60,548 nucleotides of DNA from Chloroflexota bacterium. Its GTDB lineage: Bacteria; Chloroflexota; Limnocylindria; Limnocylindrales; CSP1-4. The position numbers and the translations under genes are program-made. Location: NCBI GenBank assembly GCA_037446495.1, contig JBBIIL010000010.1:1-60548 (forward strand), in the 5' to 3' direction. The notes below the pieces were generated by a model, which worked only from the letters and a program-made list of their open reading frames with translations, did no database searches and was not told where the DNA came from. Below are positions 1 through 60,548 of this stretch, one piece after another; within the stretch, counting starts at the first letter, position 1; each line of letters begins with the position of its first letter.

Positions 1-383
1 GGTACGTCGTCGACGCGACGGACGAGACGCTCGGCCGCCTCGCGACGCGGATCGCGCGCGTCCTCGAGGGCAAGAACAAGCCCGGGTACGCGCCGCACAT
101 GGACACGGGCGACCACGTCATCGTGCTCAACGCGGCCAGGATCACCGTCACGAGCGACAAGCTCACGACCAAGGTCTACGCCCGCCACAGCGGCTACCCC
201 GGCGGCTTCAAGGAGGAGACGCTCGGCCACCTCCTCGCCCGTCGGCCGGAGGAGCCCATCCGCCGCGCCGTGAAGGGCATGCTGCCCCACAACCGCCTCG
301 GAGCCCAGATGCTCCGCAAGCTGAAGGTCTACGCCGGTTCTGAGCATCCGCACGAGGCTCAGAAGCCCGAGCCGATGGCCTGA
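1..383 (+). CDS. rplM: 50S ribosomal protein L13 (5'-truncated by window edge)
   Basis: The frame is open from nt 3 with no start in the window. Translation [44 protein letters not shown]...KLKVYAG reads as L13. It sits directly upstream of rpsI, as in the conserved operon. Confidence 0.95.
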
Positions 384-396
384 TCGAGGAGCCCTG

Positions 397-795
397 ATGT
401 CGACGCCTGCGTTCTATTGGGGCACCGGCCGCCGCAAGACCGCGGTTGCCCGGGTCCGCCTCATCCCCGGTGACGGGTCCATGGTCATCAACGGCCGCAC
501 GCCTGAGGAGCACTTCGGCGGCGTGCTGTCGGACTCGCAGCTGTTCCTGCCGTTCCGGGTCACCGGGACCGAGGGCCGCTACAACGTCACGATCAAGGTC
601 GAGGGCGGTGGGGTGACCGGCCAGGCCGGCGCGATCCGCCACGGCGTGGCACGTGCCCTGCTCCAGTCCGATCCTGAGGCGTACCGCCTCCCGCTGCGCC
701 AGGCCGGCCTCCTCACCCGCGACCCGCGGATGAAGGAGCGCAAGAAGTACGGCCTCAAGCGAGCCCGCAAGGCCCCGCAGTACACCAAGCGGTAG
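397..795 (+). CDS. rpsI: 30S ribosomal protein S9
   Basis: ORF 397..795. [12 protein letters not shown] near the N-terminus and the C-terminal [17 protein letters not shown] are typical of S9. Confidence 0.97.
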
Positions 796-819
796 CCGGT
801 TCCGTCCCGCAGCATCGAA

Positions 820-850
820 GCGCCCGTCCCGGGGCCGGGGCGGGTGCTTT
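820..850 (+). terminator. Putative intrinsic terminator after rpsI
   Basis: GC-rich hairpin: 820-830 pairs with 837-847 (11 bp including 2 G-U pairs) around loop GGGGCC. It is followed by TTT at 848-850. Confidence 0.5.
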
Positions 851-886
851 CGCGTCTCCCCAGTCGTCGAGACGGGTGGAGCCAGG

Positions 887-1327
887 ATGGGACTGATTGC
901 CGACCGCGTCGACCTCGCCCGCCGCGGCCTCAACGACACCGTCGTCCGTCGCCTCCCGTCGGGGTGGGCCGTCCTCGGCGATGTGCAGTTCCTGCCCGGC
1001 TACTGCCTCCTCCTCGCCGATCCTGTCGTGCCCAGCCTCAACGACCTCGACGCCGAGGGCCGTGCGGCATTCCTTCGTGACATGGCCCGCTTGGGCGACG
1101 CGATCCTCCGGGTCACGGGGGCTGCGCGCGTCAACTACGAACTCCTCGGCAACTCCGATCCCGAATTGCACGCACACATCTTCCCGAGGTACGCGACCGA
1201 GCCCGAGGATCTTCGCCGGCTGCCGGCGTGGTTCCACGACTGGGAGAGTGCGACACGGTCTGACGTCGCGAAGCACGCTGGCCTGCGCGATGCGCTCCGC
1301 GCGGCGCTCGCGGCTGATGCCAGGTAG
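887..1327 (+). CDS. HIT-family (histidine triad-like) nucleotide hydrolase/transferase
   Basis: ORF 887..1327. It has a histidine-triad-like ELHAHIFPR and a fold-typical LPGYCLLL segment. The third His of HxHxH is replaced by Phe. Confidence 0.6.
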   Translation: MGLIADRVDLARRGLNDTVVRRLPSGWAVLGDVQFLPGYCLLLADPVVPSLNDLDAEGRAAFLRDMARLGDAILRVTGAARVNYELLGNSDPELHAHIFPRYATEPEDLRRLPAWFHDWESATRSDVAKHAGLRDALRAALAADAR

Positions 1328-1370
1328 TGCCTGGCGGCTCACCGGCGTGAACAGCGCATCACGACCGCAC

Positions 1371-1376
1371 TAGACT
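1371..1376 (+). promoter_or_regulatory. Putative -10 box TAGACT, 6 nt upstream of the DinB-family ATG (leaderless candidate)
   Basis: TAGACT at 1371-1376, then GCCGGC, then ATG at 1383. No Shine-Dalgarno sequence is present. Confidence 0.35.
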
Positions 1377-1382
1377 GCCGGC

Positions 1383-1871
1383 ATGGACCGCGCGTCGATC
1401 GGCGAGGCGCTCGAGTACCTCTACTGGGCGCGCGACCGGATTGCCGTCGCCGCTGCCGCGCTGACGGATGCCGAGTTCTGCTGCGAGGTGCCGAGAGCCA
1501 CGCGAACCCTCCGCGGGACGCTCGCCCACCAAGTCGAGTGCGAATGGGCGTGGCGGATCCGCCTGGGCCAGGGCGCCTTTCCGCATGGCGACGTCCTGCC
1601 CGACGACTTCGCGACGCTCGGGGATCTGCTCGCCCGCTGGCGCCTTGACGAGTCGGCCCTGCTGGCGCTGGTGGACGGGTTGTCCGACGCCGATCTCGAG
1701 GCGAACGTGACCGTCGGGGCGGGCTCCGTCGCGACATGGCGCTGCATCCTGTACGTCGTGAACCACGGGACCCAGCAGTTCACCGAGGCGGCGCTGCTGC
1801 TCACCCAGCTTGGCCACTCGCCCGGCGAGATCGGCTACCTCGCGTTCTGCTCGCGTCCGCCCCGCCGGTGA
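1383..1871 (+). CDS. DinB-family (DinB_2-like) protein
   Basis: ORF 1383..1871. Four-helix-bundle pattern with conserved His positions: LEYLYWARDR, TLAHQVECEWAW, YVVNHGTQQFTEAALLL. Confidence 0.7.
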   Translation: MDRASIGEALEYLYWARDRIAVAAAALTDAEFCCEVPRATRTLRGTLAHQVECEWAWRIRLGQGAFPHGDVLPDDFATLGDLLARWRLDESALLALVDGLSDADLEANVTVGAGSVATWRCILYVVNHGTQQFTEAALLLTQLGHSPGEIGYLAFCSRPPRR

Positions 1872-1911
1872 CGCCGGGCGCTTCGGCACCTCATTCGCGG
1901 CGCGGACGCGG

Positions 1912-1917
1912 TAGGGT
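1912..1917 (+). promoter_or_regulatory. Putative -10 box TAGGGT, 6 nt upstream of the argF ATG (leaderless candidate)
   Basis: TAGGGT at 1912-1917, then GGCGGC, then ATG at 1924. Confidence 0.35.
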
Positions 1918-1923
1918 GGCGGC

Positions 1924-2865
1924 ATGACGAACGCAGCGCTTGCCGGACGGGACCTCATCTCGGCGGCCGACCTCTCGGCCCAGGACCTCGCCCGGCTCTT
2001 CGCCCGCGCGGCGGAGCTCAAGGCCGAGTACCGCGCCCTGCGCCGCCACGCCAACCCGCCGCTCGAGCGCCGCACCCTCGCGATGCTGTTCCAGAAGCCC
2101 AGCCTGCGGACGCGCGTCACGTTCGAGGCGGGCATGACCCAGCTCGGCGGCCACGCGATCTACCTCGAGGAGACGATCGTGCTGGGCGGCCGCGAGACCG
2201 TGAGCGACGTGGCGAGGAACCTCGAGCGCTTCGTGGACGCGATCATGGCCCGCACCGGCCCGCACGAAGTGGTGGTCGAGCTGGCCGCGCGCGCCTCGAT
2301 CCCGGTGATCAACGGCCTCACCATCCGCGAGCACCCGTGCCAGTCGCTGGCGGACCTGTTCACGCTCCACGAGCGGTTCGGCGATCTCCGGGGCCGCGTG
2401 CTGACCTTCGTGGGCGACGGCAACAACGTCTACCACTCGCTCGCGCTCATGGGGGCCACCCTGGGCATGCACGTGCGCCTCGCGCACCCGGTGGGCTATG
2501 GGCCGAGCGGCAGGATCGTCGAGCGGGCACAGGAGCTGGCGGCTGCAGCAGGCGGGTCGGTGACCTTCACGCAGGCCCCGCACGAAGCCGTGGCAGGCGC
2601 GGACGTCGTCTACACCGATGCCTGGACGTCGATGGGCCAGGAGGCGGAGGCGGAGGAGCGGCGGGACGCGTTCTCGCGCTACCAGGTCAATGAGGCGCTG
2701 CTGGCCGCCTCGCCCAACGCCGTGGTGATGCACTGCCTGCCCGCGCATCGTGGCGAGGAGATCACGTCCGACGTGATGGACGGTCCGAGGAGCATCATCT
2801 TCGAGCAGTCCGAGAACCGGCTGCACGCCCAGAAGGCGCTCCTCGTCGAGCTGCTCGCGGGCTGA
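1924..2865 (+). CDS. argF: Ornithine carbamoyltransferase
   Basis: Motifs SLRTRVTFE (carbamoyl-phosphate site), HPCQSLADL and HCLPAHRGEE. Length is 313 aa. Confidence 0.9.
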   Translation: MTNAALAGRDLISAADLSAQDLARLFARAAELKAEYRALRRHANPPLERRTLAMLFQKPSLRTRVTFEAGMTQLGGHAIYLEETIVLGGRETVSDVARNLERFVDAIMARTGPHEVVVELAARASIPVINGLTIREHPCQSLADLFTLHERFGDLRGRVLTFVGDGNNVYHSLALMGATLGMHVRLAHPVGYGPSGRIVERAQELAAAAGGSVTFTQAPHEAVAGADVVYTDAWTSMGQEAEAEERRDAFSRYQVNEALLAASPNAVVMHCLPAHRGEEITSDVMDGPRSIIFEQSENRLHAQKALLVELLAG

Positions 2866-2889
2866 AGCGGCAACGGGCACCCGGGGAGG

Positions 2890-3996
2890 GTGGTGGTGAA
2901 CAGCGAGGCCCTCTACGAGCAGTACAAGGAAGCGCTCAAGCGCGGGCACGTCGCGGTCCTGCGCGGGCACATGGCGGAGGCCCTGTTCGCCTATGCGGAG
3001 GCGGCTCGGATCGCGCCCGAACGCTCCACGCCGCACACCTCCGCCGGCGCGGCGCTGCTTCGCCACAAGCGCCCGGCCGATGCCCTCCGGCACTACGAGG
3101 TGGCCCTGTCCGTCTCCCCCCGGGACGAGGCGGCGCTGCTCGGCCGCGCCCAGGCGCTGGCGGCACTTGACCGGCGCGGCGAGGCGGCCGACGCATTTGA
3201 CAGTCTGGCCGACGTCCAGTCCGGTGTCGGACGGCTCGCCGACGCGGTGGACGCGGCACGGCGCGGTCTTGAGCTGGCCGAGGGCCGTGAGCGCCGGCGA
3301 ACGCTGGCGCGGCTGATCGCCAGACTCCGGGCAACCGAGCCCGGGGAGCCGGGGCGCCTGGCGCTCGAGCGCGCCCTGCAGGTCCTCGACGGGCTGGCGG
3401 TGCCGCATCCCAAGCCCGCCGATGGCATCCCTGTCCCGTCGGACGGTGCCATGCCGGCGACGGCGGCCGAGCCGGTCACGCCGGAGGCCAACATCGGCGT
3501 GCCAGCCGGGGCGGTGCCACCCGTTGGCGACGGCCTCGTCGGACCGGCGGCCGACCAGGTCGAGGCAGCGCCTGAGCAGCTGGCCGAAGCCGCCCCGGCG
3601 CCCGGCGTCCAGGCGGAGAGCGAGTCGGCGCCCGCCCCCGCCGTGCCCGAGCCCCGCCAGGTCCCCGCCGGCGCCACGGCTGCCGGGCTCGCCGCGCGTG
3701 CCGAGGCTGCGGTGGGCGCCGGCGTGCCCGAGCCCGCCGTGGAGGCTCTCCTCGACCTCGCCGCGCTCCATTCCCGCGACGGCCGCATCGAGGCCGCCCT
3801 CGAGGCGTGCTACTCCGCGGTCTCATTCGATCCCGACAGCGTGGCGCTCCACCTGATGCTCGTGGAGCTGTACTCGGAGCGCGGCTGGGACGGGCTTGCG
3901 GCCGCGAAGCTCGACCTTCTGGAGCGCCTGGCCCACCTCGATGGGGACGACCGGGCGGTCGCCGACATCGCGGGCGTGCGAGCCGCGCGCACCTAG
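2890..3996 (+). CDS. TPR-repeat protein with Ala/Pro-rich central linker
   Basis: ORF 2890..3996. TPR-like helical repeats lie at both ends (ALFAYAEAARIAP, ALRHYEVALSVSPRDEAALLGRAQAL, ALEACYSAVSFDPDS) around a low-complexity core. GGGAGG lies upstream of the start. Confidence 0.55.
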   Translation: MVVNSEALYEQYKEALKRGHVAVLRGHMAEALFAYAEAARIAPERSTPHTSAGAALLRHKRPADALRHYEVALSVSPRDEAALLGRAQALAALDRRGEAADAFDSLADVQSGVGRLADAVDAARRGLELAEGRERRRTLARLIARLRATEPGEPGRLALERALQVLDGLAVPHPKPADGIPVPSDGAMPATAAEPVTPEANIGVPAGAVPPVGDGLVGPAADQVEAAPEQLAEAAPAPGVQAESESAPAPAVPEPRQVPAGATAAGLAARAEAAVGAGVPEPAVEALLDLAALHSRDGRIEAALEACYSAVSFDPDSVALHLMLVELYSERGWDGLAAAKLDLLERLAHLDGDDRAVADIAGVRAART

Positions 3997-4025
3997 CGGT
4001 CGCCAAGATCGCCCGGGGGTCGGTG

Positions 4026-4031
4026 TAGACT
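4026..4031 (+). promoter_or_regulatory. Putative -10 box TAGACT, 9 nt upstream of the cdaA ATG
   Basis: TAGACT at 4026-4031; ATG at 4041. Confidence 0.3.
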
Positions 4032-4040
4032 CGCCGGAAG

Positions 4041-5132
4041 ATGCTCGCGTTCCTCGAATCGCTGGTCCGGCAGGTGACGCCCAATGCACTGCTGGACATC
4101 GGCATCACCGCCCTGTTCATCTACTGGTTGTTCAGCTTGATCAGGGGCACGCGCGCGGTGACGCTGGTGATCGGCGTGTCCGTGCTGCTCGGCATCTACG
4201 CCCTGGCCCAGTTCCTCGGCCTGCGGCTGTTCACCCAGCTCCTTCAGGCGGGCGCGTTCGTGGGCGTGTTCGCTCTCGTGGTCATCTTCCAGCCCGAGCT
4301 CCGGCGCGCACTCGAGCGGATCGGTCGGGTGGGGACGTTTGGCTGGCTGGTGCCCGCTTCCTCGCACCGCCGCATTGAGGGCATCTCGGGGGCGATCGCG
4401 AAGGCGTCAGCCGCGCTCTCGGCCAGCGGCCACGGTGCGCTGATCGTGATCGAGCGCGAGACCGGGCTCGAGGACACCGCTGAGACGGGCGTCATGCTCC
4501 ATGCTGACCTGACCGCCGAGCTGCTGCTCACGATCTTCATGCCCCGCACGGCACTCCATGACGGGGCGGTCATCATCCGCGGCGAGACGGTCCTCGCGGC
4601 CGGCGCCCTGCTCCCCCTGACGGAGATGCGCCTTTCCGAGCGCTTCGGAACGCGCCACCGCGCCGCGCTCGGCATCACCGAGGACACGGACGCCGTTGCC
4701 GTGGTGGTGTCGGAGGAGAGCGGCCACATGAGCGTGGTGGAGCGGGCGCGCATCGTCCGCGTGCCCACGGAAGCGCAGCTGGAGCGCGCGCTGGCCGGTC
4801 TGCTCGAGACCCATGAGGTTGGGTCCGGGTTCAGTCTGGGTCGCCGGGGCGGGCTGGGGGCGCCGCGCCGGCCGGGCACCCGCCTGCGCATCGCCAGGCG
4901 AACCGCCGCTCGTCCAGAGACACCGCTCGCGGAGCCCCTCAGCGGTGAGGCCGATCGGGTGGTCGAGGAGGGCGGACTCGAGCCGATCTCTGCTCGCACG
5001 CCCGATGGGAGCGCCCAGGCGTTCTCGCGTGCCGACCGTGACACTCCCGGGTCGATGACGGCCGGCGCCGAGCCGGACGACGTCGCCAGCGCCGCCGACG
5101 CACATCTGCCGGCCGCGGGAGATGCTGCGTGA
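4041..5132 (+). CDS. cdaA: Diadenylate cyclase CdaA (membrane-anchored DAC domain) with long C-terminal tail
   Basis: Three N-terminal hydrophobic helices are followed by DAC motifs ALIVIERE, LHDGAVIIRG and RHRAALGITEDTDAVAVVVSEESG. A low-complexity tail of about 90 aa follows. The stop overlaps the cdaR start. Confidence 0.9.
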   Translation: MLAFLESLVRQVTPNALLDIGITALFIYWLFSLIRGTRAVTLVIGVSVLLGIYALAQFLGLRLFTQLLQAGAFVGVFALVVIFQPELRRALERIGRVGTFGWLVPASSHRRIEGISGAIAKASAALSASGHGALIVIERETGLEDTAETGVMLHADLTAELLLTIFMPRTALHDGAVIIRGETVLAAGALLPLTEMRLSERFGTRHRAALGITEDTDAVAVVVSEESGHMSVVERARIVRVPTEAQLERALAGLLETHEVGSGFSLGRRGGLGAPRRPGTRLRIARRTAARPETPLAEPLSGEADRVVEEGGLEPISARTPDGSAQAFSRADRDTPGSMTAGAEPDDVASAADAHLPAAGDAA

Positions 5133-6424
5133 GCGCTCGCCGACTCGCGCGAATGGTGATGGGCGCGATCGTCCACAACTGGCCGCTCAAGGTGGCGGCC
5201 CTCGCCCTGGCCGCGCTGCTCTACGTGGGCCTTGTCGCGACGCAGGACAGCAGCGTGTATCCCGGCCCGATCACGGTCACCTACGTCCACCTGCCGCCCG
5301 ACTCCGTCGTGACGAACCAGCTCAAGGACGTGGAGCAGATCAGGTACCTGGCGCCGGCCGACGTCGGTCACCTGACCGGGAGCAACTTCCAGGCCACCGT
5401 GGACCTGGCCAACGTCCAGCCCACCGGCACCCCGGTCAGCCTGCCGGTGGACGTCCAGGCCGATGACCCGCGGGTCACGATCATCGACGTCAAACCGCGG
5501 ACGGTCACCGTCATCCTCGACAAGTCGGCCGCGGCCGATGTGCCAGTCACGGTCGTCAAGAGCGAGTCTGGGCCCGGGGTCACCGTTGGCGAGACCGTCT
5601 TCACGCCCCAGCAGGCCAGGGTGCTCGGCCCCGCCGCCGCGGTTGGCCGGGTCGTCGCCGTGCGGGTCACGGTCACCCTCGATCCGAGTGGCCTCAACTA
5701 CGATCAGGAGGTGGAGGGCGTCCCAGTCGACATCGCGGGCGCGCCCGTGACCGGCGTGACGGTGGTGCCGGCGACATTCCACGTCCAGATCCCCCAGATC
5801 ACCAACGGCCAGACGCGGTCGCTGCCGGTGAACCCGGTGCTCAGCGGCGATCCCGCCCCCGGGTTCCGAGTGTCGGGGATCGCCGTCTCGCCCGCCACGG
5901 TCCTCGTCCAGGGGGACGCCACGCAGCTGGTCAAGATGATCGAGGTGGACACGGCGCCCGTCGGGGTGTTCGGGGCGACCAGGGATGTCTCCTCGGTGGT
6001 CGCCCTGTCTCTGCCCACGGGCGTGGCGGTGGCGGGCGGGGGAACGGTCACCGTGACGGTCCACGTCGCCGCCCTCACTGACACGCGTACGCTGGCAGCT
6101 GGGTTCCGGCTCGACGGACAGCAGCCGGGCATGGCCTACACGCTCAATGTCGACTCGGCGCTGCTCACCCTGTACGGCTCCACGGCCGACCTTGACCGCC
6201 TCGCATCGGTCCCGCTGGTGGTCGGCCTCGACGTCGCCGGCATGGGCCCGGGCAAGCACCAGGTCACCGTGGTCCCGTCGCTGCCCTCGGGCGTGACCCT
6301 GGTTGCGGTCGACCCGACGACGGTCACCGTGGACATCGGCGCGCCGTCGCCGGCCCCGTCGGATGTCCTGCCGTCGCCAGTCCCGCTGTCGCCCGGCCTG
6401 TCTCCCGCCCCGTCGCCCAGCTGA
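5129..6424 (+). CDS. cdaR: CdaA regulatory protein CdaR (YbbR-repeat protein)
   Basis: GTG at 5129 overlaps the cdaA stop (GTGA). It has an N-terminal TM helix (NWPLKVAALALAALLYVGL) and repeated YbbR-like beta-rich modules, and sits between cdaA and glmM. Confidence 0.8.
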   Translation: MSARRLARMVMGAIVHNWPLKVAALALAALLYVGLVATQDSSVYPGPITVTYVHLPPDSVVTNQLKDVEQIRYLAPADVGHLTGSNFQATVDLANVQPTGTPVSLPVDVQADDPRVTIIDVKPRTVTVILDKSAAADVPVTVVKSESGPGVTVGETVFTPQQARVLGPAAAVGRVVAVRVTVTLDPSGLNYDQEVEGVPVDIAGAPVTGVTVVPATFHVQIPQITNGQTRSLPVNPVLSGDPAPGFRVSGIAVSPATVLVQGDATQLVKMIEVDTAPVGVFGATRDVSSVVALSLPTGVAVAGGGTVTVTVHVAALTDTRTLAAGFRLDGQQPGMAYTLNVDSALLTLYGSTADLDRLASVPLVVGLDVAGMGPGKHQVTVVPSLPSGVTLVAVDPTTVTVDIGAPSPAPSDVLPSPVPLSPGLSPAPSPS

Positions 6425-6485
6425 GCCGGCCTTCGCGCCAGCACGGCCGGGCACCTCATCCAGAACCCACCGCACGAGGAGCCCC

Positions 6486-7820
6486 ATGACCCGCCTGTTC
6501 GGCACCGACGGCATCCGCGGCGCCGCCAACGTCGACCTGCGCCCGTCGCTCGCCACGTCGCTCGGCCGCGCCACGGCGTATCGCGTGGTCGGGGTCGGCG
6601 GCTCGCTCGTGGTCGGTCAGGACACCCGCCGCTCGGGCGACATGTTCGTCGCAGCGATCACCGCCGGTGCCACGAGCATGGGGGTGGACGTCCACTCGGT
6701 GGGCGTGGTGCCGACCCCGGCCCTCGCATTCCTCGCCGGGGACGGGGAGTTCGCCGCGGGGATCATGGTCTCCGCGTCGCACAATCCGGCAGAGGACAAC
6801 GGCCTCAAGGTCCTCGACCCGAACGGGCTCAAGCTCGACGACGACCTCGAGGACGAGCTCGAGGCGCTGACCCTCCGCGCCGACGAGCTGCCTGGCGTCC
6901 TGCCGGGCCTCCTGGGACGGTCGGTGGACGCATCGCCGCTCCTGGGGCAGTACATCGCGCACCGCACGGCCCTGGCCGCGGCCGTCCACGCGACCGGCCT
7001 CCATGTGATCCTCGACACCGCCAACGGTGCCGCCCACCGGGTCGGCCCGGCGATCCTGCGCGCCACCGGCGCCCGCGTGACCGTGATCCACGACGAGCCA
7101 GACGGCGACAACATCAACCGCGGCTGCGGCGCCACTGCGCCCGAATCGTTGATGGAGGCCGTTCTCGAGCATGGCGCCGACGTGGGCTTCGCGCTCGACG
7201 GTGACGCCGATCGCTGCGTGGCCGTGGACCGCACAGGCCGCCTCGTGGACGGCGACCAGGTGCTCGGCATCCTCGCCCTCGAGCGGCTGGCGCGCGGCGC
7301 CCTCGACAAGCGCAGCCTCGTGGTGTCGGTCCTCTCGAACGGTGGCCTCCAGGGTGCCATCGAGGCGGCGGGCGGTCGGCTCGTGCGCACGCCCGTGGGC
7401 GACAAGCACATCCTCGCCGCGATGCTGGTCTCGGGTGCAGGCCTGGGTGGCGAGAAGAGCGGCCATGTGATCGTCCGCGAGCACACCAACTCGGGCGACG
7501 GCATCGTGACCGCCACCGAGCTCCTGCGGGTCATGACCACGGCCGCAGCCGGAATCGACGAGCTCGCCACGCAGATCCCACTCCTGCCCCAGCAGCAGCG
7601 CGCCATCCGCGTGCGCCACCGCGACCAGTGGGACGCCGACGAGGTGCTGGGCAGGGCCATCGCCGACGCTGAGGCGCGCCTACGGCCCCACGGCCGCATC
7701 CTCGTGCGCCCCTCGGGAACCGAGCCCGTCCTGCGGGTGATGGTGGAGGGCGACGACGCGGCGCTGGTCGCCGAGGTGGCCGACACGATCGCGGCCCTCG
7801 CGGGGGAGCGTCTACACTAG
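6486..7820 (+). CDS. glmM: Phosphoglucosamine mutase
   Basis: Internal ATG at 6486 of ORF 6303..7820 gives MTRLFGTDGIRG. Active-site SASHNPAEDNG and Mg-site ALDGDADR are present. Confidence 0.93.
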   Translation: MTRLFGTDGIRGAANVDLRPSLATSLGRATAYRVVGVGGSLVVGQDTRRSGDMFVAAITAGATSMGVDVHSVGVVPTPALAFLAGDGEFAAGIMVSASHNPAEDNGLKVLDPNGLKLDDDLEDELEALTLRADELPGVLPGLLGRSVDASPLLGQYIAHRTALAAAVHATGLHVILDTANGAAHRVGPAILRATGARVTVIHDEPDGDNINRGCGATAPESLMEAVLEHGADVGFALDGDADRCVAVDRTGRLVDGDQVLGILALERLARGALDKRSLVVSVLSNGGLQGAIEAAGGRLVRTPVGDKHILAAMLVSGAGLGGEKSGHVIVREHTNSGDGIVTATELLRVMTTAAAGIDELATQIPLLPQQQRAIRVRHRDQWDADEVLGRAIADAEARLRPHGRILVRPSGTEPVLRVMVEGDDAALVAEVADTIAALAGERLH

Positions 7821-7869
7821 CGCCGCCGCGGCACGCTGCGGCTGCCCCCGAGAGGAGACCCGGCGCGGA

Positions 7870-9699
7870 ATGTGCGGAATCGTCGGCTACACCGGTCCCC
7901 GCGAGGCTGGCCCCATCCTGATCGAGGGGCTTCGGCGCCTCGAGTACCGCGGCTACGACTCCGCGGGCATCGCGCTCGTGGACGAGGCCGGCGACATGTT
8001 CGTCGAGAAGAAGGCCGGCAAGCTCGCGAACCTGCAGACGGCCATCGCGGACCGGACACCCCACGCAGCCATCGGCCTCGCGCACACGAGATGGGCCACG
8101 CACGGGCGGCCGAACGACCTCAATGCCCACCCGCATCAGGACTGCACCGGCGCGATCACCGTCATCCACAACGGGATCATCGAGAACTTCCGCGAGCTGC
8201 GCGACGGGCTCGAGGCGCGCGGCCACAGGCTGACGTCCGAGACCGACACCGAGGCGATTGCCCACCTCGTCGAGGAGTGCTACCAGGGCGACCTGGCCGA
8301 GGCCGTCCGCGACGCGCTCCGCCAGTGCGAGGGCGCCTACGCGGTCGCGGTCATGCATCGCGGCGAGAGGGACCGGCTGGTCGGCGCCCGCGAGAACGTG
8401 CCGCTGGTGGTGGGGCTTGGCGACGGAGAGGCATTCCTGGCCAGCGACGTCGCGGCGATCCTCGCCCACACCCGGCGCGTCATCTTCCTCGAGGAGGGCG
8501 ACGTGGTGGACCTGCGCCCGTGGGGTGCGACCATCACCGGTGTGGACGGAGTCGCCCGCGAGCGGGTCGAGACCCTTGTGGACTGGACGCCAGAGGCCGC
8601 CGAGAAGGGCGGCTACGAGCACTTCATGCTCAAGGAGATCCACGAGCAGCCCGATGCCCTGCGCCAGTCGCTGGCGGGCCGTGTGGGCCACACCGGCCGG
8701 GTCCACGCACCCGAGGTCGCGGGCCTGACCGATGCCTTTCGGCGCGTGACCCGCGTGGAGGTGGTCGCCTGCGGCACCGCGTCGCACGCAGGTCTGGTGG
8801 GTGCTGCCGCGATCCAGGACTGGACCGGGCTTCCGGCTCGCGTGACAGTGGGTTCCGAGTTCCGCTACGCGCCGCCGCCACTCGACGAGGACGTGCTCGT
8901 CATCGCGGTCACGCAGTCCGGCGAGACGGCGGACACGATCGCCCCGGTCCGCTGGGCGAAGGAGCAAGGCTGCCCGATCGTGGCGGTGACCAACACCATG
9001 GGCTCCGCGATCACGCGCGAGGCCAATGCCGTGATGTTCCTCCAGGCCGGCCCCGAGATCGCGGTCGCGGCCTCCAAGACCTTCGTCACCCAGGTCACCA
9101 CGCTCATCGTGCTCGCGGCAGCAATCGCCAAGGCGCGGGGATCGCTCGGGCTCGAGCAGGAGCTGGAGCTGGGCCAGGCCCTTCGAGCGCTGCCCGAGGC
9201 GGCGGCGCGGACCCTGGAGCTGGCCTCCGGCGTGCCCGACCTCGCGAGGCGCTACCTCGGCGCCCGCGGCTTCATGTTCATCGGCCGCGGCTACACGCTG
9301 CCGGGCGCGCTCGAGGGCGCGCTCAAGCTCAAGGAGGTCAGCTACATCCACGCAGAGGGGTATGCCGCCGGCGAGCTCAAGCACGGGCCGATCTCGCTGC
9401 TCGACGCCGAGTGCCCGCTCGTGGCGGTTGCCACCAAGTCGCGCGTGTACGACAAGCTGATCAGCAACGTGATGGAGGGCCGCGCCCGCGACGCGAAGGT
9501 GATCGCGGTGGCCACCGAGGGCGACGAGGGAATCAGCCGGGTCGCCGACGACGTGGTCTGGGTTCCCGAGACGCACGAGGCCCTGAGCCCGGTGCTCGCG
9601 GTGATCCCGCTCCAGCTGTTCGCGTACTACACCGCTGTCGCCCGCGGCACCGACGTGGACCAGCCGCGCAACCTCGCCAAGTCGGTCACGGTGGAGTAG
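7870..9699 (+). CDS. glmS: Glutamine--fructose-6-phosphate aminotransferase
   Basis: N-terminal nucleophile MCGIVGY, two SIS domains, C-terminal LAKSVTVE. Length is 609 aa. Confidence 0.97.
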   Translation: MCGIVGYTGPREAGPILIEGLRRLEYRGYDSAGIALVDEAGDMFVEKKAGKLANLQTAIADRTPHAAIGLAHTRWATHGRPNDLNAHPHQDCTGAITVIHNGIIENFRELRDGLEARGHRLTSETDTEAIAHLVEECYQGDLAEAVRDALRQCEGAYAVAVMHRGERDRLVGARENVPLVVGLGDGEAFLASDVAAILAHTRRVIFLEEGDVVDLRPWGATITGVDGVARERVETLVDWTPEAAEKGGYEHFMLKEIHEQPDALRQSLAGRVGHTGRVHAPEVAGLTDAFRRVTRVEVVACGTASHAGLVGAAAIQDWTGLPARVTVGSEFRYAPPPLDEDVLVIAVTQSGETADTIAPVRWAKEQGCPIVAVTNTMGSAITREANAVMFLQAGPEIAVAASKTFVTQVTTLIVLAAAIAKARGSLGLEQELELGQALRALPEAAARTLELASGVPDLARRYLGARGFMFIGRGYTLPGALEGALKLKEVSYIHAEGYAAGELKHGPISLLDAECPLVAVATKSRVYDKLISNVMEGRARDAKVIAVATEGDEGISRVADDVVWVPETHEALSPVLAVIPLQLFAYYTAVARGTDVDQPRNLAKSVTVE

Positions 9700-9703
9700 G
9701 CCG

Positions 9704-10297
9704 ATGCCGGCGTCCGGCACGGAGGACCCGGGCCTGTCCTTGGGCATGGTCCCAGAGGGCACCACCGAGCTGGGCATCGACATCATCAGGGTGGAGCGGA
9801 TCCGCGCCGCCCTGGAGAGGTTCGGCGACCGGTTCTCACGGCGTGTCCTGACGGACCTCGAGCGCCGATACGTCCGTGACCGGCCCGAGACGTTTGCCGG
9901 CCGCTGGGCAGCCAAGGAGGCCGTGTCCAAAGTGCTCGGCCTTGGCGTGCGGGGCATCGGCTGGCGTGACATCGAGGTTCAGCGCCTGCCCACCGGACAG
10001 CCGTCAGTTCGCCTCCACGGCCGCGCAGCGCAGCGAGCACAGCAGCTGGGCATGGGCAGGATTGCCCTCTCGATCACCCACGAGTCGGACTACGCGGTGG
10101 CGATCGCCTTCGGCGTCCGCACGGCGGGCGGCCGTTACGTCCTCCCCCTCGACATCGATGAGCGCATCGACGAGCGCGAGCGCAAGCTTCTGGGCCGCCT
10201 GGAGCGCCTCACCGCGCTCCACGAGGCCAGCCGGCGGGCTGGGGCGGCGGCCCCCGCAGGGAACCATGAGCGGCGCGAGGAGGACGCGGATGGCTGA
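9704..10297 (+). CDS. acpS: Holo-ACP synthase (4'-phosphopantetheinyl transferase) with C-terminal extension
   Basis: GIDIIRVERI and WAAKEAVSKVLG motifs. The core of about 125 aa is followed by a charged tail of about 65 aa. GGAG lies upstream of the ATG at 9704. Confidence 0.85.
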   Translation: MPASGTEDPGLSLGMVPEGTTELGIDIIRVERIRAALERFGDRFSRRVLTDLERRYVRDRPETFAGRWAAKEAVSKVLGLGVRGIGWRDIEVQRLPTGQPSVRLHGRAAQRAQQLGMGRIALSITHESDYAVAIAFGVRTAGGRYVLPLDIDERIDERERKLLGRLERLTALHEASRRAGAAAPAGNHERREEDADG

Positions 10298-11357
10298 CCG
10301 GCCGGTAGGGTTCGGGCGGCGCGAGCACGGCGGGACGGTCCCGCCGGCGGGCACAGCCAGGCTGGACGACGAATCCATGGCCCGGCTGCTCCCCGAGCGC
10401 AGCAAGCGGGCCCACAAGGGCACGTTCGGCAAGCTGCTCGTGATTGCCGGCTCGCTCGACTACGCCGGTGCCGCTCTGCTCGTCTGCCGGGCGTCCGGGC
10501 GTGCCGGTGCCGGGCTGGTCACCCTGGCTGTGCCCGAGTCGCTGCAGCCGCTGTTCGCCTCCAAGGTGGTCGAGGCCACCACGATGGCTCTCCCCGAGGA
10601 TGACGTCGAGGAGGTCGATCCCGAACCCGCGCTGGCTGCGATCCTCGACAACGAGCACGACGCGCTCGTGATCGGGCCCGGACTCCGGCCTTCGCTCGCT
10701 GGCGCGGACCTTCTGCGGCTGATCCTGACCCAGCCCGAGGAAGGCGTGAACCCGCCTGCGGTGGTCGATGCCGAGGCGCTCCGCACTCTGGCGTCGGTCG
10801 GGGAGTGGTGGGCCGGTGTCACGCGCCGGTGCGTGCTCACGCCACACACCGGGGAGTTCGCACGCCTCCGGGCGGGCAGCGGCCACGACCCGGCCGACGA
10901 CGGCGACCTCGGCGAGGACGACGAGGCGCGAGTGCGCGCCGCATCGGCGGCAGCCGCCGAGTGGAACCAGGTCGTCGTGCTCAAGGGCGCGAACACGGTG
11001 ATCGCCGCGCCCGACGGCGCCACCGCGATGGCCCCGTTCGAGAACCCAGCCATGGCCACTGGCGGCACCGGTGACGTGCTCGCCGGCACGATCGGCGCGC
11101 TGCTGGCCCAGGGCCTCCCGCCGTTCGACGCAGCGCGTCTCGGCGTCTACCTCCACGGCAACGCGGGCGAGCTGGTCCGCGATCGGCTGGGCGACGCGGG
11201 TCTGCTCGCGAGTGACCTGCCGGATGCGCTGCCGATGGTGCGCAAGCGGCTGGCGGGCATCGCTGAGCGGCTCCAGTCGGGCCGGAGGCTGGGCTTTGGG
11301 GCGCGTCACGGTCACGAAGACGACGGCGGCACGCTCGAGCCGGGCACCGACGCCTGA
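10290..11357 (+). CDS. nnrD: ADP-dependent NAD(P)H-hydrate dehydratase (YjeF C-terminal domain only)
   Basis: Internal ATG at 10290 of ORF 9876..11357 overlaps the acpS stop (ATGGCTGA). Motifs HKGTFGKLLVIAGSLDYAGAALL and GGTGDVLAG. An in-frame ATG at 10266 is an alternative start. Confidence 0.85.
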   Translation: MADRPVGFGRREHGGTVPPAGTARLDDESMARLLPERSKRAHKGTFGKLLVIAGSLDYAGAALLVCRASGRAGAGLVTLAVPESLQPLFASKVVEATTMALPEDDVEEVDPEPALAAILDNEHDALVIGPGLRPSLAGADLLRLILTQPEEGVNPPAVVDAEALRTLASVGEWWAGVTRRCVLTPHTGEFARLRAGSGHDPADDGDLGEDDEARVRAASAAAAEWNQVVVLKGANTVIAAPDGATAMAPFENPAMATGGTGDVLAGTIGALLAQGLPPFDAARLGVYLHGNAGELVRDRLGDAGLLASDLPDALPMVRKRLAGIAERLQSGRRLGFGARHGHEDDGGTLEPGTDA

Positions 11358-11364
11358 CCTCACG

Positions 11365-12633
11365 ATGGTGACGGAGCAGCCGACACAACGGCGGACCCCC
11401 ATCGAGCAGCGACTGCGCGCCGCGGGCCTCGCGCCGCTGGCCCGCCACGCGTGGCTCGAGATCGACCTCGACGCGCTGCGCTGGAACCTGGCCGCACTGC
11501 GTGCGGCGGTGGGCCCCGCCGTGCGCGTGGAGCCGGTGGTCAAGGCCGACGCGTACGGTCACGGCGCAGTCGAGGTGGCGCTGGCGCTCGAGGCGGCCGG
11601 CGCCGACGGACTCTCGGTGGCCACGATGGACGAGGCGGTGGAGCTGCGGGACGCTGCGGTGGCGCTCCCACTGCTCGTGCTCTACCCAGTGCCCGTGACC
11701 TGGCTGAACGAGGCCGCCCGGCGGGGGATTGCGGTGGCGCTCGGTGCCGGAGCGGCGGCGGACGAGACCCTCGCCCGGGCGCGGGCAGCCGCCGGGACGG
11801 GTGCCCCCCAGCTTGGGGTGCACCTCGAGGTGGAGACCGGCCTCGGGCGCGGCGGCGTGCTGCCGGAGGACGTGGCACGGGCGATTGACGCCGTGCTCGC
11901 CACCCCGGGCGTTCGACTCGACGGCGTGTGGACCCATCTCGCGGCCGCTGACGACAACGCGCGCACGATTGAGCAGGACCGCCGGTTCACGGCCGCCATG
12001 ACGCCCCTCGCCGACGCGGTGGCGCGGGTCCTTGGACCGGCGTCCGGTGTTCGACGGCACCTCGCAGGGAGCGGCGGCGTCCTGGGTGACGCGGTGCCGC
12101 GCTGGGATGCGGTCCGGACCGGCTTGTCAGTCTACGGGCTCGTCCCCGACGCCCTGGTGCCGCCGTCCTCGACCGCGCCGGCGGCTCGGGCGCTGCGGCC
12201 GGTCATGGCGGCGTATGCGCGCCCGGTGCGCGTGCTCGAACTGCCCGAGGGCCACGGCGTCTCGTACGGGCCCACGTTCGTGACGACACGTCCCAGCCGC
12301 ATCGCCACGCTGCCCATCGGCTACGCGGACGGCTGGCGCCGCTACCTGTCGGACCGTTCCTGTGCGCTCGTCCGGGGCGTTCGCGTGCCGCTGGTGGGCC
12401 GGGTGGCGATGGACGCGGTCATGGCGGACGTGACCGACGTGCCCGGCGAACCGGTGACAGAGCGCGACGAATTCGTGCTGCTGGGGGAGCAGGGCGAGGA
12501 GCGGATCACCGCCTTTGAGCTTGCCGCGACTGGCGGGACGATCAGCTACGAGGTCCTGACGGGGATGTCCCGCCGACTGGCCCGGGTGTACCATGCCGCC
12601 GGTTCGCCCGTGGGGGTCCGTACCCTCGTCTAG
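11365..12633 (+). CDS. alr: Alanine racemase
   Basis: Internal ATG at 11365 of ORF 11071..12633. PLP-lysine motif VVKADAYGHG and C-terminal YEVLTGMSRRL. Confidence 0.92.
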   Translation: MVTEQPTQRRTPIEQRLRAAGLAPLARHAWLEIDLDALRWNLAALRAAVGPAVRVEPVVKADAYGHGAVEVALALEAAGADGLSVATMDEAVELRDAAVALPLLVLYPVPVTWLNEAARRGIAVALGAGAAADETLARARAAAGTGAPQLGVHLEVETGLGRGGVLPEDVARAIDAVLATPGVRLDGVWTHLAAADDNARTIEQDRRFTAAMTPLADAVARVLGPASGVRRHLAGSGGVLGDAVPRWDAVRTGLSVYGLVPDALVPPSSTAPAARALRPVMAAYARPVRVLELPEGHGVSYGPTFVTTRPSRIATLPIGYADGWRRYLSDRSCALVRGVRVPLVGRVAMDAVMADVTDVPGEPVTERDEFVLLGEQGEERITAFELAATGGTISYEVLTGMSRRLARVYHAAGSPVGVRTLV

Positions 12634-12643
12634 GGGAGGCCGA

Positions 12644-13201
12644 GTGGCCAAGATCGAGCTGTGGAACGGGGACATCTGCGACCTGGAGGTCGACGCGATC
12701 GTGAGCCCCGCAGCCACCTCGCTGTGGATGAGCGCCGGCGTTGCAGGCGAGATCAAGCGGGCCGGGGGCGATTCCATCGAGTTCGCCGCGGTCCGTCAGG
12801 GTCCCGCCCGGCTCGGCGATGCCATCGTGACTCCGGCCGGGCGCCTCGCCGCCCGGGTGGTGATCCACGCCGTGTCCCTCGAGCGAGACCGGCGCACCAG
12901 CGGCCCCGCCATCGACGCTGCCGCCCGCGGTGCGCTGCGCCGGGCCGCCGAGCTGGGCCTCGTCAGCATCGCGTTCCCGGCCCTCGGCACGGGCATCGGC
13001 GGGTTCCCGCTCGACGACGCCGCCCGGATCGCGGTCGAGGCCGTCCGCGATGAGCTCAACGAGCCGACCTCGGTGGAGCATGTGGTCTTCGCGCTGCGCG
13101 GTGGCGCCGTCTACGAGGCGTTCGCGCGAGCCCTCACAGCGACGGAGCCCGTGCCCTCGCGGTCGCTGCTGGAGCCGCGTTCGGCGGGGGACCTGTCGTG
13201 A
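12644..13201 (+). CDS. Macro-domain protein (ADP-ribose binding/hydrolase-like), variant motif
   Basis: GTG at 12644 is preceded by GGGAGG. GDICDLEVDAIVSPAATSL, AGVAGEI and SIAFPALGTGIGGFP align to MacroD/YmdB-type macro domains. Confidence 0.8.
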   Translation: MAKIELWNGDICDLEVDAIVSPAATSLWMSAGVAGEIKRAGGDSIEFAAVRQGPARLGDAIVTPAGRLAARVVIHAVSLERDRRTSGPAIDAAARGALRRAAELGLVSIAFPALGTGIGGFPLDDAARIAVEAVRDELNEPTSVEHVVFALRGGAVYEAFARALTATEPVPSRSLLEPRSAGDLS

Positions 13202-13488
13202 CCTTCAACCTCGAGCCGGTGGACGAGCGCCGTGAGGCGCTGGTCGAGGCCGTGGCGCGCGAGATCCGCCTGCGCGGGCTGACCGGGCCCGCTGTGCACT
13301 TCCTCGAGGCGAGCCGGCCGTACCGCCCCCTCGGTGCGCCGGCGATGCTGTTCTTCGACCGGGGCGTGCGCGAGCTGTTCGGCGGCGAGACGCCGTCGGC
13401 CACCGAGCTCCTGCGCGACGACATCGGCATCGAGGCGCTCATCGACCGCCTGGAGGACCTGGACGAACCCGACAGCTGGGATGCCTAG
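13198..13488 (+). CDS. Hypothetical small acidic protein (96 aa)
   Basis: GTG at 13198 overlaps the macro-domain stop (GTGA), which suggests translational coupling. I recognise no family. Confidence 0.5.
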   Translation: MTFNLEPVDERREALVEAVAREIRLRGLTGPAVHFLEASRPYRPLGAPAMLFFDRGVRELFGGETPSATELLRDDIGIEALIDRLEDLDEPDSWDA

Positions 13489-13537
13489 GAACGTGCCGAG
13501 GTCAAGGGCTTGCGGCGATCCGCGGATTGGGTGGCGC

Positions 13538-13546
13538 TGCTAGCAT
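13538..13546 (+). promoter_or_regulatory. Putative extended -10 TGCTAGCAT, 7 nt upstream of GTG 13554 (leaderless candidate)
   Basis: TG at 13538-13539, TAGCAT at 13541-13546, then CGGGTCG, then the in-frame GTG at 13554. Confidence 0.35.
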
Positions 13547-13553
13547 CGGGTCG

Positions 13554-15161
13554 GTGAGCAGCCCGGCAAGCGTCTTCGCCACGGTGGATCGCGGGACCGC
13601 CTCGACGGCGGTCGCACTGATCGGTCGGGCGGGCGGACGCCATCGCCTGCTCGGCGCGACTGGCGGGCCGGCGGGCGTGTCGGCCGAGGCACTGCTGGAG
13701 CGGGTGCGCCGCCGGATCGCGGCCGCGGACCCCGACCTCGCAGAGGCGCTCGGCATCGACCAGCCGGGATGTGTCGCCGAGCTGCCACGCCTCATGTGCG
13801 TGACATCCCAGGCCCCCGAGCTTGCCGTGATCGCCGCCACCGAGCGCGTCCTGCGGCCCTTGGCGGCCGTCGCCGCGACGGCGGGCTGGCACGTGCGCGA
13901 GCTGGTGGTCGAGGGTGCCGAGATCCTCAAGGTGGCCACCTCGCTCGCGGACCGGCACGTGGACGCGATCCTCGCCGGGTCTGCCGAGCCGCCCGGCGCG
14001 GACGAGCGCAGCCTGATTGGCGAGCTGGGGACGATGGTCGCCGCGGCGACCGAACGCCGACCGGACCTCGTCACGGTGCTTGCGGGCGGACTCGCCGCGC
14101 CAGGCGGCCGCACCGAGGCTCTGTTCCGGCCCGATCGGCCGGGGCCCACAGTGCTCGCGCCGTCGCCGCTCGACGATCACGGCGAGCCGCTCCGCCTGCT
14201 GCTCGACAGCCTCCGCGGTGGAAGTGACGACGGACGGCGGGCACTGGCCGTGGCTGCGGGCTCCCTCGCGCGGGTGCTTCGGCGACGCGTCGAGGTGCTC
14301 GAGATCGGCCAGTCGGGCGGGTCGCGCACCCTGGCGTCGTGGCAGCCCGGGGCCGAGTCCGCGGTGCGGACGGCTGTCGTCGCCCGCGCCGCGCTCCTGC
14401 CGCGCTCGTTCACCGAGAAGGACCTCGACCACGTCATCGGCTGGCTGCCCATCTCGCTCGACCGCCTGCGGACCCGCGACCGGCTCCGCGAGATGGCGAT
14501 TGCACCCTGGGGCGACGCCTGCGGCGAGGGCGCTGTGCTGCGGATGGCCGCGGTGCGGGCGGCCACTGGCCGGCTCCTCGAGCTGACGCCGGCGTTCGAC
14601 GCACTGCCGGCGCCGGACCTCCTCATCGCGTCCGGCGGGGCCTGGCTGGCGGCACCCGCGACCGCAACGATTCTGGCCGTGGCTGACGTCGCACGGCGGC
14701 CGGGTGCCCGGGCCGTGGGCCTGGACCACGCGCGGGTGCTGGCGCCGATCGGGACGATCGAGGACGAGGAGGAACGCGCGCGCCTGCTGGCCGACCTGCG
14801 GGATGATCTGCTGGTGCCGCTCGGGACCGTCGTCACCGCGGCTGGGCTGCGGTCGGCGCGGAGCGCGGGCGTGCTCACCGTGCACGGCCCGGGCGATCCG
14901 ATCGAGGTGGACCTCGTGCCGGGCGGCCTGGAGTTGATGGACGTTCCGCCCGGCGGCCGCGCGACGGTGGAGTTTCGGTTCCGGGAGCCGGTGGATCTCG
15001 GCGTGCGCGCCCGCCACCTCGCGATCGACGTCACGGGTGGGCTCGGTGGGCTGGTCGTGGACCTGCGAGACGTGCCGCTCCGGCTGCCTGACCGGCTTGA
15101 GCCGCGGCGCGAGCTGCTGGCGAGCTGGCAGGCCGCGGTCTGGCCGGGGTTCGACCAGTGA
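13554..15161 (+). CDS. Hypothetical protein, possible actin-like (ASKHA) ATPase fold; family not confidently recognised
   Basis: ORF 13527..15161 (TTG start). I prefer GTG 13554 because of the -10 box. N-terminal ATVDRGTASTAVALIG resembles an ASKHA phosphate-1 motif. AILAGSAEPPGAD and LLIASGGAW loosely recall GlmL/EutA-type proteins. Confidence 0.6.
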   Translation: MSSPASVFATVDRGTASTAVALIGRAGGRHRLLGATGGPAGVSAEALLERVRRRIAAADPDLAEALGIDQPGCVAELPRLMCVTSQAPELAVIAATERVLRPLAAVAATAGWHVRELVVEGAEILKVATSLADRHVDAILAGSAEPPGADERSLIGELGTMVAAATERRPDLVTVLAGGLAAPGGRTEALFRPDRPGPTVLAPSPLDDHGEPLRLLLDSLRGGSDDGRRALAVAAGSLARVLRRRVEVLEIGQSGGSRTLASWQPGAESAVRTAVVARAALLPRSFTEKDLDHVIGWLPISLDRLRTRDRLREMAIAPWGDACGEGAVLRMAAVRAATGRLLELTPAFDALPAPDLLIASGGAWLAAPATATILAVADVARRPGARAVGLDHARVLAPIGTIEDEEERARLLADLRDDLLVPLGTVVTAAGLRSARSAGVLTVHGPGDPIEVDLVPGGLELMDVPPGGRATVEFRFREPVDLGVRARHLAIDVTGGLGGLVVDLRDVPLRLPDRLEPRRELLASWQAAVWPGFDQ

Positions 15162-16183
15162 GCGGCGCCCCGACGTCCCGGGCGTGGCTCGACGAGCTTC
15201 CGTTGCGCCGGCTGGTGCTGACGGGCCTCGAGACAGCCATACCCTTGCTCCCCGGCGATCGGCCGCTCGTCGAGCCGGGAACCTCAGTCCTCCCCGGCGA
15301 TCTCCTGCTCGAGCACGTGCGCGACCGGCGGGTGGAGGTGGTGGACGTGCGCGCGCCCGCGGGCGAACGGCCGCTCGCCGGCGGGCGCTGGGCGCCGGTA
15401 CCGGGGCGGCGCCGCGCAGAGGGCCAGGGCGACGGCGAGCTCCTGTCGCCGATCCCCGGCAAGTCGACGCGGTGGCGCCTCGTGACGGGCGAGCACCGAG
15501 CGCAGGTCACGTCCTCGGTTGCCGGGATCGTGATCGAGGTGCGACCGGGCGCGATGATCCGACTGCGGATCGAGGGGCTGGCGCTCCGCGGCGCGTTCGC
15601 GGCGGGCACATCGGCGCGCGGGCGGCTCGAGCTCGCGACCGACCCGTTCGGCGACCTGCGGCCCGGCGGGATCGACGTGGGCCGGACGGGGAGCATCCTC
15701 GTGGTGGGGTCGCGCATCGATGCCGAGGCGCTCACGCGGGCGCGGGCCATGGGCGTGCACGGGATCGTGGCGGCGGCGATCGCCGGCAAGGACGTGCGCG
15801 ACTTCCAGGCGTCCGAGCGCCGGCAGCGGGCCGCCCTGCACGTGCCGGAGCCCTTTGGCGTGCTCGCGCTTGACGGGGCGCTCAAGCGGCCGATCGCCAC
15901 GCCGGTCGCGGCGCTCCTGGAGCGGCTCGCCGGGCGCGAGGTGGCGCTGCTCGTGGACCCCCCCGCGCTCGTGTTCGACGGGACGGGCATCGACCTGCCC
16001 GAGGTCGCGCCCGACTGGGTCCGCGTCAGCTCCGGCCCGAACCTTGGGGCCGAGGGCCGGATCCTCGAGCTCGTGGGCCTGCGCCGCTTCGCCGGCGGCG
16101 TGCATTTGGAGGCCGCGCGGGTCGAGCTGGACGGCGAGCCGCCGATCGAGATGCCCTTGGGCGACCTCGAGCGCCTGGGCTGA
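15158..16183 (+). CDS. Hypothetical protein (341 aa)
   Basis: GTG at 15158 overlaps the upstream stop (GTGA). Codon pattern is coding-like. I recognise no family. The N-terminus has barrel-sandwich-like strings (VEPGTSVLPGDLLLEH, VAGIVIEVRPGAMIRL). Confidence 0.6.
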   Translation: MSGAPTSRAWLDELPLRRLVLTGLETAIPLLPGDRPLVEPGTSVLPGDLLLEHVRDRRVEVVDVRAPAGERPLAGGRWAPVPGRRRAEGQGDGELLSPIPGKSTRWRLVTGEHRAQVTSSVAGIVIEVRPGAMIRLRIEGLALRGAFAAGTSARGRLELATDPFGDLRPGGIDVGRTGSILVVGSRIDAEALTRARAMGVHGIVAAAIAGKDVRDFQASERRQRAALHVPEPFGVLALDGALKRPIATPVAALLERLAGREVALLVDPPALVFDGTGIDLPEVAPDWVRVSSGPNLGAEGRILELVGLRRFAGGVHLEAARVELDGEPPIEMPLGDLERLG

Positions 16184-16290
16184 ACCACGCGCAGGACGGC
16201 GTCAGACCCGTCCGCTGCTCCCGGGATTGTCGCCCACTGGTGAGCGTGTCTCGCGCGGCCGTGGGCGCCGCACCGTGATGGCGCTTCGGC

Positions 16291-16296
16291 TACCCT
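16291..16296 (+). promoter_or_regulatory. Putative -10 box TACCCT, 8 nt upstream of the tsaE ATG
   Basis: TACCCT at 16291-16296; ATG at 16305. Confidence 0.3.
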
Positions 16297-16304
16297 CGGG
16301 CGTG

Positions 16305-16778
16305 ATGTCCCATCTCGCCGTCCGCGAGCGTGTCGTCGTGACGCGCGATCCTGCGGCCACCCGCGATCTCGCCGCCCGGCTGGCCAGCGCCGCCCGCCCG
16401 GGCGATCTGCTGTGCCTCGTGGGCGATCTCGGCGCGGGCAAGACGCAGTTCGCGAAGGGGTTCGCGGTGGGCCTCGGCATCGACGATGTCGTGAGCTCGC
16501 CCACGTTCGTGCTGATGGCCGAGTACGCAGGCCGCCTGCCGATGTTCCACGTGGACCTGTACCGCCTCGCCGACGCGGCCGATGCGCTCGCGGGCGGGCT
16601 GATCGACGAGCGTCAGCTTGAGGGTGTGGCACTGGTTGAGTGGGCAGAGCGGCTGGGCGAGGCGCTGCCGGCGGCGCGCCTTGACGTCCTGATCGACGGC
16701 GCGGGCGACGACGAGCGGCGCATCACCCTGCGCACGGGCGCGGAAGACTACGCTCGCTATCTCGAGGCGGCGGCATGA
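16305..16778 (+). CDS. tsaE: tRNA t6A37 biosynthesis ATPase TsaE
   Basis: Internal ATG at 16305 of ORF 15720..16778 (alternative ATG at 16278). P-loop GDLGAGKTQFAKG, SPTF and HVDLYRL. Confidence 0.9.
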   Translation: MSHLAVRERVVVTRDPAATRDLAARLASAARPGDLLCLVGDLGAGKTQFAKGFAVGLGIDDVVSSPTFVLMAEYAGRLPMFHVDLYRLADAADALAGGLIDERQLEGVALVEWAERLGEALPAARLDVLIDGAGDDERRITLRTGAEDYARYLEAAA

Positions 16779-17473
16779 CCGCCGGCGGGCCGATCCTGCT
16801 CATCGACACCGCCACCACGCAGGCGGTCATCGCGCTGGGCGCGACCGACGGGACACTGCTCGAGCAGCGGCGGTGGACGGCTGGCTACCGCCACGGCGAG
16901 GAGCTCCTGGTCCGCATCGCCGGGCTGCTCGCCGACCGGGGCGTGACGCTGGCGGACCTGGGCGCGATCGCCGTGGGCACCGGCCCTGGCGCGTTCACGG
17001 GCCTGCGCGTCGGGATCGCCACGGCCAAGGGGCTCGCCCACGCGCTTCGCCTCCCGATCGTGGGCGTCGCGACGGGCCGCTCGCTCCTCGACGCCGTACG
17101 GGCCGCGATGCCGCCCGCCGGAACGCCGGTGCTGCTGCAGCCCGCCGGCCCCAACGACCGCGTGATGGTCCGCACCGAGGAAGCGGCGCGGATCCTGCCG
17201 GGCGGGACGGATCCCGACCTGGCCGCGGGCGAGCGCCTCGTGGCCGTGGATCTTGCTGGGCGGGCGGACGCAGACGCCGTGCGGCTCGGCGAGGCCGCCG
17301 TGGACGGGCTGGCGGCCGCGATGCTGACGAGCGCGGCGCGGCGCATCGCGGCCGACGATGCCGACGATCTCGCGACGCTCGTCCCGGAGTACGTCACGCT
17401 CCCGCGCGGGGTGCGCATGCCGCCGACCGACGCGGGCGTCGAGCTGAGCGGGGCGAAGGGGGACGGGGGATGA
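16775..17473 (+). CDS. tsaB: tRNA t6A37 biosynthesis protein TsaB
   Basis: ATGA overlap with tsaE. Motifs LLIDTAT and GTGPGAFTGLRVGIATAKGLA. Confidence 0.9.
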   Translation: MTAGGPILLIDTATTQAVIALGATDGTLLEQRRWTAGYRHGEELLVRIAGLLADRGVTLADLGAIAVGTGPGAFTGLRVGIATAKGLAHALRLPIVGVATGRSLLDAVRAAMPPAGTPVLLQPAGPNDRVMVRTEEAARILPGGTDPDLAAGERLVAVDLAGRADADAVRLGEAAVDGLAAAMLTSAARRIAADDADDLATLVPEYVTLPRGVRMPPTDAGVELSGAKGDGG

Positions 17474-18039
17474 GCGCGACCGCCCCCGTCCTCCTCATCC
17501 GCCCGATGCGCGTGGACGATCTCGTCGCCGTCCAGTCGATCGAGCGGTCCTCGTTCACCACGCCGTGGCCGGCGCAGGCGTACCGCCAGGAGATCGAGAC
17601 CAACCGGCTCGCGCAGTACCTCGTGGCGCTGATGGGCGACGAGGTCGTCGCGTACGGCGGCATCTGGCTCATGGTGGACGAGGCGCACATCACCACGTTC
17701 GCGGTCCACCGGCGGTACCGCCGCCGACGCATCGGAGAGCGGCTGCTGATTGCCCTCATCGACCTCGCCCGCGAGCGCAGAGCGCGCGAGGCCACGCTCG
17801 AGGTGCGCCTGTCCAACCTGCCGGCGCGACGCCTGTACGAGAAGTACGGCTTCCGCCCTGTCGGCATCCGGCCGCGCTATTACAGCGACAACAACGAGGA
17901 CGCGCTGATCATGACCACCGAGCCGCTCGAGCTGCCGGCGATGCGCGAGCGGATCGCTCGGCTTCAGGCCGAGCTGGACGCGTCGCCCGCCCCGTCATCC
18001 GTGCCCGACGACATGGACTCGGCGGGGCAGCTCCGGTGA
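17470..18039 (+). CDS. rimI: Ribosomal-protein-alanine N-acetyltransferase (GNAT)
   Basis: ATGA overlap with tsaB. Motifs SFTTPWPAQAYRQE, RRRRIGERLL and ARRLYEKYGF. Confidence 0.9.
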   Translation: MSATAPVLLIRPMRVDDLVAVQSIERSSFTTPWPAQAYRQEIETNRLAQYLVALMGDEVVAYGGIWLMVDEAHITTFAVHRRYRRRRIGERLLIALIDLARERRAREATLEVRLSNLPARRLYEKYGFRPVGIRPRYYSDNNEDALIMTTEPLELPAMRERIARLQAELDASPAPSSVPDDMDSAGQLR

Positions 18040-19112
18040 GCGGCCCCCTGCTCCTGGCGGTCGAATCGTCGTGCGACGAGACGGCCATTGCCGTGGTCGA
18101 GGACGGCCGGCGGATCCACGCGAACATCGTGGCGAGCCAGGTCGCGCTCCACGCGCCCACCGGGGGCATCGTCCCGGAGGTGGCGGCGCGCGCACACCTC
18201 CGCTGGATCGTGCCGGTGCTCGACGAGGCGCTCGCGACCGCCGGCGTGACGGTGCGCGACGTTGATGGCGTGGCGGTGACGTACGGGCCCGGCCTCGCAG
18301 GCTCCCTGCTCGTGGGGATCAACTTCGCCAAGACGCTCGCATGGGCGCACGGCAAGCCCCTGGTGCCGGTCAACCACCTCGAGGGGCACGTCTACGCCGG
18401 CTGGCTTCTGGACCCGGGAGAGGCCGAGCGCGAGGCGCCGCCGTTCCCGCTCGTGGCGCTGGTCGTGTCCGGCGGGCACACCTTCCTCGTGGAGATGCGC
18501 GACCACCTCGACTACCGCTACCTCGGCGGGACCATCGACGACGCGGCGGGCGAGGCGTTCGACAAGGTGGGCCGGCTGCTTGGCCTGGGCTACCCGGGCG
18601 GCCCGGCGATCTCCCGCGAGGCGACCAAGGCCACGGCACACGACCGTGTCTTCCCGCGGGCGCGGCTGGGCGACTCCTACGACGTCTCGTTCTCGGGGCT
18701 CAAGACCGCAGCCCGGCGCATCGTGGCGCAGGCTCGGGCGGACGAGGGCCTGCCCGCGGACGAGCGCGAGGGCGGCGCCCTGGCCGAGGCGACCGTCGCC
18801 GAGCTGGCGTGGGGATTCCAGGACAGCGTCGTGGATGTTCTGGCGACCAAGACGATCCGGGCGGCGGAGGAGATCGGCGCGCTCGGCATCGTGCTCGGCG
18901 GGGGCGTCGCGGCCAACAGCGAGCTCCGGGCGCGGATCAGCGGCGAGGCGGAGGCGCGCGGGATCGCGATGGTCATCCCGCGGCCGGGCCTGTGCACCGA
19001 CAACGGGGCGATGATCGGCGCGGCGGGGGCTCGGCGGCTCGCGAGCGGTGCGCGCGCGGGCCTGGACCTCGATGCGCGGCCGTCCCTGCCGCTCGCGAAG
19101 CGGTCGGCCTAG
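18036..19112 (+). CDS. tsaD: tRNA N6-adenosine threonylcarbamoyltransferase TsaD
   Basis: GTG at 18036 overlaps the rimI stop (GTGA). Motifs LLAVESSCDETA, NHLEGH, GGHT and GGVAAN. Confidence 0.95.
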   Translation: MSGPLLLAVESSCDETAIAVVEDGRRIHANIVASQVALHAPTGGIVPEVAARAHLRWIVPVLDEALATAGVTVRDVDGVAVTYGPGLAGSLLVGINFAKTLAWAHGKPLVPVNHLEGHVYAGWLLDPGEAEREAPPFPLVALVVSGGHTFLVEMRDHLDYRYLGGTIDDAAGEAFDKVGRLLGLGYPGGPAISREATKATAHDRVFPRARLGDSYDVSFSGLKTAARRIVAQARADEGLPADEREGGALAEATVAELAWGFQDSVVDVLATKTIRAAEEIGALGIVLGGGVAANSELRARISGEAEARGIAMVIPRPGLCTDNGAMIGAAGARRLASGARAGLDLDARPSLPLAKRSA

Positions 19113-19114
19113 GC

Positions 19115-19978
19115 ATGGCCGACCTGCGCCTCGATCCGCGGCACGTCCGCCGCACCCTCACCGAGGCGGGCCTGCGTCCGCGACACCGGCTGTCGCAGAA
19201 CTTCCTCGCGGACGTCGAGGTGCTGGAGCGGATCCTCGAGGAGGCCAACCCCGAACCCGGCGACCGCGTGCTCGAGATCGGCCCTGGGCTCGGTTTCCTC
19301 ACCGGTGGGCTGCTGACCGGCGGCGCCGCCGTCACTGCCGTGGAGCTGGACGCGGGAATGGCCGACTTCCTGCGGGGTCAGTTCGCTGGCGAGCTCGACG
19401 CCGGGCAGCTCCGCCTCATCGAGGGCGACGCGCTGGACCAGCACCTCGTGCGCCTGGTCGAGCCGCCGTACGACGTGGTGGCGAACCTGCCGTACCACAT
19501 CACGAGCCCCATCCTCCACCGCCTCCTGGGTGAGGCGCCGCGGGCCGAGCGCCTGGTCCTCATGGTGCAGCGCGAGGTGGGGGAGCGTGTCGCGGCCGCC
19601 CCCGGCGAGATGAGCTACCTCTCGGTCTTCGTCCAATACCATGCCCGGGCCCGCGTCGCCTTCCGCGTCCCGCGCGAGGCGTTCGAGCCCGCGCCCAAGG
19701 TCGAGTCGGCGGTGCTCGTGCTTGAGCCCTACGCGCACGACGACCGGCTCGCCGCCGTCGCCGAGGACCGATTGTGGCGCCTCGTCCAAGCCGGGTTCCG
19801 GGAGCGCCGCAAGATGCTCCACAACGTCCTGCGCCGTCAGCTGCCGATCGAGTCGGCGCGTGTGGACGCGGCGCTTGCCGCGGTGGGGATCGCGCCCGAC
19901 CGCCGTCCCCAGACGATGGCGGTGGGGGAGTGGATCGCGCTGGCAGAGGCGCTGGGACCGATCCCCGACGGCCGCTGA
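19115..19978 (+). CDS. rsmA: 16S rRNA (adenine1518/1519-N6)-dimethyltransferase
   Basis: Internal ATG at 19115 of ORF 18341..19978. Motifs LSQNFL, VLEIGPGLGFLT and NLPYHITSPIL. Confidence 0.93.
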   Translation: MADLRLDPRHVRRTLTEAGLRPRHRLSQNFLADVEVLERILEEANPEPGDRVLEIGPGLGFLTGGLLTGGAAVTAVELDAGMADFLRGQFAGELDAGQLRLIEGDALDQHLVRLVEPPYDVVANLPYHITSPILHRLLGEAPRAERLVLMVQREVGERVAAAPGEMSYLSVFVQYHARARVAFRVPREAFEPAPKVESAVLVLEPYAHDDRLAAVAEDRLWRLVQAGFRERRKMLHNVLRRQLPIESARVDAALAAVGIAPDRRPQTMAVGEWIALAEALGPIPDGR

Positions 19979-20073
19979 GCGTCAACGGCGAGGCCGCCCA
20001 CCCGACCCGCCGCGCGGCCGCGCCCGCAGCGTCTGCCGCGTACGATGGGCGAGCCCCCAGTCCCACAGGTGCC

Positions 20074-20844
20074 ATGGTGTCCGAGGCCCTCATCGAAACC
20101 CGCGATCTGGTCAAGCGCTTCGGGGACAAGCTCGCCGTCAACAATGTGAGCTTCGACGTCCGGAGCGGCGAGGTGTTCGGCTTCCTCGGGCCAAACGGCG
20201 CGGGCAAGACCACGACGATCAAGGTGATCGTGGGGCTCCTGCAGCCGACGTCCGGGACCGTGCGGATGGCCGGCCATGACGTCCAGGCGGAGCCGCTCGC
20301 GGCCAAGGCGGCCAGCGGCTACGTGCCGGACACCCCGAACCTGTACGCCAAGCTGAGCGCGCGCGAGCTGCTCCGCTTCGTGGGCGACCTCTACGGCCTC
20401 GACCGCCGTGCGGCCGCCCGGCGGATCGATGAGCTGCTCCGGATGTTCGATCTCGCGGCGGCCGCCGACGACACGATCGACTCGTACAGCCACGGCATGC
20501 AGCAGAAGACCTCGCTCGCCGCAGCCCTGATGCACGACCCGAGGGTGCTCGTGCTCGACGAGCCCACCGTGGGCCTCGACCCGAGATCGGCCCGCCTGAT
20601 CAAGGACATCCTGCGCCAGATGGCCGACCGGGGGGCGGCCGTGATGCTCTCCACGCACATCCTCGAGATCGCGGAGCGCATGTGCGATCGGGTGGGGATC
20701 ATCGACCGGGGCGAGCTCATCGCGGTGGGCACGATGGACGAGCTGCGGGCCCGGGATTCGTCCGGCGAGGCGAGCCTTGAGGACATCTTCCTGAATCTCA
20801 CCGGGGGCGCCGACGTCGCCGACCTCGCGCACTTCCTCCAGTGA
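20074..20844 (+). CDS. ABC transporter ATP-binding protein
   Basis: Internal ATG at 20074 of ORF 19774..20844. Walker A GPNGAGKTT, signature YSHGMQQK, Walker B VLVLDEP. Confidence 0.9.
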   Translation: MVSEALIETRDLVKRFGDKLAVNNVSFDVRSGEVFGFLGPNGAGKTTTIKVIVGLLQPTSGTVRMAGHDVQAEPLAAKAASGYVPDTPNLYAKLSARELLRFVGDLYGLDRRAAARRIDELLRMFDLAAAADDTIDSYSHGMQQKTSLAAALMHDPRVLVLDEPTVGLDPRSARLIKDILRQMADRGAAVMLSTHILEIAERMCDRVGIIDRGELIAVGTMDELRARDSSGEASLEDIFLNLTGGADVADLAHFLQ

Positions 20845-22676
20845 GCAGCCCATCCGCCGCGACTCACGACCGCCGGCTCGACGGCCGCACGCTGCCCGCG
20901 GCCTGGATGCTGCTGCGCCTGCGCGTGCGGATTGCGGTGAACGGGCTGCGCCGATCGAAGGGCCGGGCGCGGGTCGGCGCCGTGATCGTGGGGCTGCTGC
21001 TGGGCGCGTTCGCCCTCTTCCTGCTCGCCATGAGCTGGCTCCTGTTGTCGTTCCTGCAGTCCCCGGACCTGGGTCGGAGCCTGTCCGTCGATCCGGCCCG
21101 GGTCGCCGCCGCCATCCCCGTCCTGGTGCTGACCGGCCTGTTCGTGGTGGTCCTGCTGATGAGCTTCGGCAGCCTGCTCCAGGCGCTGTACCTCGTGGGC
21201 GACATGGACTTCCTCCTGGCCGCGCCCGTGCCCATCCGGGCCGTGTTCATCTCCAAGGTGGTGCAGGCGGTGGCGCCGGTCTTTGGCCTGTTCTCGCTGT
21301 TCGGGGGGCCCGTGCTCGTTGGCCTCGGGCTGGCGCGCGGCTACGTCCCGCTCTACTACCCCCTGGTGCTCGTGGCGATGGTCGGGCTGGCCCTGGCGGC
21401 GGCCGGGCTGTCCGCGCTGCTCGTCATGCTCGTCGTTCGCGTGGTCCCGCCGCGACGCGCGGCGGAGATCCTCGCCTTTGTCGGGGCGATCCTCGCGGTC
21501 TCCGCGTCACAGGCGTTCAACCTGGGCAACGCGATGGGCGGTGGGGGCGGCGGCGCGTCGGGGGCGTCGGTGAGCGGAATCTTGGGCTTGGCAAGCGCGC
21601 CATGGCTGCCGCTCAACTGGGTGGGAGAGGGCCTGGTTGAACTGGGCGAGGGCCGTTGGCTCACGGGCCTGCCGCTGGCGGGGCTGTCCCTGGGGCTGGC
21701 GTTCGCCGCCTTCTGGGGCGCGGTCGTGACCGCGGAGCGCTGGTACTACTCCGGCTGGGCCAGCATGCAGGTCGTCGAGCGCCGGCGGCACAGGAAGGCG
21801 TCGCCCGCGCGGCCTGCCGGAGACACCCGGACGGCCGTGCCCTGGCTTGCGCGCCGGGTTTCGCAGCCGCTGTGGGGGCTTGTGTGGCGTGATGCGCTGA
21901 CGCTCCGCCGCGACCTCCGCAACCTCTCCCAGCTGGTCACCCCGCTGATCGTGGGCATGGTCTACACCGTCCTGCTGTTCCGCGGTGGGGGACCCGGCCA
22001 GGCAGGCGGCGCAGGCGCTCAGGAGGAGCTCGGCGGGCCCCTCAGCGAGCTGTCCGCGTTCAGCAGCGTCGGGATGTCGCTGTTCGTCGGCGGGATGCTG
22101 CTGGCGAGGCTCGCCACCACGGGGTTCTCGCGCGAGGGCCGGTCGTACTGGCTCGTCAAGACGGCGCCGGTCAGTTCCGGCCAGCTCCTCGCCGCAAAGT
22201 TCGTGGTCGCGTACGCGCCGGTTCTCGTGCTGAGCCTCGCGCTCAACGTGGTCATCGCGATCGTGCGCCAGATGGACGCTGGCCAGTTCCTGTACTGCGT
22301 GGTCGCCTCCGGCCTGTGCCTGGCCGGCATGACCGGCATCCTGCTGGCCTTCGGGGTGCTCGGCGCCAACTTCACCTGGGACGACCCGCGTCGCATGAGC
22401 GGCGGCGCGATGGGCTGTGCCGGGCAGATCTTGGCCATGGTCTACGTCGTGCTCGTCCTCGTCCTGTTCGTCGGGCCGATCATCGTGGCCGCATGGCTCG
22501 GACTCCCTTCCGGCTACGCGTACCTGGCCGGCCTCGTCCTCGGCTCGGCCGCGGCGCTCGGCGCCGCCTACCTTCCCCTCCTGCAGATCCGTGACCGGGT
22601 CGCCGTCCTCGACGAGCCGACGAATGACGCGGCGGCGTCCTGGCCCCCGGCAGCTGCGCAGCGAGCAGGCCGGTGA
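20841..22676 (+). CDS. Multi-pass ABC exporter permease-like membrane protein
   Basis: GTGA overlap with the ATPase gene. The 611-aa protein has many hydrophobic helices throughout. Confidence 0.7.
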   Translation: MSSPSAATHDRRLDGRTLPAAWMLLRLRVRIAVNGLRRSKGRARVGAVIVGLLLGAFALFLLAMSWLLLSFLQSPDLGRSLSVDPARVAAAIPVLVLTGLFVVVLLMSFGSLLQALYLVGDMDFLLAAPVPIRAVFISKVVQAVAPVFGLFSLFGGPVLVGLGLARGYVPLYYPLVLVAMVGLALAAAGLSALLVMLVVRVVPPRRAAEILAFVGAILAVSASQAFNLGNAMGGGGGGASGASVSGILGLASAPWLPLNWVGEGLVELGEGRWLTGLPLAGLSLGLAFAAFWGAVVTAERWYYSGWASMQVVERRRHRKASPARPAGDTRTAVPWLARRVSQPLWGLVWRDALTLRRDLRNLSQLVTPLIVGMVYTVLLFRGGGPGQAGGAGAQEELGGPLSELSAFSSVGMSLFVGGMLLARLATTGFSREGRSYWLVKTAPVSSGQLLAAKFVVAYAPVLVLSLALNVVIAIVRQMDAGQFLYCVVASGLCLAGMTGILLAFGVLGANFTWDDPRRMSGGAMGCAGQILAMVYVVLVLVLFVGPIIVAAWLGLPSGYAYLAGLVLGSAAALGAAYLPLLQIRDRVAVLDEPTNDAAASWPPAAAQRAGR

Positions 22677-23695
22677 CCAGCCCGACCGACCCGCGCGACC
22701 GGCTGGCGCCCGTCGTGCGCCTGGCGCCGGCCAAGCTGAACCTCACGCTCGCCGTTCTCGGAATCCGTCAGGACGGCTACCACGAGCTCCACAGCGTGAT
22801 GGTCCCGACTGGCGCGGCGGACCGGCTGTCGGTCGCCGTGCAGCCGCCGGGCGGCGAGGACACCCTCCACGTGTCCGGGTTCGACCCCGGGCCGACCGCC
22901 GACAACCTAGTCCTGCGCGCCATCGCAGCGGCCCGGCGCGCCGCGCGCGACGCAGGCTTCGGCCCTGACGTGCCGCCGCCGCTCGCAGCCCGCCTGGAGA
23001 AGCGGATCCCTGTCGCGGCGGGTCTGGCCGGCGGCTCCTCAGACGCGGATGCCGCCGTGGACGCCGCGCTCGAGGCGTGGGGCGTGACGCTCGATGCGAC
23101 CACCCGTCGTGCGCTCGCCGCCGGGCTGGGCTCCGACGTCCCGTTCTTCCTGGCCGGCGGCCCGGCCCTGGTCGAGGGGCGCGGCGAGCGCGTGACGCCG
23201 CTGTCCTGGTTGCGCGACGCGGCCGGCTGGCCGGACCGGCCGGGCCTGCTGCTGGTGACGCCCGCGGTGGGCCTCAGCACGCCCGCGGTGTTCCGCGCCT
23301 GGGATGCCGGGGCCCGAGTTCCGGGGGGCGTGGCCAGGCTCGCCTCCGCGCACCTCGCCGACGAGCTCCGGCGCGGGATGCTGACCTCGGACATGCTCCT
23401 CGCCCGAGCATCGGTCCTCGCGGCCGCCAACGATCTGGCGCCCGCGGCCGCGGCGGTGGAGCCCGCGCTCGTGCCGTTCAAGCGGGCGCTGCTGCGCCTG
23501 CTGGCCCGTCCCGTCGGCCTGTCCGGCTCGGGGCCGACCCACTGGGCGCTCTATGCTTCGCGGGCCGAGGCCGAGGCGGCCGCCGGCCGGCTGCGCGAGG
23601 CCGTGGCCGCGGGTGCGCTCGTCGGCCCGGGAACGCGTCCGCTGTTCATCGAGGCCACCGTCATCATTGCCCCAGCACCGGAGAGCCAGCCATGA
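22673..23695 (+). CDS. ispE: 4-diphosphocytidyl-2-C-methyl-D-erythritol kinase
   Basis: GTGA overlap with the permease gene. Motifs APAKLNLTLAV and GHMP-kinase PVAAGLAGGSSDA. Confidence 0.9.
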   Translation: MTSPTDPRDRLAPVVRLAPAKLNLTLAVLGIRQDGYHELHSVMVPTGAADRLSVAVQPPGGEDTLHVSGFDPGPTADNLVLRAIAAARRAARDAGFGPDVPPPLAARLEKRIPVAAGLAGGSSDADAAVDAALEAWGVTLDATTRRALAAGLGSDVPFFLAGGPALVEGRGERVTPLSWLRDAAGWPDRPGLLLVTPAVGLSTPAVFRAWDAGARVPGGVARLASAHLADELRRGMLTSDMLLARASVLAAANDLAPAAAAVEPALVPFKRALLRLLARPVGLSGSGPTHWALYASRAEAEAAAGRLREAVAAGALVGPGTRPLFIEATVIIAPAPESQP

Positions 23696-24072
23696 CCCGC
23701 GAGGCAATCTCGACCGGCGGCGCGCCCGCCGCCATCGGCCCCTACAGCCAGGCCATCGCCACGGACGGCCTGCTGTTCTGCAGCGGCCAGCTGGGCCTCG
23801 ACCCGGCGACGGGCGACCTCGTGGACGGCGTGGAGGCCCAGGCCGAGCGCGCGATGCTGAACCTGCGGGAGGTCCTCGACGCCGCCGGCGCCACGTTCGA
23901 CGACGTCGTCAAGACCACGATCTTCCTCGCCGACATGGACGATTTCACGGTCGTGAACGCCATCTACGCGCGGTTCATGCCCGACCCGCCGCCCGCCCGC
24001 TCGACCGTGCAGGTCGCGGCGCTGCCCAAGGGCGGCCGGGTGGAGATCGAGGCGATCGCCCGGCAAGGCTAG
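23692..24072 (+). CDS. ridA: RidA/YjgF-family reactive-intermediate deaminase
   Basis: ATGA overlap with ispE. Motifs GAPAAIGPYSQA, TIFLADMDDF and VEIEAIA. Confidence 0.9.
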   Translation: MTREAISTGGAPAAIGPYSQAIATDGLLFCSGQLGLDPATGDLVDGVEAQAERAMLNLREVLDAAGATFDDVVKTTIFLADMDDFTVVNAIYARFMPDPPPARSTVQVAALPKGGRVEIEAIARQG

Positions 24073-24145
24073 GCGACGACGACGGTCGGAGCTGAGGCGA
24101 CGCCCGCGCTGCGCCGAGCGCGGCGCCCCGCGCCCGCGGGTCCGT

Positions 24146-24175
24146 TTGACACCCCCTGCCCGCGGCCCACAGAAT
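24146..24175 (+). promoter_or_regulatory. Putative sigma70-type promoter upstream of glmU
   Basis: TTGACA at 24146-24151, an 18-nt spacer, then CAGAAT at 24170-24175. It lies about 95 nt upstream of the GTG at 24272. Confidence 0.35.
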
Positions 24176-24271
24176 CGCCCGGCCCGACATGACAGACACC
24201 GACACACCCCAGGCTGACGCCGCCGCTACCCCGGCGCGCGTCGAGCCGCGGTCCGCGCGGCGACCGATCCC

Positions 24272-25711
24272 GTGACCCGGCCCGCACCCGGCAGGCCCGC
24301 GCGCCGCACGGTGGCCATCGTGATGGCGGCCGGGCTCGGCACGCGCATGAAGTCCACCACGCCCAAGGTCCTCCACCGGATCTGCGGCCGCACCATCGTG
24401 GAGTGGGTCATCGACGCTGCTGCCGGCGCCACCGGTGGGCGGCCCATGGTCGTGTACTCGCCCGCCACCGTTGCCGTGCGCGACGCGGTGAGCGGCCTCG
24501 CCGACACCGTGCAGCAGGATGTCCCGAGGGGCACCGGTGACGCGGTCCGCTCCGCGCTGACGGCCCTCCCCGAGGAGGTGGACGAGGTCCTCGTGCTCAG
24601 CGGCGACGTGCCCCTGATGCGCGAGGAGCTGCTGACCGCGCTGCTCGAGGCGCGGCGGCTGGACCACGCGGCGCTGGCGCTTGTCGCCGTTGACGCCATC
24701 GACCCGTCCGGCCTCGGTCGCGTCGTCCGCAACGAGGGCGGCACGGTTGAGCGGGTCGTGGAGGACAAGGACGCCACCGAGGAGGAGCGCGGGATCGCCG
24801 AGATCAACGCGGGGCTCTACGCGGTGGACGCGGCGTGGCTGCGGCGGAGGATCGGCGACCTTGAGCCCTCCCAGGTCTCGGGCGAGTTCTACGTGACCGA
24901 CCTGGTCGCCCTTGCCCGCGCGGACGGGCGCCTCGTCGCCGCGCTGGACGTGGAGGACGACGGGCGCCTCACCGGCATCAACGACCGCGCCCAGCTGGCC
25001 CGGGCCGAGTGGGACATGCGGGTGGAGATCAACGACCGCCTGATGCGTGCCGGCGTCACCATGCTGGACCCGTCCACGGCGTATGTGGACCACGGCGTGG
25101 AGCTGGCCGAGGACGTGACGCTGGAGCCCAACGTGATCCTGCGCGGCAGGACCCGCGTGGGACGGGGGACCAGGATCGGCGCGGGCTCGCAAATCCTCGA
25201 CTCCACGATCGGGGAGGACTGCGTGGTCTGGGCCAGCGTCGTGGAGCAGTCCACGATCGAGGACGCCGTCACGGTGGGCCCGATGTCCCACCTGCGCCCC
25301 GGCGCGCACGTGGGTCGCCGCTCGGAGATCGGCAACTTCGCCGAGGTCAAGAACAGTCGCCTGGGCGAGCACGTCCGCCAGCACCACAACAGCTACCTCG
25401 GCGACGCCGACGTGGGCGCGGAGACGAACGTCGGCGCCGGCACCATCACCGCCAACTACGACGGGGTCCACAAGCACCGAACCACCATCGGCGAGGGTGT
25501 GTTCCTGGGCGTGGACACGATGCTCCGTGCGCCCGTGACCCTTGGCGACGGGTCGAAAACGGGCGCGGGCGCCGTGGTCACCAGGGACGTGCCCGCGGGC
25601 AAGCTCGCGGTGGGCGTGCCGGCGCGGATCCGCGAGGTTCGCAAGCCGGACGATGCCGACGGCGCACCGGGCGCCGCGACCGTCCCGCAACCCGACGGTG
25701 CCGCGGGGTGA
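24272..25711 (+). CDS. glmU: Bifunctional UDP-GlcNAc pyrophosphorylase / GlcN-1-P acetyltransferase
   Basis: MAAGLGTRMKS nucleotidyltransferase motif and C-terminal hexapeptide-repeat beta-helix. Length is 479 aa. Confidence 0.93.
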   Translation: MTRPAPGRPARRTVAIVMAAGLGTRMKSTTPKVLHRICGRTIVEWVIDAAAGATGGRPMVVYSPATVAVRDAVSGLADTVQQDVPRGTGDAVRSALTALPEEVDEVLVLSGDVPLMREELLTALLEARRLDHAALALVAVDAIDPSGLGRVVRNEGGTVERVVEDKDATEEERGIAEINAGLYAVDAAWLRRRIGDLEPSQVSGEFYVTDLVALARADGRLVAALDVEDDGRLTGINDRAQLARAEWDMRVEINDRLMRAGVTMLDPSTAYVDHGVELAEDVTLEPNVILRGRTRVGRGTRIGAGSQILDSTIGEDCVVWASVVEQSTIEDAVTVGPMSHLRPGAHVGRRSEIGNFAEVKNSRLGEHVRQHHNSYLGDADVGAETNVGAGTITANYDGVHKHRTTIGEGVFLGVDTMLRAPVTLGDGSKTGAGAVVTRDVPAGKLAVGVPARIREVRKPDDADGAPGAATVPQPDGAAG

Positions 25712-27045
25712 ACGCGCCGATCCCCGAGATCCTGTTCCTGGTCGTCCTCACGGTCCTCGAGGGCTTCTTCGTCGCGGGCGAGATCGCGCTCGTGTCCATC
25801 CGCCGCAGCCGGGTGGACCAGCTGGTGGACGAGGACCGCCCGGGCGCCAAGCGCGTGCGCCGCCTGCTCGACGAGCCCGGTCGCTTCCTCGCGGTCTGCC
25901 AGATCGGCCTGACGTTCATCGGTTTCCTCGCCTCGGCGTTCGCGGCCGTGAGCCTGTCCGCCCAGCTGTCGGCGGCGCTCGTGTCGGCGGGGATCGGCGC
26001 GTCCACCGCGGACACGCTGGCGCTCATCGCTGTTACCGGCGTGCTGGCCCTGTTCACGATCGTCTTCGCAGAGCTGGTCCCCAAGACCCTCGCGCTCGCG
26101 TACGCGGAGCGCTTCGCGCTGGTGCTGGCCGTCCCGCTCGACCTCCTCGGGCGCATCCTCTCCCCGGTCGTCGCCCTGCTCACCGGCATCACCCGCGCGA
26201 TCACCAGGCCGTTCGGCGCCGACGTCAACGCCGAGGCGCAGATCACCGCGCAGGAGCTCCGGCTGATCGTGGAGCGCGGCGGGGAGCAGGGCATCCTCGA
26301 GGCGGAGGAGGAGCAGATGATCAACGCCGTCATCGAGCTCGGCGACCGGCGCCTGCACCAGGTGATGGTGCCCCGCGTGGACATCATCGGACTGCGGGCG
26401 GACGCGTCCTTCGACGTGGCCATCGACCTCATCGTTGACGGCGGGCACTCGCGAGTTCCCGTCTACGAGACCTCGGTGGACGAGGTGGTGGGCATCCTGT
26501 ACGCGAAGGACCTGCTGCCGTTCCTCAAGTCCGAGGTCGCCGAGCGCCCCGGCCTGCGGACGCTGCTCCGGACGCCGGTGTTCGTCCCCGAGTCGCTCTC
26601 GATCGACGACCTGCTCCACGAGTTCCAGCGCCGGAAGGTGCACATGGCGATCGTCCTCGACGAGTACGGGGGCACGGCCGGCCTCGTGACGATCGAGGAT
26701 CTGCTCGAGGAGATCGTGGGCGAGATCCAGGACGAGTACGACGTCGAGGAGCCGCTGGTCGAGAACATCGGCGAGCACCTGGCGCGGGTGGACGGGCGCG
26801 CCGCGATCGAGGACCTGCTCGACATCTGGGACATCAAGGTCGAGCTCGAGGACCAGGACGAGTACGACACGGTGGGCGGCCTGGTCTACCACCGGATCGG
26901 TGGGATCCCGCAGGTGGGCGACGAGATCCGCGTGGAGGGCCTGCACCTGACGGTGGAGTCCACCGACGGCCGCCGCGTGTCGAAGGTGCTCGTGGAGCGC
27001 GAGACGTCCGTCCGGGACGAGTCCACGGGGGACGGCGAGGACTAG
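25708..27045 (+). CDS. HlyC/CorC-family transporter (DUF21-CBS pair-CorC_HlyC)
   Basis: GTG at 25708 overlaps the glmU stop (GTGA). Four N-terminal TM helices are followed by CBS-pair strings (HQVMVPRVDI, VPVYETSVDEVVGILYAKDLL) and the C-terminal transporter-associated domain. Confidence 0.88.
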   Translation: MNAPIPEILFLVVLTVLEGFFVAGEIALVSIRRSRVDQLVDEDRPGAKRVRRLLDEPGRFLAVCQIGLTFIGFLASAFAAVSLSAQLSAALVSAGIGASTADTLALIAVTGVLALFTIVFAELVPKTLALAYAERFALVLAVPLDLLGRILSPVVALLTGITRAITRPFGADVNAEAQITAQELRLIVERGGEQGILEAEEEQMINAVIELGDRRLHQVMVPRVDIIGLRADASFDVAIDLIVDGGHSRVPVYETSVDEVVGILYAKDLLPFLKSEVAERPGLRTLLRTPVFVPESLSIDDLLHEFQRRKVHMAIVLDEYGGTAGLVTIEDLLEEIVGEIQDEYDVEEPLVENIGEHLARVDGRAAIEDLLDIWDIKVELEDQDEYDTVGGLVYHRIGGIPQVGDEIRVEGLHLTVESTDGRRVSKVLVERETSVRDESTGDGED

Positions 27046-27332
27046 TCTTCGGCGGCCTGGCCCGCGCCATCCTGCAGGCCAGGCCGCTGGGCATCGTCCT
27101 CATCCTGGGTGCGAGGAGCGACGCGGTCGGCTGGCGACAGTCGGCGCGCCACGACAGCTGGCCCAAGCCCGCGCCTTTTCGCCTAGTTCGAACAAACCCG
27201 CCGCCCAACGCCGGGCTCCCGGCCGTTTGCACGCCCCGCGGGCTTGAGGCGGGCGGCCTCACGGTCTGGTGGGCTTGCGGTGGGTGACGTTGCGGTGCCC
27301 CGGGCAGGCCATTGGATCGTCCGGGGCCGGTT

Positions 27333-27488
27333 GCCCCGGGGTCCTGTTCGCACCTTCCGAAAGGCGGGTCGCCGGGGGCGAGTGCCGAGACGCGCCCGCG
27401 GGCGAGTGCCGGGGCGGGCCGCGGGGCCCCGGGGTCCTGTTCGCACCTTCCGAAAGGCGGGTCGCCGGGGGCGAGTGCCGAGACGCGC
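27333..27488. repeat. Two perfect 62-63 bp direct repeats, 93 bp apart, in a spacer between convergent genes
   Basis: 27333-27395 and 27426-27488 are identical: (G)CCCCGGGGTCCTGTTCGCACCTTCCGAAAGGCGGGTCGCCGGGGGCGAGTGCCGAGACGCGC. Each copy contains a CCTTCCGAAAGG mini-hairpin and a CCCCGGGG palindrome. Confidence 0.9.
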
Positions 27489-27502
27489 TGGCGGGCGCGA
27501 GG

Positions 27503-27538
27503 CGGGGGCCTGCCGCGGGGCGGGGGCCTGCCGCGGGG
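27503..27538. repeat. 18-bp tandem duplication CGGGGGCCTGCCGCGGGG x2
   Basis: 27503-27520 equals 27521-27538. The duplication ends 16 nt before the stop codon of the minus-strand polyprenyl synthase gene. Confidence 0.9.
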
Positions 27539-27554
27539 CCCCGAGGACCGGAGC

Positions 27555-28577
27555 CTACGCGCTGATCACCGAGTTGATGATCCCGGCGAGCCGCTCGCGA
27601 GCCGCCGGCTCCACCACCGCCAGCCCGTCGAGCTCGGCGAGGGCGGCGTCCCGGTGGCGGCGCGCCTCGGCACGGGTGAACGTGTCGGCTCCCGCCCGCT
27701 CGAGGATCGCCACGATCTCGGCGATCTCGGCGTCAGTGGGCTCGGGCGTCGCGTGGAGCTCGGCGAGGCGCTCGCGGTCAGCGGGCGTGGCGCGCTCGAA
27801 CGCGTACAGCACCGGCAGCGTCTTCTTGTGGCGCGCCACGTCCGTCGGCACCTTGCCGGTCTTCTGCTCCTCGCCCCAGATGCCCAGCAGGTCGTCGTTG
27901 ATCTGGAAGGCCAGACCGAGGCTCCAGCCGAACCGCCGGTAGTGGCCGATGACCGCCTCGTCGTCGGTGGCGAGCAGGGCGCCCGCCTCGATCGACGCCG
28001 AGATGAGCGCCGCGGTCTTGCGGCCGATCATGTCGAAGTACAGCTCGACGGTCATCGGCTCGTCCTGCGCGGACGTGGCGATGTCGATGTACTGCCCCTC
28101 GCACAGCAGCACGCACGTCTCGTCGTACAGGCGCATGAGGCGCAGGACCCTGGCGTCTGAGAAGCCGAGGTCGGTGAGCCGGTGAAGCGCCACGCGCGAG
28201 AGGCTGAAGATCAGGTCGCCGGTGTTGATCGCCTGCGGAACACCGTGGATCGCCCACAGGGTGGGGCGGTGGCGGCGCTCGACGTCGCCGTCCTCGATGT
28301 CGTCGTGGACGAGGCTGAAGTTGTGGCCCAGCTCTACGGCGGCGGCACCCGGCAGTGCGCGCGCGTGCTCGCCCGCGATCGACGTGTACGCGAGCAGGCC
28401 CAGCAGCGGGCGCATGCGCTTGCCGCGGGGACCGTCCGATCCGTCCAGCCCGAGGTGGTAGCGGATCATCTCGTAGACACCCGACGTCGGGCCCGCGCGT
28501 TCGCCGACGACGCGGAGGATCTCCGATTCCGTATCGGCGAGCATCTGCCCCAGATCGAGGTCGTTGGTCACGGTCAT
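27555..28577 (-). CDS. Polyprenyl diphosphate synthase (trans-isoprenyl, GGPP/long-chain type)
   Basis: Internal ATG at 28577 of ORF 27555..28976 gives MTVTNDLDLG. First Asp-rich motif LVHDDIEDGD and second FQINDDLLG. Confidence 0.88.
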   Translation of the reverse strand: MTVTNDLDLGQMLADTESEILRVVGERAGPTSGVYEMIRYHLGLDGSDGPRGKRMRPLLGLLAYTSIAGEHARALPGAAAVELGHNFSLVHDDIEDGDVERRHRPTLWAIHGVPQAINTGDLIFSLSRVALHRLTDLGFSDARVLRLMRLYDETCVLLCEGQYIDIATSAQDEPMTVELYFDMIGRKTAALISASIEAGALLATDDEAVIGHYRRFGWSLGLAFQINDDLLGIWGEEQKTGKVPTDVARHKKTLPVLYAFERATPADRERLAELHATPEPTDAEIAEIVAILERAGADTFTRAEARRHRDAALAELDGLAVVEPAARERLAGIINSVISA

Positions 28578-28587
28578 GGTGGGGTGC

Positions 28588-28593
28588 AGTGTA
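28588..28593 (-). promoter_or_regulatory. Putative -10 box TACACT, 10 nt upstream of the polyprenyl synthase ATG
   Basis: Minus-strand TACACT (plus-strand AGTGTA at 28588-28593). It sits in a locally lower-GC patch. Confidence 0.35.
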
Positions 28594-29019
28594 CCCAAAG
28601 TGCCGCTAAACGTGTTCGCCAAAAGTAGCCTGTTGGCGAGGATCTGAAGAATGGTTGCCGCGGAGGAGCTGACGGGCGGCCCGGGGACGCTCAGCCATCC
28701 TGCGGCTGTATGGTGCGCCGCTGGCACACCCCAGCCCTGAGGCGGCTCATTCGTGCCGCTGGGGGCCTGCTGCTCGGCTGTCAACGCACAACCGGGCCTG
28801 ATGGTGGTTGGCGCATGCTGTCGGCGCACCGTGCAGCCGCGGCACGGCTGGCGTAGCCGGCAGGCGGCCGTTCGTCGGCGCCAAGCGCGGGCATCGCCTC
28901 CCGGCGCGGCTTGCGTGCCCCATGTGCGAGGCTGATCCGCTTCACGCCCGGCCGACCGCCGAGCTAGGGCGCGCACGCGGCCATGGGTTGCGCCGCACTG
29001 CCACCGCGCTGGGCGGGAG

Positions 29020-29028
29020 TGCTACCGT
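29020..29028 (+). promoter_or_regulatory. Putative extended -10 TGCTACCGT, 6 nt upstream of the recO GTG (leaderless candidate)
   Basis: TG at 29020-29021, TACCGT at 29023-29028, then CGGCTC, then GTG at 29035. No Shine-Dalgarno sequence is present. Confidence 0.4.
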
Positions 29029-29034
29029 CGGCTC

Positions 29035-29865
29035 GTGCCCGTCCCGCGACGATACGTCACCGATGCCATCGTCCTCTCCCGGTTCGACCTGGGCGAGGCA
29101 GACCGCGTTTTGACGCTGATCACCCCCGAGCACGGCAAGCTCAAGGCCATCGCCAAGGGGATCCGCCGGCCGTCCTCGCGCCTTGGCGGGAGCCTCGAGC
29201 CCTTCGCCGAGCTCAACGTCGCCCTGGCCCGCGGCCGCACCTTCGACGTGGTGACCGAGGTTCGAGTCGGCCACGCCTGGCTCCGCCTGCGGGACTCACT
29301 CGAGAGCGCGGCCACCGCCTGGTACCTCGCCGAGCTCGCTGACCGCAGCTTGGAGGAGCGACACGCCGCCGAGCCGCAGTACGCCCTGCTGCACCGAGCC
29401 TACGAGCTGCTCGACGCCGGCATGGACCCGGGCCGCGTTGCCCGCTGGTACGAAATGCACCTCGCCGACGAGCTGGGCCAGCGCCCCGAGGTGGACCGCT
29501 GCGTGGAGTGCGACCGCATGCTCGAGGCGAGCGAGCAGTTCCGCTGGGTTCCGCCGCTCGGTGGCGTTCTGTGCGGGCGCTGCCCGGGCCCGGCCGCAGC
29601 GCACACGGGGCTGAGCCTCGACGCGCTCAAGGTCCTCAAGGCCTATCAGCGGCTGGACATCGAGGCCATCGCCGGGCTCCGTCTCCCCGACGCCACCGAG
29701 CGCGAGGTGGAGGCCGCGATGCGCGAGTTCATGCGGATCGCCCTCGAGCGCGACCCACGCTCGCTCGCCTTCCTCGACGAGGTCCGTGCCCACCCTGCGC
29801 CGGGGGACACTCCCGCCGCACCGCCCATCGTGACGCCGCCCGCACAGCAGAGGGGTCTCGCATGA
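29035..29865 (+). CDS. recO: DNA repair protein RecO
   Basis: OB-fold N-terminus VLSRFDLGEADRVLTLITPEHGKLKAIAKG and a Cys4 zinc motif CVECD...CGRC. Confidence 0.9.
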   Translation: MPVPRRYVTDAIVLSRFDLGEADRVLTLITPEHGKLKAIAKGIRRPSSRLGGSLEPFAELNVALARGRTFDVVTEVRVGHAWLRLRDSLESAATAWYLAELADRSLEERHAAEPQYALLHRAYELLDAGMDPGRVARWYEMHLADELGQRPEVDRCVECDRMLEASEQFRWVPPLGGVLCGRCPGPAAAHTGLSLDALKVLKAYQRLDIEAIAGLRLPDATEREVEAAMREFMRIALERDPRSLAFLDEVRAHPAPGDTPAAPPIVTPPAQQRGLA

Positions 29866-30284
29866 TCTTCGACACCGGCAGCGAAAGGGACCAGCGAGCG
29901 CTGGAGCGGCTCGCGACGGACCGTGTCGCGTGGCTCACCAGCGTCACGCCGAACGGACAGCCGCAGACCCTGCCGATCTGGTTCCTGTGGGCCGACGGCA
30001 GCCTCCTCGTCTACGGCGACAACCGAGCCCAGCGCAACCGGAACCTGGCCGCCAACCCGAAGGTGTCGTTTCATCTGTCCGACGACGGGACGGGCAGCGA
30101 CATCGTGTTCATCGAGGGCGAGGCGGCCGTGGACCCGAGCGTCGGGCCGATCGAGCAGCACGCGGCCTACCTGGCCAAGTACGCCGACTGGATCGCGTCG
30201 TCGTTCCCGGACGCCGAGCGATTTGCCGAGCGGTACAGCGTGCCGATCGTGATCCGGCCCACCCGCGGCCGGTCGCCGTACTGA
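29862..30284 (+). CDS. PPOX-class (pyridoxamine 5'-phosphate oxidase-like, probably F420/FMN-dependent) protein
   Basis: ATGA overlap with recO. LTSVTPNGQPQTLPIWFLWADGSLLVY and NLAANPKVSFHL are typical split-barrel strings. Confidence 0.75.
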   Translation: MIFDTGSERDQRALERLATDRVAWLTSVTPNGQPQTLPIWFLWADGSLLVYGDNRAQRNRNLAANPKVSFHLSDDGTGSDIVFIEGEAAVDPSVGPIEQHAAYLAKYADWIASSFPDAERFAERYSVPIVIRPTRGRSPY

Positions 30285-30289
30285 CGGCC

Positions 30290-31474
30290 GTGAACACCCG
30301 CCGCTCCCTCGCCCTGGCCACCGGCGCCGCCGTGGTGGGGGCCGCCGCCGTGGCAAGACCCGTCCTGGACCGGGTCGCCGCCCGGGCCGAGGCGGCCATG
30401 AACCCCGTCACGCCGGGGCCGTGGCCGGCTCCCTCCCAACAGGCGCTTGCCCTGCACGCCACCCTGCGCATCGCCGACCTGCACGCGGATTCGCTGCTCT
30501 TCGGGCGCGACCTCGTCCGCCGCTCCGCGCGCGGGCACGTGGACATTCCGCGGATGCAGGCCGGCAACATGGCGCTCCAGGTCTTCTCGATGCCGACCAA
30601 GACCCCCAGGCGCATGAACTACGACCACAACACAGGCGACACGGACGACATCCTCACGCTCGCGCTGGCGAAGCGCTGGCCGCCGGCGACGTGGCGCAGC
30701 CTGACCGCACGCGTCCTCCACCTCGCGGCCGCCGCACAGCGGTTCGAGGCGCGCTCCGGGGGAGACTTCCGGTTGATCCGCACACGAGGCGACCTCGTCG
30801 CGTTCCTCGCGGAGCGCGCGGAGAACCCCACGATCACGTCGGGCATGCTGTCCATCGAGGGCGCGCACGCGCTGGACGACGACCCGGCGAACGTGGACGT
30901 CGTGTTCGACGCCGGCGTCCGGATGATCGCGCCGTCGCACTTCTTCGACACGGCCTTCGGCGGCTCCGCCCACGGCGTGGAGCAGGGCGGCCTGACGGCG
31001 AAGGGCCGCGCGATGGTCCAGCGCATGGAGGCCAAGGGGATCATCCTCGACCTTGCCCATGCGTCGGAGGCGACCATCGACGACGCGCTCGCGATGGCAA
31101 CCCGGCCCGTCGTCGTCTCCCACACGGGCGTCAAGGGCGTCTGCGACAACAGCCGCAACCTCCGTGACGAGCATCTCCGTGGCGTTGCCGCGACCGAGGG
31201 CGTGGTGGGGATCGGGTTCTGGGACGTCGCCTCGGGCGGCAAGGAGCCCGAGTGGATCGCCCGCAGCATCGCCTACGCCGTCGAACTGGTCGGGGCCGAG
31301 CACGTTGCGCTGGGCTCGGACTGGGACGGCGCCGTGGAGGTGCCGTTCGACGCCGCCAACCTGGTGCTCCTCACCGAGCAGCTGCTGCGCGTGGGCCTGG
31401 ACGAGGCGCAGACCCGTCTGGTCATGGGGGAGAACGCGCTGCGGGTGCTCGGGGCGGTGCTCCCAGCGGCTTGA
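30290..31474 (+). CDS. Membrane dipeptidase (peptidase M19 family)
   Basis: Internal GTG at 30290 of ORF 29930..31474; the start is uncertain. Motifs DLHADSLL, VVSHTG and ALGSDWDG. The N-terminus resembles a signal or anchor sequence. Confidence 0.85.
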   Translation: MNTRRSLALATGAAVVGAAAVARPVLDRVAARAEAAMNPVTPGPWPAPSQQALALHATLRIADLHADSLLFGRDLVRRSARGHVDIPRMQAGNMALQVFSMPTKTPRRMNYDHNTGDTDDILTLALAKRWPPATWRSLTARVLHLAAAAQRFEARSGGDFRLIRTRGDLVAFLAERAENPTITSGMLSIEGAHALDDDPANVDVVFDAGVRMIAPSHFFDTAFGGSAHGVEQGGLTAKGRAMVQRMEAKGIILDLAHASEATIDDALAMATRPVVVSHTGVKGVCDNSRNLRDEHLRGVAATEGVVGIGFWDVASGGKEPEWIARSIAYAVELVGAEHVALGSDWDGAVEVPFDAANLVLLTEQLLRVGLDEAQTRLVMGENALRVLGAVLPAA

Positions 31475-31501
31475 ACGGCACGGGCGCGGGTCGGCTACAG
31501 T
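31471..31501 (+). promoter_or_regulatory. Putative promoter of ptsH (leaderless candidate)
   Basis: TTGAAC at 31471-31476, a 19-nt spacer, TACAGT at 31496-31501, then CGCGCC, then ATG at 31508. Confidence 0.45.
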
Positions 31502-31507
31502 CGCGCC

Positions 31508-31792
31508 ATGCGCACGACCGACAAGACCATCCTCAACCCGAGCGGCATCCACGCCCGTCCCGCCGCCACGTTCGTCAAGCTCGCGGCGACGTTCGCATCC
31601 GCCATCACGGTGGAGGACACGACGGCCGGCAAGTCCGCCATCAATGCGAAGTCGATCCTGTCCGTGATGGGCTCGGGGATCAGGCAGGGCCACATCGTGC
31701 GGATCGCCGCCGAGGGTGCGGACGAGGACGCCGCCATCGATGCGCTTGAGGCCGCGATCGACGCCGGGCTGGGCGAGGCGATCCCGGACTGA
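31508..31792 (+). CDS. ptsH: Phosphocarrier protein HPr
   Basis: Active-site GIHARPA (His15 equivalent) and the AKSILSVMG region. Length is 94 aa. Confidence 0.92.
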   Translation: MRTTDKTILNPSGIHARPAATFVKLAATFASAITVEDTTAGKSAINAKSILSVMGSGIRQGHIVRIAAEGADEDAAIDALEAAIDAGLGEAIPD

Positions 31793-31908
31793 CGCGCTGC
31801 CCCGCGCCGCCAGCCCGGCCCCCGCGATTGGGCATCGTGTCGGGTCGGCGGGTCTGTCGAGGAGCTGGGCCCCGCTTCGCTGCGGCCCCGACGCCTCGTC
31901 CATCAGCC

Positions 31909-32532
31909 CTAGGGTCGAGGCGCCCCGATCTTGCGCTCCTGCCCGCGCAGCAAGCGGCCGATGTTGTCCCAGTGGAACAGCCATACCAGCGCTGGCGCCC
32001 CGATGCCGTAGACGGCGAGGAAGGGGTCGAGCGGCACGATGACGATCATCACGACCAGCAGGAGGCCGCCGAACGCGGACCCGGCGAGCGACCCCAGCGA
32101 CGAGTAGCGAGTCAGCGCGATCACGCCCACGAACACTGGCAGGATCGCGAGCGCGGCGAGGGGCGCGAAGGCGAGCAGCCCGCCGAAGGCCGTTGCGACG
32201 CCCCGCCCGCCCCCGAAGCCGAGGAACGGAGATCGGCTGTGGCCGACGATCGCCGCAAGGCCCGCCAGCACCTCGACCTCCACACCGGCCCCCAGCGCCC
32301 GCGCCAGGAGGACGGCCGCCGTCCCCTTGAACATGTCCAGGAGCCCCGAGAGGAGGGCGAGCCTCGGCCCGAGGGCACGCATCGTGTTGGCGCCACCCGT
32401 CCGGCCGCTGCCCGTCGAGCGCGGGTCCGTGCCGCCCGTGACCCTGGCCACGATGACGCCCCACGGGATGCCGCCGATGAGGTAGCCCGCGACGACCAGC
32501 AGGACGGCGCGAAGGATCGGCAAGAGTTGCAC
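31909..32532 (-). CDS. plsY: Glycerol-3-phosphate acyltransferase PlsY
   Basis: Motifs GYLIGGIPWG, GSGRTGGANT and FKG. It is a multi-pass membrane protein of 207 aa. Confidence 0.9.
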   Translation of the reverse strand: MQLLPILRAVLLVVAGYLIGGIPWGVIVARVTGGTDPRSTGSGRTGGANTMRALGPRLALLSGLLDMFKGTAAVLLARALGAGVEVEVLAGLAAIVGHSRSPFLGFGGGRGVATAFGGLLAFAPLAALAILPVFVGVIALTRYSSLGSLAGSAFGGLLLVVMIVIVPLDPFLAVYGIGAPALVWLFHWDNIGRLLRGQERKIGAPRP

Positions 32533-32562
32533 GGTGGGGGAGTATAGGCCCAGGCCACCGGG

Positions 32563-33648
32563 CTAGGGTGCCGCCTCCCGCTCTGCGATCGCCGCTGCCA
32601 GCCGGTCGGGGCGGCCCGCGAACCACGCCGCGCGGCCGGCGTCCGCCGCGCACTCGTCCACGAGCACCGCGAGGCGCGCGTTCACCGGCGCCGAAACCCC
32701 GACGCGCGTCCCGGCCGCCGCCACGGCGCCATTCAGCCAGCGAGCCTCCGTCGGCCCCAGGGCGGGCGCGATCCCGGAGCCCGTCCCGCCGCCCCGGACG
32801 TGGAGCCTGAGCGAAGGCCGCTTGCCGCCGCGCGCCCCGGCCACGGCCCGTGCGACGATGGGGCGGCCGATGGCCTCGGGCAGGGCGAGGCCGGCCAGCA
32901 GCGCCGTGACGTGGGCGCCGGGCAGCGCAACCGGGTGCAGGCCCGTCGCCCGCAGGACGGCCACCAGTTCCCGGATCTGCCGCCGCTCCACGTGGAAGCC
33001 GGCACGATCCGCGTAGACGGCCCCGGGGTCCATGTCCAGGATCGCGCTGGTCGCATTGCCCACGAGGTTGGCCAGCAGCTTGGACCACTTCATCTCGGCC
33101 GCGTTCGCGTACTCCCGCCCGGGCAGCCCGGCGGCCGTCCAGTCGGCGGCCAACCGCTTCGCCAGCAGGCCGGCCCGGGCCTCGCCCACGCCCGGGAAGG
33201 CGGCGACGCACATCCCGCCGGTGCGCAGCCGCCGAACGCCGCCCGGGACGGGCTCCAGGGCCGTCGTGAGCGAGCCGGCCAGGATGGGTGACGTTCGGGC
33301 CGCCCGTGCCGCCTCCTCGGCGCCTGCGCCGTTCTGGACGGTCAGGAGGGCCGCTGTGGGCCAGCGGCCGGCCGTCGCGAGGGCGTCGTCGAGATCGAAC
33401 ATCTTGACCGCGACCAGCACGAGGTCCGGGTCGCCCGCCCGCTCCGGGTCCACGACGCGCCGCACGGGGACGCTCCGGCGGCCGGCCGGCTCCTCGATCA
33501 CGAGGCGGGTCGCCTCAGCGTCCTCTGGGATGCGCCTACCCAGGAGCACCACCTCGTGGCCGGCGGCCGCCAGTGTGCCACCCAGGAATGAGCCCACGGC
33601 ACCCGCGCCCACGACGACGACGCGCAGCGGGTCCGTCTGCTCGGGCAC
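32563..33648 (-). CDS. Ketopantoate reductase (ApbA/PanE) family oxidoreductase
   Basis: Rossmann motif VVVVGAGAVGSFLGGTLAAAGHEVVLLGR plus VKMFDL and VQNGAG strings. GTG start with GGAGGA upstream. Confidence 0.65.
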   Translation of the reverse strand: MPEQTDPLRVVVVGAGAVGSFLGGTLAAAGHEVVLLGRRIPEDAEATRLVIEEPAGRRSVPVRRVVDPERAGDPDLVLVAVKMFDLDDALATAGRWPTAALLTVQNGAGAEEAARAARTSPILAGSLTTALEPVPGGVRRLRTGGMCVAAFPGVGEARAGLLAKRLAADWTAAGLPGREYANAAEMKWSKLLANLVGNATSAILDMDPGAVYADRAGFHVERRQIRELVAVLRATGLHPVALPGAHVTALLAGLALPEAIGRPIVARAVAGARGGKRPSLRLHVRGGGTGSGIAPALGPTEARWLNGAVAAAGTRVGVSAPVNARLAVLVDECAADAGRAAWFAGRPDRLAAAIAEREAAP

Positions 33649-33887
33649 GGGCTCCTCCAGCGGGCGCGCCGATCACCCGGGGGCGGTGATCGGCGCCGTC
33701 AGCCACAGACCATACCCGACGGCGGTGACCCCCACGATGGCCCGCCCGCGCGTGATCAGGTGCTCCGCCCGCGCGGCGAACCCGGAGGCGCGCAGCACCA
33801 CCCGCGGGCGCGGCGATGCTTGCCACGTACCGATGGCCGGGGATGCCCTTCCCGAGCGCGACGATGACCGGGTCGAGAGCACCGCCC

Positions 33888-35225
33888 TCAGACTGCGGTT
33901 CTGGCCCCCTTCGCCTTGTCTGCGGCGCGGTATGCCTCGGCCAGGATCTCGATCGGGTGCTTCGTCCGGACGCCGGTCGCCGTCTCGATCTGCCAGCGGC
34001 AGGTCTCCGAATCGCAGGCCGCCACCGAGGCGCCCGAGCCCCTGACCTTCCGGAACAGGGGCTCGCCGACCTTCATAGCGATCGGGTACTTCTCCTTCTT
34101 CATCCCGTACGTGCCCGCGATGCCGCAGCAGTCGTGGTCCATGTCCTTCGCCCGGAGGCCGGGGACGAGGGCGAACAGGTCGAGGGCCGGGAGCCCGATC
34201 CCGTGGCTCCGGAGCTGGCACGGGGCGTGGTAGGGGAGGTCCTCGTCGAGCCGGCCGAAGTTGGTGTCCAGGCGCCCCTGCTCGTGGAGGTCCAGCAGGA
34301 ACTCGCAGATGTCCCACGTTGCGTGCGCCACGGCGGCCGTGTCGTCGTCACGCATGTCGAGCATCTCCGCGTACTCGGCCTTGAGCGTGTGGGTGCAGGA
34401 CGTCGAGGTGCCGATGATCCGATAGCCGGCCCGCGCGTACTCGGCGAAGACCGTGCCGTTCTTGCACGCGCGCTCGCGGGCGTCGTCGTAGAGACCGTTG
34501 CTGATCAGCGGCAGGCCGCAGCAGACCTGCTCGGGGACGATCGTCTCGAAGCCGTTCCGCTTGAGCACCCAGATCGCTGCCTCGGCGACGTGCGGCTCGT
34601 AGTAGTTCGCCGCGCAGCCGTGGAAGTAGACGACGGCCTTGTCGGGGCCCGGACGCGTCTTCGTCGTGCCGCCGTCGGGCCGCCGGGATTGGCGCCGCTT
34701 CCAGGTCGACTGGAACGTCCGCTTGGAGAACTGCGGGAACGGAGCCTTGCGGTGGACGCCGAGCACCAGCTCGAACCCCGCCCGCACGACACGGTTGTGG
34801 AAGGCGAAGTTGGCGATCGGCGAGAACAGGACGCCCATCGTGCCGACCAGGTCTGTCTGGGCGAGGCCCCAGTCGCGCAGCTTGGGGATCCTGCCCTCCC
34901 GCAGCCGGCCACGGGCCTGGCTGTTCATCTCGGCGATCTTCACGCCGGCCGGGCACACAGTCGTGCACCAGCCGCAGCCGGAGCAGTAGTCCACGGAGTG
35001 GTCCGGGGACTTGGGGTTGACCGAGAAGGGCCCCTGGATCTGCTGCAGGCCCGCGAGCCGGAATCGCTGGGCCTGCGGCCCGGAGTACTTGGGCCCGGCG
35101 AACAGGTCGGTCACCCGCAGCACCGGGCACACGGTGTTGCAGACGTTGCACTTGAGGCACTCGTCGGAGGACGCGGAGACTGGCCGCTCCTCGGCCGCCT
35201 CGCGGACGATGTCGGCGATGCTCAC
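33888..35225 (-). CDS. glpC: Anaerobic glycerol-3-phosphate dehydrogenase subunit C
   Basis: Internal GTG at 35225 of ORF 33888..35504 overlaps the glpB stop (GTGA). Two ferredoxin motifs (CLKCNVCNTVCP, CSGCGWCTTVCP) and two CCG motifs. Confidence 0.88.
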   Translation of the reverse strand: MSIADIVREAAEERPVSASSDECLKCNVCNTVCPVLRVTDLFAGPKYSGPQAQRFRLAGLQQIQGPFSVNPKSPDHSVDYCSGCGWCTTVCPAGVKIAEMNSQARGRLREGRIPKLRDWGLAQTDLVGTMGVLFSPIANFAFHNRVVRAGFELVLGVHRKAPFPQFSKRTFQSTWKRRQSRRPDGGTTKTRPGPDKAVVYFHGCAANYYEPHVAEAAIWVLKRNGFETIVPEQVCCGLPLISNGLYDDARERACKNGTVFAEYARAGYRIIGTSTSCTHTLKAEYAEMLDMRDDDTAAVAHATWDICEFLLDLHEQGRLDTNFGRLDEDLPYHAPCQLRSHGIGLPALDLFALVPGLRAKDMDHDCCGIAGTYGMKKEKYPIAMKVGEPLFRKVRGSGASVAACDSETCRWQIETATGVRTKHPIEILAEAYRAADKAKGARTAV

Positions 35226-36559
35226 GGGTCCATCCTCACAGCATGCGGCTCGCGGCCGATCGGCATCTTGGTCGCCTGGGTGGCCAGCTCGTTGGCGGCG
35301 CGCCAGCCGCTGGCGACGGCGATCCCGTCGCCGCACCGCTCGCGCAGGGACCTCTGGCCGGCCAGCAGGGCCCCGGCGACGACGACGTTGGCCAGGGCCG
35401 CCGGGCGGCCGTCGTGGGGGAGGGGCCTGAGCCCTGCGTCCGTCGCGACACCGGCGGCCTCGATCGGGTGGCCAGACGGGTCGAGCGCGTCGGCCGCCAG
35501 CCACGCCTCGTGCTCCGGGGCGTCCACGTGGAGGTTGAGCAGCGGCTCGACGATCCGCCCGTCACCGGTGGCCACCAGCCCGCCGCCGGCAATGCCGCCG
35601 GTCGCGAGGACCAGCGCGTCGGTGCGTATCAGCTGGGTGCGGGTCGCGGCCTCCATCTCGACGGCAGTCACGCGGCCTGCCTCGAGGTGGATCCGGTGGA
35701 CGGCCTCGCCGATCTGGACGCGCCCGCCCGCGGCGCGGATGCGCTCGCGCAGGACGCGCCACAGGCGCACGCCCGGGATGCTGGGCGGCACGAGCGGGAC
35801 CTCGAACGGCTCCAGCGGGAGCCGGGCGCACAGCTCGGCCCACACCTCGGCGTGCTGCGCGAGGCCGAAGACGGCCGGGACGGCGACGCGCCCGGGCCGC
35901 CCGCCGGCGGCCTGCTTCACCGCGGCGGCGAACCGCCGAATATCGTCGGCGCGCAGCGCCGGGTCGTCGAGGCGGTTCGCCAGGTGCACGGCGTTGAGGT
36001 TGTTGCGGACACTGATGCCGGCGAGCTCCACCGCGACCCCGGCCACGTGGCGCGGGCGGTCCGAGCCCTGCCAGACCGCCTCGCGGCCCAGGCTGTCGGC
36101 GATCGCCGCTGGCCAGAAGTCCTTGAAGCCCGCAGGGCCCGCCACGACGAGCAGCTCGTCCGGGTCCCAGGGCCGTTGTGCCGCGGCCTGCGCGGCGGGG
36201 ACGATCGCGACGCGGCGGGTCCCGCCGATGGCGGTGGGCACGCGCCGGATCGGCGTGTCGAGGTTCCCGGCGTAGGGGAGCCCGCCGGCCTCGAGGCGCT
36301 CCAGGAGCCACGCCATCGACGGCGCCACGTCCGGGGCGAGGAAGCTGTAGGGGTGATCCTCCCTCGCCAGGCGCGCGACGCCTTCGGCCGGGGTCCCGGA
36401 CCCCACGGGGGCGGCGACATCCATGCCGCCGGCTCCCCAGTGTGTGCTGGCGTGGCCCTTGGCCACCAGCGTGACGGCCGCGCCGCTCTCGGCGAGGCGC
36501 GCGGCGGCAACCAGGCCCGCGAGGCCGGCGCCGATGACGACGACGTCAGCGTGCGGCAT
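35222..36559 (-). CDS. glpB: Anaerobic glycerol-3-phosphate dehydrogenase subunit B
   Basis: Internal ATG at 36559 of ORF 35222..36634 gives MPHADVVVIGAGLAGL. It overlaps the glpA end by 14 nt and sits between glpA and glpC. Confidence 0.85.
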   Translation of the reverse strand: MPHADVVVIGAGLAGLVAAARLAESGAAVTLVAKGHASTHWGAGGMDVAAPVGSGTPAEGVARLAREDHPYSFLAPDVAPSMAWLLERLEAGGLPYAGNLDTPIRRVPTAIGGTRRVAIVPAAQAAAQRPWDPDELLVVAGPAGFKDFWPAAIADSLGREAVWQGSDRPRHVAGVAVELAGISVRNNLNAVHLANRLDDPALRADDIRRFAAAVKQAAGGRPGRVAVPAVFGLAQHAEVWAELCARLPLEPFEVPLVPPSIPGVRLWRVLRERIRAAGGRVQIGEAVHRIHLEAGRVTAVEMEAATRTQLIRTDALVLATGGIAGGGLVATGDGRIVEPLLNLHVDAPEHEAWLAADALDPSGHPIEAAGVATDAGLRPLPHDGRPAALANVVVAGALLAGQRSLRERCGDGIAVASGWRAANELATQATKMPIGREPHAVRMDP

Positions 36560-38228
36560 TGAGGCTCTCCTCATCCACCGCGGGCGCGGGCGCCGAGGCC
36601 ATGGACTCGAGGCCCATGACGCCGACGTAGACACCGTTGGTCATCATCAGCTCCTGGAGCCCGCGGCCCTCCGCGATGGGCCGGACGCCCTTGAAACGCT
36701 CGCGCAGGAAGCCTGTGAGTGCACGGTCGGCGATGGCCGCGTGCAGTGCGCCCGTCCCGGGCCCGTGGCCGTCCACGACGTGCGCACCGGGGGCCGGCTG
36801 GCCGGTGGCGGCGGTGTGCTGGTCCAGGCGCTCCGCCACGAGGCCCGCGACCCGGAAGGTGCAGAACGCGCCCTGGCAGGGTCCCATCCCGACGCGGGTC
36901 CCGCGCCGGACGTCGTCGATGCTGCACGGCCAGTGCGTGTCCAGGTAGGCGTCCACCATCCGGCGGGACACGATCTCGCACTCGCACAGGAGGTCGGCGT
37001 CGCCGCCGCCCTCCGCCTCGTGGTCAGCCAGGCGGTGGCCCAGCCAGTAGGTGTGGCCGGCCGCCTGGTTGGGGAGCACCTCGTGGGCGGTGGTGCACGG
37101 GGCGGTCACGCCCAGCTTGGAAGCCACGACATCCACGGTCTGCTCAGCCATGAGCCGGTGGGTCGTGAGCTTGCCGCCCACGATCGACACGAAGTTCTCG
37201 ACGCCCTGGTCCGCGTGGTCGATGATCGCGTGGGCCCGCGAGATCGAACGGTTGCCCACGCCCGGCACCGCGTCCGCAGGCGGCTGGTAGAGCGGACGCA
37301 CGCCGGCGTAGGCGCGCAGGATGCGCATCCGCGGCAGGTCCGGGAACATCTTCGTGCCCTCGGCGACGAGGCGGACGACCTCCTCCCGCGTGATCGCGTA
37401 GTTGTCGGGGTCCGGGACCTTGATGTCGGTCGTGCCAAGGATCGCCACAGTGTGGACGGGGACCATGATGTCGCCGTCACTCGAGCGGTGGCAGCGGTTG
37501 ACGACCGCGTCGGTCATGCGGTGGTTGTAGATGAGCATCGTGCCCTTGCCGGGCGTCATCTCCACCTTGACGTTGGCGAGCGCCGCGATCTGGCCGGCCC
37601 ATGCGCCCGCGGCTGACACGACGAACCTGGTCCACACGCGGGATACCGTTCCGGTGCGCTCGTCGCGCAGGGTGACCTCGGAGATCCGGTCCCCGATCCG
37701 CTCCATGCCGATGACGCGGTGATAGGTCAGGGCGGTGCTGCCGTGGAGCTTCGCGTCCGCGAGGGTGGACTCGATCAGCTGCCAGGGCTCGATGGAGCCG
37801 TCCGGGGTCCTGAAGGCGCGACGGATCCTCGGGTTGAGCGCTGGCTCCCTCGTCAGAAGGTCGGCGACCTTCACCTCGTCGAAGTCAACGCCGCTCTGCG
37901 TGCAGTTGTCGGCGAACGCCTCGACGTAGTCGTCGGGATCGTCGGGCGTGGCCACGAAGTAGCCGCCGGTGTCCTCGATGCTCGCGGGCGCGATCCGGCG
38001 CAGCACGCGGTTCTCATCGATGCACTCCCGGGCCGCGAGCTTGTCCTTGCCCACGTAGCGACCCCCGGAGTGGAGGAGTCCGTGGTAGCGGCCCGTCGTC
38101 CCGGTGCCGAAGTCGCCGCGCTCGACGAGCAGGGACTTGAGACCTCGTCGGGCCAGGTCCCGGAGGACCCCGGCGCCGGTGACGCCTCCTCCGATGACGA
38201 GGACGTCGACGGTGTGCGGCACCGCCAT
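36546..38228 (-). CDS. glpA: Anaerobic glycerol-3-phosphate dehydrogenase subunit A
   Basis: FAD motif DVLVIGGGVTGAG and C-terminal BFD-like 2Fe-2S strings CECEIV and GMGPCQGAFC. I prefer ATG 38228 (GAGG 8 nt upstream) over GTG 38237. Confidence 0.9.
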   Translation of the reverse strand: MAVPHTVDVLVIGGGVTGAGVLRDLARRGLKSLLVERGDFGTGTTGRYHGLLHSGGRYVGKDKLAARECIDENRVLRRIAPASIEDTGGYFVATPDDPDDYVEAFADNCTQSGVDFDEVKVADLLTREPALNPRIRRAFRTPDGSIEPWQLIESTLADAKLHGSTALTYHRVIGMERIGDRISEVTLRDERTGTVSRVWTRFVVSAAGAWAGQIAALANVKVEMTPGKGTMLIYNHRMTDAVVNRCHRSSDGDIMVPVHTVAILGTTDIKVPDPDNYAITREEVVRLVAEGTKMFPDLPRMRILRAYAGVRPLYQPPADAVPGVGNRSISRAHAIIDHADQGVENFVSIVGGKLTTHRLMAEQTVDVVASKLGVTAPCTTAHEVLPNQAAGHTYWLGHRLADHEAEGGGDADLLCECEIVSRRMVDAYLDTHWPCSIDDVRRGTRVGMGPCQGAFCTFRVAGLVAERLDQHTAATGQPAPGAHVVDGHGPGTGALHAAIADRALTGFLRERFKGVRPIAEGRGLQELMMTNGVYVGVMGLESMASAPAPAVDEESLNAAR

Positions 38229-38322
38229 GGTGGTCACCTCGCTGCGTGCCCGCGGGTCAACGCGCCCCGGGCTGCGTCATTCGCCGGACCCCGTCGCCCG
38301 ATGGCGACTGCCCGGCCTCACT

Positions 38323-38730
38323 CTAACCCTTGGGCAGGGAGGCGGCCCCCTCGGCTGCCTCCAGGACCTCGTCGAGGCTCGAGCCCGTGCTGGCCTGGAC
38401 GGCCGCGATCACGGCCCCCTCCACGATGGGCCCGCGGCTGAGGCGCACGTTGTCGGGGTTGCCGAGCAGCTCCAGCGCGGTCCTCGTGGCGAGCACGGCG
38501 CTGCCGAGGTCCGCGACGACCACGACGCCGGACCCCGCGTCCGCCTCGCCGATCGCGGCGGCGATGCGGGCGGCGTCCGTGCCGATGGCGCCGTCCTCCA
38601 TCCCGCCCGCGGGAACGATGCGCACGCCGGGCCCGGCCATCTGGCCCGCCAGCTCCGCCGTCCCATCGGCAATGCGGCTCGAGTGCGAGACCACGACGAG
38701 CCCGACGCAAGCGGCGGCTGCTGCGGTCAC
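38323..38730 (-). CDS. dhaM: PTS-dependent dihydroxyacetone kinase phosphotransferase subunit DhaM (EIIA-Man-like, single domain)
   Basis: VGLVVVSHS phospho-His motif and VVVADLGSA. Length is 135 aa. GGGAGGA lies upstream of the GTG. Confidence 0.85.
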   Translation of the reverse strand: MTAAAAACVGLVVVSHSSRIADGTAELAGQMAGPGVRIVPAGGMEDGAIGTDAARIAAAIGEADAGSGVVVVADLGSAVLATRTALELLGNPDNVRLSRGPIVEGAVIAAVQASTGSSLDEVLEAAEGAASLPKG

Positions 38731-38750
38731 GAGTTCCTCCCGCTCAAGTG

Positions 38751-38784
38751 ACAGCCCCGACGCCCGTTGGGGCGTCGGGGCTGT
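38751..38784 (-). other. Perfect 15-bp GC-rich stem-loop between glpK and dhaM
   Basis: ACAGCCCCGACGCCC-GTTG-GGGCGTCGGGGCTGT. Every position pairs and there is no flanking U-tract. It sits in the 77-nt glpK-dhaM spacer. Confidence 0.7.
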
Positions 38785-38807
38785 ACGGGTTCAGGTCCCG
38801 ACGAGGA

Positions 38808-40304
38808 CTAGTCGACCCAGGCGAAGGTCCGCGTGACGGCCTTCTTCCACTGGGCGTACTCCTTGTCGCGGAGCTCGGCCGACATGGCCGGGCTCCACTC
38901 GGCGCCGCGCGCCCAGTTCGCGCGCAGGTCCTCGACCTCGGCCCAGTAGCCGACCGCGAGGCCGGCGGCGTAGGCCGCCCCCAGCGCCGTCGTCTCGGCG
39001 ACGACCGGCCGGATGACCGGGACGCCGAGGACGTCGGACTGGAACTGCATGAGCAGGTTGTTGAACACCATTCCGCCGTCGACCTTGAGGGCCGTGAGCG
39101 GAACGCCGGAGTCGGCGTTCATGGCGTCCAGGACTTCGCGGGTCTGCCAGGCGGTCGCCTCGAGGACGGCGCGCCCGATGTGGCCCTTGGTCACGTAGCG
39201 GGTGAGGCCGGCGATGACGCCGCGCGCGTCGCCCTTCCAGTACGGGGCGAACAGGCCCGAGAACGCCGGCACGAAGTACACGCCACCGTTGTCCTCGACC
39301 GTGGCCGCGAGGGCCTCGATGTCGGAGCTCTGCTCGATCATGCCCAGGTTGTCGCGCAGCCACTGCACGAGGGCGCCGGTGATCGCGATCGAGCCCTCGA
39401 GGGCGTACACAGCCGGCTTGTTGCCGATCTTGTAGCCCAGGGTGGTGAGGAGGCCGCTCTTGGACGGGACGATCTTCTCGCCCGTGTTCATGAGCATGAA
39501 GCAGCCGGTGCCGTAGGTGTTCTTCGCCTCGCCGGCGGAGAAGCACGTCTGGCCGAAGAGGGCCGCCTGCTGGTCGCCGAGGTCGCCTGCGACCGGCACG
39601 CCGGCGAGGTCGCCGACGCACGTGCCGTAGACCTCCGAGGAAGCCTTGATCGCCGGGAGCATGGACTTCGGCACGCCCATGATGCCCAGGATCTCGTCGT
39701 CCCAGTCGAGGGTCTCGAGGTTCATGAGCATGGTGCGGGAGGCGTTGGAGACGTCCGTGACATGCACGCCGCCATTGACGCCGCCGGTGAGGTTCCAGAT
39801 GCACCAGGTGTCCATGTTGCCGAACACCAGCTTGCCGGCCTCAGCCTTCTCGCGGGCGCCGGCGACGTTGTCCAGGATCCAGCGGATCTTGGGGCCCGAG
39901 AAGTAGGTGGCCAGCGGCAGGCCGACCTTCGCGCGGAAGCGGTCCTGGCCGCCGTCCTTGGCGAACTCGTTGACGAGGACGTCGGTGCGGGTGTCCTGCC
40001 ACACGATGGCGTTGAACACGGGCTGCCCGGTCGTCTTGTCCCAGACCAGCGCGGTCTCGCGCTGGTTGGTGATGCCGACGGCGGCGAGATCGGCAGCGGT
40101 GATGCCGGCCTTGGCCAGAGCGCCCCTGATGACTTCCTGGCTGCGTGCCCAGATCTCGTTCGCGTCGTGCTCGACCCACCCGGGCTTCGGGTAGATCTGC
40201 TCGTGCTCCTTCTGGTCGATCGCCACGACCGCTCCGGCGTGGTCGAAGATCATGAAGCGGGTGCTGGTGGTGCCCTGGTCGAGGGCTCCGACGTACTTGC
40301 TCAT
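38808..40304 (-). CDS. glpK: Glycerol kinase
   Basis: N-terminal [17 protein letters not shown] and FGGY-family strings throughout. Length is 498 aa. Confidence 0.97.
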
Positions 40305-40336
40305 GCGGATCTGTGCTCCCGTATGGTGCTTGGTGC

Positions 40337-40984
40337 CTACGCGCCGTAGAACGCGTCGGCTGCGGCCTTGAGCAGGAGATGCGAGGACGTCGCGCCCGGG
40401 TCCTGGTGACCCGCGCTGCGCTCTCCGAGGTAGCTTGCCCGGCCCTTGCGGGCGACGAGCGGGATGGTGGCGACCATGCCCTGCTCCGCGGCGGCGACCG
40501 CTGCATCGAGGGCGGCGGATGGGGTGTCCCCCCGGTCCAGGCCCACATGCAGCGCCTCGCGCGCCGGCAGCAGTGCATCCAGCATGGTCTTGTCGCCTGG
40601 CTCGGCCTTGCCCAGGCGCTGGATCCCGGCGATCCCGGCATCCAGGGCCGTGGCGAAGTCGGCCAGCTCGATCTCGGCCTTGCCGGCCGTTCCGCCCCCG
40701 AGTTGGAGGAACAGCGTGCCGTAGAGCGGCCCGCTCGCGCCACCCACCGTGGAGACGAGCGTCATCCCGACGCCCTTGAGGAGGGCGCCGACATCGCCAA
40801 CGGGCAGCGCGGGGAGCTTGGCCACCACGGCCGTGAAGCCCCGATCCATGTTGATGCCGTGGTCGGCATCCCCGATGGCGGAGTCCAGGTCCGTCAGGTG
40901 CTCCCTCTCGGCGTGCACCCGCTCGGCGACAAGCTTGACCCAGGCCACCACGTCGTCGTAGCTGATGCTTGACGCGGTGCTCAT
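40337..40984 (-). CDS. dhaL: Dihydroxyacetone kinase ADP-binding subunit DhaL
   Basis: Internal ATG at 40984 of ORF 40337..41491. Motifs [31 protein letters not shown] and [21 protein letters not shown]. Confidence 0.92.
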
Positions 40985-41019
40985 CGTGTTACGCCCCCTG
41001 CCGGTTGCGGGCTGCGAGG

Positions 41020-42018
41020 TCAGGCGCCCCAGCGAAGGCCGGGCGTGTTGACCGGGGCATCCCAGTACTTGGTGAGCTCGTCGTCGAGCCGGAGGAGGGT
41101 GATGGAGCAGCCGGCCATCTCGAGCGAGGTGATGTAGTTGCCGACCAGGCTGCGGATGATCGTCACGCCACGCGCCGCGCACATCTGCGCGAGCTTGTTG
41201 TAGACGATGTAGAGCTCGACGAGCGGGGTGCCGCCGAGGCCGTTGACGAAGGCGAGGACGTTGTCGCCCGCCGCGAACGGCAGGTCGTCCAGGATCGGGG
41301 TGGCGAGCATCTCGGTGATCTCGTCGGCCGTGGCGAGCTTCTCCCGGGACCGGCCCGGCTCGCCGTGGATCCCGACGCCGATCTCCATCTCGTCGTCCGC
41401 GATCTCGAACGTGGGCTTGCCGGCCATGGGCACCGTGCAGCTCGTGAGGGCCATGCCCATCGAGCGGACGTTGTCCTGGACCTTCTGGCACAGCGCCGTG
41501 ACGGTCGCGAGGTCAGCACCGGCCTCGGCGGCCGCGCCGACGATCTTCTCCGCGAGCACGGTGCCGCCGACGCCGCGCCGGCCGGCCGTGTACAGGGAGT
41601 CCTTCACCGCGACGTCATCGGCGATGACGACGGCCGTGACCTCGTGCCCCTCGGCACGCGCCATCTCGGCCGCCATCTCGAAGTTCATGATGTCGCCGGT
41701 GTAGTTCTTGACGATGTGCAGCACGCCCGCGCCGCTGTCCACGGCCTTGGTGGCCGCGAGCATCTGGTCCGGGACGGGCGAGGTGAACACAGCGCCCGGG
41801 CAGGCTGCGTCCAGCATGCCCATGCCGACGAAGCCGCCGTGCATCGGCTCGTGGCCCGAGCCGCCACCCGAGATCACGCCGACCTTGCCGGCGCGCGGGG
41901 CGTCCTTGCGGACGACGATGTTCGGCTCCTCGACCCGGATGTAGTCCGGGTGGGCGGCGAGCATCCCGGCGAGAGCCTCGTCGACGACGTTCTCGGGTGC
42001 GTTGATGAGCTTCTTCAT
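41020..42018 (-). CDS. dhaK: Dihydroxyacetone kinase DHA-binding subunit DhaK
   Basis: [24 protein letters not shown] and the Dak1 fold. Length is 332 aa. Confidence 0.95.
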
Positions 42019-42042
42019 GCACTCTCCCCATTCTGGTGGAGG

Positions 42043-42081
42043 GCTCGCCGCCGGGAACCGGAGGGAACCCCGGCGGCGAGC
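42043..42081 (-). other. 13-bp stem-loop between glpF and dhaK
   Basis: 42043-42055 pairs perfectly with 42069-42081 (GCTCGCCGCCGGG / CCCGGCGGCGAGC) around a 13-nt loop. It sits in the 91-nt spacer. Confidence 0.65.
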
Positions 42082-42109
42082 GGGACGTTCGTCAGCGACT
42101 GCGCGCTGG

Positions 42110-42874
42110 CTACATCTTCATGAAGTTGACCCAGACACCGTTGTAGACCAGCGCAGCCACGATGCCGCCCACAATCGGGCCGACGACCGGGACCCAGGAG
42201 TATTCCCAGTCCGAGCCGCCCTTGCCGGGGACCGGCAGGATCGCGTGGATGATGCGCGGGCCCAGGTCGCGGGCCGGGTTGATCGCGTACCCGGTCGTGC
42301 CGCCGAGCGACAGGCCGATCGAGAACACGAGGATGGCGACCGGCAGGGCGCCGAGGGCGGCCATGCCACCCTTGGCGATGTGGACGCCGTCGGCGGTGCC
42401 GTTGGTGCCGAACGCGAGGACGACGAACACCAGCACGAAGGTGCCGATGACCTCGGAGACGAAGTTGAGCGGGAGGTTGCGGATGTTCGGGCCCGTGGAG
42501 AAGACCGCGAGCTTGAGGCCCTGGTCCTCGGTGGCCTTGAAGTGATCCCAGTAGTGGATCGTGACGAGCGTCGCGCCGATCATCGCGCCGACGAACTCGC
42601 CGATGAGGTACTCGGGGACCTGCCCCCAGGTGATGCCACCGGTGACCGCGAGGCCGATCGTCACGGCCGGGTTCAGGTGGGCGCCGCTGATGGGGCCGGC
42701 CACGACCACGCCGACGAAGACGGCGAAGGCCCATGCCGCGGTGATGACGATCCAGCCCGCGTTGTTGGACTTGGACTTCGCGAGCAGCACGCCGGCCACC
42801 ACGCCGTCGCCGAGCAGGATCAGGAGCCCCGTCCCGAAGACCTCGGCCAAGAAGATGTTGGTATCCCAAACCAT
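42110..42874 (-). CDS. glpF: Glycerol uptake facilitator (MIP/aquaglyceroporin)
   Basis: Two NPA boxes (NPAVT, NPARD) and six hydrophobic helices. Length is 254 aa. Confidence 0.93.
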
Positions 42875-43089
42875 GTGCAGTCACTCCCTCTGGTGGAATC
42901 GGCCCCCACGGGGCCGGGGTTCCAGATCCCTCCGCCCGCGGGCTGCGCCGCATTCCTCGGGTGCGCGGCCGCCGCAGGTCGAATAGGTGCGAAGGTCCTC
43001 CGGTGGCTCCTCCTTTCGCAACCTCGCGGTGGGAACGCCGCAGCGATCAGACTGCGCGAAGACCCACCGCTGCAAGCGCGGATGGCCCG

Positions 43090-43135
43090 ACTCTAGAGGC
43101 GGAAGGCGCCAGTGAATCTCAAGAGAAAGTGAATC
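43090..43135 (-). promoter_or_regulatory. Putative activator-dependent promoter of the glpF operon: direct repeat GATTCACT-N9-GATTCACT plus -10 TAGAGT
   Basis: On the minus strand, GATTCACT lies at 43135-43128 and 43118-43111 (17-bp period). The proximal copy supplies GATTCA at the -35 position, 17 nt from TAGAGT (43095-43090). This is an AT-rich island in GC-rich DNA. Confidence 0.35.
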
Positions 43136-43236
43136 CGTCCCGCATCCTTTCCGCTACCCTCCGGCATGGGGACGGACGGCCCCTGAGCACAGGCCGGACG
43201 GCAGGTCGCGACGGCTCCGCCGGTTGGCCCGCGAGG

Positions 43237-44016
43237 CTACAGCCGCTGGGGCGCGAGCTCATCGCCGGGGCCGCCAGGAGCTCCTGGCGCCGGACCGTCG
43301 ACCCCGTTCTCCCCGAGGTCGCGCTGTGCGGTCGCCACGGCGTCGGCGAGGCAGCGGACGAGGATGGCGCTCGAGGCAGCACCGGGATCCAGGTGGCCGG
43401 CCGAGCGCTCCCCGAGGTAACTTGCGCGGCCCTTGCGGGCGACGAGCGGGATCGTGGCGACGGCACCGGCCTCCGCGGCCTCGGCGACACCCAGCATGAC
43501 GCTGTCGAGGGGCAGGTCCGTGGGCGCGCCCCGCAAGGCCTCGAGGGCCGGCACCAGCGTGTCGAGCATGGTCTTCTCGCCGGGGACCGCCCGGCCCAAG
43601 GCCGCGATCCCGCTGACCGCCCCGTCGAGGACCACCAGCGCGAGCCCTCGGGCGCCAGGGGTTGCCTCGCCCGCGCTGACGCGCATCCGCTCGCCAGCCG
43701 TCATGAGTGCCCGCCCGTACAGTGCGCCACTTGCCCCGCCGACCACGCCGAGGAGCCGCCGTCCGGCGGCCGTCAGCAGCGCGCCGACATCGTCACCCGG
43801 GCCGTCGGCAGCGTCGAGATCGGCCAAGACCGCCATCAGCCCGCGATCGAGATTGATGCCGTGATCGCCATCGCCGATCGCGGCGTCCAGCTCCGTGAGC
43901 CACAGGCGCCGTTCGTGGACCCTCGACGCGGCGCACCGCAGCCAGGCGTCCACGACGCGCGCCTGCGTCGCTGCGGTTTCGGCGTCGTGCGGCTGCGGAG
44001 GGCGCGGGTCAGTCAC
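43237..44016 (-). CDS. dhaL: Second DhaL-type (Dak2) ADP-binding subunit, no adjacent DhaK
   Basis: Internal GTG at 44016 of ORF 43237..44274 overlaps the dhaM2 end by 8 nt. Motifs LDAAIGDGDHGINLDRG, GGASGALYG, GEKTMLDTL and [21 protein letters not shown]. It has a C-terminal Gly/Pro tail of about 40 aa. Confidence 0.85.
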   Translation of the reverse strand: MTDPRPPQPHDAETAATQARVVDAWLRCAASRVHERRLWLTELDAAIGDGDHGINLDRGLMAVLADLDAADGPGDDVGALLTAAGRRLLGVVGGASGALYGRALMTAGERMRVSAGEATPGARGLALVVLDGAVSGIAALGRAVPGEKTMLDTLVPALEALRGAPTDLPLDSVMLGVAEAAEAGAVATIPLVARKGRASYLGERSAGHLDPGAASSAILVRCLADAVATAQRDLGENGVDGPAPGAPGGPGDELAPQRL

Positions 44017-44437
44017 GGGTTCGCTTCGGGACGGACGCGGCGCGCTCCGCAGCGTGTGCCACGGCCTCGAGGTCCACCCCGCCCGCGGCCACCACGGCGG
44101 CCAGGACGGCACCCTCGACGAACGGTGCCTCGGACACACGGATGTGTTCCCTCGCGGCGACATCCAGCTCGTCGAGCGCCACGTCGAGCGCCATCGACGC
44201 GCTGCCGAGGTCCAGCAGCACCAGCACCCCGTCGTCCGCGGTCCTGGCGAGGACGGACCGGAGTGCATCGGCAACGTCGAGGCCGTTCGTGCCGAGGCGT
44301 CCGTCGCCGAGACCCCCTGCCCCGGCCACCGGGACCGACGGAGCTGCCTGCGCGATCATCGCGACCAGGCCGCGCACCACGTCCTCGCTGTGCCCCACCA
44401 GCAGTAGACCGACCACCCTCACGCTCCGTCCGGCCAT
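44009..44437 (-). CDS. dhaM: Second DhaM-type EIIA-Man-like phosphotransferase subunit
   Basis: VGLLLVGHS phospho-His motif and VLVLLDLGSA. Length is 142 aa. It is a paralog of the gene at 38323..38730. Confidence 0.8.
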   Translation of the reverse strand: MAGRSVRVVGLLLVGHSEDVVRGLVAMIAQAAPSVPVAGAGGLGDGRLGTNGLDVADALRSVLARTADDGVLVLLDLGSASMALDVALDELDVAAREHIRVSEAPFVEGAVLAAVVAAGGVDLEAVAHAAERAASVPKRTRD

Positions 44438-44501
44438 CGTGTCATGGCGTCCCCTGCCGCTCGTGGGCGGCGGCCCGGCCCGCGCGGGCGACGCAGGGTC
44501 C

Positions 44502-44507
44502 TACACT
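44502..44507 (+). promoter_or_regulatory. Putative -10 box TACACT, 10 nt upstream of the DhaL-like gene
   Basis: TACACT at 44502-44507; ATG at 44518. It sits in the 80-bp divergent spacer shared with dhaM2. Confidence 0.3.
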
Positions 44508-44517
44508 ACGCTCGCCC

Positions 44518-45267
44518 ATGAGCCACCGCAGCGGCGACGATCCTCCCGCTCCCGAACCCGCCGCCGCGCCCGGTCCCAAGCCGGACGCCGGCCGGAGGCG
44601 CCACGCCGCGCCCGGGCCCGCGACCATCACGGGCACTGACCTGCTGGCGGTCATGGCCCGGGCCGAGCACCTGCTCCTCCGCAATCGCGTCCTGCTGGAC
44701 CGGCTGGACGCCGAGCTGGGCGATGGCGACCACGGCGAGAACATGAGCGTCGGCTTCGGCGACGCGGTTCGCGCCGCGGCTGCCGCGGCCGCGGGCGGCG
44801 ACATCGGGGATGTGGGCGACCTCCTGCGGCAGCTCGGCCACCTCCTGGTCGCGGGCGTCGGCGGCGCCGGCGGGTCGCTCTACGGGACGGCGTTCATCGA
44901 GGCCGGAATCGCCGTCGCTGGGCTTCCGGGCCTCGAGCCCGAGGACACCGCCCGGGCGTTGGACGCGGCCGCCGAGGGGCTCGCAAGGCGGGGCCGCTGT
45001 CGGCTGGGCGACAAGACGATCTACGATGCGCTGCGCCCGGCCGCGGACGCGTTCGCTGCGGCGCTGGCGACGGGGGCGGGCCAGGAGGCGGCAGTCGTGG
45101 CCGCGATCCACGCCGCGCGCGCTGGGATGCACGCGACGACGCCGCTCGTCGCCCGCCGGGGCCTGGCCCTCCGGCTCGGAGAGCGTTCCCGGGGCCACCA
45201 GGACCCGGGAGCCACGTCGTGCTACCTGCTGATGCGGTCCCTCCTCGCCACGGGCGGTCGACGCTGA
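44518..45267 (+). CDS. Divergent third DhaL-like (Dak2-domain) protein, first gene of a kinase/regulator operon
   Basis: Internal ATG at 44518 of ORF 42961..45267. Motifs LDAELGDGDHGENM, VGGAGGSLYG and GDKTIYDAL. The C-terminal motif is altered to ARRGLALRLGERSRGHQDPGA. It has a Pro/Ala-rich N-terminal extension. Confidence 0.8.
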   Translation: MSHRSGDDPPAPEPAAAPGPKPDAGRRRHAAPGPATITGTDLLAVMARAEHLLLRNRVLLDRLDAELGDGDHGENMSVGFGDAVRAAAAAAAGGDIGDVGDLLRQLGHLLVAGVGGAGGSLYGTAFIEAGIAVAGLPGLEPEDTARALDAAAEGLARRGRCRLGDKTIYDALRPAADAFAAALATGAGQEAAVVAAIHAARAGMHATTPLVARRGLALRLGERSRGHQDPGATSCYLLMRSLLATGGRR

Positions 45268-46928
45268 TGGCCGGCGGCTTCGGGACTTCGGCGCTCACCG
45301 AGTCCGAGCTTCGTCAGACCTTCGAGGAGGCCCAGCGTCAGGCCGACACGGTCTTCGCCCAGTACCAGCTCAGCCAGCTTCTCGCCCTCGGCGGCCAGCT
45401 GCCGCTCATGGCCGGCAGCGTCATCGGCGAGCTGGTCCGCGCGAGCGACGCCGTCGTGGGCGCGATCTGGCTGGCCGCCTCGGGCGAGGTCGAGCTGCGC
45501 ATCGTCGCCACGGAGCCCGAGCTCGGAGGGCAGGCGGACGACGCCACCAGGTGGCGGCGAGGCGAGGCTGTCCGCGACGCCGCAGGGGGTGAGGACGTGC
45601 CGGGTCACGTCATCCCCGCCGGGTTCGCGTCCGCGGCCGTCGCCGAGGCCTGGGTCCGGCGCAACGGTTGGCACGGCGTCTCCCTCGACGAGCGCCGCGA
45701 CATGGGCGAGGGCGCGCTGGACGCCCGGATCGTGGGCTTCATCGCTCTCCGGCCTGCCGACGGGGCGCGCCTCCCGGCCGACCGCATCCGCCTGCTGGGC
45801 CTGGTCCGCCATGAGCTGGCGATCGCGTTCCGCGCGGCCCAGCTGCGCGAGCAGCTGGCGGGCGAACAGGCGCTCCTGGCGGCGATCCTCGACGGCGCGA
45901 GCGAGGGGATCGTGGCGGTCGACGAGCGGCGCCGCGTGGTCCGGCTCAACCGGGCGGCCACGGCCCTCCTAGGCGGGCGGATCCCGCCGGCCGGCTCCAC
46001 GTGCGAGGCGGTGCTGCGGTGCGGCGACGGAGAGGCGTTGCGCTGCGGTCCGCGGTGCCGCTTCGAGGAGGTGTTGACCAGCCCCTCGGGGATCGTGGAG
46101 ACCGAGATGCACCTGGTCACGGACGCCGCGGGCGAGATCCCCATTGCCGCCTCGTTCTCGGCGATGGCAGGACGGGAGGGCGGCGCCGTGGTCGTCCTGC
46201 GCGACCTGCGCCCGGAGCATGCTGCCGAGGAGCTGCGGGCCAGCTTCCTCGCCGCGGTCTCGCACGAGCTGCGGACCCCGCTGGCGCTGATCTCGGGTTA
46301 CGTGGACAGCCTTCTCGACCTCGGCCTGGACCCGGCCGCGCAGCGGCGCTCGGTCGAACGCATCGGGCACGCCGCGGCACGGCTGCAGTCCCTCGTCGAC
46401 GAGCTCCTCGACCTGACCCAGTTGGAGCACGCGAGCCTCGCTCTGCACCGGTCCCGCGTGGACGTCGCCGGGCTCCTGGGCTCGGTGATCGGGGGGCTCG
46501 GGGAGTGGCCGGGCATGCCGCCCGTGAGCGTCCACGTGCCGGCCGGCCTGCCGGACGTCTCCGTGGACCCGGTTCGCATCGGCCACGTCCTCGTCAGTCT
46601 CGTGGACAACGCCCGCCGCTACGGGGGCCCGGGAGCCATCGCGATCAGGGCGCGCCGCCAGCGAAGCACGGTTGTCATCACCGTCGAGGATGACGGGCCC
46701 GGCATCCCGCCCGACGAGCGCGTCCTCGTCTTCGACCGCCTCTACCGGGGGCGCGCGGCGCGCGACGCCCACCCCGGTGGCACGGGCCTCGGCCTGCACG
46801 TCTGCCGCCGCCTTGTGGAAGCGCACGGCGGGCGGATCTGGGTCGACCCGGACCACGGGCGCAGCGCGATCTCCTTCAGCGTGCCGGCGGCGCGGCGCCG
46901 GCCGGCTCACACCAGCGGAGCGGTGTGA
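45267..46928 (+). CDS. Soluble sensor histidine kinase (GAF-like, PAS, HisKA, HATPase_c)
   Basis: ATG at 45267 overlaps the upstream stop (TGATG). H-box SHELRTPL, N-box VDNARRYG, G-boxes EDDGPGI and GGTGLGL. No TM helix. GAF-like end-string RIVGFIALRP...LLGLVRHELAIAFRAAQL and PAS start LLAAILDGASEGIVAVD. Confidence 0.9.
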   Translation: MAGGFGTSALTESELRQTFEEAQRQADTVFAQYQLSQLLALGGQLPLMAGSVIGELVRASDAVVGAIWLAASGEVELRIVATEPELGGQADDATRWRRGEAVRDAAGGEDVPGHVIPAGFASAAVAEAWVRRNGWHGVSLDERRDMGEGALDARIVGFIALRPADGARLPADRIRLLGLVRHELAIAFRAAQLREQLAGEQALLAAILDGASEGIVAVDERRRVVRLNRAATALLGGRIPPAGSTCEAVLRCGDGEALRCGPRCRFEEVLTSPSGIVETEMHLVTDAAGEIPIAASFSAMAGREGGAVVVLRDLRPEHAAEELRASFLAAVSHELRTPLALISGYVDSLLDLGLDPAAQRRSVERIGHAAARLQSLVDELLDLTQLEHASLALHRSRVDVAGLLGSVIGGLGEWPGMPPVSVHVPAGLPDVSVDPVRIGHVLVSLVDNARRYGGPGAIAIRARRQRSTVVITVEDDGPGIPPDERVLVFDRLYRGRAARDAHPGGTGLGLHVCRRLVEAHGGRIWVDPDHGRSAISFSVPAARRRPAHTSGAV

Positions 46929-47713
46929 GCAACGGGGGCCGTGCCTCCCGCGACGGTCCGCGGGCGCTCGATGGGCGGCGCGTCGTCCCGCCCCCAACTT
47001 CGGAGGCGTCCAGGCCCGGGCACGGCGAACTGGTCCTGATCGTCGACGACGAGCCGGAGTTCCGCGAGCTCGTGGAACTCTGGGTGAGCCGCCAGGGCTG
47101 GCGCACGGCCGCGGCCGCCGACGGCCTGGAGGTGATGCGCCGATTCGAGGAGGAGGCGCCAGATCTGGTGCTCCTTGACATCAACCTGCCGGGCCTGGAC
47201 GGCTGGCAGGTGACCGAATGGATTAGGCGCGTGAGCACGGTGCCCATCCTGATGGTCACGGCCATGGGCGCCGAGGAGGACGTGGTGCGCGGCCTGGTCG
47301 CGGGCGCCGACGACTACCTCACGAAGCCCGTGCGGATGCACGAGCTCGTGGCACGGGTCGCCGCCGCGTTGCGGCGCGTTCAGGTCGCGAGTGGCCGGTC
47401 GGGTGAAGCGGTGATCGATCGCGAGGGCCTGCGGATCGAGCCGGTGACGCACCGCGTGGTGGGCGAGACAGGGGAGGTCCACCTCACCCCGACCGAGTTC
47501 CGGCTGCTCGTCACGCTCGCCCGCCACCCGGGCGTCCTGATGGGCCACGCGGAGCTGCTGCGCGGCGTGTGGGGCCCGACCTACGGCGAGGAGACCCAGC
47601 TCCTGCGGGTCACGATGCGCAACCTCCGCGCGAAGCTCGCGGCCGCGTCGCCGGGGCGCACCTTCATCGCCACGGAGTACGGCCTGGGCTACCGGTTCGA
47701 GCCCGCGCGCTGA
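46925..47713 (+). CDS. OmpR/PhoB-family response regulator
   Basis: GTG at 46925 overlaps the kinase stop (GTGTGA). Receiver strings LIVDDEP and LLDINLPGLDG. wHTH strings LTPTEFRLLVTLA and YGLGYRF. The N-terminal extension is about 35 aa. Confidence 0.92.
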   Translation: MSNGGRASRDGPRALDGRRVVPPPTSEASRPGHGELVLIVDDEPEFRELVELWVSRQGWRTAAAADGLEVMRRFEEEAPDLVLLDINLPGLDGWQVTEWIRRVSTVPILMVTAMGAEEDVVRGLVAGADDYLTKPVRMHELVARVAAALRRVQVASGRSGEAVIDREGLRIEPVTHRVVGETGEVHLTPTEFRLLVTLARHPGVLMGHAELLRGVWGPTYGEETQLLRVTMRNLRAKLAAASPGRTFIATEYGLGYRFEPAR

Positions 47714-47764
47714 GGTGGCCCGCGAGGTGCCGTGGGCTGCAGTACCCGTGATCCCGGACCGCTC

Positions 47765-47773
47765 TGCTAGGAT
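47765..47773 (+). promoter_or_regulatory. Putative extended -10 TGCTAGGAT upstream of glyQS
   Basis: TG at 47765-47766 and TAGGAT at 47768-47773. It lies about 65 nt upstream of the GTG at 47840. Confidence 0.35.
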
Positions 47774-47839
47774 CGGGAGGACCTTCCCCCTTATCGCCAG
47801 CCCGTGTCCCTGCCAAGGCCGCGGGTCCTCGGAGGCCCC

Positions 47840-49249
47840 GTGACCGATCCCGTCGCCGACCCCAACGCCGTCGCGCCCGCCGTCGCGAGCCTCGAGACCA
47901 TCGTCTCGCTGTCCAAGCGCCGCGGCTTCGTCTTCCCCTCGTCCGAGATCTACGGCGGCATCAACGCCGTGTGGGACTACGGGCCCCTCGGCGTGGAGCT
48001 CAAGAACAACGTGAAGCGCGCCTGGTGGCGGGCGATGGTCCAGGACCGCAACGACATCGTGGGCCTGGACGCGGGCATCTTGATGCACCCCCAGGTGTGG
48101 GTGACCTCGGGCCACGTGGGCAGCTTCTCGGACCCCCTGGTCGAATGCTCGGAGTGCCACCGTCGGTTCCGCCTCGACGAGCTGCCCGGCACAGAGCAGC
48201 TGACCCAGACCGACCTGCGCGACGAGATGATCACCGCGCGCCTGGGCCTCACGTGCCCGTTCGATCAGACCGCGCTTTCCGCGCCGCGCCGGTTCAACCT
48301 GATGTTCACCAGCCACATGGGCCCGGTCGAGGACGACGGCAACGTCGTGTACTTCCGCCCCGAGACCGCCCAGGGCTCGTACGTCAACTTCAAGAACGTC
48401 CAGCAGAGCTCGCGTAAGAAGATCCCGTTCGGCATCGCGCAGGTCGGCAAGTCGTTCCGCAACGAGATCAGCCCGGGCAACTTCGTGTTCCGGATGCGCG
48501 AGTTCGAGCAGATGGAGATGCAGTACTTCGTCCGCCCCGAGGAAGGCGCGGCCGAGGCGTTCGAGTACTGGCTGCCGCGGCGCAAGGCGTGGTACGAGGC
48601 CTACGGCGTCATGCCCAGCCGGCTGCGCTTCCGCGAGCACGCTCCCGACGAGCTGGCGCACTACGCGAAGAAGGCGATCGATGTCGAGTACCGCTTTCCG
48701 TTCGGCTGGAAGGAGCTCGAGGGGATCCACAACCGGGGCGACTTCGACCTCGGCAACCATGCGCGGGCGTCCGGCGAGAACCTCGAGTACTTCGACCAGG
48801 CCTCGGGCGAGCACTACATCCCGTGGATCGTGGAGACGGCCGCCGGCGCCGATCGCGCCGCCTTCACGTTCCTCATCGACGCCTACCGCGAGGAGGAGGT
48901 CCGGGGCGAGACTCGCGTAGTCCTCGGGCTGCACCCCGACCTCGCCCCGTACAAGGTGGCCGTCCTGCCGCTGCTCAAGAAGCGCCCGGAGATCGTGGAC
49001 CTGTGCCACAAGCTCCTCGGCGATCTCAAGCGCGACCTCATGGCGGTCTACGACGACACCGCCGCCATTGGCAAGCTGTACCGCCGCCAGGACGAGATCG
49101 GCACGCCGTGGTGCGTGACGGTGGACGTGGACTCGATCGAGGACGGCGCCGTGACCGTCCGCGACCGCGACACGATGGCCCAGGAGCGCGTGCCGCTCGA
49201 GGGCGTGAAGCGGCTGATCCTCGACCGCATGGCGGCCGCCCGGCCGTAG
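47840..49249 (+). CDS. glyQS: Glycine--tRNA ligase (dimeric class II type)
   Basis: Internal GTG at 47840 of ORF 47804..49249, with GGAGG upstream. Strings [30 protein letters not shown] and [21 protein letters not shown]. Confidence 0.93.
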
Positions 49250-49281
49250 GGATGGAGTAGGCGAGGGCTCGCTGGGGCAGG

Positions 49282-49333
49282 GCTGCCGGGCGCCGCTGCC
49301 GGGCGCCGCTGCCGGGCGCCGCTGCCGGGCGCC
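49282..49333. repeat. 13-bp tandem repeat GCTGCCGGGCGCC x4 (plus a partial fifth copy)
   Basis: Four perfect head-to-tail copies at 49282-49333, then GCTGGGC. They lie in the spacer between convergent glyQS and the NfnB-like gene. The unit length is not a multiple of 3. Confidence 0.9.
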
Positions 49334-49545
49334 GCTGGGCTACACCGGTCCGGTGCGGAGCCACACCGCCCCGGACTCCCGGGCCATGGCGCGCGGCCCG
49401 CGCGTCGGGGACCATCCTCGCTCAGGGACGCGGTCGTCGCGCACGAGGCGCCGGCGGCCGCGTCCGTCCACGTCACCGGGGGATCGAACGGCGGACGACG
49501 CCGTGCGCCGCCCGCCGTGTCGGGGTTCTTGGGGTGGGGGAGCGG

Positions 49546-51063
49546 TCAGCCAGCCGCGACCGCCGCCTCCTTCTCGGGCTTCTTCGCGTTGGTTTCGGGC
49601 GGCGGCGGCCAGGCGCCGTTGAGCCACGAGTTGATCGCCGCCGCGGACCGCTTGCCGTCGCCCATGGCGAGGATCACGGTCGCCGCGCCGCGCACGATGT
49701 CGCCGCCCGCGAACACGCCCGGCAGGCTCGTCATGCCGTAGTCGTCGGTGATCAGGTAGCCCCACTCGTTGACCTTGAGCTCGGGTGCCGAGCCCGTGAG
49801 CAGCGGGTTGGCCTTGGTGCCGATCGCCACGACCACGAGGTCGCAGTCGATGGTGAAGTCTGACCCGGGGATGACGGTCGGGCGGCGGCGGCCGGAGGCG
49901 TCGGGCTCGCCCAGCTCCATGCGGACGCAGCGCAGGCCCGTGACCCAGCGGTTCTCGTCCGCGAGGACCTCGACCGGGGCGACCAGGTACTCGAAGATGA
50001 CGCCCTCGTCCTTGGCGTGGTGAACCTCCTCGGCGCGGGCGGGGAGCTCCACCGCAGAACGGCGGTAGACGATCGTGGCCTCCTCGGCACCCAGGCGGCG
50101 CGCGGTGCGGACGGAGTCCATCGCCACGTTGCCGCCGCCCACCACCACGACGCGCTGGCCGTGGAGGATCGGGGTCTGGGAGTCCGGGCTCCAGGCGCCC
50201 ATGAGGTTGACGCGGGTGAGGTACTCGTTGGCCGAGTAGACGCCCTTGTAGTTCTCGCCCGGGACGTTCATGAACACCGGCAGGCCGGCGCCCACGGCGA
50301 GGAACAGCGCGTCGAACTCGTCGCGGAGCTCGGGGATCGTGTACGTGCGCCCGATGATCGCGTCGAGCTCCAGCTTGACGCCCTCGCTCACGAGGCGGTC
50401 CACCTCGGCCTGCACGATGTCCTTGGGCAGGCGGAACTCGGGGATGCCGTAGATCAGCACGCCGCCCGGGGCGTGGAAGGCCTCGAACACCGTGACGTCG
50501 TGGCCCGCCTTGACGAGCTCGCCGGCAGCGGTCAGGCCGGCCGGGCCGGAGCCCACGATGCCCACCTTCTTGCCGGTCTGGACCGGGTGGGCCTTGGGCA
50601 GCTGGTCGAGGTTCGCCTGCGCCCAGTCCGCCACGTACCGCTCGAGGTAGCCGATGGCGACCGGGTTGCCCTTCTTGACGCGAATGCACACCTGCTCGCA
50701 CTGCGTCTCCTGCGGGCAGACGCGGCCGGTGACGCAGGGGAGGGCGTTGTCGGACAGGAGGCTCTCCGCCGCCTGCGCGATCTCGCCGTCGCGGAGGAAC
50801 TTGATGAACCGCGGGATGTCCACGCGGACCGGACAGCCGTCCACGCAGAAGGGCTTGGGGCACTGGATGCAGCGCTCGGCCTCGAGCATCGCCAGCTGGT
50901 AGGTGAGGCCCTGGTTGACCTCGCCGAAGTTGTGGGCTCGGACCTCGCCGGGCTGCTCCGGCATGGCGACCCGCTCGATCGCCATGCGCTCCTTGTTGCT
51001 GGCGGGCTTGACCGGGAGCTCAGCCTCGTCGCCGGCCGGCAGCGGGGCCGCGGGCTCGGTCAC
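49546..51063 (-). CDS. GltD/NfnB/SudA-type NAD(P)H-dependent iron-sulfur flavoprotein (large subunit)
   Basis: Internal GTG at 51063 of ORF 49546..51243 overlaps the upstream stop (GTGA). Motifs CIQCPKPFCVDGCP, GSGPAGL and GGGNVAMD. Confidence 0.8.
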   Translation of the reverse strand: MTEPAAPLPAGDEAELPVKPASNKERMAIERVAMPEQPGEVRAHNFGEVNQGLTYQLAMLEAERCIQCPKPFCVDGCPVRVDIPRFIKFLRDGEIAQAAESLLSDNALPCVTGRVCPQETQCEQVCIRVKKGNPVAIGYLERYVADWAQANLDQLPKAHPVQTGKKVGIVGSGPAGLTAAGELVKAGHDVTVFEAFHAPGGVLIYGIPEFRLPKDIVQAEVDRLVSEGVKLELDAIIGRTYTIPELRDEFDALFLAVGAGLPVFMNVPGENYKGVYSANEYLTRVNLMGAWSPDSQTPILHGQRVVVVGGGNVAMDSVRTARRLGAEEATIVYRRSAVELPARAEEVHHAKDEGVIFEYLVAPVEVLADENRWVTGLRCVRMELGEPDASGRRRPTVIPGSDFTIDCDLVVVAIGTKANPLLTGSAPELKVNEWGYLITDDYGMTSLPGVFAGGDIVRGAATVILAMGDGKRSAAAINSWLNGAWPPPPETNAKKPEKEAAVAAG

Positions 51064-51899
51064 GACTTCACCTCGGTGGTGGCGCAGGCGCCCAGCTTGT
51101 CGAGCGCCTGCTGCTCGAAGCTCCTGTAGGTGGTGAGACGGTCGGCCAGCTCCTGGAAGTTGACCTTGTGCGCGTCGAACTCGGGGCCGTCCACGCAGGC
51201 GTACTTGGTCTCGCCGTCGATCGTCACGCGGCAACCGCCGCACATCCCGGTCCCGTCAACCATGATCGCGTTGAGCGACACGGTGGTGGCGACGCCGTAT
51301 GGCTGGGTCAGGTTGGAGACGGCCCGCATCATCGGCACCGGGCCAATGGCGTAGACGGCGTCCACGCCGCCCGCGTCGAGCAGGTCCTTGAGCGCCTCGG
51401 TGACGAAGCCGTGGCGGCCGTAGGAGCCGTCATCCGTGCAGGTGACGACGTCGCCGAGCGCGGTGAGCTCCTTCTCGAGGATGACCCATTCCTTGGAGCG
51501 CCCGCCGATCACGCTGGTGACGTGGACGCCGGCGTCGGACAGTGCGCGGACGATGGGCAGGAGCACCGCGGTGCCAACCCCGCCGCCGACACAGACCGCG
51601 TGGCCGGCCTTGAGCAGGTGGGTCTCGCTGCCGAGCGGGCCGGCGACGTCCTGAATGGCCTCGCCCACCTGCATGTTGGTCAGCTCGGTGGTGGAGCGGC
51701 CGATGGCCTGGATCATCAGCGTGATCGTCCCGGCCTCGGGGTCGTTGTCGGCGATCGTCAGCGGGATGCGCTCGCCGCCCGGACCCTTCCGGACGATGAC
51801 GAACTGGCCGGGACGTCGGACCTTCGCGATCCGAGGCGCCTCGACCACCAGGCGGACGACGTTCGGTGAGAGCTGCTCTCGCTCGACGATGGGGTGCAA
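51060..51899 (-). CDS. NfnA/SudB/PyrK-type FAD/NAD-binding 2Fe-2S subunit (small subunit)
   Basis: TTG start. Strings RIPLTIAD and GGGVGTA, plus the C-terminal cluster motif MCGGCRV...YACVDGPEF. It is coupled to the downstream large subunit. Confidence 0.8.
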   Translation of the reverse strand: MHPIVEREQLSPNVVRLVVEAPRIAKVRRPGQFVIVRKGPGGERIPLTIADNDPEAGTITLMIQAIGRSTTELTNMQVGEAIQDVAGPLGSETHLLKAGHAVCVGGGVGTAVLLPIVRALSDAGVHVTSVIGGRSKEWVILEKELTALGDVVTCTDDGSYGRHGFVTEALKDLLDAGGVDAVYAIGPVPMMRAVSNLTQPYGVATTVSLNAIMVDGTGMCGGCRVTIDGETKYACVDGPEFDAHKVNFQELADRLTTYRSFEQQALDKLGACATTEVKS

Positions 51900-52108
51900 G
51901 TCAACCTCGAAGCTGTTCTGGGGCGGGACGCACGGATCAGCCCGTGCTCGGGCAGATACGCCATGATCGCCCTTGGCCTCCCGCGCGCGTTACCTGCCCA
52001 TGGCCCCGCGGGGCGGTCCAATGGTCACAACAGGGTAGTCCGTCCGGAGGTCATGCGGGTCCGGTGCGCCCTCAGGCGTGCCCGCGCGTCCCGCGGTGCC
52101 CTGCGGGA

Positions 52109-52924
52109 TCAGCCAGCGGGCGTGGGCGCGCCTGGCTTGCCCTTCGGCCAGTAGAGCTCCTTCTTCACGTGGAACTCCGGGAAGCCGCGGTCCATCAGGG
52201 TGCGCTCTGCGTTGAGGATCATCTCCGGGTTGCCGCAGATGTAGACGACCGTCTTGTCCGGCTTGAGCCCGAACTCCTTGCAGGTGCCTGCGATGACCTG
52301 CTCTGCGCGGCCGGTGCGCCCCGCCCAGCCCGCGTTGCGCGGGTCGGCCGGGCGGGAGATGGAGGGCACGTAGGAGAGGCGGTACGCGGGGTCCTGCTCC
52401 CAGCTCTCGAGCTCGGCGCGGTAGCCCAGCTCGTCGGCGAACGAGCAGCCGTTGATCAGCACGGTCTTGCGCGGCTTCCCCTGGGCCATGGTCTCGCGGA
52501 TCATCGAGAGGAATGGCGCGATGCCCGTGCCCGTGGACACGTAGAGGTGCGTGCGCGCGTCCTCGGGCTCGAGCATGAACTTGCCCTTGGGCCCGATCAT
52601 CCGCATCCGGTGCCCCACCTGGAGGCGCCACAGCGCGGTGGTGAACCGCACAACCGGGACGTGCCGCACGAACAGCTCGTAGCCGGTGGTGTCGGCGGTG
52701 GCTGGCGCAGACGCGACCGAGTAGGGCCGCTGGAGCATCTTGCCGTCCGCCAGCACGCCGGCCGTCATGTACTGCCCGGGCGTGAAGGGAGCCGCCGGGC
52801 CGTCGAGCTTGACGCGGAAGTACGCGAGGTCCGACGTCAGGTCCTCGCGGTGCACGAGGGTCGCGTTGTAGGCATCGGCGAAGATGTCGATGACGCGGTC
52901 GTCCTCGGCGATGGGATCAGTCAC
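52109..52924 (-). CDS. Ferredoxin--NADP(+) reductase (Fpr-type)
   Basis: FAD motif RPYSVAS and NADP motif GTGIAPF. Length is 271 aa. GTG start. Confidence 0.8.
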   Translation of the reverse strand: MTDPIAEDDRVIDIFADAYNATLVHREDLTSDLAYFRVKLDGPAAPFTPGQYMTAGVLADGKMLQRPYSVASAPATADTTGYELFVRHVPVVRFTTALWRLQVGHRMRMIGPKGKFMLEPEDARTHLYVSTGTGIAPFLSMIRETMAQGKPRKTVLINGCSFADELGYRAELESWEQDPAYRLSYVPSISRPADPRNAGWAGRTGRAEQVIAGTCKEFGLKPDKTVVYICGNPEMILNAERTLMDRGFPEFHVKKELYWPKGKPGAPTPAG

Positions 52925-53100
52925 GGTGGTGCTCCGTGCTCGGTGACAGGGGCTGGGGCCGCGGTCTGGCCGTCCTGAGTGTACCGCCGGGGCACCCCTG
53001 CCCCGTGGACCGCCGAGGGGCTCCGAACGGCCCGTTTCGCCGGGACCCGTGGCCCCGCCAGTGGGTCCGTGGGTTCGGCGAGTGGTTCCGCCTGCCGACG

Positions 53101-53106
53101 TACAAT
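53101..53106 (+). promoter_or_regulatory. Putative -10 box TACAAT upstream of ppdK
   Basis: TACAAT at 53101-53106. The ATG is at 53186 and is preceded by AAGGAG at 53169-53174. Confidence 0.3.
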
Positions 53107-53185
53107 TCCCAGCGATCCCGAACGGTGACCTCCCGCGGGCCGACTACCCATGGGCCCGCTCGCACGCCAAAGGAGCCCACACAGC

Positions 53186-55960
<2,775 letters not shown>

Positions 55961-55999
55961 GCCACCCGCCGGGCCGCCGCCCGGCACAGCGAACCATGC

Positions 56000-56032
56000 G
56001 GAGGCGCTCCCTCGTTCGAGGGGAGCGCCTCC
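56000..56032 (+). terminator. Putative terminator hairpin after ppdK
   Basis: A perfect 12-bp stem, GGAGGCGCTCCC / GGGAGCGCCTCC, with a 9-nt loop, 40 nt after the stop. The 3' tail is only weakly T-rich (TCCGTCTC). Confidence 0.6.
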
Positions 56033-56269
56033 TCCGTCTCGCGCCGCGCTCGCCCGTGGCCACCACTCGGCGCCTGCCCGATCCGCGGCAGATGTGCAAT
56101 CGGGCATTTGTCGGGGGTAGACCCGGGCACAACTCGGTGGCACGATACGGGTCCGTCGGCAAGCCACGGGGGGCTTCCGGCGCAGCCCAGACGGAGGACG
56201 GGATTGCCCGTTGGTCGTGACCGTGGGCGGCGCGCTGCCCGCGCCGATGATCCGGTCCTGCCGGCCGTC

Positions 56270-59185
56270 GTGCCGGCGAAGGTGCGCGCCCCCCTGACGG
56301 ACGCCCTGCCGCGCGAGCGCCTGGAGTCAACCTTCGCGGCCGCCGCCCATCGGCGCCTCGCATTCGTCATCGCGCCCGCTGGGTCGGGCAAGACAACGCT
56401 GCTGGCCCGCTACGCAGCCACTTGCGACGTCCCCGTCGCGTGGTACCGCGCCGAGGCGCTGGATCGTGACGAGCACGCGCTGGTCCGCCACCTCGAGGCG
56501 GCGCTCGTCCCCGTCCTGCCTGGCCTGCGCGGTGGCTGGAGCGTGGTTGACGACGTCGTCCGTGCACTCGAGGCCGGACCCGGTGGCCGGGCGGTCCTGG
56601 TGGTCGACGACTTCCACGCGCTCGAGGGGTCGGCTGCGGAGGCCGCCTTCGCCCGTCTGGTGGACTTCGCGCCGGCGTCGCTGTCGGTCCTCGTCGGTGG
56701 GCGGGTCACGCCGGGGCTCAACCTGAGCCGGATGCGGGTGGCCGGCGAGTTGCTCGAGATCGGCCCGGACGACCTGCGGTTCCGCGCGTGGGAGGTGGAG
56801 CAGCTGTACCGCGAGGTCTACCGCGACCCGGTGCCGCCGGGGATCCTGGCGGACCTGACGCGACGCACGGAGGGTTGGGCGGCGGGTCTCCAGCTGTTCC
56901 ACCTTGCCTCGGCCGGGAAGTCTGCGGACGAGCGGCGACGGCTGCTGGCGGGGGTCGGCCGGCAGAGCCGCATGGTGCGCGAGTACCTTGCGCGCAACGT
57001 GCTCGCCGAGCTGCCGGCCGACCTTCGCGAGTTCCTCCGTGCGACGTGCGTGCTCGGTCGCTTGTCCGGTCCACTGTGCGACCGGTTCCTGGGCTCGACG
57101 GGCAGTGAGGCGCTGCTGGAGGATCTGGTCCGGCGAGGTGTGTTCACGGTTCCGGTGGAGGACGCCGATGGCGTGTACCGGTACCACGAGGTCCTGCGCT
57201 CGTATCTCGACCGCCTGCTGGCGGGCGACTTGGGCGAGGCAGAGGCGCGCGCACGCTATGCCCGCGCGGCGGCGCTGCTCGAGGCCGACGGAGCCCTCGC
57301 CGAGGCGCTGACGGCGTGGTCGCGCGCCCAGGACTGGGATGCCGTTGACCGCCTCCTCCGCGTCCGCGGCGAGCGGCTGGTGGCGAGCGGCCACGGCTGG
57401 GTGGAGCGCCTGCCGCCCTCGCTGGTGCGCCATGAGCCGTGGCTGATGCTCGCGGCCGCGCGCCAGGCCCGCGCCGACGGGCGCTGGGGCTCGGCCCTCG
57501 AGTGGTATGCCCGGGCCGAGTCTGGGTTCGGCGCCGCAGTGCCGGCCACCGTCTGCCGGCAGGAGCGGACCGTCCTCACGGCATGGCTCGACCCGCAGAC
57601 ACCGATGCCGGCCCACTGGACCGGGCCGTTGCGGGCGGGCCTGGTGCGCGAGCCCGGTGCAATGGCGCGTGATGCCCACGCCGCCGACGAGCTCCACCGG
57701 CCGCTGGTCCGGGGCGTCCTGTGGCTGGCCGCCGGCAACCTCCCCGAGGCCGTGCGATGGCTCCGGATCGCCCGGGCCGAGTCGGGCCTCGACCCGACGC
57801 TCGACGCAGCCGCAGCGCTCTGCCTCGCCACGGCGCAGCTGCTGGCTGACGAGCCGGGCGCACTCGCAGCAGTGGCGGGGGCCGTTGAGCTGGCGGAGCG
57901 GGCGGGCGCGCGGTGGCTGGCCGGACTCGGCAGGGAGCTAGCCCAGCGGCGGACCCGCGTGAGCTCCGCGTCGGACCGGTTGGATCCCGCAGCGGACGAC
58001 GGGCTCGGCACCCCTGACGACCCGTGGGGCGCCGCGTTGGTCGGCCTCGCCGCGGCGTGGTTCGACGGTGCCGGGACGTCTCGCGAGGGAACGCCGGCCT
58101 CAGGGGCGGGCACTGACGCCCGGGTTGAGGCAGCCGAGGCGGCGGCGGTCGCGTTTCGTCGGCTGGGCTCAGGGGTGCTCGAGGCGTGGGCGCGAGGACT
58201 CGCCGCACTGGCGGGCGTCGGTGGCGACGCCGACGCGGCCCGTGATGCCGCCCTGGGTGCCGAGGCGCTGGCGCGCACGGCCGGTGCCGCTGGCGCGCGA
58301 CTGCCGGCGTACCGCGCCCTCGAGTGCGTCGACCCGGTCCGCGCCGGCGACTACGCACAGCTGGCAGCGGGCGTCGAGGCGGAGACGGGCCTCGCGCTGC
58401 CGGGTCCCAGGCCGGCTCACGCCACGCCGGTGGCGGGTGAGGACGTCGCGATGAGGGACGCCTCGCGGGCGCCGGTGCGCATCTCGACCCTGGGCGGGTT
58501 CGTGATCGAGGTGGACGGGGAGGCGCTGGACCTGTCGCCTCTCAAGCCCCGGGCCCGTGCGCTGCTGCACCTGCTGGCCATCCACGCCCCCAAGGCGGTC
58601 CACCGCGAGGTCCTGCAGGACGCGCTCTGGCCCGACGCGGACCCTGCCACCGGCGCGCGCAGCCTGCAGGTGTGCGTGTCGGCGATCCGGGGCGTGCTGG
58701 CGTCCGGTGGTCCCTCGCTGGCGGTGGCCCGGGACGGCGACGCCTATCGGCTGGTTGCCCCCGACGACGCGCTCGACCTGCGGCGCGTGGGGCGGGCGGT
58801 GGCCGAGGCGCGGGAGGCCGAGGCTCGCGGCGAGGCCGTCGCGGACCGGTACCTCGCAGTGCTCGACCAGCTCGATGCGGAGCTTCTCCCGGAGGACGGC
58901 CCAGCCGACTGGGTGATCGAGCGGCGCGAGCAGCTCCAGGCGGCGGGCGTGGCGGCCGCCGTCTCGGCGGCGCGGGGGGCGCTGGCGGCAGGGGACCACG
59001 AGGCCGCGGTGCGCGCGTGCAGGGCGGGCCTTGCGCTCGACCGCTTCCACGACCCCCTCTGGCGATTGCTGATCGAGACCGACGACCGGGCTGGCGATGC
59101 CGGGGCGGCCAGCCGCGACCGCCGCCACTACGAGGCGGTGCTGGCCGGGCTTGGCGCGGGCGACGAGGGGTCGGTCGCCCGGTAG
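56270..59185 (+). CDS. MalT-like STAND ATPase regulator with C-terminal SARP module (wHTH plus BTAD)
   Basis: ORF 56108..59185. I prefer GTG 56270 because VPAKVRAPLTDALPRERL mimics the MalT N-terminus. Walker A APAGSGKTTLL, Walker B VLVVDDFH, MalT-type TEGWAAGLQL, and a helical-repeat middle. The C-terminal part runs VRISTLGGFVIEVDG...LLHLLAIHAPKAVHREVLQDALWPD then a BTAD-like helical domain. Confidence 0.8.
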   Translation: MPAKVRAPLTDALPRERLESTFAAAAHRRLAFVIAPAGSGKTTLLARYAATCDVPVAWYRAEALDRDEHALVRHLEAALVPVLPGLRGGWSVVDDVVRALEAGPGGRAVLVVDDFHALEGSAAEAAFARLVDFAPASLSVLVGGRVTPGLNLSRMRVAGELLEIGPDDLRFRAWEVEQLYREVYRDPVPPGILADLTRRTEGWAAGLQLFHLASAGKSADERRRLLAGVGRQSRMVREYLARNVLAELPADLREFLRATCVLGRLSGPLCDRFLGSTGSEALLEDLVRRGVFTVPVEDADGVYRYHEVLRSYLDRLLAGDLGEAEARARYARAAALLEADGALAEALTAWSRAQDWDAVDRLLRVRGERLVASGHGWVERLPPSLVRHEPWLMLAAARQARADGRWGSALEWYARAESGFGAAVPATVCRQERTVLTAWLDPQTPMPAHWTGPLRAGLVREPGAMARDAHAADELHRPLVRGVLWLAAGNLPEAVRWLRIARAESGLDPTLDAAAALCLATAQLLADEPGALAAVAGAVELAERAGARWLAGLGRELAQRRTRVSSASDRLDPAADDGLGTPDDPWGAALVGLAAAWFDGAGTSREGTPASGAGTDARVEAAEAAAVAFRRLGSGVLEAWARGLAALAGVGGDADAARDAALGAEALARTAGAAGARLPAYRALECVDPVRAGDYAQLAAGVEAETGLALPGPRPAHATPVAGEDVAMRDASRAPVRISTLGGFVIEVDGEALDLSPLKPRARALLHLLAIHAPKAVHREVLQDALWPDADPATGARSLQVCVSAIRGVLASGGPSLAVARDGDAYRLVAPDDALDLRRVGRAVAEAREAEARGEAVADRYLAVLDQLDAELLPEDGPADWVIERREQLQAAGVAAAVSAARGALAAGDHEAAVRACRAGLALDRFHDPLWRLLIETDDRAGDAGAASRDRRHYEAVLAGLGAGDEGSVAR

Positions 59186-59190
59186 CGGCG

Positions 59191-60548
59191 TCAGCCTTTC
59201 GCGAAGACCTCAATCTCGGAGATCACGAGCGGCTGGTCGGCCGGCCCGTACGACTCTGTCACCGTGATCGTGAAGCTGTCGATCCCGCTCCTGTCGAGGT
59301 TGACCGTCTGCTTCCCGTTGTCGTCCTTGAGGCTGACCGTCGCGGACGACCCGTCTGGGAAGTTGAGCAGGAGCGTCTTGGGCCGGCGGAACGCGGTGAA
59401 GTTGTCCGACGCCCCCGAGTAGATGATCAGGGCGCCCAAGTTGAACGTGTGGTCAAACTTGACCGTCGCGGAGGGCTGCTGGCCGCTCGCCCGCCAGTCC
59501 GTGTTCGCGTACTTGTCGAACATCTGCGTCACCGGGTGGCCGGCGAGCTGGTCGCTGGTCGTGACCGAGACCGGCCGCACGGGGTCGAGCTTGGGGTTCA
59601 CGATCCGAGTGATGGCGCCCGCAGCGCCGCTCACCGCCGAGTTGACCGCGCCTTGGAACGACGGCAATGCCACATAGCCCGCCAGCGACGCGACGATCGC
59701 GAGCACGACGATCGCCGAGATGATCCGTCCGATTCGCGAGCCGCCGCCAGCCGCCTTGGCGGCCTCGCTCGACATCGACTTCGTCCGCTCGCCGGCCGCG
59801 TACTGCTTCGGCTCACGCCGGAGGAGGCGCTTCCACCAGGGAACCTTCTTTGCACCGACAATCTGGGCGTTGACCAGCGTGGTGCCGCAGCGGCGACAGA
59901 ACTTGCGCGACGGGTCGTTTGCCTCACTGCAGTTGACGCAGATGCGGTCGCCGGGCTGGGCCTCACGGCTAACGACGGCGGCCCCGGCTGCGGTCCGCGG
60001 CTGCACGACCGGGGCGCTGGGGAGGCGCGCGGCGGGCTGGTCGGGTTGCGGCACAGGTGGCCGTGCCACCGGCGGCGCAGGAGCTGCGGCCGCCGGCTGC
60101 ACCGGGCCAGGCTGGGCGGGCTTCGCCGGGGCTGGCTCGGCCGTGACGGGATGGGGCGGGACCGATGGCGGCGCGGCTGGGCCGGGTTGGTTCGTCGGCG
60201 CCGCCGGGACAGCGCCCCAGAGCGCGCCCGAACTCGGTTTGGCAGGTGCCGGTACGGGTACGGGCGACTGTGGTGTCGGCTCGGTCGCCGGGGCGGTCGG
60301 GGCAGGACCCCACTGAGAGCCCGGGGCGAATCGACCCGGCGCCGGCGGCGGCGGCGCTGTCGGCGGGGATACCGCGTCGGCTGCGGCCAGCGATCCAAGG
60401 GTGATGGCCGCCGACTTCGACGGGCCGCCGCGCCGCGGCGGCGGGATCGCGGCCCGCCGCTGCTCCTCGGCCTCGTCCGCCTGGCGCTGCTGCTCGGCCT
60501 GCCGTGCGGCCTCCTCGTCGGCCCGCAGCTGGTCGGCGGCGTGGCGCG
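59191..60548 (-). CDS. Zinc-ribbon / single-TM protein with C-terminal beta-sandwich (discoidin-like) domain; 5' end probably outside the window
   Basis: ORF 59191..60102 starts at a GTG, but the same frame stays open with no stop up to the window edge (RHAADQLRADEEAARQAEQQRQ..., a Pro-rich linker). It has zinc ribbon CVNCSEANDPSRKFCRRCG and TM helix IISAIVVLAIVASLAGYVAL. The lower-GC C-terminal domain ends ISEIEVFAKG. Confidence 0.65.
   Translation of the reverse strand, partial: RHAADQLRADEEAARQAEQQRQADEAEEQRRAAIPPPRRGGPSKSAAITLGSLAAADAVSPPTAPPPPAPGRFAPGSQWGPAPTAPATEPTPQSPVPVPAPAKPSSGALWGAVPAAPTNQPGPAAPPSVPPHPVTAEPAPAKPAQPGPVQPAAAAPAPPVARPPVPQPDQPAARLPSAPVVQPRTAAGAAVVSREAQPGDRICVNCSEANDPSRKFCRRCGTTLVNAQIVGAKKVPWWKRLLRREPKQYAAGERTKSMSSEAAKAAGGGSRIGRIISAIVVLAIVASLAGYVALPSFQGAVNSAVSGAAGAITRIVNPKLDPVRPVSVTTSDQLAGHPVTQMFDKYANTDWRASGQQPSATVKFDHTFNLGALIIYSGASDNFTAFRRPKTLLLNFPDGSSATVSLKDDNGKQTVNLDRSGIDSFTITVTESYGPADQPLVISEIEVFAKG

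Follow-up and report, generated by a model that had tools for sequence, protein, structure and literature searches.

A conserved DhaL paralogue coupled to a GAF-PAS histidine kinase beside a glycerol/dihydroxyacetone operon in Chloroflexota, and its possible role as a co-sensor of phosphotransferase status

In E. coli the subunits of the DHA kinase also control transcription: DhaR is activated by DhaL::ADP and repressed by DhaK, both acting by way of its N-terminal GAF/PAS domain (summarised in PMC10084136). In the window analysed here, a stretch of 60,548 nucleotides from a Chloroflexota bacterium, a third DhaL-like gene (dhaL3) directly precedes a soluble histidine kinase and a response regulator, which raises the question of whether a DhaL protein might inform a two-component system of PTS and DHA status. 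The initial annotation proposed such a role, and its interpretation as a whole was partly supported. That DhaL3 is a co-sensor of the kinase reporting PTS/DHA status, within a module dedicated to the PTS-dependent DHA/glycerol operon, is a proposal that we hold to be about evenly balanced between right and wrong.

Profile searches with Pfam and NCBIfam recovered every gene that had been named at the locus, with the domains attributed to it (Table 1), and the response regulator scored under every NCBIfam equivalog cut-off. The arrangement in the window was confirmed, with corrections limited to minor coordinates. The sequence agrees with an 8-nt overlap between the dhaM2 stop and the GTG of dhaL2 (GTGACTGA, 44009-44016), an 80-bp gap between the divergent dhaM2 and dhaL3 (44438-44517) and a TGATG junction between the dhaL3 stop and the kinase start (45265-45269). 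The overlap of the kinase stop with the regulator start, which share GTGA (46925-46928), is also real, and only the hexamer GTGTGA, placed at 46925-46930, had to be moved to 46923-46928, a trivial correction. Next after the catabolic operon lie glpA/B/C-like genes (33888-38237), which represent an anaerobic-type glycerol-3-phosphate dehydrogenase with Fe-S domains. HPr, the PTS phosphocarrier needed by DhaM, is encoded in the window as well.

Table 1. Genes and sites of the glycerol/DHA locus, with positions in the window
Feature	Position	Strand	Basis and remarks
ptsH (HPr)	31508..31792	+	Pfam PTS-HPr E 2.5e-27; tblastn; His15 in GIHARPAA
Catabolic operon glpF-dhaK-dhaL1-glpK-dhaM1	38323..42874	-	Pfam, NCBIfam
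dhaM1	38323-38730	-	EIIA-man/DhaM
glpK	38808-40304	-	Pfam and NCBIfam
dhaL1	40337-40984	-	Dak2; true ATG confirmed
dhaK	41020-42018	-	Dak1, E 7e-137
glpF	42110-42874	-	Pfam and NCBIfam
glpF operon promoter and candidate regulator operator	43090..43133	-	Sequence
dhaL2	43237-44016	-	Dak2, E 4.5e-43; 259 aa
dhaM2	44009-44437	-	Pfam EIIA-man E 3e-17; NCBIfam DhaM domain model TIGR02364, 100.9 bits (cut-off 98.25 bits)
dhaL3	44518-45267	+	Dak2, E 2e-41; NCBIfam DhaL equivalog TIGR02365, 160.5 bits (cut-off 138.3 bits); 249 aa
Histidine kinase	45267-46928	+	Pfam PAS_8 203-253, HisKA 324-388, HATPase_c 434-541; 553 aa
PAS four-cysteine site	46002..46058	+	C246, C252, C260, C264; TCxxxLxC...LRCGxRCxF
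OmpR/PhoB-family response regulator	46925-47713	+	Response_reg E 1e-30, Trans_reg_C E 8e-19; 262 aa

The most conserved trait of the locus is the adjacency of the Dak2 gene and the kinase. In a neighbourhood survey of 81 non-redundant related loci, all from Limnocylindria-type genome bins of uncultured soil and freshwater Chloroflexota, a DhaL3-type gene was found immediately upstream of the kinase in 80, and the sole exception was a contig that begins at the kinase. The adjacency holds over sensor identities of 69% to 33%, also in loci with dissimilar flanks, and a further 80 species-level genome bins show the arrangement; it is therefore no chance juxtaposition. In 70 of 79 loci dhaL3 ends 1-8 nt inside the kinase gene, a figure that rises to 72 when overlaps of up to 14 nt are admitted, and the regulator gene begins within that of the kinase in 65 of 72. 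Translational coupling of dhaL3 and the kinase is present in about 90% of loci. Fusion proteins of Dak2 and kinase lend the proposal no support, the only apparent cases being translations full of frameshifts.

The conserved core consists of a dhaM facing a divergent dhaL3-kinase-regulator unit, adjoining glpF-dhaK-dhaL. The divergent dhaM was seen in nearly all surveyed loci, the catabolic operon is retained next to the regulatory module among the relatives, and a PTS-type dha operon invariably adjoins the module, with an HPr gene in the window or within that operon. It had been proposed that the DhaK-less dhaM2-dhaL2 pair forms part of the system; this did not hold, as the pair falls outside the conserved core. 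The dhaL2 gene is confined to clade A and is missing from all of clade B, in which a single dhaM heads a dhaM-ptsH-glpF-dhaK-dhaL operon, and it is thus not essential. DhaL2, a second catalytic-type DhaL, retains KGRASY and stands nearer to DhaL1 (51%) than to DhaL3 (45%), and dhaM2 encodes a single-domain EIIA-Man-type DhaM with a phosphorylatable His16 in VGHS. Distance matrices resolved two modules, one of dhaK, glpF and dhaL1 and the other of dhaL3, kinase, regulator and dhaM2, dhaM2 diverging in step with the kinase and regulator and not with dhaK. The partial correlation with the sensor was 0.60 for DhaL3 and 0.27 for DhaL1, in a mirror-tree comparison that is confounded by shared history and rate classes.

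All three DhaL copies were said to keep the nucleotide/Mg strings, and on comparison GDxDHG, GGxxGxLYG and DKT were present in each. In dhaL3 these are GDGDHG (44719-44736), the GGAGGSLYG loop (44860-44886) and GDKT (45007-45018), and among 80 orthologues D30, D35, D37 and H38, the GGxSG loop and DKT are conserved at 99-100%. Where RKGRASYLG would be expected, DhaL3 has RRGLALRLG (45154-45180), so that GRASY is replaced by GLALR, and the substitutions extend over the orthologues (R178L in 96%, S180L/M in 98%, Y181R in 100%). GRASY is kept by DhaL1, DhaL2, the E. coli and L. lactis DhaL and a yeast Dak. DhaL3 has also gained two family-invariant cysteines, C161 (44998) and C235 (45220). Having lost the GRASY of the catalytic copies, DhaL3 is not an ordinary DhaL.

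The kinase lacks a membrane segment, as had been claimed (highest 19-residue Kyte-Doolittle mean 1.40). A conserved helix at its N-terminus (residues 12-40) is followed by a GAF fold at 45-162, and a long linker helix at 171-212 then leads to the PAS domain at 214-313, to HisKA with His333 (nt 46263) and to HATPase_c; the N, G1, F and G2 boxes are present. The GAF-like and PAS order read initially was borne out, the GAF fold in the N-terminal 200 residues by an AF2 model (pLDDT 87) and the PAS domain by Pfam and the model, in which it runs directly into the H-box helix. The likeness of this input region to the DhaR sensor held for the architecture and failed for specific homology: Foldseek with the kinase models returned generic GAF and tandem PAS matches, the nearest structures to the GAF domain were ligand-binding GAF domains, DhaR was absent from the top 50 structural matches of the GAF domain alone, and profile comparisons with the DhaR sensor gave E 0.059 (profile-to-PDB) and a probability of 31% (hhalign). 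Thus, the GAF domain being generic rather than specifically DhaR-like, the proposal can draw no support from homology with the known DhaL receptor.

The PAS domain carries a four-cysteine site that the earlier reading did not remark upon. Its columns are invariant in 40 aligned homologues, all 46 intact clade-A loci have the motif, clade B has a C-x5-C-x5-H-x5-C (Cys3His) variant, and in the model the site falls in the E-alpha/F-alpha cofactor region. The kinase could have a second input here, if not its main one.

The promoter of the catabolic operon has a -10 box (TAGAGT, 43095-43090), with TTGAGA (43122-43117) 21 bp upstream of it and TTCAC (43133-43129) exactly 11 bp further upstream; no -35 box was found at canonical spacing, where a consensus sigma-70 scan had no match. 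This architecture is shared by 39 of 40 clade-A loci, and clade B dha promoters carry three CTTGmT repeats in 11-bp phase. Direct TTGAC-like repeats in 11-bp phase together with a missing canonical -35 are as expected of OmpR/PhoB-type activation, and the repeats are suited to an OmpR-type regulator; they could belong to some other regulator. TTGAC-type repeats are absent from the dhaM2-dhaL3 region (44438-44517). There, a conserved -10 box (TACACT, 44502-44507) stands 10 nt before the dhaL3 ATG, which makes the transcript near-leaderless, and close relatives conserve ATACACTACGCT.

On the co-sensor proposal, DhaL3 would be an old paralogue of the ADP-binding DhaL that kept Mg-nucleotide binding and lost the build of a catalytic subunit, made in a fixed ratio with the cytoplasmic GAF-PAS kinase that it would bind. 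HPr~P would phosphorylate DhaM, DhaM~P would convert the ADP on DhaL3 to ATP, and DHA-loaded DhaK would discharge it, so that the ADP/ATP state of DhaL3 would report both substrate and PTS status. The N-terminal helix, GAF and PAS of the kinase would read this state as its input and pass it through the PAS-DHp helix to His333, and the phosphorylated regulator would then bind the phased repeats in place of the glpF/dha -35 and turn on the catabolic operon, its presumed target. The PAS cysteine site would probably add a metal or redox input, and in clade A a constitutive dhaM2-dhaL2 would probably act as basal phosphoryl donor and buffer. If so, this suggests an undescribed route for sugar-phosphotransferase status into a two-component switch; a literature search found no DhaL-controlled histidine kinase among published work, in line with the initial annotation.

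With GRASY lost, it may be that DhaM cannot charge DhaL3 and that DhaK cannot discharge it; the nucleotide on DhaL3 would then fail to cycle in the manner proposed. DhaL3 could then exchange nucleotide freely through an altered cap and report the cellular ATP/ADP ratio, or another ligand of the Dak2 barrel, to the kinase independently of the PTS. It was shown that ADP exchange in DhaL is limited by the cap, the part of the protein inserted into DhaK and DhaM, and that capless Dak2 domains exchange nucleotide faster (PMC9136124); if the substituted segment is this cap, as we infer, then its replacement in all DhaL3 orthologues, with the Mg/nucleotide ligands intact, fits such behaviour. However, a dhaM is conserved right beside dhaL3 in divergent orientation and its sequence diverges along with the kinase module, and a PTS-type dha operon and HPr are always at hand. 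We hold this to be a distinctly improbable account. We regard as very improbable that the kinase GAF directly senses a metabolite (e.g. DHAP, glycerol-3-phosphate or DHA) while DhaL3 is a spare or specialised catalytic subunit on a shared transcript. The N-terminal domain is indeed a bona fide GAF closest to ligand-binding structures, and DhaL3 does exceed the DhaL equivalog cut-off, but it lacks a motif found in every catalytic Dak2 compared, never adjoins a dhaK of its own and follows the kinase, not DhaK, in its divergence; moreover, strict coupling to a kinase over deep divergence would be hard to keep for an unrelated enzyme subunit.

The GAF pocket and the PAS cysteine site are alternative input sites, and the latter supports a further possibility, which we consider unlikely, that the kinase chiefly senses redox state, oxygen or a metal, its activity being set by the state of an Fe-S cluster or metal bound at the Cys4 site of clade A or the Cys3His site of clade B. 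It would switch glycerol/DHA routes much as the Fe-S PAS kinase NreB responds to oxygen, with DhaL3 merely fine-tuning or scaffolding. The invariance of the cysteines, the exchange in clade B of one ligand for His with three retained, a pattern typical of metal sites, the location where PAS cofactors bind and the anaerobic-type glpA/B/C neighbours all agree with this. Nevertheless, the C-x5-C...C-x3-C spacing differs from the CxxC...CxxC of NreB, a structural zinc site fits the data equally well, the sequence assigns no cofactor, and the constant coupling of a nucleotide-binding DhaL paralogue to the kinase is left unexplained.

Like the Staphylococcus NreABC system, in which the Fe-S PAS kinase NreB works with the GAF protein NreA, the locus combines a cytoplasmic kinase, a four-cysteine PAS and a GAF in one sensory complex. 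Here, however, the GAF is fused to the kinase, the cysteine spacing differs, HisKA and an OmpR-type regulator replace HisKA_3 and a NarL-type one, and no link to nitrate or oxygen is apparent. In E. coli, EIIA-Ntr modulates the histidine kinases KdpD and PhoR, and in the proposal made here the state of a PTS-linked phosphocarrier would likewise reach a two-component kinase by protein contact; the messenger would be a protein-bound nucleotide rather than a phospho-histidine protein, and its gene is hard-wired to that of the kinase through translational coupling. In L. lactis the DhaK paralogue DhaQ acts with the TetR-type activator DhaS on the dha operon, and the NCBIfam model for DhaQ is named 'DhaKLM operon coactivator'. 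As there, the gene of a regulator is accompanied by that of a dedicated and apparently non-catalytic copy of a DHA-kinase subunit, which would sense for the dha operon, whereas the copy here stems from the nucleotide subunit DhaL rather than from the substrate subunit DhaK, and its partner is a histidine kinase instead of a one-component TetR protein. The E. coli DhaR-DhaK-DhaL system differs in its output, an AAA+ enhancer-binding protein with a helix-turn-helix as opposed to HisKA/HATPase and an OmpR-type regulator, and in its use of the working DhaL in place of a catalytically diverged, dedicated paralogue; a DhaK-type co-repressor is not evident here, and sequence and fold comparisons show no specific relationship of the sensor modules. 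In common with DhaR, the receptor begins with a GAF-type domain that a linker helix joins to a PAS, the protein ligand of the transcription-control protein is proposed to be a DHA-kinase subunit, the target is presumed to be the neighbouring dha operon, and the signal would be the phosphorylation state of the DhaL-bound nucleotide, set by the PTS and DHA.

In the window, which has a G+C content of about 72% and whose nearest relatives are bins labelled Chloroflexota or Candidatus Limnocylindrales, each gene named in the initial annotation was borne out by Pfam and NCBIfam profiles, with DhaM scoring 122.2 bits against TIGR02364 in the NCBIfam check of DhaKLM membership. The overlaps that had been claimed between adjoining genes were also found in the sequence. 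The dhaM2/dhaL2 junction reads GTGACTGA, the stop of dhaL3 and the start of the kinase gene share TGATG (45265-45269), and the kinase and regulator genes overlap by GTGA (46925-46928), the hexamer GTGTGA being located at 46923-46928, two bases to the left of the position first reported. A few kb downstream of this module, and preceded by a pyruvate phosphate dikinase gene, is a gene for a large AfsR/MalT-like regulator of 1025 aa, the equivalent of which in a related locus (L001) has matches to the MalT winged-helix and BTAD domains.

Features of the window, with strand and supporting evidence
Feature	Position	Strand	Evidence
HPr (ptsH), lone gene	31508-31792		PF00381, E 2.5e-27
glpA/B/C-like genes	33888-38237	-	
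dhaM1	38323-38730	-	Pfam and NCBIfam
glpK	38808-40304	-	Pfam and NCBIfam
dhaL1 (catalytic copy)	40337-40984	-	True ATG checked; TIGR02365, 237.4 bits (cut-off 138.3)
dhaK	41020-42018	-	TIGR02363, 502.6 bits (cut-off 406)
glpF	42110-42874	-	Pfam and NCBIfam
Purine-rich block of glpF leader	42996-43019	-	GCGAAAGGAGGAGCCACCGGAGGA
glpF promoter, -10 box	43095-43090	-	TAGAGT
glpF promoter, proximal repeat	43122-43117	-	TTGAGA
glpF promoter, distal repeat	43133-43129	-	TTCAC
dhaL2 (paired with dhaM2)	43237-44016	-	TIGR02365, 187.7 bits (cut-off 138.3)
dhaM2	44009-44437	-	Pfam and NCBIfam
dhaL3 (kinase-coupled copy)	44518-45267	+	Pfam Dak2, E 2e-41, over full length; TIGR02365, 160.5 bits (cut-off 138.3)
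DhaL3 C161	44998	+	
DhaL3 C235	45220	+	
Histidine kinase, 553 aa	45267-46928	+	Pfam HisKA, E 1e-16; HATPase_c, E 3e-25
Kinase PAS cysteines C246, C252, C260, C264	46002-46058	+	
OmpR/PhoB-type regulator	46925-47713	+	Pfam receiver, E 1e-30; Trans_reg_C (winged helix), E 8e-19
Pyruvate phosphate dikinase	53150-55960		
1025-aa regulator	56108-59185	+	AAA_22 NTPase domain and C-terminal Trans_reg_C

The adjacency of a Dak2-only gene and a HisKA kinase, noted initially in this one contig, was found to be conserved. With an alignment restricted to the sensor region as the query, a scan covering a single genome of each species returned 80 loci, and the gene order around them was mapped by tblastn and counted over 81 non-redundant loci. 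In 80 of the 81, that is in every locus with upstream DNA, the gene immediately 5' of the kinase is of the DhaL3 type, the exception (L047) being a contig that starts at the kinase. In the mapped loci the regulator lies 3' of the kinase, and dhaL3 never shares an operon with dhaK but always has the kinase as its next gene. The dhaL3 stop and kinase start overlap by 1-8 nt in 70/79 loci, 53 of which have an ATGA junction, and the kinase and regulator overlap in 65/72. Three kinase homologues with 71%, 63% and 47% identity are encoded in the same layout of ten genes, with other downstream flanks in one case. All 80 loci of the scan come from Limnocylindria-type bins, two of which (L014 and L069) carry the full module under the labels Rokubacteria and Methylomirabilota; since the module is otherwise confined to Limnocylindria-type Chloroflexota, these labels probably reflect a binning error, or else lateral transfer.

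The loci fall into two groups. In clade A (sensor identity of 42-69%) the layout is that of the window, whereas in clade B (33-38%) a single leftward operon, dhaM-ptsH-glpF-dhaK-dhaL, is divergent from dhaL3-kinase-regulator, and both dhaL2 and a second dhaM are missing. The HPr gene of clade B (MSEIRLVVLDPSGLHARPA...) was located between dhaM and glpF, at about 8370-8690 (-) in locus L053 and at the same place in clade B loci generally. The conserved core is thus dhaM divergent from dhaL3-kinase-regulator beside glpF-dhaK-dhaL, and the DhaK-less dhaM2-dhaL2 pair, on which the initial annotation had focused, is a clade-specific addition. DhaL2 arose by a later duplication of the catalytic DhaL, sharing 51% identity with DhaL1 and 45% with DhaL3. 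In two loci with a sensor divergence like that of clade B, yet with glpK present, a further Dak2-only gene runs convergently towards the regulator gene (L055, 12267-12863 (-); L065, 7620-8225 (-)); it may correspond to a dhaL2 that has moved.

DhaL3 itself retains the nucleotide-binding site of the DhaL family and has lost another of its motifs. In 80 orthologues the Mg-binding aspartates D30, D35 and D37 (E. coli numbering), H38, the GGxSG loop and GDKT are 99-100% conserved, while the KGRASY of the catalytic protein (177-181) is replaced by RGLALR (R178L in 96%, S180L/M in 98% and Y181R in 100%) and RGKAEPG by RRGRC. GRASY is kept in DhaL1, DhaL2, the DhaL proteins of E. coli and L. lactis and one yeast Dak. 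A short cap lies over the nucleotide in E. coli DhaL, reaching into DhaK and DhaM and making ADP exchange slower (PMC9136124), and we infer that the segment substituted in DhaL3 is part of this cap. DhaL3 also has two cysteines, C161 and C235, which are 99-100% conserved and are replaced in catalytic DhaL by Ala and by Val, Ser or Thr. As DhaL3 passes the TIGR02365 equivalog cut-off, sources call it plain DhaL and its difference is hidden in current annotations.

The kinase is cytoplasmic, as had been proposed, with no hydrophobic segment in its sequence. Modelled with AF2 (pLDDT 87), residues 1-330 form a highly conserved N-terminal helix (12-40, consensus AQREADTVFAQYQLSQLLA), a GAF-type alpha/beta domain (45-162), a long helix (171-212), a PAS domain (214-313) and a helix (315-329) leading into the H-box. 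The H, N, G1, F and G2 boxes of a class I (HisKA) kinase are all present, with His333 in SHELRTP, followed by DDGPG, FDR and GTGLGL. Pfam GAF matches were found in two homologues, one close and one distant. Neither the kinase nor the regulator reached an NCBIfam equivalog cut-off, the best match of the regulator being MtrA with 196 bits against 300. The kinase family is narrow: in a collection of 1.84 billion proteins, the N-terminal 200 residues found matches in just 83 representative clusters.

The resemblance of this input region to the DhaR receptor, suggested in the initial annotation, holds for the architecture, the model showing GAF, linker helix and PAS, but not for a specific relationship. 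With both sensor domains as a Foldseek query, DhaR(N) chains came 11th, 15th and 18th in a list with many other tandem PAS/GAF proteins, and with the GAF domain alone DhaR was absent from the top 50 structure matches, which were generic GAFs only. A single-sequence search of the PDB with the sensor gave no match. Homology to DhaR(N) was also sought with a profile against the PDB (E 0.059, over the linker only) and with hhalign (probability of 31%, over the linker helix region), the DhaR sequence having been verified against 4LRX; neither result was accepted as support. The resemblance is therefore architectural.

Activators of the OmpR/PhoB type act through helically phased direct repeats, arranged in tandem where a -35 box would otherwise be, and elements of this kind were found upstream of glpF. 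The glpF promoter in 39 of 40 clade A loci combines a -10 box of the form TAnnnT with a TTGA(C/G) element 21 bp upstream of it, a distance too large for a -35 box, and with TnSAC exactly 11 bp beyond. A consensus sigma-70 scan of this region found no promoter. In clade B, three CTTG(A/C)(T/C) repeats in 11-bp phase lie 32, 21 and 10 bp from the -10 box of the dhaM promoter. A TCAAGA on the + strand upstream of glpF had been considered as an operator in itself; in the alignment it is the reverse complement of TTGA(C/G), at a constant distance of 21 bp from the -10 box, and we reinterpret it as the promoter-proximal member of an 11-bp-phased repeat pair. The dhaM2-dhaL3 intergenic region of clade A is without TTGAC-like repeats and has a conserved TACACT box 10 nt 5' of the dhaL3 ATG, which suggests constitutive expression of the sensor genes and regulation of the catabolic operon.

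A structured RNA was also considered in the glpF leader of about 209 nt (about 42875-43083) and was rejected, as the RNAalifold consensus was weak (-6.9 kcal/mol) and without covariation support; Rfam had no matches anywhere in the window. Within this otherwise divergent leader the purine-rich block is strongly conserved and consists of two Shine-Dalgarno-like runs with no start codon downstream. As the same GAAAGGAGG serves as the actual dhaM ribosome-binding site in clade B, the block may be a kept remnant or a regulatory element.

Building on the genetic architecture, the motif pattern and the promoter repeats observed at these loci, we infer DhaL3-kinase binding, phosphotransfer and the sign of regulation as follows. 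In the reading with the best support, DhaL3 would be a nucleotide-binding co-sensor of the kinase, its state set by HPr, DhaM and DhaK::DHA; the kinase would read out this state, and the regulator would in turn activate the dha/glp operon. In an extended form of this reading, held with somewhat less than even confidence, the nucleotide bound to DhaL3 would be a messenger from the PTS to a two-component system. DhaM~P would charge DhaL3::ADP/ATP and DhaK::DHA would discharge it; docked on the GAF-PAS kinase, DhaL3 would toggle it between kinase and phosphatase modes, and the kinase would also integrate a metal or redox signal through its PAS cysteine site.

That site is the basis of one of the main rival explanations, in which the kinase is driven chiefly by metal or redox. 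The PAS reading of the initial annotation was confirmed, and the domain was found to contain an invariant site absent from that description. Four cysteines (C246, C252, C260 and C264, in the pattern TCxxxLxC...LRCGxRCxF) are present in 46/46 intact clade A loci with the spacing C-x5-C-x7..43-C-x3-C, the spacer between the second and third being 7 to 43 residues. In the model they flank the E-alpha and F-alpha helices, a region that is the usual seat of PAS cofactors. In clade B the set is Cys3His, C-x5-C-x5-H-x5-C-P, and as three ligands stay while one cysteine turns into histidine, these residues probably bind a metal or an Fe-S cluster. The same site would serve the co-sensor model as a second input, and the conserved cysteines of DhaL3, together with those of the kinase, hint at a thiol or metal link between both proteins.

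The other main rivals are that the GAF domain senses a metabolite directly and that DhaL3 responds to energy charge independently of PTS cycling. When modelled by itself (pLDDT 87, pTM 0.78), the N-terminal domain of the kinase gave generic GAF matches, namely Geobacter 3e0y, phytochrome and cyanobacteriochrome GAFs, DevS and PtsP. DhaK, DhaL, DhaM and HPr, the parts of a PTS-dependent DHA kinase, form a complete set in the window, and Enzyme I was not found within it. Co-variation fits the co-sensor model. Pairwise distance matrices over 59 loci gave one module of dhaK, glpF and dhaL1 (r of 0.80 to 0.92) and another of dhaL3, sensor, kinase core, regulator and dhaM2, and with the common distance regressed out the partial correlation with the sensor was 0.60 for DhaL3 and 0.27 for DhaL1; this is weak evidence, since correlations of this type run too high where genes have a history and rate class in common.

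Three long proteins of a public collection (P0250, P0284 and P0259) were examined as Dak2-kinase (Rosetta-stone) fusions and rejected, as real segments alternate in them with Arg/Pro-rich out-of-frame stretches; being frameshifted assemblies, they are not evidence of fusion. Such chimeric translations of this family mimic Dak2-kinase fusions and could mislead surveys of domain architecture.

Should the messenger reading be true, the kinase would be the first histidine kinase under the control of a DhaL protein. Gating of the kinase by DhaL3, if it does occur, would define a kinase family without a characterised member and would give a role to genes now annotated automatically as ordinary DhaL. 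It would also provide a compact and direct genetic link from PTS phosphoryl flux to His-Asp signalling. The module offers a small soluble sensor pair, a defined candidate operator and a candidate metal site, in hosts that belong to an uncultured yet widespread soil and freshwater lineage. Literature searches on DhaL or Dak2 with histidine kinase returned no linking paper, only unrelated ones; in the literature searched, the parts are known and recombined, and their wiring is undescribed. Precedents are the DHA-kinase subunit as a ligand of a regulator, as in DhaR and DhaQ-DhaS, and the contact between the PTS and a kinase made by EIIA-Ntr. Control of a dha operon by a DHA-kinase subunit or paralogue would, if the reading holds, have arisen independently for a third time, after DhaR and DhaQ-DhaS. 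The PAS site, with four invariant cysteines in clade A and Cys3His in clade B, may hold an Fe-S cluster as in the PAS kinases of the NreB type, the cysteine spacing of which is different. Compared with DhaR, the kinase lacks the AAA+ and HTH outputs and has HisKA and HATPase_c in their place, and if DhaL3 does gate it, the logic of E. coli DhaR, in which a trigger enzyme subunit acts as co-sensor, would have been reinvented with a two-component transmitter.
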